Assembly: GCF_046119375.1 (NCBI RefSeq)
Contig: NW_027362773.1
Span: 228,656,001-228,720,000, forward strand
Source of the DNA: Phyllobates terribilis
Lineage: Eukaryota
DNA: 64,000 bases
Reading direction: 5' to 3'
A program made the position numbers and the translations under genes. The notes below the pieces were generated by a model, which saw only the letters and a list, made by a program, of their open reading frames with translations, ran no database searches and was not told the origin of the DNA. Every line of letters begins with the position of its first letter. The stretch's first letter is position 1. This document shows, piece by piece, positions 1 through 64,000 of this stretch.

Positions 1-564
1 GGCTCGCGCTGTCTTGCTTCGCTCGGTCCCGGCTGCCGGCAGCGGTAGAGAGAAGGACCTGCCGACGTCAGCGTCGCGTGACCCGTCACATGACTCTGAC
101 GTCAGCGCAGGTCCTTCATTCCATCGCGAAGTTCCGGGAAGCAAGGAGGAGCGCAGCGCGGGCCGCCAGAAGGTAAGTATATATTTATTTTTTATTTTAT
201 TCTTTTTTTACAGCTTTTTTAATGGTACCTGGGTGTGGATGAGACTCTCCTCTCCTCTACACCCGGGTACCATCCGCACATTAGAACGCGCCAATTACGC
301 AAGTACAGATGCAGTCTTGCGGAATTGGCGCGTTCTAATGCAAGTCAATGGCGGCGAAAAAGCAGCACTTCCGCAAAATAATTGGTAGTGCTGCGTTTTT
401 TTCCGCAATGATAATCCGCAGCGGAAATTTCCGCAGCATGTGCATAGCACATGCGGATTATCATTGGGGAACATGGCAGGTCTTCTACCATGAGTTTTTA
501 AGCGTTTCTGCAGCGTTTTTGCCGCTACGGAAACGCTTCAAAAACGCATCGTGGGCACACAGCC
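1..564. mobile_element. PIF/Harbinger-type MITE (right part) inside the upstream PLE repeat
   Basis: Ends GCATCGTGGGCACACAGCC followed by TTA (565-567), the inverse of the GGCTATGTGCCCACGATGC left end at 5609. Confidence 0.8.
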
Positions 565-915
565 TTAAGGTTATTGGTATAGACAAGGTGCAAAGACAAA
601 TACTTGGAGGAGATAGAGGCAAGCTTCTCCTAGCCAGAGAAGCCTCGTGGATTCTTAAACTTAACTCTCGCATTCCCAATGGTCTCAATTTTCGCAATGA
701 TTTAATGTACATTTTTTGATACTTTTTTCTAATGATGTACTTGATTTGCCAGCATACCATGCACATAAGTTTAATTTATGTATATTACTGAGCAATTATC
801 CTCAGGAGGATTTTCATTCACTAATGAACTTCCTGTTCTTTGTTGTCTCCACCCTATTTTCTCTTTTGTTTTCAGTCCATATGTATATATATATATATAT
901 GTCTTTTATCTATAG

Positions 916-1101
916 CAGGGTTCCCCAACTCCAGTCCTCAAGGCCCACCAACAGGTCATGTTTTCAGGATTTCCTTAGTATTACACAGGTGATAATTGCA
1001 TCACCTGCACAGGCAATAATTCCATCACCTGTGCAATACTAAGGAAATCCTGAAAACATGACCTGTTGGTGGGCCTTGAGGACTGAAGTTGGGGAACCCT
1101 G
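916..1101. mobile_element. hAT-type palindromic MITE (186 bp)
   Basis: TIR CAGGGTTCCCCAACT...AGTTGGGGAACCCTG; 8-bp TSD ATCTATAG (908-915, 1102-1109). The homologous site in the downstream PLE repeat (near 6830) is empty and has a single ATCTATAG. Confidence 0.95.
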
Positions 1102-1116
1102 ATCTATAGCAATGTT

Positions 1117-1159
1117 ACCTATGATTAAGAACCCTTGCTTGGTTCGAAAAGCATAAGGT
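1117..1159 (+). ncRNA. Minimal type I hammerhead ribozyme motif (decayed copy) in the PLE pseudo-LTR
   Basis: ACCT-ATGATTA-A-GAACC-cttgctt-GGTTC-GAAAAGCATA-AGGT. Stems I and II pair; stem III is mutated relative to the 6844 copy. Confidence 0.55.
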
Positions 1160-1558
1160 CTGCCTTACATATGGCACTTTTTTAATGGAATTAATAAAAT
1201 GGACGTTTTAACTTTACATTTCTTGTGATGGATACGGAGAAAGTGCTGGAGTTTTTCTCATCTACTTCCTACTGCTTCTCATCCTTGGATTTGCTACCAA
1301 TGATTTCCATGCACCAGTGGACCCTTATGGCATATGCATGGTAGGCTGAAATTTCCCTTTTTTTTTCCCTTATATACCTTTGTTCATAGCAATTTTCGTG
1401 CCACCATCATTGCCAGGGCCACATTTCTTTTATTCCATTTTTCATCACATTTATTGGTGGAGTATTTGGTGTTCTCCTTCTTGTGGCTATTTAAGATGGA
1501 CACTCCATCAGGTTTTCTTCCCGTGGCTAATGAAGTTAGAATGGGAAAGGTTAATGAT

Positions 1559-1856
1559 TAGTGTTGAGCGAGTATGTTCTATTAACCCTTTTGCCGAGTA
1601 TGCTGGGGCCGAGCTCCGAGTATTTACAGCTGCTCGGTGATAAGGTTAAATCGCTCCCGTGTGCATGATTTGCGACTGTTTGACAGTTTTATTACATGTG
1701 AGGAATGTCTTTCTTACACATTCCTCACATGTGATAAAGCTGTCAAACAGTCGCAAATCATGCACACGGGAGTGATTCAAACACATCACCGAGCAGCTGT
1801 AACTACCCGGAGCTCAGCCAGAGCATACTCGGACAGAACATACTCGCTCAACCCTA
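1559..1856. mobile_element. hAT-type palindromic MITE (TAG...CTA termini, 298 bp) interrupting the PLE ORF near its start
   Basis: TAGTGTTGAGCGAGTATGTTC...AACATACTCGCTCAACCCTA; 8-bp TSD TTAATGAT (1551-1558, 1857-1864). Removing 306 bp restores the frame (GKVND-VFSS). Confidence 0.93.
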
Positions 1857-3574
1857 TTAATGATGTTTTCAGCAGCAATAAACCACAGTCTTATGATCCC
1901 AATGTGAATACTGTGTTAAAAGAGCTTGAACAAGCCATGACACTAAGATTAAAGACATGGTGGGACTCCATAACTTTGCAGCGGTACTTAGATAATGATA
2001 TGATCCCTAGAGGGTTACACCTAAAGAAAATTGCAAATTTTAATTATGGAGAGGAATTCACTGCTGAATGGAACAGCATTCTGTCCCAATCTTCATCTAA
2101 ACTAATGCAACTTATTATTAAGGAAGAAAACAAAAAGCTGAATAAATTGGAAGAACAAATCACCACATTACAGGAGTCACTCAAAGAACATATGAATTCA
2201 ACAAATTTTAAAGAATGGAATGAAAAACTTTCCAAACATATTAATTCTGAGGAGGAAACTATCACTGATGTGAAGAGGAAGACATTTGCTCGTGATTGTG
2301 CATATTATGAGTCTAACCAGGTTTACACCTGGAAATTGCACAAACTGAAGTCAATCCTTAAAAAAACTCCAGCACCAAAATTGAAAACTCCTAATAAGAA
2401 AAACCAGGTTGGATTTCCACAGGCTGATTTGGATACAACAGAAGAATTCACAGATTACTCCTTATCACCTGAACAGTCTCCTGCTGAAAATCATGATATT
2501 TCCAAAAGAAACCTGTCAAAAATCGGGGGGCTTCATAGAGCGGGAAGGAAGCACAAATCCACAAAAAAATCGGAGGTATCCAACCACTAAATCAAAATGT
2601 AAATCAACAATTAGGAGGTTGCTGTAGTTAATCTCTCAGCGATTATTATTTCTCTGTCTCAATTACGGTTATTAAGCAAAGGAAGTAAATTTATTCCTAC
2701 AACTAGAGCAAATCTATTTGAAACTATCAAGGATGTCAACAGATTTGTAAGATCTTTGACAGTCAAGAGACACTTCTTTGCAGAGAACAGGGATAAAGAA
2801 CAACATATTGTGGATCAGTCTTTCTCCACAGCACCTCCCATTGACCTTTCTAGGAATTTACTTGAACAAATATCAGTAAAAACTTTGGAATCTTTGGATG
2901 CTGATTTTGTAACAGATATACCAAATGACTCATTCACAACATTGTTTCCAAATCCACTACTCTATCCATTAGCCTCTAGAACACCTGGGATAGACAGTTT
3001 TCAAAATATAAAAGAGAACTCTTAAAAATACTGGATAGCGAATCAGTCACAATGGATAATTTGACCACCAAAGAACGACAAGCACTGAAATTGTTAAAAA
3101 ACAATGACAATATTATCATTAGCGCGTCCGATAAAAGTGGCTCTCTTGTAATCCTTGATAAGGCATTATACATCAGAGAAGTTAACTCCATGCTATCGGA
3201 TGTAAAAACCTATAGTAAACTAACTGAAGATCCAACCAGTCACGTAAAAGGCCAATTGGATTTTATCCTAAGAGGAGGCTTGCAAAAGGGACTCATTAAT
3301 CAAAAATTGTATGAATATCTATTAACTGAGTCACCACTGTGCCCAATACTGAACGCCCTTCCTAAACTGCACAAAGAAACATTTCCAGCCCCATTGTGGC
3401 TGGCATTGGTTCACTTACTGAAAGAACTGCAGCATGGATTCATCAGCTACTACAGCCTATAGTTTTGGCCACTACAGGATATATCAGGGATAGCAAGCAT
3501 TTATTATCTGCTTTGAAATCTTTTGAGTGGGAATGTAACGATAGATGGGTCACCACAGATATTGTGTCATTATA

Positions 3575-4316
3575 AGGCCCCATCACACTAAGCGATGCAG
3601 CAGCGATCCCGACAACGATACGACCTGTCAGGGATCGTTGCTGCGTCGCTATGTGGTCGCTGGTGAGCTGTCAAACAGGCAGGCTCACCAGCGATCAGGG
3701 GAGCAGCGACATCGTGGAAAGAATCGTACCACGATGTCCTGCTCCGGTTACCAGCCTGCTGCTGAAGCAGGAGCAGGCTCGTAACCATGGTAAACAGCGG
3801 GTTACTAAGTGCGCGTGTGCCCCTAGTAACCCGATGTTTACCATGGATACCACTCTGCTAAGGTGTGCGGGAGGTTACCGTTCACCTTAGCAGAGTCGTA
3901 TCCATGATAAACATCGGGTTACTAGGGGCATACGCGCACTTAGTAACCCGATGTTTATCATGGATAAGACTCTGCTAAGGTGAACGGTAGCCTCCGCGCA
4001 CCGTAGCAGAGTGGTATCCATGGTAAACAGCGGGTTACTAAGTGCGCGCGTGCCCCTAGTAACCCGATGTTTACCATGGATACCAGCCTGATCGTTGGTC
4101 CCGCTGGTCACACACAGCGATGTGTGCTGGCCAGCGGGAGGCCAACGACCAAAAAATGGTCCAGGACACTTTGCAGCGATCAGCGACCTCACAGCAGGGG
4201 CCTGATCGTTGCAAAGTGTCCACATAGCGACATCGCTGGTGAGGTCACTGTTGCGTCACCAAAACCGTGACACAGCAGCGATCTCGCTAGCAAGATCGCT
4301 ATGTGAGACGGGGGCT
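3575..4316. mobile_element. MITE (Harbinger-like, 742 bp) with internal tandem hairpin units, inserted in the PLE RT
   Basis: Termini AGGCCCCATCACAC...GTGAGACGGGGGCT, flanked by ATA/ATA. Removal rejoins the RT motif TDIVSL-YTSIPH. Internal repeats of CCATGGTAAACAGCGGGTTACT...AGTAACCCGATGTTTACCATGG. Confidence 0.85.
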
Positions 4317-5608
4317 ATACACTAGCATCCCGCACCATCTCTCATTACAATCTATCTCCTATCACCTTAACAACACCAATCTCTATACAAAAGAATTAAA
4401 TGAGTTTATACTAAATTTGATACAATTCTTACTTGAAAATAATTTTTTTTACTTCAATGGCGATTTTTTTCTGCAGACCTGCGGTTGCCCCATGGGTGCG
4501 TCTTTTTCCCCATCATTAGCTAATTTATATGTAGCTTGGTGGGAAGTATTTCATATTCACACTCTCAACAATCCTTTTTTGCCTTACATCAGGTGGTACG
4601 CCAGATACATTGATGATGTCATCATGATCTGGCGTACCCCTGATGTCATGAGGCACTGTACATGCTATCCACGTTTCTACAGTTTTTAAATGACAATACA
4701 TTTAATTTACAATTTACCATTAACATTTGTCAAAATGAGACCGTCTTTTTGGACGTATATTTAACTGGAGACAGCAACAATAACTGCATCCACACATGTC
4801 TGTACAGAAAACCAACCAGTGGCAATGCGACGTTGATGGCAAACAGCTGTCATCCAGCACATACTATTAAAAACCTACCACTAGGTGAACACATTAGAGC
4901 CAGACGTCTATGCTCTACGGATGAGAGCTATATTCATGAATGTGACATACTGAAGCGCAGGTTTAAACATAGAGGTTATTCAAATGCACATATTTGCAGA
5001 GCCTGTAATATAGCCTTTCACAAAACACAAACATCTTTATTGGAGAATAACACAGTATGTAAGAGAAATAAACAACAAGTTACTTTCTCCACAGCTTATA
5101 GTACAGACTATCAGGCTATTACAGATTTAATTCGGAAATATGCTTGTATATTACATCAGGACAAAGCACTTCAGAGCATCCTTAAGGAAGGAATTAATTT
5201 TGTTGCTAAAAAATCCCCCAATATAGGAAATTTATTATCTCTAAGTTTTCTGTCCACCAAAAGCCCAAGGTCTGACACATGGCTTCATATTAATGGATCC
5301 TATAAATGTGGAGGCACCAAAGTGTAATATTTGCAAATTTATGTTTACGACCCAAAGATTTACTGACAGTGCAGGCAAAATATATAATATTAAGCACTTT
5401 ATTAATTGCTCTAGTACATATGTCATTTATCAAGCTCTGTGCACATCTTGCAAAAATTTTTATGTGGGTTGCACCAGCCGCATGCTCAAAAGACGCATCG
5501 CAGAGCATGTTACTGGAGCGATTTCGACTCCTAATGCAGGGAGTCGCTCCATGTCAGGGCTCAGCAAACATTTTGCAGATTTTCACTTTGGTGATCTTTC
5601 CACACTTA

Positions 5609-6488
5609 GGCTATGTGCCCACGATGCAGAAATGCTCAGGATTTTTTCCTGAGCGTTTCTGCATCTCCCTGGCAGAAAAAAACGCATGTGGATTGTACAT
5701 GCGTTTTCCTGCCAGGGACATGCGGATGTGAAGCGTTCTTTACTTGCATTTCCGCATGCGGGTTGACAAGCGCTTTCCAAGCGATTTTAGCATCACTTGG
5801 AAAGTGCTTGACAACTTGGTCACACTATATAAATCCATGCAAACGGCATGGATTTATATAGTGTGACCTGAGAGAATGTCAAAAAATAAAAAAATAAATA
5901 TCTACTTACCCTCTGATGGCCCCCGGTGTCCTGCTTCCCTCCGTTCTCCCTTGCCGGCAGCGGTACACTGGAGGACCTGCCGACGTCAGCGTCGCGTGAC
6001 CCGTCACATGACTATGACGTCAGCGCAGGTCCTTCAGTCCATCGCGAACTGCCAGCATGCGAGGAGGAGCGCATCGGGGGCCGCAATAAGGTACTGTAAG
6101 TATATATTTATTTTTTATTTTATTCTTTTTTTTTTACAGTTTTCTATGGTACCCAGGTCCGGAGGAGAGTCTCCTCTCCTCTAGACCTGGGTACCATCCG
6201 CACATTAGAACGCATGGAATGCACATCTACATATACAGTGATGCATAATCCATGCAATCTAATGCAAGTCAATGGCGGCGAAAACGCAGCACTTCCGCAA
6301 AATAATTGGTAGTGCTCCGTTTTTCTCCGCAATGATAATCCGCAGCGGAAATTTCCACAGCATGTGTACAGCACATGCGGATTATCATTGGGGAACATGG
6401 CAGGCCTTCTACCATGCGTTTTTAAGCATTTCTGCTGCGTTTTTGCTGCTGCGGAAACGCTTCAAAAACGCATCGTGGACACACGGCC
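5609..6488. mobile_element. PIF/Harbinger-type MITE (880 bp) inserted in the PLE GIY-YIG domain
   Basis: TIR GGCTATGTGCCCACGATGC / GCATCGTGGACACACGGCC; TSD TTA (5606-5608, 6489-6491). Removal rejoins DLSTL-KLIGIDK. Confidence 0.9.
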
Positions 6489-6843
6489 TTAAGCTTATTG
6501 GTATAGACAAGGTGCAAAGACAAATACTTGGAGGAGATAGAGGCAAGCTTCTCCTAGCCAGAGAAGCCTCATGGATTCTTAAACTTAACTCTCGCATTCC
6601 CAATGGTCTCAATTTTCGCAATGATTTAATGTACATTTTTTGATACTTTTTTCTAATGATGTACTTAATTTGCCAGCATACCATGCACATAAGTTTAATT
6701 TATGTATATTACTGAGCAATTATCCTCAGGAGGATTTTCATTCACTAATGAACTTCCTGTTTTTTGTTGTCTCCACCCTATTTTCTCTTCTCTTTTGTTG
6801 TCAGTCCATATGTATATATATGTCTTTTATCTATAGCAATGTT

Positions 6844-6886
6844 ACCTATGATTAAGAACCCTTGTTTGGTTCGAAACGCGTAAGGT
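6844..6886 (+). ncRNA. Minimal type I hammerhead ribozyme motif of the PLE (A3-U8 core variant)
   Basis: ACCT-ATGATTA-A-GAACC-cttgttt-GGTTC-GAAACGCGTA-AGGT: stem I ACCT/AGGT, stem II GAACC/GGTTC, GAAA, palindromic ACGCGT stem III, GUA cleavage triplet. Confidence 0.72.
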
Positions 6887-7102
6887 CTGCCTTACATATT
6901 GCGCTTTTTTAATGGAACTAATAAAATGGACGTTTTAACTTTACATTTCTTATGATGGATACGGAGAAGGTGTTGGAGTGTTTCTAAACTACTTCCTACT
7001 GCTTCTTATCCCTGGACTTACTACCAAGGATTTCCGTGCACCAGTGGACCCTTATAGCATATGCATGGTAGGCTGAAATTTCCACTTTTTTTCCTTATAT
7101 AA

Positions 7103-7793
7103 CTATTTAATGAAGCTGCCAGTTGAGGAGCTGTGAGGCGTCGATTTCTCAAACTAGAGACTCTAATGTACTTGTCTTGATGCTCAGTTGTGCAGTGGGG
7201 CCTCTCACTTCTCTTTCTACTCTGGTTAGAGCCTGTTTGTGCTCTCCTCTGAAGGGAGTAGTACACACCATTGTAGGAAATCTTCAGTTTCTTGGCAATT
7301 TTTTCTCATGGAATAACCTTCATTTCTAAGAACAAGAATAGACTGTCGAGTTTCACATGAAAGTTCTCTTTTTCTGGCCATTTTGAGAGTTTCATAGAAC
7401 ACACCAATATAATGCTCCAGATTCTCAACTAGCTTAAAGGAAGGTCAATTTTATAGCTTCTCAAATCAGCCAAACCGTTTTCAGCTGGGCTAACATACTT
7501 GTGCAAGGGTTTTCTAGGGTTTACTAAACATCCATTAGCCTTCTTACACAGTTAGCAAACACAATGTTACATTAAAACACGGGAGTGGTGGTTGTTGGAA
7601 ATGGGCCTCTATACACCTATGTAGATATTGCAATAAAAACAAGACCTTTGCAGCTAGAATAGTCATTTACCATATTAACAATGTATAGAGTGTATTTATG
7701 ATTCCCTTAATGTTAGCTTCATTGAAAAAAAATGTGCTTTTCTTTCAAAAATAATGAAATTTCTAAATGACCCCAAACTTTTGAACTGTAGTG
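7103..7793 (-). mobile_element. Tc1-family transposon 5' fragment
   Basis: Minus-strand terminus TA|CACTACAGTTCAAAAGTTTGGGGTCA at 7793; transposase N-terminal remnant DKYIRVSSLRNRRLTAPQLAASLN. Confidence 0.8.
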
Positions 7794-9145
7794 TAAGTTC
7801 GCTCCAAATTCAGCCATTTCTGGCCTCCATGTCAATTTTGTTGCAGTGTGTTAGTAAAGTTATTGACTCCAGGTCGCTGTGAAAAATAGTAACCTACAGG
7901 CCAGCTATTTAAAACTGTGGTTTTCTGTCACACGTATCACATATCACTGCTGTTCAAATCCAGCCATTTGTAGTGAACGTGTAAAATATCTGTGACGCTC
8001 ACAGCCCTACCCTGAGAGATGGGGGTTACTCGGAACCGGGTCAGATGTTGGGGGTTGCAGTCGTGGCCTGGACCCGGCCCGTGCCCAGGGCCGTCAGACT
8101 AAAAGGTTGTAATGGGCTTTCAGGGTTGAGTGGTATTTTCTGACTACGCTACCTGTGGTGCCTGGTGATTCGCCACCAGCGCTGTGGCAGTCCTCTGAGG
8201 CAGGATGTAGTGGCAGCAGAAGATGGTACTACTCCCCACAGGCGGAGCAAGGCCTCAGAGCAGAGAAGAAGGATCAGGGGGGTCGTAGTGGGTGGTGCGG
8301 TGCGGTGTCGCGCTGAAATTAGGGACCAGAGGCAATGGATGCAGTCTTCCAAGCTTTACTCACGTTGTTAGGTGTCAGCTGCAAGGCTTCTCCTTGCTCC
8401 TCATGGCGCGCTGCGGCCACCAGGAAGGGGTTCAGCACACTCCGGGTAGTTCGGGTGCATCGATCAGGACCCCCCGCACCAGAGTGTTCCTAGACTTTCC
8501 CACTAGGTCCGCTCCTGTCCGTATGTGGTACGTGTACTAAGGCCGGGTCTCCCTCTGGACTATGCACAGAACAAGGGTATGGGTGGCGACTCCGCTTCGT
8601 CCGTTACACGGTGGGATCCACTGAGCCTCCGGGCTTCCCTGACTAAGACTTGAAGTGACAGAGTCAGATATCGGGGGCCGGTACCACTTTTGCTGCAGGA
8701 ATCCCTCTGACTAGGCCAGAATAGTTAGGACAGGTGGCGTATGCCGCTCCGTCTGCATCCCCCTGGGATCCTTTTGCCCGGGGAGCTGGTCTCCTCTGCT
8801 CCCCTCCAGGCCTTCTTAGGTAGGGACCTTGACCGGGTAGAGACAGCCGTTAACTCTATCCCGCTCCTCGTCTCAAGGCCAGAGCACGAGGACCGTGTAA
8901 CTTCAATCAGCTGCAGGTTCACACAGAAAGCCACGTTCAGTGATGAAGATCACAATCAAAGACCATAAGCCCGGGGGGCGTGGCCTAGCTCTTGATGTGA
9001 GAGGTCGGGTGGCAGTGCCTCTCCACCACCATTAGCTTCAATTATCCTGCACAGAGCCCGAACCAGCCAAATCCCTTATCAGGAACTACTGTCTGAGGGT
9101 CCCGGGAGTCAGAGGCGAGCTTCTGCCAGACTCAGAGAGTCCAAC

Positions 9146-10216
9146 ATGGGCCGCAAAAGGCAGAAGGATGCCGGGGCCTGCAGCAGTGCCTCAGCCCAAG
9201 ATGGCACCGAGACAGAGGAAGAGGCGGGAAGGAGGAACACAGCCTATGCACGGAGGCTGGAGGCTTCAGCACGGCTGCACAGGTATGCGAGGGGCATGAA
9301 GGCAGATGAAGAAGGAAGTGAAGGCAGTGAGAAGCATGGAGATGAGGAGGAAGATGGTGAGGAGATGCCTGTGCCGGTGCTACATAATGAACAGCAGGAG
9401 GAGGGGGATGGTGACACTGTGCTGGCAGCTGAAAGTTCAGATGAGGCAGAGCCGACTCTGCGAGATGTATTCCAGGCTGTCTTATACTGCAAGACTGCTT
9501 TAACTGCTCTGACAAAGCAGGTGAATGGTCTGAAAGCCGACATGGGAGGCATTGAGGCTTCTATGCAGAAAGTTACAGCCAGATTGACTGAGGTGGAGGG
9601 CAGAGTTGGTGTAACAGAAGATCATTTAACCTCAGTGCAAAAGACGCAGCAACAGCACACTCAGAGGATCACGGTAGTGGCTAACAAAAACGATGACCTG
9701 GAAAACCGGTCACGCAGGAACAATTTGCGTATTGTGGGCATCCCTGAAAGAGCTGAGGGTGCTGACCCCACGACCTTTGTTGAAACCTGGCTGCTGGGAA
9801 AGTTTGGGTCTAATATCCTGTCGAGGGTGTTTGCTGTGGAGCGTGCCCATCAAGTGCCCATGAGACCCCCAGTGCCTGGAGAGGGCCCTCGTACGATGTT
9901 AGCCAGAATCCTGAACTGCAGAGACCGGGACACTATCTTACGTAAGGCCAGAAAATTGACAGATCTTACCCTGGAGGGCAAACGCATTGAAATATACCCG
10001 GATTACTCGGCTGAGGTGCAAAAGCTGCGGCTACGGTATGGTGAAGTGAAGAAACAGCTCCGCTCTTTGAATGTGAAATACTCTACAATTTATCCTGCCA
10101 AATTAAGAGTGGAAGCCTTTGGAAAGGTCAATTTTTTCCCGTCACCTGTAGAGGCCGCCTCGTGGTTGGAGCGGAACCGGAGCAAATTGAGAGAAGCTGA
10201 GGACTCGGCACGGTGA
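9146..10216 (+). CDS. ORF1: L1 ORF1p (acidic N-terminus, coiled coil, RRM, CTD), 356 aa
   Basis: LENRSRRNNLRIVGIPE, ERAHQV and YPAKLRV motifs; position upstream of ORF2. Confidence 0.96.
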   Translation: MGRKRQKDAGACSSASAQDGTETEEEAGRRNTAYARRLEASARLHRYARGMKADEEGSEGSEKHGDEEEDGEEMPVPVLHNEQQEEGDGDTVLAAESSDEAEPTLRDVFQAVLYCKTALTALTKQVNGLKADMGGIEASMQKVTARLTEVEGRVGVTEDHLTSVQKTQQQHTQRITVVANKNDDLENRSRRNNLRIVGIPERAEGADPTTFVETWLLGKFGSNILSRVFAVERAHQVPMRPPVPGEGPRTMLARILNCRDRDTILRKARKLTDLTLEGKRIEIYPDYSAEVQKLRLRYGEVKKQLRSLNVKYSTIYPAKLRVEAFGKVNFFPSPVEAASWLERNRSKLREAEDSAR

Positions 10217-10641
10217 ATGCACGACCCTGCTATCCTGACCACTGGACAGGGTTGTGGCTCTGCATTGCTCTGCGAAACCGCAGAGGAGGGGGAGAAACCC
10301 CCGCTGGGATCTACGTTTTATAGTTTTATAGTTAATTTGTTTGATTAATGGTTCGGGACTATGCATACTATTGATTATGTGGTGGAGAGACTGCCAATGC
10401 TGGAGGAGGACACGGCGCATGTTGATATGCGGTATACTACGATGTTGCTCAGGTTCTTTGAGCTCCCACTCTCACGTTGGGAAGAGAGTGACAAGAGAAG
10501 GGTGGGGGGAGGGGGTGGGGGGAGGTGGATGGGTTGGATTTGCGGGAAAATGGGGTTTCTTATGCTGTTTGACCTGGTATGCTTGGGAACAAAATGGAAA
10601 GATGTTACTTGATGATGGTGGATTGTTTTTTCTAATGCACA

Positions 10642-13600
10642 ATGAGTAACCGTACGGTTCGGATTTTAAGTTGGAATGTACGTGGTATATCTGACAGGAT
10701 TAAGAGGGCAGCAGTTCTGAATCACATCAGATCTTGTGATCCTATGATTGCGTGCTTACAGGAGACCCATCTCACTAGAGATACTAGGCACTGGCTATCG
10801 AGAGGGTGGATGTTAAAGACATATCATTCCACTTATTCCTCGTACTCCAGGGGGGTGTCAGTCCTAATACACAAAAACGCACATTATGAAGAGCTGGCAG
10901 TGCAAGTAGACAGTGAAGGGCAGTATGTATGGATTGCGTGCAGATTGTATGGATACAAAATGATTTTAGTGGCTTTATATATCCCTCCGCCTTATTCTAA
11001 AAAGGAACTTCAAGCAGTAATGGACTTGACGGCCAGATGGGGGGAGGCTCCGATGTTGATTATGGGAGATGTTAACAACACCATGAATGATTACTGGGAT
11101 AAAGTACATCCGGCAGGTATGGAAGCTGGACGGGACGGAATGACTGCATTTGGCACCTACGTGGGGGAGCTGGGGCTGGTGGATCTGTGGAGAGTACGAA
11201 ATGAGGGTAAGAGGACCTTCTCGTGTCATTCGGCTACACACGGAACACTGTCAAGGATAGACCTGGCTTTTGGGGATACTGCTATGGATGGGATGGTTGG
11301 GGAGGTGGAATACCTACAGAGGACTCTATCGGATCATAGTCCTATGGTTGTCACGCTTCTAGTGGGATCTGCTCAGGGTCAGAGGGGAGGTTGGCGTCTT
11401 CACCCGACGTGGCTTAAAGTGGTGGATATGGGTGGCATAACCAAAGAACTAGAGCACTTCTTCCAAGTGAATGAAGGGAGTGCTGAGGCCACAGTGGTGT
11501 GGGAGGCTATGAAGGCATTTACGAGGGGACTCTTTATAAGTGAGATCTCACGGTGTAAGACCAAAACTAAATTGGCAGATCAACAAATAAAGGATGACTT
11601 GACAAGGGCAGAGGCAGACATGATTTTGGCGCCAACGAGTGTAGCTCACAATAGACTAAAATTGGCACAGGAGGCAGTTAATAAACTGCACATGATGCAA
11701 GCTGAGAGGAAAAGGGCATTTCAGCAAGCCCAATTCTTTGAGGAAGGAGAGAGAGTGGGTCACTTGTTGGCGGTGATATCTGCGGCACAGAGGGAGTCTT
11801 CCAGGGTGTACAGGTTGAGAGACCAAACGGGGACGACTCTGACAGACACAAAGGACATATTGGAGGTCTTCAAGGAATATTACATGGCACTGTACAATTC
11901 AAGAGTACGGGACACGGAGGGGGCCGTAGAGGAATTTTTGGAAGGCATCTCACTGTCTAAATTGTCTGAGGAAGATAGGATGAGGTTGGATGAACCTGTG
12001 AGTGTGGAGGAGGTGGAATGTGCAATTCTGTCTATGCCCAATAACAAATCACCGGGTGCTGATGGTCTACCTGGGGAGGTGTACAGGGAGCTGGTGGAAC
12101 TGCTAGCTCCAAAATTGAAATCTGTGTTTGATGAGGCTTTGGTGAAGGGGGCGTTACCGAGATCATTGGAGGAAGCGGTGATAGTGGTTCTGCCAAAGGA
12201 GGGGAAAGATCCCATGGATGCGGAGTCGTATAGGCCCATATCGTTGTTGACAACGGATGTCAAAATACTCGCTAAGATCCTGGCCACCCGGCTCACCGGG
12301 GTTGCGCATACTGTTATTCACGAGGACCAGTCGGGCTTTATGCCCAACCGCTCCACGGCTGTTAACTTGAGAAGATTATTTCTTAATATGCAGCTGCCTG
12401 CTGATAATGGTGGCGGGAGAATAGTGATGTCATTGGACGCTAGAAAAGCATTTGATAGCGTGGAATGGAAATATTTATGGAAAATCATGGAAATAATGGG
12501 ATTTGGCCCCGCATTCATGGCCTGGGTGAAGTTATTGTACTCATCCCCAAGGGCGGTAGTTAAGGTGAATGGTGAACGGTCCGGGATGTTTGACTTACAT
12601 AGGGGCACAAGGCAGGGGTGCCCGCTGTCCCCGCTATTGTTTGCGGTGGCAGTGGAGCCCCTGGCGGCCAAAATAAGAGCTGAGAGAGGAGTGGTCGGAT
12701 TTAAATTTGGGAGGCTGGAAGAAAAAATATCACTGTATGCCGATGACATCCTGTTATTTCTGGAAAATGCAGGAGAGACATTGGGGTGCACGATGGATGT
12801 AATTAAACACTTTGGGAGCATTTCGGGACTGGAGATAAACTGGCACAAGTCTTATGTCATGGCTGTAGATAGACCAATAAAAGCGGAGGAGATAGATGAG
12901 AGGGGGAAGCAGCTCCAGCTGGTTTCACAATTTAAATACCTTGGGATATGGGTGGAGCTTCCATTGACACGATTCACGGATCTGAATTTAGTTCCTCTGC
13001 TAGAGAAATTTAAAAAGAAAATAGGCGCATGGTGCCAATTGGCTTTGACGGTGACGGGTAGAACTAACCTGATTAAGATGGTCCTTATGCCACAACTAAT
13101 GTACGTTTTGCACAACTCACCGATATGGCTACCAAAAAAACGGTTTCAGGGTATTGATTCTCTCTTCAGATCCTTGATATGGGGCAAGAGGCAGGCAAGG
13201 ATTAAATTGGGAACGCTGCAAAATGGGAAGGAGGAGGGAGGATTGGCCGCACCCAATCCCTGGGTCTATTTCTTGGCAGTACAGGGCCAGCATGTCAGGG
13301 GATGGAGAGAACCCGATTGTGGAGGGGCAGCTTGCCGGGTGCTGGTACATGTGTCGGGGAGACGCCCACTGGTCCAGGCTTTAGAGGATGGTACCTTTAA
13401 GAAATTGGGAGCAATATATCCTACCTTAGGCTTGACTCAGAAGGTATGGGACACTATTAAAAAGATCAGGGGGGTGGACGGGCTGACTAAGTACTCACCG
13501 GTGTTGGGCAATGAACATCTGCCGGAACTTAATAAGCTGTGTCAAATGGGCAATTGGAAGGCGCAAGGAGTGAGATATGTGTGCCAGCTGCAGAGTGGAA

Positions 13601-14397
13601 CGGACCTGAAGACCTTTGAGAAATTGAGAGAAGAATTTGATTTGCCTTTGGTATGGAGATTTCAATACTATAGGCTTCGACATGCTTGGAGGGCACAGTG
13701 TGGATTGGGAGCCATGACGGTTCAGGGTGACATTGTACTAGACTCTGTGTGTATGAAGGGAGGGACGAGGGGAGTCATATCGAGCTTATATCATGACCTA
13801 CTGCACTCCTATCTGGGGGGAAATCACTTCATTGCAAAGAGTAAATGGGAAAGGGAGGTGGGTACCCTCACAACAGAACAATGGGAGGCGATTCTAGAAT
13901 ATGTCCCGAAGATCTCTTTAAGCGAGCAGGCACGGATCTCCCAATTATACATAATACATAGGACATACAAAACACCGCTGCGCCTGTACAAGGCGGGCTT
14001 GAGGGGAGATTCCAGTTGCCCTAGATGTGGCACGGACCAGGCCGGACTGCTACACATGCTATGGTCATGCCCGCGGCTAGTGGCTTATTGGTTGGTCGTT
14101 GTTAACAAAATTGAGAGGGCTTATACATGTACAATTGACAGAAACCCGGTGCTGTGTGTTTTGGGGGAGGTGGATGGAATACCTGTCTCAGAACATTACA
14201 AAGTGGCGATAGCGCGATTGCTATATGTGGCACGCAAACTAATAGCACGAAAATGGACACATTCGGAACCCCCCACTAGGAGGGAATTTATTGCTCAGAC
14301 ACGTACGGTAATGCATTTAGAGGAAAGCATTTACAGGCGGAGGCATGGAGAGAGAACTTTTGGGAAAATATGGTCCGCATGGATGGCGGTAATATGA
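10642..14397 (+). CDS. ORF2: L1 ORF2p (APE endonuclease, reverse transcriptase, C-terminal cysteine-rich domain), 1251 aa
   Basis: ILSWNVRG, LQETH, GDVN, SDH; YRPISLL, LDARKAFD, QGCPLSPLLF, YADD, YLG; CPRC...HMLWSC. No stops. Confidence 0.98.
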   Translation: MSNRTVRILSWNVRGISDRIKRAAVLNHIRSCDPMIACLQETHLTRDTRHWLSRGWMLKTYHSTYSSYSRGVSVLIHKNAHYEELAVQVDSEGQYVWIACRLYGYKMILVALYIPPPYSKKELQAVMDLTARWGEAPMLIMGDVNNTMNDYWDKVHPAGMEAGRDGMTAFGTYVGELGLVDLWRVRNEGKRTFSCHSATHGTLSRIDLAFGDTAMDGMVGEVEYLQRTLSDHSPMVVTLLVGSAQGQRGGWRLHPTWLKVVDMGGITKELEHFFQVNEGSAEATVVWEAMKAFTRGLFISEISRCKTKTKLADQQIKDDLTRAEADMILAPTSVAHNRLKLAQEAVNKLHMMQAERKRAFQQAQFFEEGERVGHLLAVISAAQRESSRVYRLRDQTGTTLTDTKDILEVFKEYYMALYNSRVRDTEGAVEEFLEGISLSKLSEEDRMRLDEPVSVEEVECAILSMPNNKSPGADGLPGEVYRELVELLAPKLKSVFDEALVKGALPRSLEEAVIVVLPKEGKDPMDAESYRPISLLTTDVKILAKILATRLTGVAHTVIHEDQSGFMPNRSTAVNLRRLFLNMQLPADNGGGRIVMSLDARKAFDSVEWKYLWKIMEIMGFGPAFMAWVKLLYSSPRAVVKVNGERSGMFDLHRGTRQGCPLSPLLFAVAVEPLAAKIRAERGVVGFKFGRLEEKISLYADDILLFLENAGETLGCTMDVIKHFGSISGLEINWHKSYVMAVDRPIKAEEIDERGKQLQLVSQFKYLGIWVELPLTRFTDLNLVPLLEKFKKKIGAWCQLALTVTGRTNLIKMVLMPQLMYVLHNSPIWLPKKRFQGIDSLFRSLIWGKRQARIKLGTLQNGKEEGGLAAPNPWVYFLAVQGQHVRGWREPDCGGAACRVLVHVSGRRPLVQALEDGTFKKLGAIYPTLGLTQKVWDTIKKIRGVDGLTKYSPVLGNEHLPELNKLCQMGNWKAQGVRYVCQLQSGTDLKTFEKLREEFDLPLVWRFQYYRLRHAWRAQCGLGAMTVQGDIVLDSVCMKGGTRGVISSLYHDLLHSYLGGNHFIAKSKWEREVGTLTTEQWEAILEYVPKISLSEQARISQLYIIHRTYKTPLRLYKAGLRGDSSCPRCGTDQAGLLHMLWSCPRLVAYWLVVVNKIERAYTCTIDRNPVLCVLGEVDGIPVSEHYKVAIARLLYVARKLIARKWTHSEPPTRREFIAQTRTVMHLEESIYRRRHGERTFGKIWSAWMAVI

Positions 14398-14543
14398 TTG
14401 TCAATGTTCCCAGGTATGCCCGGCATAAGGAGTATTGGCGGGAGGGGGGAGGGGGGAGAGGGTTTTGACTGTATTACTACACGTTATGTGAATTGTTATA
14501 TGTATATTGATAACTGTTTGCTGTAAATTTTTGAAACCTAAAT

Positions 14544-14574
<31 letters not shown>

Positions 14575-14887
14575 GACCATAAGCCCAAGATGGCCATTTA
14601 TTAAATATGAAATACTAAGTGTAACTGTAAAGTGCGTCCTCCACCCTCACCCACTACTAGGTTCCCCCTATCTTTTGGTTCCCCCCCCATCTCCTCTTAT
14701 CCCGGCTGGGGCAGCACCCTGGTGCGTATAAGCCCCCCTCAGGTGGGAGAGGTGTAGTGTTGGGTGATATGGTAGGGTCCCGAGAGGTGCTCCTTCCTTA
14801 CCTCGGAGAGGAGATACCACACCTCGTTTTGAGGTGCAGTACCCCTGTGGCGACTGAACCCTCAGGGGCGCCACATATTAATTTAAA

Positions 14888-17800
14888 ATGGGCAAGGCGC
14901 GTAACAAGTGACGAGCAAGTGGACGTGATGGTGCATGCAGAGGACGAGGCAGAGTCCGTGGGCAAGCTGAAATTGTGCCACAACAAACACCCACATCTTG
15001 TCTCTCGACCTTCCTGTCCCAATTAATAGAGGACCACAGAACACCCCTATTGAACAAAGAGCAGTGTGAAAACGTTATTGGTTGGATAGCAGATTATGCT
15101 TTCAGTCACTTAGCCACCACCACCATGTCTTCCACACGGTCAAGTCTCAGTAGCCGTGAGTCTGGACTGCATATTCCTCACCCTGATCCTCCTTCCTCCC
15201 ATCATGCCGAGTGCCCGTAGACAACTGATCCTACCCTTGGACACTCCGAAGAGCTGTTCATTTTTCCATTTATAGATTTGGGCCTCTCTCCCGGTCCACT
15301 TGAAGCGGGGTAAGAGGAGATCGCATGTAGCGATGCCCAAATATTTGAGCAGCCAGGGTCACACGAATGCGATGGTGGGAAACTGTCACAAGAGGTGGAT
15401 GATGATGAGACACCACTGCCAGAAAGTCAGGAGGACTAGGGTATGGAAGTGGAAGTTGAGGTAGTGGACGATGAAGTCACTGACCCAACATGGCAAGGTG
15501 ACATGCAGAGCGAGGACAGCAGCACACAGGGAGAGGGAGGCATAACACCACAACAGGCAAGAACAAGCAGTGTGGTGGCCGCAGACAGAAGGCGGGCAAC
15601 AGTTCCCCGTAACATCAGCACAACGGAAGTTGCCAGTACAACTGTTAGGTCTTCCCGAGTCTGGTTGTTTTTTAAAGACTCTGTCGATAACCCCAAAAAG
15701 GCCATTTGCACCACCTGCCAGGCCAGCATCAGAAGGGGTAGCAAAACTAGCAGCCTGACCACCAGCATTATCAAGCACATGGCAGCAAAGCACCCGATTA
15801 AGTGGGCCGAACCCCAGGGTCCAGGAACAGTGTCTGCGTGTGACACCACTGCATGTTCCGCTGTTGTGCGTGCACGCCAATCCCCTGTCCGTGGCGCATG
15901 CCAAGATGCCTCCCGCCCTGCACCTTTCGTTGAACACTCTCAACTAGCACCATCAGCAAGCACGTCCACATCCTTGTCCCAGTGCAGCGTTCAGTTGTCC
16001 CTATTCCAGTCCTTGGAAAGCAAGCGCAAATACGCAGCTAACTCCCCACAGGCCACACTACTAAATTCACACATTTCACGAATGCTTGCGATCGAAATGT
16101 TGCCTTTTAGGCTCATGGAGACGGAAGCTTTCCGCAACCTGATGGCGGTGGCCGTCCCTTGGTACTCGGTCCCCAGCTGCCACTATTTCTCCCGGTGTGA
16201 CGTCCCCGCATTACACAAGCACGTGTCCCACAACATTAGCTGTGCCCTCAACAATGCAGTTACTGGGAAAGTCCACCTGACCATGGACATGTGGACAAGT
16301 GCTTGTGGGCAGGGACGGTACATCTCGATGATGGCACACTGGGTGAACATAGTGGAAGCCAGGACCCAGTCAGACCTTGGAACGGAACATGTCCTCCCGA
16401 CGCCGAGGATTGTGAGCCCTGGGTCAATCAGGGTTGCCCCCACATTCTACAGCTCCTGCACCTCGTCCTCCTCTTTAGCATCCATCTCTGAAATGACCAC
16501 ATCAGTCGCAAGCTGGAAGCACTGCAGCACTGCCTCAGCCAAGCGGCAACAGGCTGTGCTGAAGCTAATATTCTTAGGTGACAAACCCCACAACGGTGAA
16601 GAGTTGTGGACAGCTCTGAAAGAACAGACAGATCTGTGGCTCACACCGCTGAACCTACAGCTAGGCATGGTCGTGTGTGACAACTGCCGGAACCTGGTGG
16701 CGGCTCTGAGGCGAGGCGAGCTCACACGTGCTTGACCACGTGGTTCAGCGGTTTCTCAAAACCTACCCAGATCTGTCGGATCTGCTTGTCAAAGTGCGCC
16801 GCCTGTGTGCCCATTTTAGAAAGTCACCTACAGCTTCCGCCGCTCTTGCCGTGCTTCATAAGCGTTTGCAGCTTCCGGTTCACCGACTGGTGTGTGATGT
16901 CCCCATGCGTTGGAACTCTACATTGCAGATGTTGGGAAGGATTTGTGAGCAGAAGAGGGCAGTTGTTAACTACCTGCATCAACAAGGCCGTCGGTATTCA
17001 GGTCAGACTCCACACATAAAACCTCAGGAGTGGACATGGATGTCAGACATCTGTACCATCCTCCAAAACTTTGAGGACTTCACCAAGATGGTGAGCGGCG
17101 ATGGCACCATAATTAGCATCACCATGTCGTTTCTCTGTCTTCTCAAACGCTCTCTGCTTACAATTAAAGAGGATGCATTGCAGGCGGAGCACAATGAAAT
17201 GGGACAAGGAACCATACAGGGTGATTACACATAGCCCAGCCTCATCTCATCCCAACATGGTGACAATGAGGAAGAACAGGAGGTAGTTTCATGCTCTATT
17301 GACGGTACTACCTGCACAACTGCCATACCATCTGTTCAGCGTGGATGACCTGAAGACAAGGAGGAGGAGGAAGAGGATGAGAGCATGGTCAGTTGTCCTC
17401 TTGGTGAGGACACGGACGTCTTGCTGGTTAGCAGTCTGGCACACATTGCTGAGTTTATGTTACGCTGCCTTTCCCGTCACCCTCGCGTTGTCCAAATTTT
17501 GGGTGACAGTCATTACTGGTTGGTGACACTTCTAGACCCACGCTACAGGGAGAACTTTGTCTCTTATTCCTTTGCAGAGCAGGCCTAATAAAATGGGGTA
17601 GTATGAGAAGGCCCTTATTGTGGAATTAGTGAAAAAATTCCCATCTGAAAAAGCTGGTCACTGTTCATTGGACAACCAAGGAGTACAGGCGAGAGCGCCA
17701 CAAATGCAATCCAGCAGAGGCAGGGGAACACTGTCAAAGTTCTGGGACAGTTCTCTCAGACCCTCCCATTGCACAGGCCCAAAAGGAGTGCAAAGTTTCG

Positions 17801-18101
17801 GAAGATGGTGAGGTAGTACCTTGCCGACCGTACCAACGTCCTCCGTGATTCCTCTGTGCCTTATAATTATTGGGTATCCAAGCTGGACACGTGGCATGAG
17901 CTGGCTCTCTACGCCTTGGAGGTCCTGGCCTGCCCCGCTGCTAGCGTTTTGTCAGAGCAGGTTTTTAGTGCCGCCGGTGGAATTATAACTGGTAGGCGCA
18001 TTCGCCTGTCAACTGAAAATGCTGACAGGCTGACTCTTATAAAAATGAACAAGGGCTGGATTGGGCCAGACTTCTCAACACCACCGAATATAGCAGCGTA
18101 A
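14888..18101 (+). pseudogene. hAT (Ac/ZBED-like) transposase with BED zinc finger, fragmented by stops and frameshifts
   Basis: BED finger VWLFF..AICTTC..KHMAAKHP; VHLTMDMWTS; CDN; CDVPMRWNST; dimerisation domain YW..LA.YALEVLACPAASVLSEQVFSAAG..RLS. Confidence 0.93.
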
Positions 18102-18839
18102 CATAAACTCGAATACAGTGTGTTTTTTTGGGGAGGTCTAACTCTATTCCCATGCACCTCTGTCTTCACACCCAGAAATGGGTATACGCTTCCTGATTTT
18201 GTCTATTTGCTCTTGTCCTCCTCCTTCTCCGCATCCTCCACCACCATATCACCATCATATGTACCATACCAACATATCTACGTCTCTTGCAAGGGGCATT
18301 GGAGTTCCTCCAAATTTTTGGCAGCCGTTGCTTCACTGCATAGGCAAACAGTATGGGAAACCCACTTCCTAATAATGGGAACATTGTTTTTAGGAGGCTC
18401 TCTGATCTCTACGTCTCTTGCAAGGGGCATTGGAGTTCCTCCAAATTTTTGGCAGCCCTTGCAGTCATTGCATACGCAATAACAGTATAGGAGACCCACT
18501 CATTAATAATGGGAACAACAAAGCATAGCCGGCTGATTGCTCTCTAACAATAGCGAGGGCCGACTGCTGGACCTTTAAGAATAGTAAGGGCAGCCTGATG
18601 GCCCTATAAAAATAGACTTTGTGACTTTCAGAGTCCATCCATCATAAATGAAACAGGATGTGTCTAATGATGCGTCACACACTACATGGCCAGATAAGGT
18701 TGTAAAATGTTAAAATGACATTTCCCGGTGAATGCATTTGTCTTAAAAAAATAACGTTAAAAAGAAAAAAAAACACAGTAGGATCTTTCTTTACTATAAA
18801 AATCAGAGTCGCCAATGTAACCTTAATGTAATCACATTG

Positions 18840-19965
18840 TTCAGCTCCTGCACCTCCTCCTCCAGTTCGGCCTCCATCTCCGAAAGACCACATCAGTCAC
18901 AAGCTGAAAGCACTGCAGCACTGCCTTAGCCAAGCGGCAACAGGCTGTGCTGAAGATACCATGCTTAATGCTTAGGTGACAAACCGCCCACCGCTGCAGA
19001 GTTGTTGAAAGCTGTAACACAGCAGCCTAATCTGTGGCTCTCACCAACATACAGCCAGGCATAATCATGTGTGACAATGGGTGGAAACTGGTGATCGAGA
19101 AATGACAGCTGGAGTAGATATGGTTTCCCAAAAGTCAGTCCTTTCACCGAGCTAAAAAATATGGCTGTGGTGAAATACAACTCACCCACAAGCTGTGGAC
19201 TGGCACCGTACCGTCCCTGGCCACATTCACTTGACCACGAGTTTGTGGTTAGGCGGTGCTTCCCAGTAAGTGCACTGGGGAGGGCATGGGTAATGTTGTG
19301 TGACCCATGCTTGTGGAAGGCAGAGACGACACCGGGAGAAATAGTGGTGGCTGGGGACCGAGTATGGACACCCGGCTGCAGCCATGAGGTTGTGGACAGC
19401 TTCTGCTTCCACGAGCCTAAAAGGCTACATTTCAAGTTCAAGCAGCTTTAGAGGACTTCGTGGGAGAAATGACAGCTGGAGTAGATACGGTTTCCCAAGT
19501 CCTTTCACCAATCTAAAGAATATGGCTGTGGTGAAATACTACTCTCAGAAAAAAAGCTGTGGACTGGCTCCGTACTGTCCCTGGCCACATTCACTTGACC
19601 ACGTGTTTGTGGTTAGGCGGTCCTTCCCAGTAAGTGCACTGGGGAGGGCACGGGTAATGTCGTGGGACCCGTGCTTGTGGAAGGGGGAAACGATACCGGG
19701 AGAAATAGTGGCGGCTGGGGACTGAGTATGGACACCTGGCCGCCACCGCCATGAGGTTGTGGACAGCTTCCGCCTCCACGAGCCTAAAAGGCCCCATTTC
19801 AAGTGCAAGCAGCTGTGAAAAATTTGGCAGTATAGTATTGCAGTCTGTCTTGGCTGCATACTTGCGCTTGCATTCCAAGGAATGGGGTAGGGACAACTGA
19901 ACGCTGCGCTGGGACAAGGACGTGGACTGTGATTGTTGCAAGCCTGCATTTTCGCATTCGCCAAG
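18840..19965. repeat. Rearranged copies of internal hAT transposase segments (one sense, two antisense)
   Basis: About 18885-19095 matches about 16495-16700 on plus. About 19100-19440 and 19460-19965 match about 15950-16340 on minus (NLMA..YSVPS.HYFSR, GQGRY). Confidence 0.8.
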
Positions 19966-22932
19966 GATCACTTATGATGGGCACACTTTTAGGCAGTGAC
20001 CTGGGAGTCAGAGATGCTTCCAGAGGTCTTCCCTATGCTGTTTTCCATGTCTTTTTAGCACAGTATGCATGTGTCTGATGATGTGTCACACATCACATGG
20101 CCAGATAAGGTTGTAAAATGTTAAAATGACATTTCCCAGTGAATGCATTTGTCTTGGTTGAAAGCAATGCAAAAGTGCAAAAACGCATCAAAAACGCTAC
20201 GTGTTAACATAGCCAAAGGTGTGGAGGAGCATTTTTGTTTTTGGTTATTTATTTTGCCTTATATACACGTCATTATCCTGGAAAGGATGTTCTTTAACAT
20301 ATTTCCCAGGAAAATCCATTTTGGTTTCGTTTTTGCATGTTTTATTGTGAGTCCGTAAAAGTTGCGTAATACCTCTGACAACGTTGTTGACAGCAGTGAC
20401 CTGGGAGTCAGAAATGCTTCCAGGGGGTCTTCCCCATGCTGTTCCCATGTCATTTGAACACTGTTCCTGACGATATGGGCAATTTTTAGGCTCTCTGTAG
20501 ACTGGCTGGGGGGAGCCGCCGGAAAAAGGCTCGACCCGAGCAACGAGTACCCGAGCATTTTGGTGCTCGCTCATCACTAGAGTTTACGTCATAGTATGTA
20601 GCATATATTTTTTGGGGTTCAGATTACTTCATCCTAATGGGAGTTACAACAGAATACACTGTTCTACATATTTTCAAAAGTTGTCAGATTCAGTTATGAA
20701 ATGAGCCATTTCTTAATGATTTTGATCTCCTGAATTCAAATCTGACATTGAAAATTTTTAGTTGGCTTTTGTTTCTATGAGTTTTCCCTTTACTGCTACA
20801 TATAATGAATGCATAAAAGTTTCAGTACTGTGCAACATTATTAGTTTTGCAAATATAAAGATGCAGAATATTTTGTTATGTCAATTTTCTGATATTTATT
20901 TAGAGGAAGCTTAGCAACAATTCAAATAACTAAAACCTGTCTAACACTATTGAGAATTATAAACAGTTACAGAAATTGCACTACAAAATGTAGTCCTCAT
21001 TCAGTGACATCTCCTTTTTGCTTGTGTCTTGTACTCCTGCATCGGATCATCTCTTACAATTGTCCAACCGTAATCTTCAAGCATTGATGGATTCCATTTT
21101 CTTTGATATCTTTTGGAATTGAAGGTAGCGCGCTGCCATTATGCAGCAACACTGCTTTTAGGCTTGTTTTGGATGATCAATGAAGAGCCTCCACTCTTCT
21201 GAATTATGGCTTATCTTCAGAGCTTCCATTAAACTATTGATGTTGCTGCATGCCACAAGATCTCCCTACATGAAGAAGTATTGGAGAAGATTTTTATCAC
21301 GGTTGCGAAACAAAGAAATCCGAAAAACGTCAGCTAGATTATACTTCTGTAGCCTGAAACCTAAGAGCTCAGCCTTACTTTTGGACAGACCCAAATCTCT
21401 AACAAGATCATTCATTTTACTTTGTGTTATAAGGTGTAGCTTAATTGAGGTTGCAAACAAAGTCTGGCTCATGACAAGAAGATGCTTCATGACAGCAAGA
21501 ACCCTTTTCTTCCTCACTTGCATCGACTGAAAATGTTTCTGGTGTTTTTGGAACTGGCAGTTCTTCTGTATGTGGTACTGGGCGTATTGCAGATGAAATG
21601 TTTGGATACCGTAAAGTCCACTTCTTCCTTGAAACTGCTTTCCAAATAGGGGCACCATGCGGAAATAGCATTTAATAGTGTGATCAGTTGGCTCTCTCCA
21701 GATCATTGGGACTGCAAAAGGCATAGATTGCCTCTTCCCATGCAACCACTGGGTAAAATGTGATGCACAGCTATGGCAGCATATGTGTGGAGCCCAACTC
21801 TTGTCCTGACCTCCTATTATGCAGCCAAAATACAGGTTATAGGCTTTCCTTGTCATGGTAGTTAAGTTTTGCTTCTGTGACGCAAAAGTGACTTCTCCGC
21901 ATATGTATCACAAACTATCCGATTTGTTTTAAAATATTTTTATTAAGTTTTCAGTTAACAAAACTGTAAATACTTTATGTATTATATTATACAGAGTGGT
22001 TATTGTAGATATAACATATGTGAGCTATTATCATATAATACAGATATATCTATGCAATATGTTTTAATCACAGATTTACAAGGAAAGAACATAAATTTGG
22101 GGAAAGGGGAATAACAGACAACATAAAAGGAACTTACAACATAATCATACAAGTTGGTTAACCAAAAGGGTAATACATTACTTTTAACATCCCGAATTCT
22201 TACAAAGAGTATCATAGCCTAAGTTTTGGAACTACATTCAGCTAGTGAATTAAACAAAATGATATAAATACACCGTTATTGAATCAGAATTCAAAAATCG
22301 TAGTTTCACAATGTTAATGCAGTGTCAAGAAATTAAGTTTGGCATAAAGTTTTGTGACCAAATATCCCATTTAAATTTATATTTATTCAAGTCCTTCTGT
22401 CTAAGGGCTATATTGTATTCATAGATATTGTGGATAGAAACTCTGTCTATTACATCTGCTATGGTTGGAGCTTCAACTTGTTTCCAACGTGAAGCTATCA
22501 ACAATTTAGTAGTTATTAAAATGTGCCAAATTATGTGCCTTAGATTATTGGGGAAAGTATCTATACCTAGCAGCAGAAGAACCAATTGTGGATTAAGGGA
22601 AATTCGTAAGCTAGTGAGGTTTTTAATAAGGTTTCTAACCTCTGTCCAAAGATTATTGAGCTTAGGACAACCCCAGAAAATATGTGAGAGGGTCCCCATC
22701 TTCCCGCAACGCCTCCAACAGTCAGATGATGTCGATGGTGAGATTTGATAAATTCTCTCCGGTGTCCAGTACCATCTAGACAAGATCTTATAGTGGGACT
22801 CATGTAGAGAAGCACACAGAGTGTTCGAGTAAATGATGTCTAGAGATGAAGAGAGTTGTGATATGTCTATTTGAACTTGGAGTTCTTTTTCCCACGTTAT
22901 TATGTTTTTAGTCTTTAGTAGTTCAATGTCAT

Positions 22933-23993
22933 TGTAGTGCCGGCGTCCCTGCCCTCTGCTAGGCAGGGACGCTGTTCTCCTCACCGCTCTGCTCCGTGCC
23001 CGGCGTCCCTCTCCTGCTCTGCTGGCAGCGCGCGCTCCTTCCCGGCCACTGTGCTTAGGGCGCGCGCGCTCTCCCTCCCTCTTAAAGGGGCCGCGCGCGC
23101 CGTCCTAAGGAGTCCCCGGCCAATGGCCGGAGGACTTTACCATATATAAGGCACCTCCTCCAAAATGGAGGTGCCCGAGCAATGTTGTTTGCACCTGTGT
23201 CTCACCTGTGCTTCAGCCCTCAGGTCCCGTTGCCAGTTACCTGCCAGTTACCTGCCAGATTCCTGCCTGATTACTTGCTACCTGCCTGCTAGTCTGAGGT
23301 CCGACGGTCTGCCTTACTAATCCTGTCAGTCTGTCTAAGGACCAGCCTGCCTGCTCACCTGGGAGCGCACATCAGCTACCTGCCTGCTTGCCTGTGGTCC
23401 GACGGTCTGCCTTCCAACTCCTGTCAGTCTGTCTATGGACAAGCTTGCCCGCTCACCTGGGAGCGCACATCTGCTACCTGCCTGCTAGCCTACCTAGAGG
23501 CTCCGCCGTCACGTGCTGTGACCACCTGCCTGTCCAGTGACTCCTGCCCGCTCACCTGGGAGCGCTCATCTGCTACCAGTCTGCTTGCCTACCCGGAGGC
23601 TCTGCCGTCACGTGCTGTGACCACCCGCCTGTCCAGAGACTTCTGCCCGCTCACCTGGGAGCGCTCATCTGTCGCCTGTCCGCTGGTCTTCCTGGAGGCT
23701 CCGCCGTCACATGCTGTGACCACCCGTTCATCCAGAGACTCTCGCCTGCTCACCTGGGAGCTCACGTCTATCTTCAGCCGCCACAGGTCGTACCAACCCT
23801 ATACCTAGAGACTGCCCCGGTCACTTGCCGTGACCTCCAGCCCGTTCACTCAGAGACTGTCCCGTTCACTCAGAGACTGTCCCGTTCACCTGCTGAGACT
23901 TCCAGCCCGTCTTCCCTGGTCGCCACCCGCTCCCTTACAAGGACCGCCCCCTTGTATAGTAGCTCAGAGGTTCCGCCTCCCAGACCCGTTACA
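22933..23993 (+). repeat. 5' LTR (TATA box at 23143; long repeat-rich U5)
   Basis: TGTAGTG...GTTACA; matches 28207-29267 with about ten substitutions by eye. Confidence 0.97.
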
Positions 23994-23994
23994 G

Positions 23995-24005
23995 ATTGCT
24001 CGGGC
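23995..24005 (+). promoter_or_regulatory. Self-priming primer-binding site (Tf1-type)
   Basis: ATTGCTCGGGC is the exact reverse complement of GCCCGAGCAAT at 23173-23183, 30 nt downstream of TATATAA. Confidence 0.8.
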
Positions 24006-24006
24006 C

Positions 24007-24957
24007 ATGGAACCCGGTGGCACCCAAGCTCCCTCGCTCTCGGACCTGTGTCATGAACTGTCCCGTCAAAGGTCCCAACAGGAGTCCATTCTGGGTCACC
24101 TGCGGAATGTCAATACTCGCCTGGACACTCTGACTGCTCCACCAGCAACCTCCGCCAGTGCCATGTCTCGCAATCCGGCAGCTCCACTGCCCACTAATAC
24201 CATGGTATCTTACCCCGGACCCCGGCTTTCTGCACCTCCTCGCTTCGGAGGCGACTCCGCCCAGGCTCGGGGCTTCATAAATCAGTGCACCCTGCACTTT
24301 GAACTATTATCTCACCAGTTTAACTCCGACCGGGCCAAAATTGCATTCATCATGTCCCATCTCACCGGGGAGGCCCTGGCCTGGCTAAATCCTCTATGGG
24401 AGAGAGGAGACCCCCTGGTATCCAACTTGCCTGCTTTTCTCACGGCTTTCCGGAAAGTCTTCGACGAACCCGGACGGAAGACCTCATCCGCATCATCTCT
24501 GCTACGCCTCCGTCAGGAAAGTCTCACCGTGGGCCAATATGCCATACGGTTCCGTACCCTTGCCTCGGAGCTGGCCTGGGATAACGACGCTCTGGTTTCC
24601 GTCTTCTGGGAGGGTCTGTCCGGCCGTATTAAAGATGAGCTTGCCGGTCGGGACATTCCTACCACTCTCGATGATTTAATAACTCTTGCCACCCGGATTG
24701 ACCTACGGTTCCAGGAGCGTGCCAGAGAGGTCACCCGTGAGAGGAGATTACCACGTCTAGCTCCTACTTTTCAGAAACCCGTCACTCCTTCTGTCTCTTA
24801 CCAGGTACACTCTCCTGAGCCTATGCAGGTCGACCAGACCAAGATGGTCAAGACCCGTCAGGACTTACGCCGTGCCGAGGGGACCTGCTTCTACTGTGGC
24901 AGTAAGGAGCACCGGATCCGTGCCTGCCCGGAGAGGTCGGGAAACGCCTGTGTCTAG
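24007..24957 (+). CDS. gag: Gag (retrotransposon gag domain, CCHC zinc knuckle)
   Basis: ATG just after the PBS; RFGGDSAQARGF, AKIAFIMSHL.GEALAW, LRQ..TVGQYAIRF, EPMQVD, CFYCGSKEHRIRAC. Confidence 0.95.
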   Translation: MEPGGTQAPSLSDLCHELSRQRSQQESILGHLRNVNTRLDTLTAPPATSASAMSRNPAAPLPTNTMVSYPGPRLSAPPRFGGDSAQARGFINQCTLHFELLSHQFNSDRAKIAFIMSHLTGEALAWLNPLWERGDPLVSNLPAFLTAFRKVFDEPGRKTSSASSLLRLRQESLTVGQYAIRFRTLASELAWDNDALVSVFWEGLSGRIKDELAGRDIPTTLDDLITLATRIDLRFQERAREVTRERRLPRLAPTFQKPVTPSVSYQVHSPEPMQVDQTKMVKTRQDLRRAEGTCFYCGSKEHRIRACPERSGNACV

Positions 24958-24999
24958 GTTCGCTCAGAGAGGTCCACCTAGACAAGAATAAATCCTCTC
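24939..24999 (+). promoter_or_regulatory. -1 programmed ribosomal frameshift signal (G GGA AAC plus H-type pseudoknot)
   Basis: Heptamer in the correct gag phase; stem 1 TGTCTAGGT/ACCTAGACA, stem 2 GAGAGG/CCTCTC; the -1 frame is open into pol. Confidence 0.85.
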
Positions 25000-27900
25000 C
25001 ATCCCTGCTGTTGTCAGTTTCAATCATCTACGGGGAGAACCGTTATTTCGAACTAGCCCAACTTGACTCTGGAGCAGCCGGGAATCTTATCTCACAGTCC
25101 CTGGTAGAGAAATACCGCATCCCCACCAAACCTCTGGCTGTACCCTTGTCTGTTGCTGCCGTGGATGGGGGGCTCTTACCACGCCCCATCCAACTCATCA
25201 CCGAATCCATTACTCTGCAGGTGGGAATGCTGCATTCTGAAAGTATCTCCTTCCATGTTCTGCCTGGACTCTCTCACGCCCTACTGCTAGGTCTACCTTG
25301 GCTCCAGAGACATGCACCCGTTCTTGACTGGCAGACCGGAGAAGTCCTTCGCTGGGGACAGGGCTGCCATAAGACCTGTCTGGTTCCCGTCCATCCCGTC
25401 CGTCCTTCTCCTACCCCAGCTAATCTACCTGGACTTCCGATCCCTTATTGGTCGTATGCTGATGTCTTTAATAAAAAGGAAGCAGAGACACTACCCCCTC
25501 ATAGACCATACGACTGCCCTATCGACTTGTTACCTGGTACTTCTCCTCCCCGTGGGCGTATTTATCCATTATCCGCTGCTGAGACCCGCTCGATGTCCGA
25601 ATATATTGAGGAGAATCTGGCCAGGGGATTCATCTGGAAATCTACCTCCCCGGCGGGAGCAGGCTTCTTTTTCGTCAAAAAGAAGGACGGCTCTCTCCGT
25701 CCCTGTATAGACTATAGAGGCCTTAACCAGATCACGGTGAAGAATAAGTACCCCCTTCCGCTCATTCCGGAGTTATTTGATCGTCTGAGGGGGGCTAGAA
25801 TCTTCACCAAACTAGACCTCCGTGGGGCGTACAACCTGGTTCGTATCCGTCAGGGGGATGAATGGAAGACGGCAATCAACACCCGGGACGGCCACTATGA
25901 ATATCTGGTAATGCCCTTTGGCCTCTGTAACGCTCCTGACGTCTTTCAAGAGTTGGTCAATGACATCTTCCGGGACCTTCTCTACTCCTGCGTAGTGGTG
26001 TACCTGGACGACATCTTGGTCTTCTCTCCGGATCTCCAGACTCACCGGAGGGACGTTCGTCAGGTCCTGCTCAGGCTCAGGCAGAACCATCTCTACGCTA
26101 AATATGAGAAGTGCCTCTTTGAGCAGACCTCGCTTCCGTTTCTGGGCTACATTATCTCTCAGACCGGCCTACAAATGGATCCTGAGAAACTGTCTGCCAT
26201 CGAGAAATGGCCCCGACCGGAGGGGTTGAAGGCCATTCAGCGATTCCTGGGCTTCGCCAACTACTACCGCCTCTTCATACCACACTTCTCTTCCCGGACT
26301 GCCCCAATTTCCGCGCTCACCCGTAAGGGTACTAATCCCAAAGAGTGGCCGCCCGAAGCAGAGGAGGCCTTTCTTTCCCTAAAACAGGCCTTCTCTTCCG
26401 CCCCGGTGCTGCATCGCCCGGACGGCAACAAGCAGTTCTTCCTGGAAGTTGACGCCTCCTCCTCTGGAGCCGGAGCGGTACTTACTCAAAAATCATCTTC
26501 CGGGAGAATGGTAACTTGTCGCTTCTTCTCCAAACTCTTCTCCTCTTCTGAGCGCAACTATTCCATAGGAGACCGAGAGTTATTGGCCATCAAGCTGGCG
26601 TTGGAGGAGTGTCATTACCTACTCGAGGGGGCTCTTCATCCGGTAATAATTTACACTGACCACAAGAACTTGGCTTACCTCCAGCATGCCCAGAGACTTA
26701 ACCCGCGCCAAGCCCGGTGGTCCTTGTTTTTTGCTCGCTTTGATTTTGTTCTTCATTTTCGCCCGGCTGACAAAAACGTCAAAGCAGACGCCTTGTCCCG
26801 ATCCTTTCTGGTGTCCGATCTCGAGGAAGAACCTAAACATATCATCGATCCCGCCAGAGTAATGCAGGTGGCTCCCGTGAGTCTAAATCGTCTCCCTCCC
26901 GGTAAGACGTTTGCTTCAGTACCTGATCGGGAGAAGATCCTACACTGGGGCCATTCGTCTAAGCTAGCTGGCCACGCCGGTCAGAAAAAGACCCTCCAGC
27001 TTATTGCCCGGCACTATTGGTGGCCTACCCTGCACAAGGACGTAATAGACTTTGTTTCTGCCTGTGTGTCCTGCGCCCGCAACAAAGTCCCGAGACATCT
27101 GCCAGCCGGACGCCTCCTTCCGCTTCCTGTGCCTGCTGCCTCCTGGCAGCATATTGCTATGGACTTCATAACTGATCTCCTCGTCTCTGTCGGTTGTACG
27201 GTCATTTGGGTGGTCGCTGACCGCTTTTCCAAGATGGCTCACTTTATTCCCCTGCCAGGCCTCCCGTCTGCACCCGAGCTGGCTAAAGACTTTATCCGCC
27301 ATATCTTCCGTCTTCATGGCCTGCCCCTCCACATCGTGTCGGATCGTGGGGTACAGTTCACCTCACGTTTCTGGAGAGCCACTTGTAAACTACTAGACGT
27401 CACCCTGGACTTCTCCTCCGCTTACCACCCACAGTCCAATGGTCAAGTGGAGCGGATCAATCAGAACCTGACCAGTTACCTCCGGCACTTCGTTAATGCC
27501 CACCATTCTGACTGGGTGGATCTCCTACCATGGGCCGAGTTCTCTTATAATAATCACGAGAGCGAATCCTCCTCCAAATCCCCGTTTTTTGTAGTTTTCG
27601 GTCAGCATCCTCGGATTCCTTTTCCTGTCTCCACCTCTGTGGACAACCCGGCTGCGGAATCTCTCGTTAGCAAATTTTCCTCCATATGGGAGAGTACCCG
27701 GTCCGCACTCCTTCTGTCATCCGAGCGTATGAAAAGACACGCTGACAAAAAACGCCTGGATCCTCCACAACTTCGTCCAGGAGATAAGGTCTGGCTCTCA
27801 TCTAAATATGTTCGACTCAAGATACCTTCTTACAAGTTAGGGCCTCGGTTCATCGGTCCTCTGGAGGTCATCAGTCAGATCAACCCGGTGGCCTATAAAT

Positions 27901-28211
27901 TGAAACTCCCGGCCAACTTACGGATCCCTAACTCCTTCCATGTATCTCTCCTCAAACCCGTGGTGCTTAACTCTTTTTCCAAGTCTACAGGTACGCCTCC
28001 TGCTCCGGTTTCCGCTGAGGACGAGTTTGAGGTAGAGAACATTCTTGCTACCAAAAGGGTAAGAGGGAAGACCTTTTTTCTGGTAGATTGGAAGGGGTTT
28101 GGTCCTGAGGAGAGAACGTGGGAGCCCCGGGAGAACATCCATGCCCCTCTCATCCTTGCTAAATTTCTGTCTGGCCTAAAAAAGGGGGGGCCTAAAGGGG
28201 GGGTACTGTAG
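24939..28211 (+). CDS. pol: Pol (aspartic protease, RT, RNase H, integrase, chromodomain), expressed as Gag-Pol by -1 frameshift
   Basis: LDSGA; YLDD; VDASSSGAGAVL; HHCC finger; DDE core with HPQSNGQVER; GPY/F-like LGPRFIGPL; chromodomain EFEVENIL..FLVDWKGFGPEERTWEP. No stops. Confidence 0.97.
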   Translation, partial: GKRLCLGSLREVHLDKNKSSPSLLLSVSIIYGENRYFELAQLDSGAAGNLISQSLVEKYRIPTKPLAVPLSVAAVDGGLLPRPIQLITESITLQVGMLHSESISFHVLPGLSHALLLGLPWLQRHAPVLDWQTGEVLRWGQGCHKTCLVPVHPVRPSPTPANLPGLPIPYWSYADVFNKKEAETLPPHRPYDCPIDLLPGTSPPRGRIYPLSAAETRSMSEYIEENLARGFIWKSTSPAGAGFFFVKKKDGSLRPCIDYRGLNQITVKNKYPLPLIPELFDRLRGARIFTKLDLRGAYNLVRIRQGDEWKTAINTRDGHYEYLVMPFGLCNAPDVFQELVNDIFRDLLYSCVVVYLDDILVFSPDLQTHRRDVRQVLLRLRQNHLYAKYEKCLFEQTSLPFLGYIISQTGLQMDPEKLSAIEKWPRPEGLKAIQRFLGFANYYRLFIPHFSSRTAPISALTRKGTNPKEWPPEAEEAFLSLKQAFSSAPVLHRPDGNKQFFLEVDASSSGAGAVLTQKSSSGRMVTCRFFSKLFSSSERNYSIGDRELLAIKLALEECHYLLEGALHPVIIYTDHKNLAYLQHAQRLNPRQARWSLFFARFDFVLHFRPADKNVKADALSRSFLVSDLEEEPKHIIDPARVMQVAPVSLNRLPPGKTFASVPDREKILHWGHSSKLAGHAGQKKTLQLIARHYWWPTLHKDVIDFVSACVSCARNKVPRHLPAGRLLPLPVPAASWQHIAMDFITDLLVSVGCTVIWVVADRFSKMAHFIPLPGLPSAPELAKDFIRHIFRLHGLPLHIVSDRGVQFTSRFWRATCKLLDVTLDFSSAYHPQSNGQVERINQNLTSYLRHFVNAHHSDWVDLLPWAEFSYNNHESESSSKSPFFVVFGQHPRIPFPVSTSVDNPAAESLVSKFSSIWESTRSALLLSSERMKRHADKKRLDPPQLRPGDKVWLSSKYVRLKIPSYKLGPRFIGPLEVISQINPVAYKLKLPANLRIPNSFHVSLLKPVVLNSFSKSTGTPPAPVSAEDEFEVENILATKRVRGKTFFLVDWKGFGPEERTWEPRENIHAPLILAKFLSGLKKGGPKGGVL

Positions 28212-29267
28212 TGCCGGCGTCCCTGCCCTCTGCTAGGCAGGGACGCTGTTCCCCTCACCGCTCTGCTCCGTGCCCGGCGTCCCTCTCCCGCTCTGCTGGC
28301 AGCGTGCGCTCCTTCCCGGCCACTGGGCTTAGGGCGCGCGCGCTCTCCCTCCCTCTTAAAGGGGCCGCGCGCGCCGTCCTAAGGAGTCCCCGGCCAATGG
28401 CCGGAGGACTTTACCATATATAAGGCACCTCCTCCAAAATGGAGGTGCCCGAGCAATGTTGTTTGCACCTGTGTCTCACCTGTGCTTCAGCCCTCAGGTC
28501 CCGTTGCCAGTTACCTGCCAGTTACCTGCCAGATTCCTGCCTGATTACTTGCTACCTGCCTGCTAGTCTGAGGTCCGACGGTCTGCCTTACTAATCCTGT
28601 CAGTCTGTCTAAGGACCAGCCTGCCTGCTCACCTGGGAGCGCACATCAGCTACCTGCCTGCTTGCCTGTGGTCCGACGGTCTGCCTTCCAACTCCTGTCA
28701 GTCTGTCTATGGACCAGCTTGCCCGCTCACCTGGGAGCGCACATCTGCTACCTGCCTGCTAGCCTACCTGGAGGCTCCGCCGTCACGTGCTGTGACCACC
28801 TGCCTGTCCAGTGACTCCTGCCCAATCACCTGGGAGCGCTCATCTGCTACCAGTCTGCTTGCCTACCCGGAGGCTCTGCCGTCACGTGCTGTGACCACCT
28901 GCCTGTCCAGAGACTTCTGCCCGCTCACCTGGGAGCGCTCATCTGTCGCCTGTCCGCTGGTCTTCCTGGAGGCTCCGCCGTCACATGCTGTGACCACCCG
29001 TTCATCCAGAGACTCTCGCCTGCTCACCTGGGAGCTCACGTCTATCTTCAGCCGCCACAGGTCGTACCAACCCTATACCTAGAGACTGCCCCGGTCACTT
29101 GCCGTGACCTCCAGCCCGTTCACTCAGAGACTGTCCCGTTCACTCAGAGACTGTCCCGTTCACCTGCTGAGACTTCCAGCCCGTCTTCCCTGGTCGCCAC
29201 CCGCTCCCTTACAAGGACCGCCCCCTTGTATAGTAGCTCAGAGGTTCCGCCTCCCAGACCCATTACA
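28207..29267 (+). repeat. 3' LTR
   Basis: Preceded by a polypurine tract (AAA followed by a G run) and TAC; followed by TSD GTCAT. Confidence 0.97.
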
Positions 29268-32200
29268 GTCATCATTGTAAATCCTATACAGACGGTTTGT
29301 CACCCATTTGGAGCTATCGAAGGGTTTAGATAAAAGGTGAATTGGGGAAGAGAAAAGAGAATGCTTTTTGAAGTCAGGAATAATTGTAATTTTAACCATG
29401 TAGAAATTTCTTTGTTAGGTAAAGTATATCTATCCTGGAGGGATTGAAAAGTAATAAGATTATTATCCAGAATTATATCTTGGATTACTGAGATACTCAA
29501 TTTCAGCTTAGTGATTAAAATTTGGATTGGAAGAGAATTAAGCTGCAAATCTTTAAATTTTGACTTTGTTTTTTGAGCAGATTTCTCCAGACGGTGATAA
29601 CTGCCTTGAGGGTCTGAAAATTTGGTAGAGGTTTACTACGGTCTATAAGATAAGCTGTGATAACTAGCTTCAAGTCACTGAAATTTATTTGGGCCTTTTC
29701 CAAGGAGACCCAGGGAATAGGATTATCTTTTAGTAACCAACCACTTGAGAGTTTCAATATCGTTGCTTGATAATAACTAAAAAGATTTGGGAGACCCAAT
29801 CCTTCTCGTCTCTTATGTTTTTCTAAAAGAGTGATTGATATTCGTGGCTTGTTTTTGTTCCAAATAAACATTCTGAGTTCTGTTTGAAATTTATTGAACC
29901 ATTTTCTAGGTATAGGCAATGGGATACATCTAATTACATATAAAAATTTAGGAAGGGCCATCATCTTGTAGGTAATGATTCTCCCCAGCCACGATAGGTC
30001 TATTTTACTCAGACGGAATAATTTGGTTTGGAGGGATTTATGAAGGATCGGCAGGTTGTCATTGACCACAGATGATGGAGATTTTGTCAGAATTATACCC
30101 AAGTACGAAATCTGCTGCGGTTGCCAGTTAAAGTCGAATTGTACCTTCAAGGCAGTGGCCAAGTTGTCTTCTAAGTTGAAAGTCATACACTGAGTTTTTG
30201 AAAAGTTAATTTTATAAAACGAAACATTAGCAAAATTTTTTTATCAGGGAATTTAAACACTGAAGTGACAAAAGGGGGTTTGAGATGGTAAGCAGAATAT
30301 CGTCTGCAAAAAGTGTGACTTTCGAGCATGTTTGTTTAAAGTTTATACCTTCTATAAATTGGTCAGACCTAATTTTTGCAGCTAGGGGTTCAATAAATAG
30401 GGCAAAAAGTATAGGCAAGAGGGGACATCCCTGTCTGGTGCCATTAGATAAAGGAAACTTAACTGAAAGAAAATTATTTGTGTACACCCGGGCCGATGGA
30501 TTTGAATACATAGCCTTAATGCTGTTGAATATCCTGCCTTGAAATCCAAATTTTTCAAGAGTTTTAAACATATAAGACCAGTTCACCCGGTCAAAAGCTT
30601 TCTCCGCATCTAGGGCCAACAATACTGCTGGAGATTTCTTTTTGCTTATAATCGAGATAATATTAAGGGCTCGTCTTGTGGCATCTGATGTTTATCTTCC
30701 CTGAATAAAACCCACCTGGTCTGAGTTAATTAGTTTGTGAACAAAATTTTGAAGTCTTTGAGCCGCTAATTTAGCCAATAATTTGGTGTCACTGTTCAAA
30801 AGAGAAATAGGCCTGTAATTTTTTGTGTCTTTCGGATCACCTTTGGGCTTGGGGATGACGATCACCAAAGCCTCCAGCATCTCAGCAGGCAAGTGGCCCT
30901 CAATCGCGGATGTATTTGCTAATCTAACTAGAGGATCTTCCAACAAGTTTTCAAAGCACTTATAAAACTCATTTTGAAACCCATCTGGGCCAGGTGATTT
31001 CCCATTTTTAAGGTTTTTAATTAGAGAAGAAATTTCTAATTTAGTATATGGGGAATTCAATTCTTCCAGCTCAGACTTAGAAAGGGAAGGGAGGTTTATG
31101 GAATTTAAAAAAGAGTCTATCACTTCACATGAGGGGTTAGAAAAGTTGGGATTATCCTTAAGATTATATAAATTTTTATAAAAATCAGCAAAGATGTCTG
31201 TGATTTTCTTAGGATGTGTAACTAAATGGGCATTTTTATCTATAATTTGACTAATCTTTGTCTTTTGTCTAAAATGTTTAAGTCTTGCCGCAAAGGCTGG
31301 ATGGTTTATCGGTTGATGAGTAATGGTTTGCTCTAATTCTTTGAGTAACTTTGTCGAATTCTTCAGATAAAAGGATTTTGAGTTTCTGCCTCAATGTCAA
31401 TATTTGAGATTGCAAATCTGGGGAAGGGTTATTAAATACATTTTCTTCTAAAGCTACAATTTCTTTAGTGATTTCAACTGTTTTGTCTCTATTGTTTTTC
31501 TTTAATTGGGAATTTAGTTGGATAAGATGACCCCTTAGTACCGCCTTAAAAGCCGTCCAAAGTAAATAAATTGGAGTATTGCCAGAATCATTCTCTCTAA
31601 AGTAATTCTTAATTGATTGTTCTATTGCACATCTGTATTTAGGATGGGTAAATAAGTAACTGTTGTTTCGCCACAGCCTATTCTCTACTAAAACTGGGCC
31701 AATAATTATTTCAGATAAGACAGGGGCATGATCAGACCATAACCCTGGCTCTATCCGCACAGATATGAATTTGGTTAAAGAAAATATGTCTGTCAGGATC
31801 AGGTCAATACGGGAGTATGAGTTATGCCTTCCTGAGTAATGGGTAAACTCTATAGAAGATGTGTTGAGGCATCTAAATACATCATATAGCTCATTCTTAT
31901 TAATCCACTGGTCTAAATTAGAGAGAAACTGTCTTGATCTAGAGGAGGAGTCCATTAAGGCGTTAGGTACCATGTTAAAATCCCCAAACAAAACCAATTT
32001 TCCCCTCTTGGTTTGGTGAATAAGCTTCATTATTTTGTCCAAAAAGGTTATTTGACCACTATTAGGGACATAAACACTAGCTGGGTGAATTCTACACCAT
32101 TTATTTTACATATTAAAATTAGATATCTTCCATCTTCATTGGCTAATATCAGAAGTTTTTCAAAAGTTACTGTGTTTTTTATAAGAATTGCTACACCTCG

Positions 32201-32726
32201 TTTTTTCTTTGGAGTGGAGGCATAGAAGATGTTGGGAAAGTTCTTATTAGTGAATTTGGGCTGGTTGGCTGCTGCGAATTTGGTTTCTTGAAGACCAATA
32301 ATATCTGCTCTAGAGTCTCTTATCTGTTTCCATACTAGATATCGCTTTCTTGGGCTATTCAGTCCATTAACATTATGGGATAAAATCTTAACTGCCATGG
32401 GAGAAGGTGTCAATAGTGATGCTTGTCATTTGAGCACAGTGTTTTAGAAATATGAAAAAAAGGGATGGAGACATTGTAAAGATTCTGAAAACAACTTAAT
32501 GAATCAATAAAAAAAAAAAAAAAAGTACTATCAGTAGTAAACCACGAAAAACTGAATCTAGCCTAAAATAACCTAACTTAACTGCTGAAGATTAGTTCCT
32601 CTAGAGGATCTACTAATCGTAGGAAATAACTCCTCTAGGAAAGGGCTTAAGTTCTGGCCCAAAACCTCAATTCAAATGCATAAAATTAACTTCTCAGGAA
32701 ATATTATTACCAAGTTCTTTTAGAAT

Positions 32727-34964
32727 CTATAGACCTTCCTCTACATAGCTTATGGCGACATTCCGGCCCTGGAAAGAAAACACATTCGCTGGGTTGAAAT
32801 CCCACTTATACAGGAGGTGTTTCTGCCGAAGAATGTCTGTGATTTTTGCTAAGTTTTTCCTTTGTAACATGGTCTCTTTTGAGAGATCAGCAAACGTTTT
32901 AATGTTCTCATAGAGGTGAGGTAGGATTTTGTTAGTTCTTATAAATTCTTTTAACCTTTCTTTTGTATGAAAGAAATGGAATTTGACAATTACGTCTCTT
33001 GGAATGTCCGATCTGATATGTTTAGGATTTGGAAGTCTATGGAATCTAACAATAGTGACATCTAGATCTGTCAGAGATGGCAAGGACTTCTTTAGCAGAC
33101 AAAGATCTAATTGGGCATTTTTGACTGACTCAGGGATCCCTCTCAGCTTCAGATTTTGTCTTCTATCCCTGTCTTCTAAATCCGTCATCTTATTTTTAAT
33201 GAATTTGACATCTTCCCTTAGAGTACTTTGCTCCTTCCCCAACTTATCAGTCATTTTTCCGAATTCAAAAACCTCAGCTTCATTTCTTTCTACGCTATGT
33301 GAGATGGAATCAATCTAGGTCTGAAGTTTCTCAAATCTCCTATCTAGGTCTTTTTTTGTGTCCAGTCTCATGGATTTTTTAAAAGCTGTAAACAGACTCT
33401 TGAAAAATGTATGGTCTAATGACTGCTCCCATTTGAAACTTTGACGAGGATCATTTGGGTCAGTATAGGATGAATCGTCTCTCCTAGATCTCTGCTTATC
33501 CGGGCTTACAGTAGGTGAGGAGGTCTCATCCTCTTCAGAGCTCTCCTCCGTCACCTGCTTTGTATGAGATGATTTCTTAGATTCCCTCTCCTTCCTCTTT
33601 TTTGAGGATGACTGAGATTCAATGAACATTGAGTCATCAGATATTTCTTTGTCCTGAGACCGGGTGTTCTTAGCAGAAGTTTTATATAGAGATCTTGACC
33701 TGTCCCTAGGTTTGTTGTTGGGAATAGATTTAGGTTTCTGTAGCGCTGGCGTCCCTGCCCTCTGCTAGGCAGGGACGCTGTTCCCCTCACCCCTCTGCTC
33801 TGAGCCCGGCGTCCTCCTCCCGCTCTGCTGGCAGCGCGCGCTCCTTCCCGGCCACTGTGCTTAGGGCGCGCGCGCGCTCCCTCCCTCTTAAAGGGGCCGC
33901 GCGCGCCGTCCTAAGGAGTCCCCGGCCAATGGCCGGAGGACTTCACCATATATAAGGCACCTCCTCCAAAATGGAGGTGCCCGAGCAATGTTGTTGCACT
34001 GTTCACTACTCTGCTTCAGCCCTCAGGTCCCGTTGCCAGTTACCTGCCAGATTCCTGCCAGTTTGCTGTCTGATTCCTGCCTGATATTCCGCTTACCTGC
34101 CTGCTAGCCTGAGGTCCGACGGTCTGCCTACCGACTCCTGTCAGTCTGTCTAAGGACCAGCTTGCCCGCTCACCTGGGATCGCTCTTCTGCTACCTGCCT
34201 GCTAGCCTGAGGTCAGACGGTCTGCCCTCCAACTCCTGTCAGTCTGTCTATGGACCAGCTTGCCAGCTCACCTGGGAGCGCACATCTGCTACCTGCCTGC
34301 TTGCCTACCTGGAGGCTCCGCCGTCACGTGCTGTGACCACCTGCCATTCCAGAGACTCCTGCCCGCTCACCTGGGAGCGCACACCTGCTACCTACCTGCT
34401 AGCCTACCTGGACGCTCCGCCGTCACGTGCTGTGACCACCTGCCATTCCAGAGACTCCTGCCCGCTCACCTGGGAGCGCACACCTGTTACCTGCCTGCTA
34501 GCCTACCTGGAGGCTCCGCCGTCACGTGCTGTGACCACCTGCCATTCCAGAGACTCTTGCTGGCTCACCTGGGAGCACACATCTACCATCTGCCTGCTAG
34601 CCTACCTGGAGGCTCTGCCATCACAGGTCGTACCTACCCTTTACCCAGAGACTGCCCCGGTCACTTGCCGTGACCTCCTGCCCGTTCATCCAGAGACTGC
34701 CCCGGTCACTTGCCGTGACCTCCTGCCCGTTCATCCAGAGACTGCCCCGGTCACTTGCCGTGACCTCCTGCCCGTTCATCCAGAGACTGCCCCGGTCACT
34801 TGCCGTGACCTCCTGCCCGTTCATCCAGAGACTGTCCCGGTCACCTGCTGTGACTGCCTGCCCGTCTTCCCTGGTCGCCACCCGCTCCCTTACAAGGACC
34901 GCCCCCTTGTATAGTAGCTCAGAGGTTCCGCCTCCCAGACCCGTTACAGTTTCGATGAAGACAT
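32727..34964 (-). pseudogene. ORF1: L1 ORF1 pseudogene, split by the solo LTR after codon 5
   Basis: ATG at 34964 (MSSSK|PKSIPN) rejoins across TSD GTTTC; LEDRDRRQNLKLRGIPE and RDVIVKFH motifs. Confidence 0.85.
33739..34948 (+). mobile_element. Solo LTR (1210 bp) closely related to the Gypsy LTRs
   Basis: TGTAGCG...GTTACA, TSD GTTTC (33734-33738, 34949-34953); same TATA and GCCCGAGCAAT segment; expanded internal repeats. Confidence 0.96.
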
Positions 34965-35215
34965 TATGTTAATTGTGATCCCTCACAAGATGAAATTGGA
35001 AAATAATTACCAAACAATTAGGACAGAGTGGTTCAGATAAGTTGCAGTTCACCAGAGTCTTTATGCTGTACTAAACTATCATAGCAATGAGTATTATGAA
35101 TTAGAAGAATAAGGAATGAGTGAAAATCCTAGCTAGAGCGATAAGATTTAAAATCTCAACCTCTAAAGAGATAAAACAACCTATAAAATAAAATAATAAT
35201 ATATATATATAATAC

Positions 35216-35249
<34 letters not shown>

Positions 35250-35268
35250 TGTTTTCACAAAGAAGACC

Positions 35269-35522
35269 AAACCAGGGGAGGAGTCCTGAGGAGATAATTT
35301 GCATATTCCCACTGCATTTTGGGGTAAGTGAAGAGTCTCCGCGAGCTCAAAGAACACTGGATTTTGGCTGTTGGAGCTGAAAAGAGGACATCGGTAAACC
35401 AGGGGAGGAGTCCTGAGGAGATAATTTGCATATTCCCACTGCATTTTGGGGTAAGTGAAGAGTCTCCGCGAGCTCAAAGAACACTGGATTTTGGCTGTTG
35501 GAGCTGAAAAGAGGACATCGGT
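35269..35522 (+). repeat. Two tandem 127-bp monomers at the CR1 5' end, each with ATTTGCAT and GGTAAGT
   Basis: 35269-35395 is repeated at 35396-35522; octamer at 35297 and 35424; donor-like GTAAGT at 35324 and 35451. Confidence 0.9.
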
Positions 35523-35607
35523 AAACCGCGCGCCTACCGGCGCGCTCATTTTGAAGCTTTTTTTTTTAAGCTTTTTTCACTGTTTTCAGAACATTAACAA
35601 TAAGAAC

Positions 35608-36570
35608 ATGGAAGAGTCCAGGAGCCATTTGGTGAGCTGCATATCCTGCTACATGTTCACAGACTTGCCAGTGGAAAAGCCAAACTTCACATGCCAGAAA
35701 TGCAAGCTTGTGTCCCTGTTGGAGGAAAAGTTGCGAAATCTAGAAGAGAGGTTAACTACCTTAAAAATCATTAAGGAAGGTGAAGAGTTCTTAGACAGAG
35801 CAGAATTATCTCTTCATGATTCAGAAAGAGAAGAAATTCGAACTGCACCTGACGAAACAGAGGAATGGAAGCATGTGACCCACAGAAGCAGGAGGATCGA
35901 GAGGCAGTCAGCACCCATACTGCTCAGGAACCAGTACCAGGCTCTCACGCAGGAGAACCATGAAGAAATACAGCAAAATAAGACTTTGCCAGCAATGAAT
36001 AACCTTGTAAGCCCTCAGAATCCTCCTGGATGGAGAAAGAAGAATGTGGTGAAGAAAAAACGGAGAGTGGTGGTCATGGGGGATTCCCTGTTAAGAGGAA
36101 CAGAGGCCGCTATCTGCAGACCAGACATAACCTCAAGAGAAATGTGCTGTCTTCCAGGAGCAAAAATTAAAGATGTGTCTGACAGGATATCAAGACTCTT
36201 CAGACCTACAGATCACTACCCATTCCTGCTAATACATGTGGGGACAAATGACACCGCAAGAAAGGACCTGGAAACCATCTGCAGTGACTTTGAAGACTTA
36301 GGCAAGAAAGTGAAAGAATTGGGAGCGCAGGTGGTCTTCTCATCCATCCTCCCAGTGGATGGCCATGGAACAATGAGGTGGAATAAGATTCTACAGGTGA
36401 ACAACTGGCTACGTCGATGGTGCCGTCAACAAGGATTTGGATTTCTGGATCACGGAATGAATTACCTATACGATGGACTACTTGCTAGAGATGGGGTGCA
36501 CCTTATGAAGACTGGAAAACATGTATTTGGAAGTCGCCTTGCTACACTCATCAGAAGAGCTTTAAACTAG
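35608..36570 (+). CDS. ORF1: CR1 ORF1 (Cys zinc-finger-like N-terminus, coiled coil, SGNH/GDSL esterase)
   Basis: CISC...CQKC; VVMGDSLLRG, HVGTND, DGVHL. ATG at 35608. Confidence 0.93.
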   Translation: MEESRSHLVSCISCYMFTDLPVEKPNFTCQKCKLVSLLEEKLRNLEERLTTLKIIKEGEEFLDRAELSLHDSEREEIRTAPDETEEWKHVTHRSRRIERQSAPILLRNQYQALTQENHEEIQQNKTLPAMNNLVSPQNPPGWRKKNVVKKKRRVVVMGDSLLRGTEAAICRPDITSREMCCLPGAKIKDVSDRISRLFRPTDHYPFLLIHVGTNDTARKDLETICSDFEDLGKKVKELGAQVVFSSILPVDGHGTMRWNKILQVNNWLRRWCRQQGFGFLDHGMNYLYDGLLARDGVHLMKTGKHVFGSRLATLIRRALN

Positions 36571-36692
36571 AACAATGTGGGAAGGGAAGCAAAAGGCCAG
36601 AAAAAGCCATACAGCTGACAAATACTATTGAGATCTCTGCTACTGGAAGTGGAAAGGAAGAACAAAGACAAAACAATTTAAATAATAAAAAT

Positions 36693-39482
36693 ATGGGAGG
36701 AAGAGAAACCAATCACAAACTAAAATGTTTTTATACAAATGCACAAAGCATGGGCAACAAACAAGGAGAATTGGAACTACTAATGCAGGAAAAGGAATAT
36801 GATGTCATTGGAATCACTGAAACTTGGTGGGACGATACACATGATTGGAATAAAAGGCTAAAAGGATACAACTTATTTGCAAGAAACAGACTTGATAAAC
36901 GAGGAGGAGGTGTTGCATTGTATGTTAGAAAAGCGTATATCTGCACAGAGATTGAAGCTTCAGAGACTGGGAGTTCTGTGGAAACTGTTTGGGTAAGAAT
37001 ACAAGGAGAGAACAACGGAAAGGACACCATTGTAGGCATTTACTACAGGCCACCTGGGCAAGCTGAAGATATGGATGAACTCTTTATGTATCAAATGACC
37101 AAGTTCTCCAAAAAATATGACGTAGTGGTCATGGGAGATTTCAACTATCCAGACATTTGTTGGGAATCTCTCTCAAGTAAAACTAACAGGTCAAGCAAAT
37201 TCTTATCCTCTCTTGCTGACAACTTTATCTTCCAAAAGGTAGGGGAGAAAACAAGGGGATCTGCTACTTTGGATCTAATCCTTATAAACAGGGAGGAAAT
37301 GGTTGAGGAGGTAAAGGTGGCTGGGACCCTAGGAGGCAGCGATCATGCTATTATAGAATTTTGGATAACTAGAGGAGGAAGACATGTGAAGACTCAGACT
37401 TCAAGGTTAGATTTTAGAAAGGCAGATTTTAAGAGACTCAGAAAGAGAATAGGAGGGATCCAATGGCTGGATGTCCTTAAGGACAAAAATGTCCAGGAAG
37501 AATGGGAAATTTTTAAAAATGAGATTCTCAAAGCACAATCGTTAACAATCCCGAAAAGTAGGAAGAATGGGAAGCATTTAAGGAAACCAGGATGGATGAA
37601 CACAGAACTTAAACACATGCTAAAAAGAAAGAAAGAAATGTTTATTAAATGGAAAGAGGGAGGCATATCTAAAGAAGATTATAATGCAGTCTGCAGATCC
37701 TGCAGGGCACGTATCAGGTTAGCTAAAGCTGACAATGAATTAAGGCTTGCAAGAGATGTCAAAAGCAATAAAAAAGGATTTTGGGGGTATGTCAAAAGTA
37801 AAAGAAAAGTCAAAGATGCTATAGGATTTTTACAGGATGAAAATGGAGAAATGGTAAGAGAGGATGTTGAGAAGGCCGAACTTTTTATTTCCTATTTTGC
37901 ATCTGTTTTCTCTCAGAAAGAAAATGTAACATCAACTGATCTTCACTGTCCTTTTAAAGGAATAGAGGAATCCAAGTTATCAGTAAACAGAAAGATTGTG
38001 AGGGAATATTTAGCTAACATAAATGAGTTCAAGTCTCCAGGTCCAAATGAATTACACCCCAGAGTACTGAAGGAGATCGTAGAAGAAATTTTAGAACCAC
38101 TCTCCATAATCTTTGAAAATTCTTGGAGAACAGGAGAAGTCCCAGAAGACTGGACAAGAGCAAATGTTGTTCCTATCTTCAAAAAGGGGAAGAAGGTGGA
38201 CCCAGGGAACTATAGGCCGGTGAGTCTGACTTCTATACCAGGAAAGATATTTGAACAAATTATTAAACAACATGTATGTAAGTACATGGATAAGAATGAA
38301 GTGATTAACCAGAGTCAGCATGGGTTTGTAACTAACAAGTCATGTCAGACTAACTTAATTTCCTTCTATGACAGAATCACTGACTGGGTGGATCAGGGAA
38401 ATGCTGTAGATATAGTATATCTTGACTTCAGCAAAGCATTTGACAAAGTATCTCACACCATCCTTATTGAAAAAATGACCAAGTATGCAATGGACCAGGC
38501 AACTGTTAGGTGGATTCATAACTGGCTTAGTGATCGGACTCAAAGGGTGGTTGTAAATGGCTTCACATCCAGCTGGATGAATGTCTCAAGTGGGGTACCA
38601 CAGGGCTCCGTCCTGGGACCTGTATTGTTCAACATCTTTATCAATGATTTAGATGAAGGAATTGAGGGTAAACTGATTAAATTTGCTGATGACACAAAGC
38701 TAGGAGGGATAGCTAATACTAGAGAAGAGAGAGAGAGGATTCAAAAAGACCTAAATAAACTGGAGCAGTGGGCAGCAACCAACAGAATGGTTTTTAACAG
38801 GGAAAAATGCAAAGTACTACATCTGGGAAATAAAAATGAAAAAAGCATATACAGAATGGGAGGAATAGAGCTAAGCAACAGTACATGTGAAAAAGACTTA
38901 GGTATACTAATAGATCATAGACTGAACATGAGTCAACAGTGTGATGCAGCAGCAAAAAAGGCAAATACAATTCTGGGATGTATTAACAGAAGCATACAGT
39001 CTAGATCACGTGAAGTCATTATCGGTCTTTACTCCTCTTTGGTCAGACCTCATCTGGAATACTGTGTACAGTTTTGGGCACCACATTTTAAAAAAGACAT
39101 AGACAAACTGGAGCAAGTTCAGAGAAGAGCGACCAGAATGGTGACTGGTCTGCAAACCATGTCCTATGAGGAACGGTTGCAGGATTTGGGAATGTTTAGC
39201 TTGCAAAAAAGAAGACTGAGAGGAGACTTAATAGCTGTCTACAAATATGTCAAGGGCTGTCACATTGTAGAAGGATCATCTTTATTCTCATTTGCACAAG
39301 GAAAGACTAGAAGCAATGGGATGAAACTAAATGGGAGGAGACACAGATTAGATATTAGAAAAAACTTTTTGACAGTTAGGGTGATTAATGAGTGGAACAG
39401 GCTGCCACGAGAGGTGGTGAGTTCCCCTTCAATGGACGTCTTCAAACAGAGGCTGGACAGACATCTGTCTGAGATGATCTAG
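36693..39482 (+). CDS. ORF2: CR1 ORF2 (APE endonuclease and reverse transcriptase), 929 aa
   Basis: CFYTNAQS, ITETWW, GDFNYP, SDH; YRPVSLTS, LDFSKAFD, GVPQGSVLGP, KFADD, LVRPHLEYC. No stops. Confidence 0.97.
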   Translation: MGGRETNHKLKCFYTNAQSMGNKQGELELLMQEKEYDVIGITETWWDDTHDWNKRLKGYNLFARNRLDKRGGGVALYVRKAYICTEIEASETGSSVETVWVRIQGENNGKDTIVGIYYRPPGQAEDMDELFMYQMTKFSKKYDVVVMGDFNYPDICWESLSSKTNRSSKFLSSLADNFIFQKVGEKTRGSATLDLILINREEMVEEVKVAGTLGGSDHAIIEFWITRGGRHVKTQTSRLDFRKADFKRLRKRIGGIQWLDVLKDKNVQEEWEIFKNEILKAQSLTIPKSRKNGKHLRKPGWMNTELKHMLKRKKEMFIKWKEGGISKEDYNAVCRSCRARIRLAKADNELRLARDVKSNKKGFWGYVKSKRKVKDAIGFLQDENGEMVREDVEKAELFISYFASVFSQKENVTSTDLHCPFKGIEESKLSVNRKIVREYLANINEFKSPGPNELHPRVLKEIVEEILEPLSIIFENSWRTGEVPEDWTRANVVPIFKKGKKVDPGNYRPVSLTSIPGKIFEQIIKQHVCKYMDKNEVINQSQHGFVTNKSCQTNLISFYDRITDWVDQGNAVDIVYLDFSKAFDKVSHTILIEKMTKYAMDQATVRWIHNWLSDRTQRVVVNGFTSSWMNVSSGVPQGSVLGPVLFNIFINDLDEGIEGKLIKFADDTKLGGIANTREERERIQKDLNKLEQWAATNRMVFNREKCKVLHLGNKNEKSIYRMGGIELSNSTCEKDLGILIDHRLNMSQQCDAAAKKANTILGCINRSIQSRSREVIIGLYSSLVRPHLEYCVQFWAPHFKKDIDKLEQVQRRATRMVTGLQTMSYEERLQDLGMFSLQKRRLRGDLIAVYKYVKGCHIVEGSSLFSFAQGKTRSNGMKLNGRRHRLDIRKNFLTVRVINEWNRLPREVVSSPSMDVFKQRLDRHLSEMI

Positions 39483-41319
39483 TGAATCCTGCTTTGAGCA
39501 GGGGGTTGGACCAGATGACCCAGGAGGTCCCTTCCAACTCTACCATTCTATGATTCTATGATTCTATGAGAAAAAAGATCATAAGAATCTAAAGACCCCT
39601 GGCTGCAGTATCAAAAATCAGCCACCAGAGCCCGCCACTGAGGTGAAAAATTTAAGAGAGAAATATAGCTTTCATACATCCAGTAAATTAGTTATATATA
39701 AAGTAGACATATTTCTAACAAATAAATGTATGTTATTAAAAACAATTACCTTAGGTATTACAATAAAAGTAGATATCAGCTGTCTTCAGATATTAGCTAA
39801 TCAAATCTGCTCATTTTTCTCCCATTCACTATTACACACAGTATGAAGAGAAGGCAACATCTTACCTACACCAAGAACCACGGCACCAAGACATGTACAT
39901 ATATATAATAATAAAGAGTCTTGTTGCAGTGTTAGCAATGACAGAGGAAAAATCACCACACACACAAAAAAAATATATATAAACACTGGTTTCCCTTTTC
40001 AGATCTACGCAGCTCGTGTTCGTTGGAAACCCAATGATTTAATTTGCTCACGGAGAGTCCTCTCGTCTCTGTACCGAAATTGTTGTTTATAATGATAATC
40101 AACTATCGCGGCCAAAGATATTAATAAATATTTTTCAAGAACTGTAATATCTCTTGTTAGTCATACATTTGTAGATCTATATCAGGAGTAAAAGGGATGT
40201 CAAGTCCATATGTAGTCTTTTCAGTTAGATCATCACAGTTTTACATAAAATGGCGGAGTTAAGAACCGTAAAGCACAAGATGGCGGCACCAAAACTCAGT
40301 GAAGATCCCACAGTCATGCAATAAATGGTACCCATGTGTAATAGATTTAAATAAGACTACTTAAATCCTTTTAGATCATAAAACCTCTGTTATCACACAA
40401 CATGGCGTAGTTGAATATGATGAAGTACAAAAATGGCGTCAATGTAAAATTTGTGACACGGCAAAAAAAAAAAAAGGTACTTATCCGTTCAAGTGCGGCG
40501 AATCTTCAAAGCTTCTATGTAGTACGAGATGAACCCCAAGGTCAAATCAAAGACAAGGTGATGAAATAATGAGGTAATAAGATCTCAAGATAGCTCAAAT
40601 CTTTAAGCTTCCCTCAGGAAAATTACTCAGCATAGTTGTGAGGTAAAATTTTTCAGATAATATCAAAGAAGGTCTCAAAATGTTTCAGAAGCATCCTGAG
40701 TTTAGTAGCTTTTTAGAAGAGTTCAATGTCATTGAATAGGCATTTCATCCCAGTTCCTTATTCTGAGGCAGGAGCACAAGAAAACACGTACCTACTCCAT
40801 GACTAGCAGGCCAAGCCCCAAACTATCCGGTTTGTTAATGCAAGAACGAGGCATATCTAAAAAAACATAGAAACATGTCAATATGCTAAGAAATCCTAAA
40901 ACTATATACCTTACAGAGAGCGCATTTATAAAAGTAGATGATGCAACTGTAATTAGGATGATGTCATTGGAGCTGATTTGGCATTTTTTGATTGGTCACC
41001 CTAAGATTATAGACTACTGAAGGCTCAATAGACTAAATAGATGATGTAATAGACTAGCTACTAACAATGGAATAATGATGATGATGAAATAATAAGACAC
41101 CATTTTTCTATAAGCTGCATGAAAGGTGTCATAATTAATTACAACCTACTTGGGATCTTGAAAATTAGAGGCAATCAGCAAATGTAAGCATCATATTTGT
41201 TTTCGGCACCACAAAATTAGTTGAGTTCAACTATTTTCGTCTCGGAACCAATTTGGATGTAGAATAGTGATATTTGGGGTCTCTTTCCATTGAATCTCGC
41301 TGAACTTTGGCAGTAGAAT

Positions 41320-41426
41320 TTAGCCAAATGTTTTTAAAGCTCTCGGAAGCCTGTCAGAACTGGGAACTTTGTTATTAGCCATTACAGCAACAGCTTCCTC
41401 TAATTCCTCTACCTGAATTGGGCTGT
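41320..41426 (-). pseudogene. Short L1 ORF2 fragment
   Basis: SPIQVEELEEAVAVMANNKVPSSDRLP resembles the L1 'I..EE...A...M...K.PG.DG.P' motif. Confidence 0.55.
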
Positions 41427-42614
41427 TTAACCACTTTCTGACACAGGGCGTATTAGTACGTATCTGTGCCCAGGGCCTTATTGGCCTGAAACGTATTAAT
41501 ACGCGTTGGCGATTTCGCCAGCACACAACATCCGGGTCACCAGGAGGCAGGAAGTTGCTTTGGTCATGCGAAGTGCACGACCAAATTAACTTCTCCCTGT
41601 GCAGCGCTGACAGGCAGCATGGCATAGGGAGCTGCTGCTCTCTATGCAATGCAGGCGATTAGGCTGCAAAAAGTGAAAGTCCCATAGTGGGACAATGTGA
41701 ACAAGTAATAAAAATGTCAGAAAATGAAAAAAAAAATTGTCAAAATATTAAAAAAAAATGAAAAAAAAATAATAATAAAAAATATATATATTGTACCCAT
41801 AAATAAATAATCTTATGAAAAAAAAAAAAAACAATAAAAGTACACATATTTGGTATCGCCGCGTCTGGAACGACCTGACCTATAAAACTGTCCCACTAGT
41901 TAACCCCTTTAGTGAACACGGTAAAAAAAAACAAAAAAAAAAGAAACATAAAACAATGTTTTATCATCATACCGCCAAACAAAAAATGAAATAAAACGCA
42001 ATCAAAAAGACAAATGTAAATAAAAATGGTACCACTGAAAACGTCATCTTGTCCCGCAAAAAACAAGCCGCAATACAGCTCCAACAACAGAAAAATAAAA
42101 AATTATAGCTCTCAGAATAAAGCGATGCAAAAACAATTCTTTTTTCTATAAAATAGTTTTTATTGTGTAAAAGCGCCAAAATATTAAAAAAAAAATTAGT
42201 TACCACTGTACCACCCAAAGAATAAAGCTACCTTATCAATTTTACCACACGCAGAACGGCATAAAAACAATTCCTGAATTGTTGTTTTTTGTTTATTCTG
42301 CCTCCCAAAAATCGGAATAGAAAGCGATCAAAAAAATGTCATTTGCCCAAAAATGATACCGATAAAAACGTCAACTTGTCCCGCAAAAAACAAGCCGTCA
42401 CATGACTCTGTCGGCCGAAATATGGAAAAATTATAGCTCTCAAAATATGGCAATGCAAAAACTAGTCTTTGCAAAAAAATGCGTCTTTTAGTGTGTGACA
42501 GCTGTCAATCATAAAAACCCGATATGAATCTGGCATCGCTGTAATTGCACCGACCCGAAGAATAACGTCGTCTAATCACTTACACCACACGAGGAACGGA
42601 GTAAAAAATAAACT

Positions 42615-42740
42615 TTAGGGTTAGGGTTGTCCTAGGGTTAGGGTTGGGCTAGGGTTGGGGTTAGGGTTGGGTTAGGGCTAGGCTAAGGTTAGGGTTAGGC
42701 TAGGGTTAAGGTTGGGCTAAGGTTCGGGTTGGGGTTGGGA
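42615..42740 (+). repeat. Degenerate (TTAGGG)n-like tract
   Basis: ttagggttagggttg...tagggttagggttgggctagggttggggttagggttgggttaggg. Confidence 0.8.
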
Positions 42741-42784
42741 TTTTTTCAGAAGTAAAGAAAAAAAAAATGACGACGATATGGCGA

Positions 42785-43093
42785 CTAGTGAGCGCAAGTA
42801 CTCTATACTTGAGTTTGCATCGGGAGCTTGGGTATGCACCGAGTATGGCGGGTGCTCAAGTGACATGCTCGAGTCTCCTCCCCAAATGTTTTGCAGCTGT
42901 TATACAGCCAAAAAAACCTTGCGGGGATTGCCTGCCATGCACGAGCGATCCCCGCATGTTTTTTTTTTGTGTGTCTAATAAAAAAAACATGCGGGGCAGG
43001 GACTCGAGCATGTCACTTGAGCACCCGCGATACTTGGTGCATACCCTAGTACCTGATGCAAACTCAAATAGCGAGCACTTGCACTCAAGACTA
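42785..43093. mobile_element. Degenerate palindromic hAT-type MITE
   Basis: Inverted arms (GGTGCTCAAGTGACATGCTCGAGTC / GACTCGAGCATGTCACTTGAGCACC) and degenerate TAG...CTA ends. Confidence 0.6.
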
Positions 43094-44574
43094 ATGACAA
43101 CTTATTCAATATGATGACCTAATGTTATCAAATTCTGTGTCGTACCTCTGGGTTCAAAATGTTCACTATACCCCTTGATAAAATCCTGGAGGGGTGTAGC
43201 TTCCAAAATGGAGTCACTGGGGGGAGGGTGGGGTGGTTTCCACTATTTAGGCACATCAGGGGCTCCCCAAACGCAACCTGTTACCCTTGTGAAAATGCAA
43301 AATTGGGGGCTGAAAAACATTTTTGTTGAAAAAATGTGAAAATTGTATTTTTACGGTTCAATGTTATAAACTTCTGCGAAGCACCTGGGGGTTCAGGGTG
43401 CTCATCACACATCTAGATAAGTTCCCTAAGGGGTCTAGTTTCCAAAATGGTGTCACTTGTGGGGGGTTTCCACTGTTTAGGCACATCAGGGGCTCCCCAA
43501 ACACAACATGGTGTCCGCTAATTAGTCAAGCAAATTTTACATTCAAAAAGTCAAATGGCACTCCTTCCCTTCCAAACCCAGCCGTGCGCCCAAACAGTGC
43601 TTTTTGCCCACATATGGGGTATCTGCATGCTCAGGGGAAATTGCACAACAAATTTTGGGGTCCATTTTTTCCTGTTACCCCTGCGAAAATAAAAAAATTT
43701 GGGTCTAAAGTAACATTTTTGTGAAAAAAGTTAAAAGTTCATTTTTTTCCTCCACACTCCAAAAATTCCTGTGAAGCACCTGAAGGGTTAATAAACTTCT
43801 TGAATGTGGTTTTGAGCACCTTGAGGGTGCAGTTTTTAGAATGGTGTCACTTTTGGGTATTTCTGTCATAAAGGCCCCTCAAAGTCACGTCAAATGTGAT
43901 GTGGTCTCTAAAAAAATGGTTTTGTAAATATTGTTGTTAAAATGAGAAATCGCTGGTCAACTTTTAACCCTTATAGCTCCCTACTTAAAAAAAAAATTGT
44001 TCCAAAATTGTGCTGATGCAAAGTAGGCATGTGGGAAATGTTATTTATTAACTCTTTTCTGTGACATATCTCTTTGATTTAAAGGCATAAAAATTTTCAA
44101 AATTTTCGCCAAATTTCTGATTTTTTTCACAAATAAACGCAAGTGATATCGAAGAAATTTTACCACTATCATGAAGTACAATATGTCACGAAAAAACAGT
44201 CTCAGAATCAGGGTGATCCGTTGAAGAGTTCCAGAGTAATTACCTCATAAATTGACAGTGGTCAGAATTGTAAAAATTGGACTAGTCATTAACGTGCAAA
44301 CCACCCTCTGGGGTAAAGGGGTTAAAGGGAAAAATCTCACAATATTTACATTAACAATTATTAATTTTAGAACAATGTACAAATAATTTTTGTTTTTATC
44401 GTTTATACTGTTTCTTCATCACTGGGGGCAGCCATTTTTATCTGCTTGTGTTTGTTTGAGCACGACGCTTACAGCAAATATGGCAGCCTCAGGCCACAGG
44501 AAATTGTGGAAGGCGTCCGACCTCGCCTGTCTTGTGGCTGCCACAACTGTGGGGGAGCTAGAAGCCATTTAATT

Positions 44575-45051
44575 ATATTATCACTGTACGTTCCAAAATG
44601 ATACATAGCACTTCAATAACACTTGAAAGTTCATAAGTCTGTGACATAAAATATCACAGACAAAGAAGAAATCTATGATTATAATAAAATTCAAATTTTA
44701 TTAAATTACATAATAAAAATGACAATAAAATCATTTAAAAAACAAGGATACCTCAAAAAAGTGCAGACCATTAGATTGTGACTATCAGATTAGTAACATG
44801 CAGAAGTATATGTTAGAATAGGAAAGAATTAATAAATGATTAAGTGCTAGTGCAATATATTCTTCCTATAAGTTAATAATTACCCGCAGTTTATAAATTG
44901 TATAAAGTCTTTTTTCTATTGACATTCCCATTTCATCACATACATGATTTTATTGTCATTTTTATTATGTAATTTTATAACATTAGAATTTCATTATAAT
45001 CATAGAGCTCTTCCTTGTCTGTGATATTTTATGTCACAGGCTTATGAACTT
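44575..45051. mobile_element. Unclassified 477-bp insertion with 108-bp inverted repeats and an 11-bp TSD
   Basis: Arms 44627-44734 / 44944-45051; GCCATTTAATT at 44564-44574 and 45052-45062. Confidence 0.7.
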
Positions 45052-45339
45052 GCCATTTAATTGTAGCCCAGCGCTAATCAACACTGGGAAATCCTGACAG
45101 CCTGGACAAATCCTTTACAGCAGAGTTCAGACGAGCCGATTCCATCTAGAAAACACGGAGGATTTTCATCTCGATTGTTTTTCAGTATTCTGTCCATGTG
45201 TCATCATTATGTCCAGTTTTATCAGCAACGTGCGAAACCTTAATCGTTAAATAATATAGACGTAACCGTAAAAAATGTATGTATGTAGGGTCAGTGTGTA
45301 TATATTCTGTACTGTGAGTATACTTTTAAAGAGATATGT

Positions 45340-46333
45340 GATATAGTGAAACACTGCTCCGTACACCTCGTACACACACGGCTCTGCTCCGTAAACCTTG
45401 TAGACACGCAGCTCCGCTCCGTACACGTGCAGCTCCGCACACCTCGTACACGCACTGCTCCGCACCATACACCTCGTACATGCACGGCTTTGCTCCATAC
45501 ACATTGTATACACGCGGCTCCGCTCAGTACACCTCGTACACACATGGCGCGGCTCCGTACACCTTGTACACCCCATACACACGCAGCTCCGCTCCGTACA
45601 CCTTGTACACCTCATAGACACGCGGCTCCGCTCCGTACACCTCGTAGACACGCGGCTCCGCTCCGTACACATGCGGCTCCGCTCCGTACACCCCGTACAC
45701 ACGCGGCTCCGCTCCGTACACCCCATACACACGCGGCTCCGCTCCGTACACACGTGGCTCCGCTCCGTACACCTCGTAGACACGCGGCTCTGCTCCGTAC
45801 ACGTGCGGCTCCGCACACCTCGTACACGCATGGCTTTGCTCCGTACACATTGTACACACACACTGCTCCGCTCACCTCGTACACACGCGGCTCCGCTCTG
45901 TACACCTCATACACACGCGGCTCCGCTCTGTACACCTCATACACACGCGGCTCCGCTCTGTACACCTCATACACACGCGGCTCCGCTCTGTACACCTCAT
46001 ACACACGCGGCTCCGCTCTGTACACCTCATACACACGCGGCTCCGCTCTGTACACCTCATACACACGCGGCTCCGCTCTGTACACCTCATACACACGCGG
46101 CTCCGCTCTGTACACCTCATACACACGCGGCTCCGCTCTGTACACCTCATACACACGCGGCTCCGCTCTGTACACCTCATACACACGCGGCTCCGCTCTG
46201 TACACCTCATACACACGCGGCTCCGCTCCGTACACCTCATACACACGCGGCTCCGCTCCGTACACCTCATACACACGCGGCTCCGCTCCGTACACCTCGT
46301 ACACACGTGGCTCCGTTCCATACAACTCGTACA
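45340..46333. repeat. 30-bp minisatellite (TACACCTCATACACACGCGGCTCCGCTCTG)
   Basis: About eleven identical units at about 45890-46225, with degenerate units upstream. Confidence 0.95.
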
Positions 46334-46335
46334 TA

Positions 46336-47939
<1,604 letters not shown>

Positions 47940-47941
47940 TA

Positions 47942-48135
47942 CATGGCTCCGCTCCGTACACCTCGTACACGCACGCCTCCGCTCCGTACACCTCGTACAC
48001 GCACGCCTCCGCTCCGTACACCTCGTACACGCACGCCTCCGCTCCGTACACCTCGTACACGCACGCCTCCGCTCCGTACACCTCGTACACGCACGCCTCC
48101 GCTCCGTACACCTCGTACACGCACGCCTCTGCTAC
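47942..48135. repeat. 30-bp minisatellite continuation (GCTCCGTACACCTCGTACACGCACGCCTCC x6)
   Basis: Six tandem units at 47951-48130. Confidence 0.95.
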
Positions 48136-48504
48136 ATCCACATATAAACTTCAGCTCATCCAGCACCATGACAACCAGCACAGCAGAGTCCTGCATACAC
48201 TGAGGCCCCTGATCATGTGACCGCTGACTCCTCCCCTCCTGTGACCTCATCACAGGTCCTGTGCGCACAGATCAGCCATATATGTGGTGGCGGCTCTGCA
48301 GGAGGAGGTATGTTCAGATTCCCCATTACTGGACGCAGGGGGCATTAACCCCTTCAGCACTGAGACTCTTTTGGGGTCTTGTGTTGCCCCTTTATAGGAA
48401 TCATTAACGTTTTTGTTCTGTTACCAGTAATAGATACATACGCCCCAACTATGGAGACAGGAAGTGAGGAAACGTGTTGTTCTCATAGTACAGGACCCTT
48501 TATT

Positions 48505-49110
48505 GGCCCCCACACAGTGTAATGCCCCCATTATGCCCCTTATGCAGAATGTGTAATGCCCCCATTATGCCCCTTATGCAGTATGTATGATGCCCCCCAC
48601 ACAGTGTAATGCCCCCATTATGCCCCTTTTGCAGGATGTATGATACACTCTTGGGGGCAATGCCCCTAATGCAGGATGTATGATGCCCCCCACACAGTGT
48701 AATGCTACATAAGGGGTATAATGGCATGTATGATGCCTCCACACAGTGTAATGCCCCTTATGTAGCATGTATGATGCCTACACACAGTGTAATGCCCCCA
48801 TTATGCTCCTTATGCAGGATGTATGATGCCCCCCACAAAGTGTAATGCCCCCATTATGCCCCTTATGTAGCATGTATGATGCCTCCACACAGTGCAATGC
48901 CTCCATTATGCCCCTTATGTAGCATGTGTGATGCCTCCACACAGTGTAATGCCTCCATTATGCCCCTTATGTAGCATGTATGATGCCCCCCACAAAGTGT
49001 TATGCCCCTTATGTAGCATGTATGATGCCTCCACACAGTGTAATGCCCCCATTATGCCCCTTATGTAGCATGTATGATGCCTCCACACAGTGTAATGCCG
49101 CCATTATGCC
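48505..49110. repeat. About 50-bp minisatellite (CCACACAGTGTAATGCCCCCATTATGCCCCTTATG..ATGTATGATGCC)
   Basis: Imperfect tandem copies visible directly. Confidence 0.85.
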
Positions 49111-50592
49111 CCTGTAATCAGGTGACCGGATGTAACACAGACCAACACAAAGCCTCTATCCGTATGTTACTTTATCTACTGGATACAACTACTGGCATGC
49201 GCAGTTACGGGTACGAGTGGCGAGGCAGCAATCAGTTTATCTGGTGTTTTAGTGTGAAGCACGTCACTTCCGGACAGTGGCGTACATAGAAACCATGGGG
49301 CCCCATAGCAAATGTCCTAATTGGGTTCCTCTTCCCTCTCGGTGGAGTAAATGGGGTCACGGCACATAGGAGAAGTCACAAAATGGTGTGACTCATAAAT
49401 TTAAAAACAGAGAGGTACATGTATTACAGTAAATACAGAGTAATGTTGCTCCTATTGAATCCCCTTTACTGTTCTCACCCACACCAATGTCCCTGTTATA
49501 GCTCCTCAGAGTATGATGCCTCCAAAAATGCATCTAACGCATTGCATGATACCCCCACACCCACAGTATGATGATCTCAGTGTCCCCAAAATAATATGAT
49601 GTCCCACAAGTAAATACATCCACAATATGAGGCCCCCATATCACCTCACACAGTATAATACCCCACCAGTACAATTCCACCCACACACTGTATGAACACT
49701 CCCACAATGATCCCCACCACAGAGTATGATGGCCCCCTATAAGTACTGACTGATAAAAGAAAGGAAAATACTACTTTCCTAGATAGGTTCCCCTCTTGCG
49801 CTGCTCCACTCTGTGCTGCTTGTGGACTGAAGCTCCGTACAGCAGGAGACTTAGGCCACGGCCCCACTATCAGTATTTGGTCAGTATTTTTTGTCAGGAG
49901 TGGAAGCCAAAACCAGGAGTGGGTGATAAATGCAGAATTGGTGCAATTGTTTCTATTATACCTTTCTCTGATTGTTCCTCATCTGGTTTTGACTCCCATT
50001 CCTGAGAAAAAAATACTGACCGAATATTGATAGTGGGGCCGTGGCCTTAGACAGACAAGCTGAATGATGCAGATCAGTACTGACAGCTGCCTGTTCCACC
50101 ATTGTGTTCATTGTTGTACTGGGGTACATAGGACCCACCAGTGATATTGATTCCTGGGACCCACCTTAGCCGTACATGATAACAATGACCTAGAAGTGGA
50201 ACGCAAATATACATTTCTTTAAGCTTCCACTTCTGATCATACATATTGTTGCATGGCAGGAAATAGAAGAGGCATTTGCGGCTATGAGCTCCCTCCATGT
50301 TGGGGAGATAAATATGTTTTACACATGGAGTTCAGCTTCTCCTGCTGCCCTATACTGATCATGCAGATCAGTGCCAGGCAGAAGAGAATTGTGCAAATAT
50401 GAGCATATGGAAAGTACTCGAAATGATCAGGCATCAGGCAGAACTCTTCATGAGCTCTCTGCCCTATTATGAAGGAAATGAACAAAGGGGTTGGAACCAT
50501 AAGACCCAGTCTTTTAAACTAGATTTTTTTTCTTGCTAAAAATTGTATCCTATAGTCCTAAAATTATAATATATAGAAAAAAAAAACTTTAA

Positions 50593-51270
50593 TGGAGTTG
50601 TCATAAATAAAGAAAATGATGCACACGGGTAGCGATCAATACTCACCCTTGTAGCATGACAGTGCCATGTCTCTGATGCTTCTATTCACATGGCCGCAGA
50701 TGGATATGCATATTTTGCAGCTTGTCAGTAGCATTCAGCTCAAGACCACAAGGCCAGTGATTGGCAGCCATTGTAAGCAGAAGTATCAGGAGATGCCAGG
50801 AGCTAGAAAGATGAGCACTTATGAGTTTATTAACAGGGTTGTCCAGACAAAAGGTGCTCATTACCTGGTGGCCAGATTCTGTAAAAATAACAAAATAAAT
50901 CATATTCCCCTGCTGTCCCCCTCCTGGATCCATCGCAGGCCGCCCCGTGGTTTGCATTAGCATCAATGATGCCACCGCTCTACCAGACACACGACTGCTG
51001 CAGCTTGTGATACATACAGTTCAAGTCACCTGACCGCTGCCACCTATCACAAGATTCAGTGTTCCTGTGTCTGGTAGAATGGTGACATCATTTATGCTGG
51101 AGCAGACCATAGATCAATCTGTGCTGGATCCAGAAGAGTGACAGCAGGTGAGTAGAATTTATTTTGTTATTTGTACAAAATCTAGCCGCATTAAAACCTT
51201 TTACCCAGACAATCTACCGAACATGTATTACTTCTGATGTGCAGCGATTTCATTATTTTGGACAACCTCT
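50593..51270. mobile_element. Kolobok/T2-type MITE (TTAA-flanked), degenerate
   Basis: TTAA|TGGAGTTGTC ... GGACAACCTCT|TTAA. Confidence 0.5.
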
Positions 51271-51982
51271 TTAACCCTTTCTTCCCAGAGCCATAACTTT
51301 TTTTTATTTTTCCATCAATATGGCCATGTGAGGGCTTATTTTTTGAGGGCCAAGTTGTACTTTTGAACAACACCATTGGTTTTGCCATATCTTGTATTGG
51401 AAAATGGGTGAAAAAATTCCAAGTGCAGTGAAATTGCAAAAACTGTGAATTTCCACAATTGTTTTTTGGGTATTTTTTTACCATGTTCACTAAATGCTAA
51501 AACTGGCCTGCCATTATGATTCTCCTGGTCATTATGAGTTCATAGATACCAAACATGTATAGGTTCTTTTTTATTGAAGTGGTGAAAAAAAACAACAAAG
51601 TTTGTTTAAAAAAAAAAAAAAGAAACATTTTCCAAGACCCATAGCGTCTCCATTTTTCGTTATCTGGGGCTGGGTGAGGGCTAAGTTTTTGCGTGCTGAA
51701 TGGACGCTTTTATTGGTACCATTTTCGTGTAGATACTATGTTTTGATCGCCCGTTATTGCATTTTATTGCAATGTTGCGGCAACCAAAAAAACGTAATTC
51801 TGACCTTCTGATTTTTTTCGCGTTACACCATTTACCCATCGGATTAATTCTTTTTTTATATTGATATATCGGGCGATTCTGAACGCAGCGATACCAAACG
51901 TGTATTTTTTTTTATTTTTTTTATTTTGAAAGGGGGCTGATTTGAATATATATAATATATATATATATAATATATATATATA

Positions 51983-53612
51983 CAGTACAGACCAAAAGTT
52001 TGGATACACCTTCTCATTTAGAGATTTTTCTGTATTTTCATGACTATGAAAATTGTATATTCACACTGAAGGCATCAAAACTATGAATTAACACATGTGG
52101 AATTATATACTTAACAAAAAAGTGTGAAACAACTGAAAATATGTCTTATATTCTAGGTTCTTCAAAGTAGCCACCTTTTGCTTTGATGACTGCTTTGCAC
52201 ACTCTTGGCATTCTCTTGATGAGCTTCAAGAGGTAGTCACCGGAAATGGTTTTCACTTCACAGGTGTGCCCTGTCAGGTTTAATAAGTGGGATTTCTTGC
52301 CTTATAAATGGGGTTGGGACCATCAGTTGTGTTGTGCAGAAGTCTGGTGGATACACAGCTGATAGTCCTACTGAATAGACTGTTAGCTGCTTTTTTCTTG
52401 CAATAATACAAATTCTAAGAAAAGAAAAACGAGTGGCCATCATTACTTTAAGAAATGAAGGTCAGTCTGTCCGAAAAATTGGGCAAACTCTGAAAGTGTC
52501 CCCAAGTGCAGTTGCAAAAACCATCAAACGCTACAAAGAAACTGGCTCACATGAGGACCACCCCAGGAAAGGAAGACCAAGAGTCACCTCTGCTTCTGAG
52601 GATAAGTTTATCCGAGTCATCAGCCTCAGAAATCGCAGGTTAACAGCAGCTCAGATTAGAGACCAGGTCAATGCCACACAGAGTTCTAGCAGCAGACACA
52701 TCTCTTCAACAACTGTTAAGAGGAGACTTTGTGCAGCAGGCATTCATGGTAAAATAGCTGCTAGGAAACCACTGCTAAGGACAGGCAACAAGCAGAAGAG
52801 ACTTGTTTGGGCTAAAGGACACAAGGAATGGACATTAGACCAGTGGAAATCTGTGCTTTGGTCTGATGAGTCCAAATTTGAGATCTTTGGTTCCAACAAC
52901 CGTGTCTTTGTGCGACTCAGAAAAGGTGAACGGATGGACTCTACATGCCTGGTTCCCACCGTGAAGCATGGAGGAGGAGGTGTGATGGTGTGGGGGTGCT
53001 TTGCTGGTGACACTGTTGGGTATTTATTCACAATTGAAGGCATCCTGAACCAGCATGGCTACCACAGCATCTTGCGGTGGCATGCTATTCCATCCGGTTT
53101 GCGTTTAGTTGGACCATCATTTATTTTTCAACAGGACAATGACCCCAAACACACCTCCAGGCTGTGTAAGGGCTATTTGACCAAGAGGGAGAGTGATGGG
53201 GTGCTACACCAGATGACCTGGCCTCCACAGTCACCAGACCTGAACCCAATCGAGATGGTTTGGAGTGAGCTGGACCGCAGATTGAAGGCAAAAGGGCCAA
53301 CAAGTGCTAAGCATCTCTGGGAACTCCTTCAAGATTGTTGGAAGACCATTTCCGGTGACTGCCTCTTGAAGCTCGTCAAGAGAATGCCAAGACTGTGCAA
53401 AGCAGTCATCAAAGCAAAAGATGGCTACTTTGAAGAACCTAGAATATAAGACATATTTTCAGTTGTTTCACACTTTTTTGTTAAGTATATAATTCCACAT
53501 GTGTTAATTCATAGTTTTGATGCATTCAGTGTGAATGTACAATTTTCAAAGTCATGAAAATACAGAAAAATCTTTAAATGAGAAGGTGTGTCCAAACTTT
53601 TGGTCTGTACTG
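51983..53612 (+). mobile_element. Full-length Tc1-related DD38E (Intruder-type) transposon
   Basis: TA TSD; about 200-bp TIRs CAGTACAGACCAAAAGTTTGG / CCAAACTTTTGGTCTGTACTG; 38 residues between the second D (QQD) and E (NPIE). Confidence 0.93.
52433..53449 (+). CDS. DD38E transposase; 338 uninterrupted codons but the native start is lost through a micro-inversion
   Basis: Paired-like [30 protein letters not shown]. The N-terminal ARKKQL is found on the opposite strand at 52387-52414. Confidence 0.8.
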   Translation: MAIITLRNEGQSVRKIGQTLKVSPSAVAKTIKRYKETGSHEDHPRKGRPRVTSASEDKFIRVISLRNRRLTAAQIRDQVNATQSSSSRHISSTTVKRRLCAAGIHGKIAARKPLLRTGNKQKRLVWAKGHKEWTLDQWKSVLWSDESKFEIFGSNNRVFVRLRKGERMDSTCLVPTVKHGGGGVMVWGCFAGDTVGYLFTIEGILNQHGYHSILRWHAIPSGLRLVGPSFIFQQDNDPKHTSRLCKGYLTKRESDGVLHQMTWPPQSPDLNPIEMVWSELDRRLKAKGPTSAKHLWELLQDCWKTISGDCLLKLVKRMPRLCKAVIKAKDGYFEEPRI

Positions 53613-55477
53613 TATATATATATATGTGTGTGTTAATATCTTTAAAAACATTTTTTTCTCGCTGTACACTTGCTTCAGTAGTCTCCATGGGAGACTAGAA
53701 GCTGCGATCGTCTGATCTCCAGTGTTACATATAGCAGGGCTTCCTTCCTGCAGAGATCTGTCTATCGCTGGCAGTAGGTGGAGGGGAAGCTGCCAGGGAC
53801 CCACCTGTCTGACTAGTCTACAGCACAGTCTGGTCCTCAGCTGCTAATAAAGTGTTTTTCTTTGAAATGCCACAGTTTTGGAGTCAGATATACCTGGCTG
53901 GGATCATACAGCTGGTGCTTGATAAATGCAGCCCACAGTTTGGGCAGCATTTATCAGGTTCACTTTGGGCCACTTTCAGACACGTCAGTGTCTCCAGTTC
54001 GTGTGGTTACCGTTTCCTGACGTACCGTAGACACATACACACTTAGACCCATTCAAATCAATGGGTCTGTGCACAAGTCAGTGTGTTTCCAGAGACCGTG
54101 TGTCCATGGGCAAGACATGTTGACATGTCTGTTTTTTTTTGCGCTGCATGTGCCGTAAAATGTCCCACACATCCATGTGTCATCAATGTGACTCGTACCG
54201 GCGCCTGGGAATCAGCTGTACAGTTAGCGCTGTTCCTAAGCGCCGGGTGCTGAACGCTGCCTTCATCATTGTCCCCTGTCGGCGCTGCGATCAGTGCGAG
54301 CAAGGGACAATGGTGAGAGTAGTATTCTACTCCAGCTGTGTCCTGGGGTAAAAATAAGAATAGAATAAAAAAAATTGTTATACTCACCTGTCCGAAGATG
54401 TCCCCTGCTGTAATCCACCTGACCGCTCACGCCAAGGAGCCGGGGAGAATGACTCGTTCCAGCAAGCGGGCCCCGGAGCTGCGCTGAGCTCAGTGAGTGA
54501 GTGACAGGACACCGTTAGCTGTAGGAGTCAGTCTTCCCGGCTCCTCGGCATGAGCGGTCAGATATATTACAGCGGGGGACACTTAAAATAGGTGAGTATA
54601 AAGAATTTTTTCATTTTATTCTTATTTTTACAGTTGGAGACAGTGGGAGCAGAATACTATTGTCGTCATTAACCCATGCTGGTGCTGATCGCAGCGCCGG
54701 CAGGGGACTATGATGAGCGCAGCGTTCAGCACCCGGCGCTTGGGAACCCCACTAAGTGTACCGCTGATTCCCAGGCGCCGGAACATGTGATCCTGATGTT
54801 GCCACACAGGTGCAGTCGGAAACGGATATCTCCTGTACTGGCTTTTCTGCTACCACAAATATCAGGACTTGTGAAACCTGCCTTAAATAAATTTATTCAT
54901 CTGTATGTTCACAAGCGGCACTTTAGCCCCACCACATGTGCCTTTTCTTAAACTTGTAATGGACCTGAAATGCTGTATATGACCATATGTGAATACATGG
55001 ATGTACTAAGTACATGTGCATCACATACAGATATGTACACAGATACATGGACATAACACACATAGAAACACACACACATATATGCACACAAATTACACAT
55101 GCACTTACCCTCTCTGCAGATGATGCGTGCGGCTTACCAGCTTCTTCATCCTGTACCCTGTACTTATGTCTTCTCTGTGGTGCAGCCTTCCCTTCACCTG
55201 GGGCCCGACTGCAGAGCTCTCCTGCTGTAATTGCAGGGCAGAAGGCAGGAGAGGGAGAGCGGAGTATTATTATACAGAGCGGGGTGGGGGCCGGGAGAGC
55301 TGTGACCATACTGTAAGCTGCTTCTCTGCTCTGCTGGAACCCCGAGCTGGTGGGCTTATCCTCCTCTTCTGCTCTAACAGAGCACTGAGAGCAGAGATAG
55401 ATGCTGGGAAAGGAAGTTGTTTCTGCTCTCTCTGGAGTCACGACAAACCAGTAGTATGGATAAAAATGTAGGTTTAT

Positions 55478-55519
55478 TGTTTACGCGTTTCAGAGTCCAC
55501 CGACTCCTTCCTCAGGATA
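55478..55519 (-). ncRNA. Minimal type I hammerhead ribozyme motif (inverted copy, damaged stem I)
   Basis: TATC-CTGAGGA-A-GGAGTC-ggtg-GACTCT-GAAACGCGTA-AACA on the minus strand. Confidence 0.65.
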
Positions 55520-55532
55520 ACCATACATAACC

Positions 55533-55574
55533 TGTCCTGAGGAAGGAGTCGGTGGACTCTGAAACACGTAGACA
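55533..55574 (+). ncRNA. Minimal type I hammerhead ribozyme motif
   Basis: TGTC-CTGAGGA-A-GGAGTC-ggtg-GACTCT-GAAACACGTA-GACA. Confidence 0.75.
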
Positions 55575-56307
55575 ATAAACCTACATTTTTATACATACTA
55601 ATGGTTTGTTGTGACTCCACAGAGCGCAGAAACAACTTCCTTTCCCAGCATCTATCTCTGACATATCCATAGGAAGCTGCAGCATCTGGAGTCCAGGCTT
55701 TACAGGTATTGTATCCCAAACAACCCTACTAGGTGAGCAGTTTTTAATACTTCTGTACCATTTATTAATTGGATAAGACCCTATTGCGCTCTTGCATTTT
55801 TTCATAGAGCACTGAGACAGAGGCATCCTCTACGTGGTGGACACAGTGCAGCCAGAGTAGCAGAGGTAGATCCTTCTCCCGACTCCGGGCCCACGAAATC
55901 CTCCGCTGGTCCTGACGGAGCCTGGTTGTTTTCAACTGTAACTTCATCCTAAGGATGCAGATACTGTTGAAATTCTGATGAAGGTGTGCTGTTACACACT
56001 GAGCCCCCCTGTCTCATGGACCCCATAGCAGCTGTGTGGGCTGCTGCCATGGACGGTATGCCCCTGCTTCCATACATTTACATACCTCCCAACTTTTGGA
56101 GAACAGAAAGAGGGACACATCATGTGGCGTGCATAGTGTGCCGCTGAAAATTTTGGCCACGCCACTGGTCACACCCCAATCAAAGTCCATTCACCATTAT
56201 CTTTCTCCTCCGGCAGGAGGAGTTGTCAGAGGAGCGCTGATAATGAGGGGCATTCAGCAGACGCCCAAGACTGCAGGGTGCAGACCCAAATCCAGGACAT
56301 TTGGGGC

Positions 56308-56453
56308 TAGAGATGAGCGAATGGATTCTCAGGTCCTGTGTCCAGATCAGTGCTACCTGGCGGCTGGATAGGAGGCCGTGAATCTCTAACCATCCGGCGG
56401 CTTTTGATCACCCAGGGCAGTGTGACGTCATCTGTCCACCCTGCTCATTTCTA
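56308..56453. mobile_element. Short hAT-type MITE (TAGAGATGAGC...GCTCATTTCTA)
   Basis: TIR-like ends; flanking 8-mers TTTGGGGC/GTTGGGAC match 6 of 8. Confidence 0.5.
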
Positions 56454-57109
56454 GTTGGGACCTGTGGATTATTTTTTTGATTCTTCATTCACAGTCGGAG
56501 CCGCCACAACTTTCTCCTCTTTATGTAGCCTCACTAAACGACATCTGACTTTTTTTGTGTCTGTAAGGCCGTGTTCACACGTTGCAGAAATACTGTGTTT
56601 TTTGTTTTCTGCAGGATCTGCAGCAAACTACACAATAGCAATATTCTCCCGCTTATTTGTTGCTTTTCTGGTACAGATGTGAAGCTGCATTTTTAATGTG
56701 CTTTTTATAGTACAGAAAAGCTTTGATTCTGCACTTAATAAAGTATCTGCGTTTTTTTTAGGCTCCACATAGAAGCATCTAAAGAATAAAAAGTACCAAA
56801 GCCGCACAATTCAGCGGTGTCCTTGGGCGCACATCGGGCTCCTTTTTTTATTTAAGTAGTTTTTATTATGGATTTTTTACATGAATGGGGTAAAGAAAAA
56901 GGGGGGAGACATATTATAAATACACAGTAATATAGAAAAAGGGGGGGGACATATTATAAATATACAGTAATATAGAAAAAGGGGGGAATTATTATGAATA
57001 CACAGTAATATAGAAGCAAACAAAAACAAAATAAAAGCAACATTTAAAGGGGTGAAAGATATAGGCAACATAATGGGTGGAATAAATTAATCAATTTAAA
57101 ATCTTTGAA

Positions 57110-58459
57110 AATCAACAAATGAAAGTCAGACATTGCTTTTCAACCCTGCTTTCACAGAATTTTAAAAAAAATTAAACCTATGAAATTGGCCTGGACAGAA
57201 ATGATGGTTCTTGTTAACTTAATATTTTGTTGAACAACCTTTTGAGGTAATCACTGCAATCAAACAATTCCTGTAACTGTCAATGAGACTTCTGCACCTC
57301 TCGACAGGTATTTTGGCCCTCTTCTCATGAGCAAACTGCTCCAGTTGCCTCGTGTTTGAAGGTTGCCTTTTCCAGACGGCATGTTTCAGCTCTTTCCAAA
57401 GATGCTCAATAGGATTTAGGTCAGGGCTCATAGAAGGCCACTTCAGAATAGTCCAATGTTTTCCACTTAGCCATTCTTGGGTGTTTTTAGCTGTGTGTTT
57501 TGGGTCATTATCCTGTTGTAAGACCCATGACCTGCGACTGAGACCGAGCTTTTTGACAATGGGCAGCACATTTCTCTCTAGAATGCCGTGATAGTCTTGA
57601 GATTTCATTATACCCTGCACAGATTCAAGACACCCTGTGCCAGATGCAGCAAAGCAGCCCCAGAACATAACAGCCTCCTCCTTTAGCAAATTCCAGTCTG
57701 GTTTTTTTTTTATGATTTTGTTTTCAACAATGGTGTTCTCCTTGGTCGTTTCCCATGAAGTCCACTTTGGATCAAACAACGACGGATGGTGCGATCTGAC
57801 ACTGATGTCCCTTGAGCTTGAAGTTCACCTTTAATCTCTTTAGAAGTTTTCCTGGGCTGTTTTGTTACCATTCATATTATCCGTCTCTTTGATTTGTCAT
57901 CAATTTTCCTCCTGCGGCCACGTCCAGGGAGGTTGGCTACAGTCCCATGGATCTTAAATTTCTGAATAATACGTGCAACTGTAGTCACAGGAACATCAGG
58001 CTGCTTGGAGATGGTCTTCTTACCTTTTAACATGCTTGTCTATAATTTTCTTTCTAATCTCCTGAGACAACTCTTTCCTTTTCTTCCTATGGTCCATGTT
58101 GAGTGTGGTACACACCATGTCACCAAACAGCACAGTGAGTATCTGTAGCCCTATATACAGGCCGATTGACTGATTACAAGATTGTAGACACCTGTGATGC
58201 TAATTAGTGGACACAACTTGATTTAACATGTCCCTTTTGTCACATTATTTTCAAGGGTACAATAATTTCTGTCCAGGCCTATTTCATGAGTTTAATTTTT
58301 TTTCAATTCTGTGGAAGCAGGGTTGAAAAGCAATGTCTGACTTTCATTTGTTCATTTCCATAAATTTTTTATTTATTATTACTTTTGTCAAGTTATTTCT
58401 GTGACCATTGTGGGTTTTTCTTTCATTAAACGAGGGGTACCAACAATTTTGACCATGTG
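57110..58459 (-). mobile_element. Tc1 (DD34E) transposon, decayed and internally deleted (transposase 58097 to 57219)
   Basis: MDHRKKRKELSQ start; [19 protein letters not shown](34)..SPDLNPIE; inverted terminal blocks at about 57110-57210 and 58255-58360. Confidence 0.88.
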
Positions 58460-59110
58460 TTTATATCTGTGTTATTTGCTGATTTGTGATGTTTATTCTT
58501 TTTTATAAAACTCATTAAAAATTACAAGATTTTTTTCATTATCAAGTGTTTTTCATTATAATTGTTTTTTACAATTTTATAGGCTGATTTTTTTTTAAAT
58601 ATTTTTAGAATAAAAATATATATATTGTACACAGCAGTGTTTTTCTAGCAGTACAATAAGGCTATAGTCAACTTCTATAGTATAGATCAAGTACACAGAA
58701 TTCTCCTAGTGACATCAGAGCTTGTAGCTGAGCAGCTTAAGTGCCTATGTCAACAACATTTTAAGGTTGTGGCTTCAAGACCAGGGACTCACAAAAAAAA
58801 AAATGTTGTAATTGCAATTGCTCATTAGTTTTACTACTTTTGTAGGACCAAAACAATCATTTTCTTCACCTCAGTATACAGACTAGCGTCTCCACTACTG
58901 AAATTGACTTGCTGCAGGTGAGTTTGGATATGTGCCCATGATCAGAAGCCGCTCCGGGTTTGAAGCTGTGCAGCGTCCATATGTTACAGCACAGTGGTTG
59001 GTCTTTCTAGAAATCCCATGTCCACTATGCATGCATCTGAGGCTGCGGATCACCTGCGGACACGTACATGCGCCGTGTTTTTGCTGACGACACCAAATGT
59101 AGGATATTAA

Positions 59111-60370
59111 CCCTTTAACAATGGGTGACTTATTAGTACACACATTTGCGTACCCCACTGTTCAGTGAGGGCTGCTGCGCTGAGCCCTCACTGAACCGAG
59201 CACATGTCAGCTGATTCTTACAGCTGACATGTGCCCGCAACAGCCGCGGGTGGAATCGCGATCCACCCGCGGCTGTTAACATGTTAAATGCCGCTGTCAA
59301 TCTCCGACAGCGGCATTTAACGCGCGCTTCCTGGAAGGCGCGTCCTAAGCCCCGCCCACCGGCGACCCCGTCACGTGATCGCGGGTCACCGATGGGTGGG
59401 CATGACAACCCAGGGTCTACAGCAGACGCCTGTGGTTGTCATGATCTGGTCGCTATGAGCGCCACCTAGTGGTCGGCGCTCATAGCACAGGACCAATTCT
59501 GCTATATGCAGGGGATCTGCTGATCCCCTGTAGGTAGCAGAAACGATCGGATAGTTGCTGCTTCTAGTCTCCTATGGAGACTATTGAAGCATGCAAAAAG
59601 TGAAAAAAAAAAGTTTTTAAAAAAAATTAAAAAAATATAAAAGTTTAAATCACCCCCCTTTCGCCCCATTCAAAATAAAATAATAATAAAAAAAAACCCA
59701 CACACATATTTGGTATCTCCGCGTTCAGAATCGCCCCATCTATCAATATAAAAAAAGAATTATTCCGATCGGTAAACGGCGTAACGAGAGAAAAATTCTA
59801 AACGCCAGAATTACGTTTTTTTGGTCCCCGCAACATTGCAATAAAATGCAATAACGGGCAATCAAAACATCTTATCTACCCCAAAATGGTATAAATAAAA
59901 ACTTCAGCTCGGTGGGCAAAAAATAAGCCCTCACCCAGCCCCAGATCCCAAAAAATGGAGACGCTATGGGTCTTAGAAAATGGCGCTATTTTTTTTTTTT
60001 TTTAACCAAATTTTGGAATTATTTTTCACCACTTAAAAAAGAACCTATACATGTTTGGTGTCTACGAACTCGTAATGACCTGTAGAATAAGAATGGCAGG
60101 TCAGTTTTAGCATTCAGTGAATGTGGTAAAAAAATTAATAAAAAACAACTGTGGTATTGCACTTTTTTTGCAATTTCACCGCATTTGGAATTTTTTTCCC
60201 GTACACGATATGGTAAAACTAGTAATGGCGTTGAAAAGTACAACTCATCCCGCAAAAAATAAGCCCTCACATGGCCATATTGACCAAAAAATAAAAACGC
60301 TATGGCTCTGGGAACAAGGGGAGCAAAAAACGAAAATGCAAAAACAGAAAATGCTCCGGGGCTTAAGGGG
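59111..60370. mobile_element. Non-autonomous TTAA-flanked (piggyBac-like) element
   Basis: TTAA|CCCTTT ... AAGGGG|TTAA; non-coding; shares blocks with 41431-44321 and 51275-53800. Confidence 0.62.
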
Positions 60371-60374
60371 TTAA

Positions 60375-61155
60375 AATCTGAGCTTAACATTACAATGTTG
60401 CAGAATGATCTGGATAAGATGACTGAATGGGCGTGCACTTGGTAGATGAGGTTTAATGTAGATAAATATAGAGTAATGCACCAAGGACGGAGTAATTCTA
60501 TTGCTGCATATACATTAAATGGGAGTATACTTGGGACTACAGAACAGGAGAAGAACTTGGGTATTCTGGTTACAAGTAAGCTGAGCAGCCGTACTCAATG
60601 TCAAGCAGCTGCCGCAAAAGCAAACAAGAGTTTAGGATGTATAAAAAGAGAAATAAAATCCCGCGATCCCAATGTATTGTTACCCCTTTATAAATCACTG
60701 GTGAGGCCACATCGAGAATATGGGATACTGTTTTGGGCTCCACATTTTAAAAAGGATATTTAGAAGTTAGAGTCAGTTCAAAGGCGGCAACTAGATTATT
60801 ACAAGGGATGGAGGCCTCTCATATGAGGAGAGGTTGAAAATGTTGAGTCTGTTAAGCTTAGAAAAACGACGCCTCAGAGGGGATCTCATTTACATGTATA
60901 AATATATGTGTGGTCAGTACAAAAGGACTAGCACATGACTTATTCCTTCCAAAAACCATACTAAGGACCAGGGGGCACTCATTACGGGTGGAAGAAAGGC
61001 GATTCAGGCACCTAAACAGGAAAGGGTTCTTTACAGTCAGAGCAGTCAGACTGTGGAATACCTGACCACAAGAGGAAGTAATGACCAATATTATAACAGC
61101 TTTCAAAAAAGGGCTGGACGATTTCCTCGATACACATAATATTGTGGGCTACGGT
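60375..61155 (+). pseudogene. 5'-truncated CR1 RT C-terminal fragment (a family different from 35269-39569)
   Basis: LQNDLDKMTEWA, MRFNVDK, QCQAAAAKANKSLGCIKR, LVRPHREY..WAP, RLRGDLI. Confidence 0.88.
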
Positions 61156-61268
61156 TAAATTAGACAAAATATAACACCTATAGTAGAACATTTAATACGA
61201 TAATAGTAATTACATAACTAGTATTATAATTAGGTTTGATCTAGGGTTTTTGGACTTATCACCTTTTA

Positions 61269-61700
61269 GGCTATGTGCCCACGAAGCAGAAGTGCTCCAG
61301 ATTTTTTCCTGAGCGTTTCTGCATCTCCCTGGCAGAAAAGACGCATGCGGATTGTACATGCGGATTGTACATGCGGATTGTGCATGCGTTTTCCTGCCAG
61401 GGACATGCAGATGTGAAGCGTTTTTCACATGCCTTTCCGCATGCGGGTTGACAAGCGCTTTCCAAGCGATTTTAGCATCACTTGGAAAGTGCTTGACAAC
61501 TTGGTCACACTATATAAATCCATGCATATATAGTGTGACCGTAAAGAATGGTTAAAAATAAAAAAATAAATCTATACTTACCTTCTGATGGCCCCCGCAG
61601 TCTTGCTTCGCTCCGTCCTGGCTTGCCGGCAGCTCGCGGTACACTGCACTGAAGGACCTGCCGTCACATGACTAAATGACGTCAGCCCAGGTCCTTCAGT
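61269..61700. mobile_element. Harbinger-type MITE, left part, same family as 5609-6488
   Basis: TTA|GGCTATGTGCCCACGAAGCAG; colinear with about 5609-6050; contains (CATGCGGATTGTA)x3; right TIR not found. Confidence 0.8.
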
Positions 61701-63132
61701 CCACTGCGATCTGACGGCAAGGGCCGCTGATCTCCCGATGGCAAGTGTGAATGGAGGACCGGGGAACGGCGCCGCCTAGGCCGCCGGTCGGGGTACTTCT
61801 GCTGCGAGCAGCCCGGAGATGACCGGCTAGCGCCGGTCATCTGCCGGCTGCATCGCCGCTGACCTCCGTGCGGCAGATGAGCCGCTAACGGCCGCCATCT
61901 TGTTCTGAAATCCCGCATCGCTGATTGGCTGCGGCCAGACCAATCAGCGACGCAGGATTTCCTGGACGAACAGACAGACGGGATAAGCCAATTATATAGT
62001 AGATGTTTCAGGACCGCAGCATGTCAAACTCTTGCGGAGTCGCTAGTCTCCACAACAGAAATTTGACCACTAGAATCTATTGAATGCGGTAAATCCACAT
62101 GGTTCAGTGAACACATGTGGATTTACCTTTGTTAAATAGAAAGCTGTGTTTTGGAAGCAGCAAAAATAGGCTGCGTCCAAAGCGCTGCAATGTCCGGATT
62201 GTGGCAAACAGCCTAATATTAAAAAAATGGAGTGGACTTCCGTGTCATTTTCATAACCAGCAGAGGGAAAGCCAACCGCTGGGAGCTGATATTAGTGTCC
62301 AGGGACGGGGCCATTGGCCAAAAATGTTCCCTGGCTATTATTAACAGCCCACAGCTGTTTGCTTTACTGGCTAGATTATAGGGGGACCTCAGATAAAAAT
62401 TGACGTATGGTCCTCCTATAAAATCTAACCAGTAAAGGCTAAACAGACAGCTGTGAGCTGATATTAATAGGCAGGGACAGGGCCATGGATACTAGCCCCC
62501 TGCGAGGCTAATAATATCTGCTCTCAGGAGACACAGAAATGGCGCATCCATAAGCTGCGCCAAATCTTGCGCTTATCCTCCGCTCTTCCCACTGCCGTGT
62601 CGTAGCGGTGGCTAGTGGGATAATAAGGTTGGGGTTCATGTCAGCCATGTATTGGTTGCTGACATGAATCCCAGGTTAGTAATGGAGGGTGTCTATAAGA
62701 CGCCCCCATTATTAACCCCGTAGTAAGGTTTTTGACATTTTTCAATAAAGACACGGCTAGAATAAAGTCTTTTATTTTAAAGGGAATATGTCACCCCCTG
62801 GGACTTTTCAGACCGTTAATATGGGCATACAGGTGATAGAAATGTGACACTCTTGTCAGTGTATAGTGCTGCACTGCTGGGGCTGAGTTCACTGGAGTTC
62901 ATTAGCAGTTCATAAGCCAAACCTCCGACTCCTCAATTTCCATGACGACTCCAACTCCGACTTCCTCATACATGGCTCATGTTTAAGTGATAAATTTACT
63001 GTAGCACAGATTCATCTCAGCTAAAAGTCTAGACCCTTAGATCAGGAATAGGACATTTCATAACTTTCCCAAATTCTTATGAAAAAATATTCCCCACAAA
63101 CTGCATTGAACTACTATACCCAATTTATTATA

Positions 63133-64000
63133 CAGTGCTCAAAAAAATAAAGGGAACACTTAAACAACAGAATATAACTCTACAAGTAAATCAAACTTCT
63201 GTGAAATCAAACTGTCCACTTAGGAAGCAACACTGACTGACAATCAATTTCACATGCTGTTGTGCAAATGGAATAGACAATAGATGGAAATTATTGGCAA
63301 TTATCCAGACACCCTCAATAAAGGAGTGGTTCTGCAGGTAGGGACCACAAACCACATGTCAGTACCAATGCTTTCTGGCTGATGTTTTGGTCACTTTTGA
63401 ATGTTGGTTGTGCTTTCACACGTGTGGTAGGATGAGACGGACTCTACAACCCACAGAAGTTGCTCAGGTAGTGCAGTTTATCCAGGATGGCACATCAATG
63501 CGAGCTGTGGCAAGAAAGTTTGCTGTGTCTGTCAGTGTAGTGTCCAGAGGATGGAGGCACTACCAGGAGACAGGCCAGTACACCAGGAGACGTGGAGGGG
63601 GCCGTAGGAGGGCAACAACCCAGCCGCAGGACCGCTACCTCTTCCTTTGTGCAAGGAGGAACAGGAGAAGCACTGCCAGAGCCTTGCGGAATGACCTCCA
63701 GCAGGCTACAAATGTGCATGTGTCTGCACAAAAGGTTAGAAACCGACTCCATGATGGTGGTATGAGGGCCCGATGTCCACAGATGGAGGCCTCCATGTGC
63801 CCGACAGAGGTAGCTTGACTGCCATTAGGTACCGAGATGAGATCCTCAGACCCCTTGTCAGACCATATTCTGGTGCGGTTGGCCCTGGGTTCCTCCTAAT
63901 GCAGGACAATGCCATACCTCATGTGGCTGGAGTGTGTCAGCAGTTCCTGCAAGATGAAGGCATTGAAGCTATGGACTGGCCTGCCCGTTCCCCAGGCCTG
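63133..64000 (+). mobile_element. Tc1-family transposon, internally deleted, running off the window end
   Basis: TA|CAGTGCTCAAAAAAATAAAGGGAACAC; ATG at 63432 ([20 protein letters not shown]); jump near 63790 to RYRDEILRP..MQDNA.PH..MDWPARSP. Confidence 0.88.

Follow-up and report, generated by a model that had tools for sequence, protein, structure and literature searches.

An A3-U8 hammerhead motif in the terminal repeats of a putative Neptune-type Penelope-like element family from the frog Phyllobates terribilis

The window analysed here is a stretch of 64,000 nucleotides of the Phyllobates terribilis genome (assembly GCF_046119375.1, contig NW_027362773.1, positions 228,656,001 to 228,720,000 of the forward strand). 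Towards its left end lie the remnants of a Penelope-like element (PLE) with a minimal hammerhead motif in each terminal repeat, termed copy A in the upstream repeat and copy B in the downstream one. The features of the element are as follows.

566-1376, + strand: upstream terminal repeat, with an insertion at 916-1101 and its left end outside the window
916-1101, no strand assigned: inverted-repeat insertion, its 8-bp target duplication lying at 908-915 and 1102-1109 and its right end 16 nt 5' of the copy A hammerhead
1117-1159, + strand: hammerhead motif, copy A, with A3 at 1121, U8 at 1126 and the palindrome broken at 1150 and 1153
1586-5652, + strand: Penelope-like ORF, frameshifted and insertion-ridden, with reverse transcriptase (RT), Cys linker and GIY-YIG endonuclease
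5609-6488, no strand assigned: TTA-flanked inverted-repeat insertion splitting the endonuclease, with the same right end in copy A at 564
6490-7101, + strand: downstream terminal repeat, comprising the endonuclease gene end (stop at 6641-6643), the hammerhead and a tail
6839-6897, + strand: possible distal part of helix I, in which 6839-6843 would pair with 6893-6897, requiring A at 6843, the family-majority letter
6844-6886, + strand: minimal type I hammerhead motif, copy B, with A3 at 6848, U8 at 6853 and a predicted cut at 6882/6883
6876-6881, + strand: helix III strand of 6 nt, complementary to itself, through which two copies are predicted to join as a dimer; the majority state in contigs

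The two motif copies are 5727 nt apart, in direct repeats flanking the RT and GIY-YIG remnants. This bears out the sequence-only reading, which had placed them in pseudo-LTR copies, and presence of the motif in both terminal repeats is characteristic of PLE minimal hammerheads. The downstream repeat matches 566-925 (94%) and 1102-1376 (92%). A Pfam scan of eight pieces gave domain matches for two: an RT remnant at 4291-4686 (PF00078, E 3.6e-5) and a GIY-YIG remnant (PF01541, E 4.3e-4), both below the curated Pfam cut-off. A Cys-x4-Cys-x2-Cys linker precedes the endonuclease when read across a frameshift near 5300-5340, and A3 of copy B lies 205 nt 3' of the endonuclease stop. Elements of the Neptune clade encode an RT followed by a C-terminal GIY-YIG domain with a CX2-5CxxC linker, the linker also being present in the Nematis clade (PMC8557442). 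The window element has this domain order and this linker, the latter common to Nematis, and on its layout it appears to be a decayed Neptune-type PLE. At E up to 0.001, a 96-aa piece of the endonuclease has 619 relatives; ten were looked up, and the four of these that carry names are all frog proteins, in keeping with a frog host. These Neptune-like PLE proteins (CAJ0923541.1, XP_075706647.1, XP_066446889.1 and XP_056390398.1) share the endonuclease with Cys linker and are 43-48% identical to the window endonuclease across the matched stretch. A search with the 227-aa RT-linker piece covered 407 longer candidates as well as viral contigs and returned no relatives from either.

The TTA-flanked insertion is 86.5% alike between the repeats (5609-6488 against 1-564), compared with 95.6% for the adjoining endonuclease end, a lower likeness hinting at gene conversion. 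The insertion at 916-1101 has CAGGG ends, and by its hallmarks we take it to be hAT-like. Two long palindromic insertions within the PLE ORF (1545-1870 and 3771-4106) are the source of weak Rfam microRNA-family matches. Elsewhere in the window, an L1-like element at 8996-14397 is apparently intact, with open frames of 406 and 1253 aa, and frames at 52379-53449, 57219-57824 and 63342-63818 are, judging by their motifs, presumably Tc1/mariner-like transposases.

In copy B, stem I consists of 4 bp (6844-6847 paired with 6883-6886) and is followed by the core box at 6848-6854 and one extra A at 6855. Stem II has 5 bp (6856-6860 with 6868-6872), of which G10.1-C11.1 is the first; GAAA occupies 6873-6876, and A17 lies at 6882. 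Nine of the eleven core positions are canonical; the other two, C3 and G8, are replaced by A and U, so the literal CUGANGA/GAAA/NUH consensus fails. The replacements are Watson-Crick complementary in both window copies and would be expected to pair. The sequence-only reading had described an A3/U8 core instead of CUGANGA in both copies, which holds at 6844-6886 and at 1117-1159. It had also described stems I and II and a palindromic stem III as kept in both: the stems are, while the palindrome is kept in copy B and lost in copy A, where 15.2 (1150) and 16.2 (1153) are both A. These two letters and one in loop 2 are the only differences between the copies (3 of 43), core and stems being the same.

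The window copies amount to one observation, because both derive from an already broken source sharing the endonuclease insertion, and their use as two independent witnesses was dismissed for that reason. They are decayed examples and likely poor cutters. Given the common insertion, the lack of helix III in copy A and a cut site predicted to be buried in copy B, they are weak evidence.

The exact motif pattern occurs twice in the window against 0.00 expected (100 shuffles), and a chance origin of the pattern is ruled out. A descriptor leaving positions 3 and 8 free, designed post hoc once the motif had been seen, gave four window matches, in three of which positions 3 and 8 are Watson-Crick complementary; in the shuffled window (n = 40) it gave a mean of 0.025 matches and 0 Watson-Crick matches. 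Matches at 43310 (+) and 56229 (-), with C3-A8 and poor stems, were dismissed as chance. Rfam covariance models yielded 28 matches at E up to 10, none to hammerhead families; A3-U8 alone does not explain this, because a canonical-core copy at 55533 was also missed. The possible distal helix I overlaps a rival hairpin at 6880-6895 and has a predicted probability of 0.02 in the monomer. Directly 5' of the motif, at 6822-6836, a run of pyrimidines that closes with AG resembles a splice acceptor; in a Drosophila virilis PLE an intron ends at helix I (PMC4209133).

The state of positions 3 and 8 across the family was read from contigs of four of 23 listed public runs, aligned to 6760-6990 at 80% likeness, with letters listed from 3%. 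Run X1 (DNA) supplied 191 contigs with a summed depth of 6648 over 6848-6855, and run X7 (DNA, from a different study) 212 contigs with a summed depth of 3238. The longest single pieces in these runs have depths of 3-55; that the summed depth far exceeds them points to many copies, the depth itself not being a copy number. At 6848 and 6853 no alternative letter reaches 3% in either run, which means that A3 and U8 each make up at least 97% of contig depth and necessarily occur together in at least 94% of it. The proposal that A3-U8 belongs to the master element is upheld by the absence of C at 6848 and of G at 6853 at 3% or above among the 191 + 212 contigs. Neither run shows a family composed mostly of CUGANGA copies. 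A3-U8 is family-wide and not private to the locus.

The method is able to detect small variants, as is clear from its detection of G12 to A at 6873 (2.9% in X1 and 4.5% in X7) and C15.2 to T at 6877 (6.3% and 9.0%), both CG sites. The contig set comprises copies at least 80% alike, contigs drop rare variants, and no X1 or X7 contig spans the full 6760-6990. The family majority differs from the window copy in having A at 6843 (99% and 86%), C at 6862 (81% and 80%) and G at 6900 (100% in both). The family majority retains stems I and II as well as the palindrome, the palindrome variant at 6877 reaching only 6-9%; the palindromic helix III typical of PLE motifs is thus found in copy B and the family majority and not in copy A. 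The single aligned contig of run X13, a presumed RNA run, keeps A3 and U8 and has A at 10.1, and run X9 gave 0 contigs aligned to 6760-6990, neither outcome having a bearing on expression; the family pattern had 0 matches in metagenome contigs. Most other motif positions, loop letters included, are likewise without a variant at 3%. A3-U8 is for this reason to be read as the state of an amplified master, selection not being implied thereby, and invariance within one family is not covariation. Some contig matches start at 6844 and 6846 with unlike upstream sequence (2 and 3 in X1, 3 and 5 in X7; agreement 0.57-0.67); these starts may mark where copies have their 5' ends, or may belong to sister families that begin at the hammerhead.

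C3-G8 relatives occur both in the window and beyond it. A second family in the window has a C3-G8 hammerhead at 55533-55574 (+) and, inverted to it, a partner at 55478-55519 (-). It agrees with copy B in layout, in the extra A, in A17 and, for one copy, in the palindrome. The two lie at 55400-55660, one C3-G8 minimal hammerhead in each of two inverted arms of ~125 nt; one copy has lost the palindrome, the other the first stem I pair, and both have G10.1-U11.1. No PLE ORF of at least 110 aa is found near these arms. An endonuclease alignment search returned one viral, 0 prokaryote-genome and six metagenome loci, and a hammerhead is present in two of these seven (L002 and L003). Both carry the same C3-G8 sequence, in the same architecture and from a distantly related element, and therefore count as one outgroup only. 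As far as these sequences indicate, the contrast of C3-G8 with A3-U8 exists between families and not within one.

Przybilski and Hammann reportedly found in 2007 that any Watson-Crick 3-8 pair was active in two ribozymes, a pyrimidine at 3 being preferred in one. C3 and G8 are described as pairing in the active fold (PMC3884650). Natural 3-8 covariation, with U3-A8 named and covaried pairs active in vitro, was reported by Perreault et al. 2011 (PMC3088659), who cite Przybilski and Hammann for that activity; the covariation is shared with the present motif, which has a purine at 3 and a pyrimidine at 8 in place of U3-A8. A close likeness is to the minimal type I hammerheads that Cervera and De la Pena described in 2014 from metazoan PLEs (PMC4209133). 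These too lie in the terminal repeats, have a short helix I, one more base following A9, G10.1-C11.1 and a palindrome at 15.2-16.2 that carries a small insert, and include variants with a swapped 3-8 pair. The swap there is U3-A8, with about 1,300 matches in Schistosoma PLEs, as against A3-U8 here. Among the 56 representatives in Fig. S3 of that paper, 53 have C3-G8, two U3-A8, one U3-G8 and none A3, an absence partly built in by the CUGANGA descriptor; minimal PLE motifs are described there as cleaving weakly and in multimers only.

The Poseidon PAc hammerhead of Anolis carolinensis (PMC11167929) is likewise from a PLE, of another clade than the window element, and its natural core is C3-G8. 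Its 3-8 pair has been tested, and the engineered C3G/G8C exchange, giving G3-C8, partly rescues it. This motif is described as not cutting in the absence of protein and as dispensable when insertion is assayed in vitro, and RNA-seq showed no ends at its site (PMC11167929). When pairwise mutants of a type III hammerhead were scanned completely, rescue is described for the G-C swap only, all other double mutants in the region being low (PMC9901934). Published descriptors demand CUGANGA (PMC4209133, PMC8557442), so published searches would miss an A3-U8 family, as the sequence-only reading had anticipated. No natural A3-U8 hammerhead was found in the searchable text of the literature or in the PMC3088659 supplements, and one may have been reported earlier. 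On sequence comparison the anatomy appears to be that of a minimal PLE hammerhead, and A3-U8 in a Penelope hammerhead appears to be new, 3-8 swaps as such (U3-A8) being already known.

Folding was predicted with an energy model that ignores core tertiary contacts. For the 43-nt copy B, the active-fold homodimer is placed at -21.5 kcal/mol, two monomers at -19.2 and the best dimer fold at -22.6; A:B and A:A dimers reach -9.9, with two helix III mismatches each. With majority letters and flanks (6834-6905) the balance is less favourable, the active dimer, at -26.1, being less stable than two monomers at -30.4 or the best dimer fold at -35.6. Pair probabilities for helices I and II are 0.97-1.0 both in copy A and in the majority sequence. 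When copy B is folded together with its flanks, helix I has a probability of only 0.05 and the cut site is predicted to be buried in a hairpin (0.95). In the monomer an A3:U16.1 pair is predicted at 0.96-0.98, with A17 bulged, compared with 0.000 for pairing of position 3 with U16.1 in the C3 family. This predicted misfold resembles the C3-G17 trap that has been described (PMC3884650).

We favour, at a probability of roughly 0.6, the reading that this is the terminal-repeat hammerhead of an amplified Neptune-type PLE family, with A3-U8 in nearly all copies, likely as a compensatory swap, and with putative weak self-cleavage kept. In this proposal A3 would pair with U8 as C3 does with G8, and two copies joined through the palindrome would form helix III. 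Cleavage would follow A17 (6882), and would probably be weak and dimer-assisted, with help from a protein also probable. An element protein might undo the predicted A3:U16.1 misfold of the monomer, and the cut would trim a tandem-copy precursor RNA. The only altered core positions are 3 and 8, which are mutually complementary, and stems I and II are intact, all of which supports a compensatory swap. Against it, the route from C3-G8 passes via an unpaired intermediate, and a single master fixes neutral letters family-wide too. The lone G-C rescue in the type III scaffold (PMC9901934), the behaviour of the anole motif (PMC11167929), the predicted A3:U16.1 pairing and the lower predicted stability of the flanked active dimer also weigh against it.

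An alternative that we consider unlikely is that the ribozyme died in the master and that A3 and U8 are unrelated changes carried along by transposition needing no cleavage. Hammerhead mutants are described as having no effect on insertion in vitro (PMC11167929), Naiad PLEs thrive without canonical hammerheads (PMC8557442), an A-U pair gave no rescue in one scaffold (PMC9901934), and the predicted A3:U16.1 trap would also suit a dead ribozyme. However, the sole two altered core positions are ones that pair with each other and are complementary, an outcome with a probability of 0.006 for two random changes among 11 core positions (calculated post hoc, for a single event). The family majority, moreover, keeps stems I and II and the palindrome, which argues against decay in the master. 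Local decay fares far worse: that A3-U8 is private to this locus and was spread by local duplication would agree with the recent common source of the window copies, which share an insertion, but it is contradicted by contigs of two studies in which C at 6848 and G at 6853 stay below 3%, and is highly improbable.

It is also conceivable, though in our judgement improbable, that the fold persists because it serves some purpose other than catalysis, such as binding a protein or marking a reverse-transcription boundary, and the 3-8 pair for its shape. The protein dependence of the anole motif (PMC11167929) would be in keeping with this, as would the loose contig ends at 6844 and 6846, which fall at the 5' edge of stem I, away from the cut site. 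Those ends may, however, come from sister families that differ upstream, and the retention of G5, the U8 backbone position, G12 and the NUH site, as catalysis would require, argues against a purely non-catalytic role. A bolder extension of that reading is tentative, and on balance doubtful: an active frog family may have evolved and amplified a purine-3/pyrimidine-8 A3-U8 pair, the first family-wide case in a eukaryote, with A3:U16.1 as an off switch released only by dimer or protein, and with more such families hidden from CUGANGA surveys.

The effect of the finding is limited in that 3-8 swaps are already known in nature and in vitro. Poor cutting of PLE hammerheads in vitro, and the dispensability of one for insertion, bear on whether selection acts on cutting at all. 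A double transversion that would restore the 3-8 pair family-wide is the kind of evidence that would speak for selection on the active fold, and descriptor searches undercount hammerhead motifs of this sort.

Follow-up and report, generated by a model that had tools for sequence, protein, structure and literature searches.

Within the window (the whole 64-kb stretch of DNA analysed here), a 415-bp unit with a minimal hammerhead motif on each strand is best explained as an insertion derived, most likely, from a Penelope-like retroelement (PLE), made of two pieces set head to head, perhaps by double priming, and probably inert. Taken as a whole, this account is likely to be right. The preliminary description had seen in the same unit a minimal ribozyme element able to self-cleave whichever strand is transcribed, and much of the anatomy that it reported stands, while this function is not supported.

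Contigs from 4 of 22 listed public runs, three guessed to be DNA and one guessed to be RNA, were aligned to 55000-56200 at 80% likeness; the guessed RNA run (X10) has low-depth family-like contigs and was left out of the evidence. Two inverted arms of 126 nt each (55392-55517 and 55535-55660) were found as described, with 7 mismatches (94%) and a separation of 17 nt. The unit lies between two exact copies of a 12-bp direct repeat, AGAGCACTGAGA, at 55379-55390 and 55806-55817, with 415 bp in between; the chance of such a repeat is roughly 1e-4, a rough estimate that allows 40 × 40 border positions. The 17 nt between the arms do have the length claimed for them as a spacer, but they are not a neutral loop, since 15 of the 17 bases (55518-55532) are family sequence of the minus copy, an assignment based on the majority letter at 55518 and on the letters between joints in run X6, and the other two (55533-55534) open the plus copy. 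The unit consists of two unequal, 5′-truncated head-to-head copies, 141 nt inverted and 273 nt forward, and not of arms round a loop. The copies start at unequal points, 17 nt (minus) and 4 nt (plus) upstream of the hammerhead core, and their 3′ ends differ by 145 nt, the minus copy ending at the equivalent of 55660 and the plus copy at 55805. At the centre, fold-back complementarity of at least 3 nt is absent for the top strand. The 415-bp unit holds no ORF remnant, a 185-codon open frame over 54923-55480 (minus strand) has no Pfam match, and no second copy of the hammerhead unit occurs within the 64-kb window. The features are as follows.

55149-55389, strand not assigned: left part of the host repeat, from contigs joining 55389 to 55874
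55379-55390, plus strand: left copy of the 12-bp direct repeat, a likely target-site duplication with an edge that can be read at 10 to 17 bp
55391, plus strand: single base, not mirroring 55661, that separates the left arm from the duplication
55392-55532, minus strand: inverted short copy, 141 nt, from 17 nt upstream of the core (majority letters, X6 joint letters)
55473-55478, minus strand: AATAAA downstream of the minus hammerhead
55476-55521, minus strand: minimal type I hammerhead, minus copy, with intact core and ACGCGU and with helix I pairs broken at 55481 and 55518
55533-55574, plus strand: minimal type I hammerhead, plus copy, with 4-bp helix I, 6-bp helix II and the palindrome broken at 55566
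55533-55805, plus strand: forward copy, 273 nt, from 4 nt upstream of the core
55574-55579, plus strand: AATAAA downstream of the plus hammerhead
55661-55805, plus strand: 145-nt one-sided extension (the tail), also high-copy family sequence
55733-55807, plus strand: 75-nt spliceosomal intron predicted from sequence only, with GTGAG donor, pyrimidine tract and CATAG acceptor, the acceptor AG being the first two bases of the right duplication
55806-55817, plus strand: right copy of the 12-bp direct repeat, with exact-match contigs crossing the junction in X1 and X6
55818-56044, strand not assigned: right part of the host repeat, from contig alignment

In the contig alignment both flanks of the unit belong to one host repeat. 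One contig per DNA run (depth 72, 148 and 167) joins 55389 to 55874 with 19 other letters, the first 9 of which resemble 55823-55831 at 8 places. This empty paralogue of the host repeat, which reads through one repeat copy, supports a target-site duplication (TSD); it is ~10% diverged, has 6 bases missing at the junction and carries the 19 letters in place of 55823-55873. The proposed 12-bp TSD round the unit is therefore upheld as a repeat and supported by a paralogue without the insert, whereas the joint of an empty allele, 55390>55818, was absent among the 15 of 76 joints listed. The 5 target bases that follow reappear in the left arm, offset inward by one base, and the right repeat may begin with 2-3 bases of element sequence (an exact contig runs from 55779 in X1), so the duplication can be read as 10 to 17 bp. 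At the right junction, the exact contigs of X1 and X6 include 27 and 18 element letters, which is under the 31-letter bridging mark. Runs X2 and X6 also have a second contig (55788-55978), which begins where the exact one does but differs from it at 11-13 letters; it probably represents a filled site that was duplicated or belongs to another allele, with ~7% divergence. Contigs starting at 55788 were considered as an empty allele (12 mismatches), which is less likely, as the exact and diverged contigs of X6 run apart for >100 nt. The host repeat falls into several subfamilies that carry internal deletions (joints 55124>55201 and 55264>55844), and a 43-nt palindrome lies in it at ~55930-55972.

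The family to which the unit belongs is, with high confidence, the pseudo-LTR of an endonuclease-bearing (EN+) PLE. PLE insertions are described as having an inverted 5′-truncated copy, a tail and 8-10-bp duplications (PMC8557442; PMC3846280), and Penelope as having a 75-bp intron in its 5′ UTR (PMC8557442). Of the traits of EN+ PLE insertions, an inverted 5′-truncated copy adjacent at the 5′ end and dispersed copies of variable truncation are present here; a one-sided tail is present too, but measures 145 nt against the 30-40 bp reported for PLEs. The minimal hammerhead of PLEs has an extra base after position 9, a long helix II of 6 or more pairs, a short helix I of 4-5 or more pairs and a palindromic helix III, and occurs in thousands of copies per genome, with ~9,000 in Xenopus tropicalis (PMC4209133); the motif here agrees with it apart from the 10.1-11.1 pair. 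The suggested link to the inverted pseudo-LTRs of PLEs thus draws support from anatomy, family truncation and hammerhead type. No RT or GIY-YIG ORF linked to the hammerhead family was found in the 64-kb window. Motif scans gave 0 matches in metagenome contigs and 0 in viral contigs; two loci with a shorter motif in viral and metagenome contigs (L001 and L002) had no upstream core or long inverted repeat and were put down to chance.

The window as a whole is rich in other mobile elements, and its repeat landscape suggests a frog-like amphibian as host. Among the long window ORFs scanned, 7 of 10 match RT, gag, transposase or BED domains, and most of them are transposon-derived. A decayed, near full-length PLE occupies 1102-7104, with direct pseudo-LTRs (1102-1379 and 6829-7104) that are 91% alike and with RVT_1 (E 2e-4) and GIY-YIG (E 2e-4) matches, both under the Pfam cut-off; its CxxC linker presumably resembles that of Neptune. 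Both of its pseudo-LTRs contain a hammerhead-like motif (~6845-6886) with an atypical first box without CUGANGA, and a MITE-like palindrome at ~3.6-4.3 kb interrupts its RT region. This PLE (~1.1-7.1 kb) was considered as the parent of the unit and rejected, the alignment score of its pseudo-LTR being 100 and the shuffle mean 100.5. A Ty3/gypsy retrotransposon at 22933-29268, with LTRs (22933-23994 and 28207-29268) that are 99% identical, open gag and pol and a chromodomain, is probably young judging by its sequence, and a further LTR-like copy lies at 33738-34950. An L1-like element at 8996-14397 has open frames of 406 and 1253 codons, with endonuclease and RT domains in the second. The LINE at 35455-39482, which we take to be CR1-like, has a first frame that is esterase-like and a second that holds endonuclease and RT, and just before it stands a perfect 132-bp near-tandem duplication (35269-35527). 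Two Tc1/mariner elements (51970-53625 and 57088-58378) are bounded by long terminal inverted repeats, and in the first a transposase frame of 356 codons is open. Long palindromic MITE-like repeats are many (54181-54798, 3771-4093, 910-1109, 1559-1856 and others), and a minisatellite of 30-bp period forms two blocks (45351-46337 and 47941-48143) with inverted matching sequence at 46334-46546 and 47728-47941.

The sequence at 55392-55805 belongs to a high-copy family, probably of thousands of copies. Depth over 55410-55819 was 2,100-33,000 per bin in 3 of 3 DNA runs, with single-locus contigs at ~5-25, although summed contig depth is not true copy number. The arm segment (both arms summed) has ~3-5x the depth of the tail, which hints weakly that ends near 55660 are preferred; subfamilies sharing only the hammerhead part could equally raise this ratio, and there are loose ends at 55460. 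Among the differences listed, the left copy departs from the family majority at 55427, 55451, 55481 and 55518, and the right arm at 55566, 55593 and 55620, and six further departures lie in the tail; for the arm mismatch 55442/55610, the changed side is not given by the 40 of 231 differences listed. At least three other head-to-head joints with different breakpoints, each at single-locus depth, were found among the 15 of 76 joints and the 12 of 48 rows of between-joint letters listed: 55529>55659 in 3 of 3 DNA runs, 55484>55554 in 2 of 3 (which could instead mark a similar palindrome that has lost sequence at its tip) and 55499>55567 in run X6. With other breakpoints at other loci, unit length is not fixed, and the idea of a minimal element, for which fixed length and variable truncation were compared in the contigs, gives way to variable truncation.

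These joints also speak against a palindromic, non-autonomous family of fixed length, whether MITE-like or retrozyme-like, whose copies would stem from a master locus through the action of PLE proteins. Such a family would suit the high depth, non-autonomous derivatives of pseudo-LTRs have been proposed in frogs (bioRxiv 10.64898/2026.07.22.740005), and the second right-junction version in X2 and X6 could be counted in its favor. That version, however, shares the host flank and is not an independent insertion; the other joints have their own breakpoints; among the contigs listed, both that span the centre contain 8-9 gaps; two deep contigs (216 and 252) continue 28 unaligned letters beyond 55802; and retrozymes are head-to-tail arrays. 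A fixed-length family is accordingly very improbable in our estimate.

The CUGAGGA...GAAAC hammerhead claimed for each strand is present on both, with CTGAGGA...GAAAC cores that begin at 55537 (plus) and 55515 (minus), 22 nt apart, and both copies have the CUGANGA and GAAAN...UH boxes. The plus hammerhead has ACACGU, a 4-bp helix I, an extra A (55544) after position 9 and a helix II of 6 bp with G-U as first pair, and its putative cut falls between 55570 and 55571. The minus hammerhead retains the ACGCGU palindrome, has two broken helix I pairs and has its putative cut between 55482 and 55481, so that the ACACGU of the plus copy and the ACGCGU and damaged stem I of the minus copy were all found as reported. 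Stem I of the plus copy, said to be kept, is indeed paired but not at full length, being shortened to 4 of the 6 pairs given by the family-majority letters. These letters give 6 helix I pairs together with the whole helix III palindrome, a combination that neither window copy has; they differ from the window at both broken helix I places of the minus copy, and the majority at 55566 is G. The 10.1-11.1 pair is G-U and not G-C in both hammerheads, with no majority change at 55492 or 55560 (10.1-11.1) among the 40 of 231 differences listed. Helix III of a dimer is predicted at -3.3 kcal/mol for the plus copy versus -9.5 for the minus copy, and the predicted probability of helix I in the isolated copies is <=4e-4 (plus) and <=8e-6 (minus).

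Single minimal hammerheads reportedly show no cleavage in vitro and dimers little (PMC4209133), the hammerhead of the lizard PLE PAc needs protein for cleavage (PMC11167929), and 1 of 9 Xenopus retrozyme dimers cleaved (bioRxiv 10.64898/2026.07.22.740005). Rfam gave no hammerhead match on the window, either at gathering or at E up to 10, and the matches at E up to 10 were microRNA-hairpin and weak lncRNA only, which were dismissed as generic; Rfam models do not detect these minimal hammerheads. Departures from the family majority, with letters taken from the differences listed, number 3 of 86 in the hammerhead footprints (55478-55521 and 55533-55574) and 10 of 328 elsewhere (Fisher p 0.74, a low-power test), and none of those in the hammerheads is compensatory. 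The hammerheads decay at the background rate, and both are damaged at structural positions.

Folding was addressed as an equilibrium prediction only. The RNA hairpin is predicted at -245.4 kcal/mol (z -25), with 0 of 100 shuffles folding equally well, and when the plus hammerhead fold is forced the prediction is -179.3, a cost of 66 kcal/mol. In read-through RNA of either strand, the predicted pair probability of helix II is <=7e-19, even for RNA ending ~30 nt past the cut site. Because the layout is head to head, a transcript from either flank makes the antisense arm before the hammerhead; the read-through RNA is predicted to fold as a 126-bp hairpin that hides both hammerheads, which would make dsRNA possible and self-cleavage not. 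A hammerhead could be freed only if the RNA started in the centre, and the probability of helix I would then still be <=4e-4 in the same models. Since the two copies stand on opposite strands and have complementary defects, one RNA cannot combine the intact halves of both. As modelled, the insertion is probably inert now. The supposed self-cleavage on either strand is thus not supported, with the antisense arm made first and the damage of the two copies lying in different helices. As a predicted fold (-245.4 kcal/mol) the long dsRNA hairpin is borne out, and it might feed small-RNA pathways by analogy with Drosophila, where transformed flies reportedly had siRNAs that matched Penelope copies in their inverted parts (PMC3681739).

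The same findings bear on the suggestion of a kept functional switch, which would self-cleave on either strand or supply small RNA against its own family. In favor of such a switch are the two intact catalytic boxes, the high stability of the hairpin and the siRNAs of transformed flies that match inverted Penelope copies (PMC3681739). Against this, changes in the hammerheads accrue at the background rate with none compensatory, what is sound in one copy is missing from the other on the opposite strand, transcription always yields the antisense arm first, and the isolated copies reach helix I probabilities of only <=4e-4 (plus) and <=8e-6 (minus). We find a functional switch scarcely credible. 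For ribozyme screens the locus is a caution, as head-to-head hammerheads seem bidirectional yet are predicted to silence each other.

How two unequal copies came to meet head to head may be explained by double target priming, to which we give about an even chance. The element endonuclease would nick both target strands ~12 bp apart, and each nicked 3′ end would prime reverse transcription on unspliced element RNA, using two internal start sites at the positions equal to 55660 and 55805. Both short cDNAs would stop just upstream of the hammerhead and be joined end to end without homology. Two inward cDNAs would account for the duplication, for the head-to-head centre and for outward 3′ ends that differ in length. 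The PAc protein has been reported to cut and extend both target strands, and two internal start sites bound its tail (PMC11167929). A point against double priming is the presence of 5-nt and 2-3-nt target matches at the outer junctions, whereas PAc starts are non-homologous to the cut DNA (PMC11167929); the tail, four times as long as usual, is another, and one junction cannot settle the mechanism. The literature searched, a weak basis as it covered few subscription papers, held no twin- or double-priming model of PLE inversions, and the term 'twin priming' had 0 occurrences among the PLE papers. Craig et al. treat the origin of tandem and inverted PLE structures as an open question (PMC8557442).

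The same PLE stump could alternatively have gained its mirror half by self-priming, with antisense RNA or cDNA folding back just upstream of the hammerhead and serving as its own template. Self-priming has been proposed for head-to-head PLE copies with junction palindromes (PMC3846280), it also accounts for intron retention, and the 15-nt unique centre could under it be the loop of the template arm. However, no complement of at least 3 nt to the 3′ end of the loop-bearing strand occurs in the last 45 nt of that strand. The arm with the loop, moreover, is the shorter of the two and adjoins the duplication, so that it would need a 145-nt cut-back after serving as template. Self-priming is therefore unlikely, in our view, as the source of this unit.

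An extension of double target priming, tentative and rather doubtful, is that the stumps are paired run-off cDNAs, with the element RNA starting ~14-18 nt upstream of the hammerhead and reverse transcription start signals near the 5′ end being used too. The hint lies in the starts: the minus copy begins at -17, and the ends of three further joints fall at -14 or -15, accompanied by 1-3 other letters, in a sample that is biased, as the reference reaches only -17 and 15 of 76 joints are listed. If true, run-off would make self-priming unnecessary as an explanation of the thousands of lone frog hammerheads, of the inverted pseudo-LTR and of the one-sided tail, and the template RNA would be uncleaved. 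Such stumps hold both priming ends and the central joint in 415 bp, and a comparison of the stumps in one frog assembly could separate double target priming from self-priming and show whether cleavage shapes the template. In itself the single locus, a decayed insertion from a family that probably numbers thousands, carries little weight, and its kind has been in print since 2013-2014.

Set beside known systems, as far as the available text of the sources describes them, the unit shares with animal non-LTR retrozymes a small size, the lack of coding sequence, a type I hammerhead and a proposed pseudo-LTR origin (PMC7229834; bioRxiv 10.64898/2026.07.22.740005), and amphibian hammerheads are reported to need dimers (PMC7229834; bioRxiv 10.64898/2026.07.22.740005). 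Retrozymes are head-to-tail, and two hammerheads on the same strand set free a monomer or circle, whereas the hammerheads here lie head to head on opposite strands and no RNA holds two (PMC7229834; bioRxiv 10.64898/2026.07.22.740005); the unit is not a retrozyme. In PAc, a Poseidon-clade PLE of Anolis, the hammerhead is upstream of the start sites and dispensable for insertion in vitro, and the ORF begins inside the hammerhead, whereas in the unit AATAAA and the predicted intron come after it (PMC11167929); the available account of PAc mentions no head-to-head products. Like EN+ PLE insertions, the unit has a head-to-head 5′-truncated copy and a one-sided extension, with a likely target-site duplication and a candidate intron of 75 nt; unlike them, it has no ORF remnant, a 145-nt extension and no junction palindrome (PMC3846280; PMC8557442). 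The published minimal hammerheads have a highly conserved G-C at 10.1-11.1, which is G-U here (PMC4209133). Opposite-strand pairs of minimal hammerheads from truncated PLEs were already in print in 2014 (PMC4209133). Those in Schistosoma are ~100-700 bp apart, while the cores here start 22 nt apart (PMC4209133), and the pairs of Cervera and De la Pena have the same minimal type I hammerhead on opposite strands and were likewise ascribed to truncated PLEs (PMC4209133).
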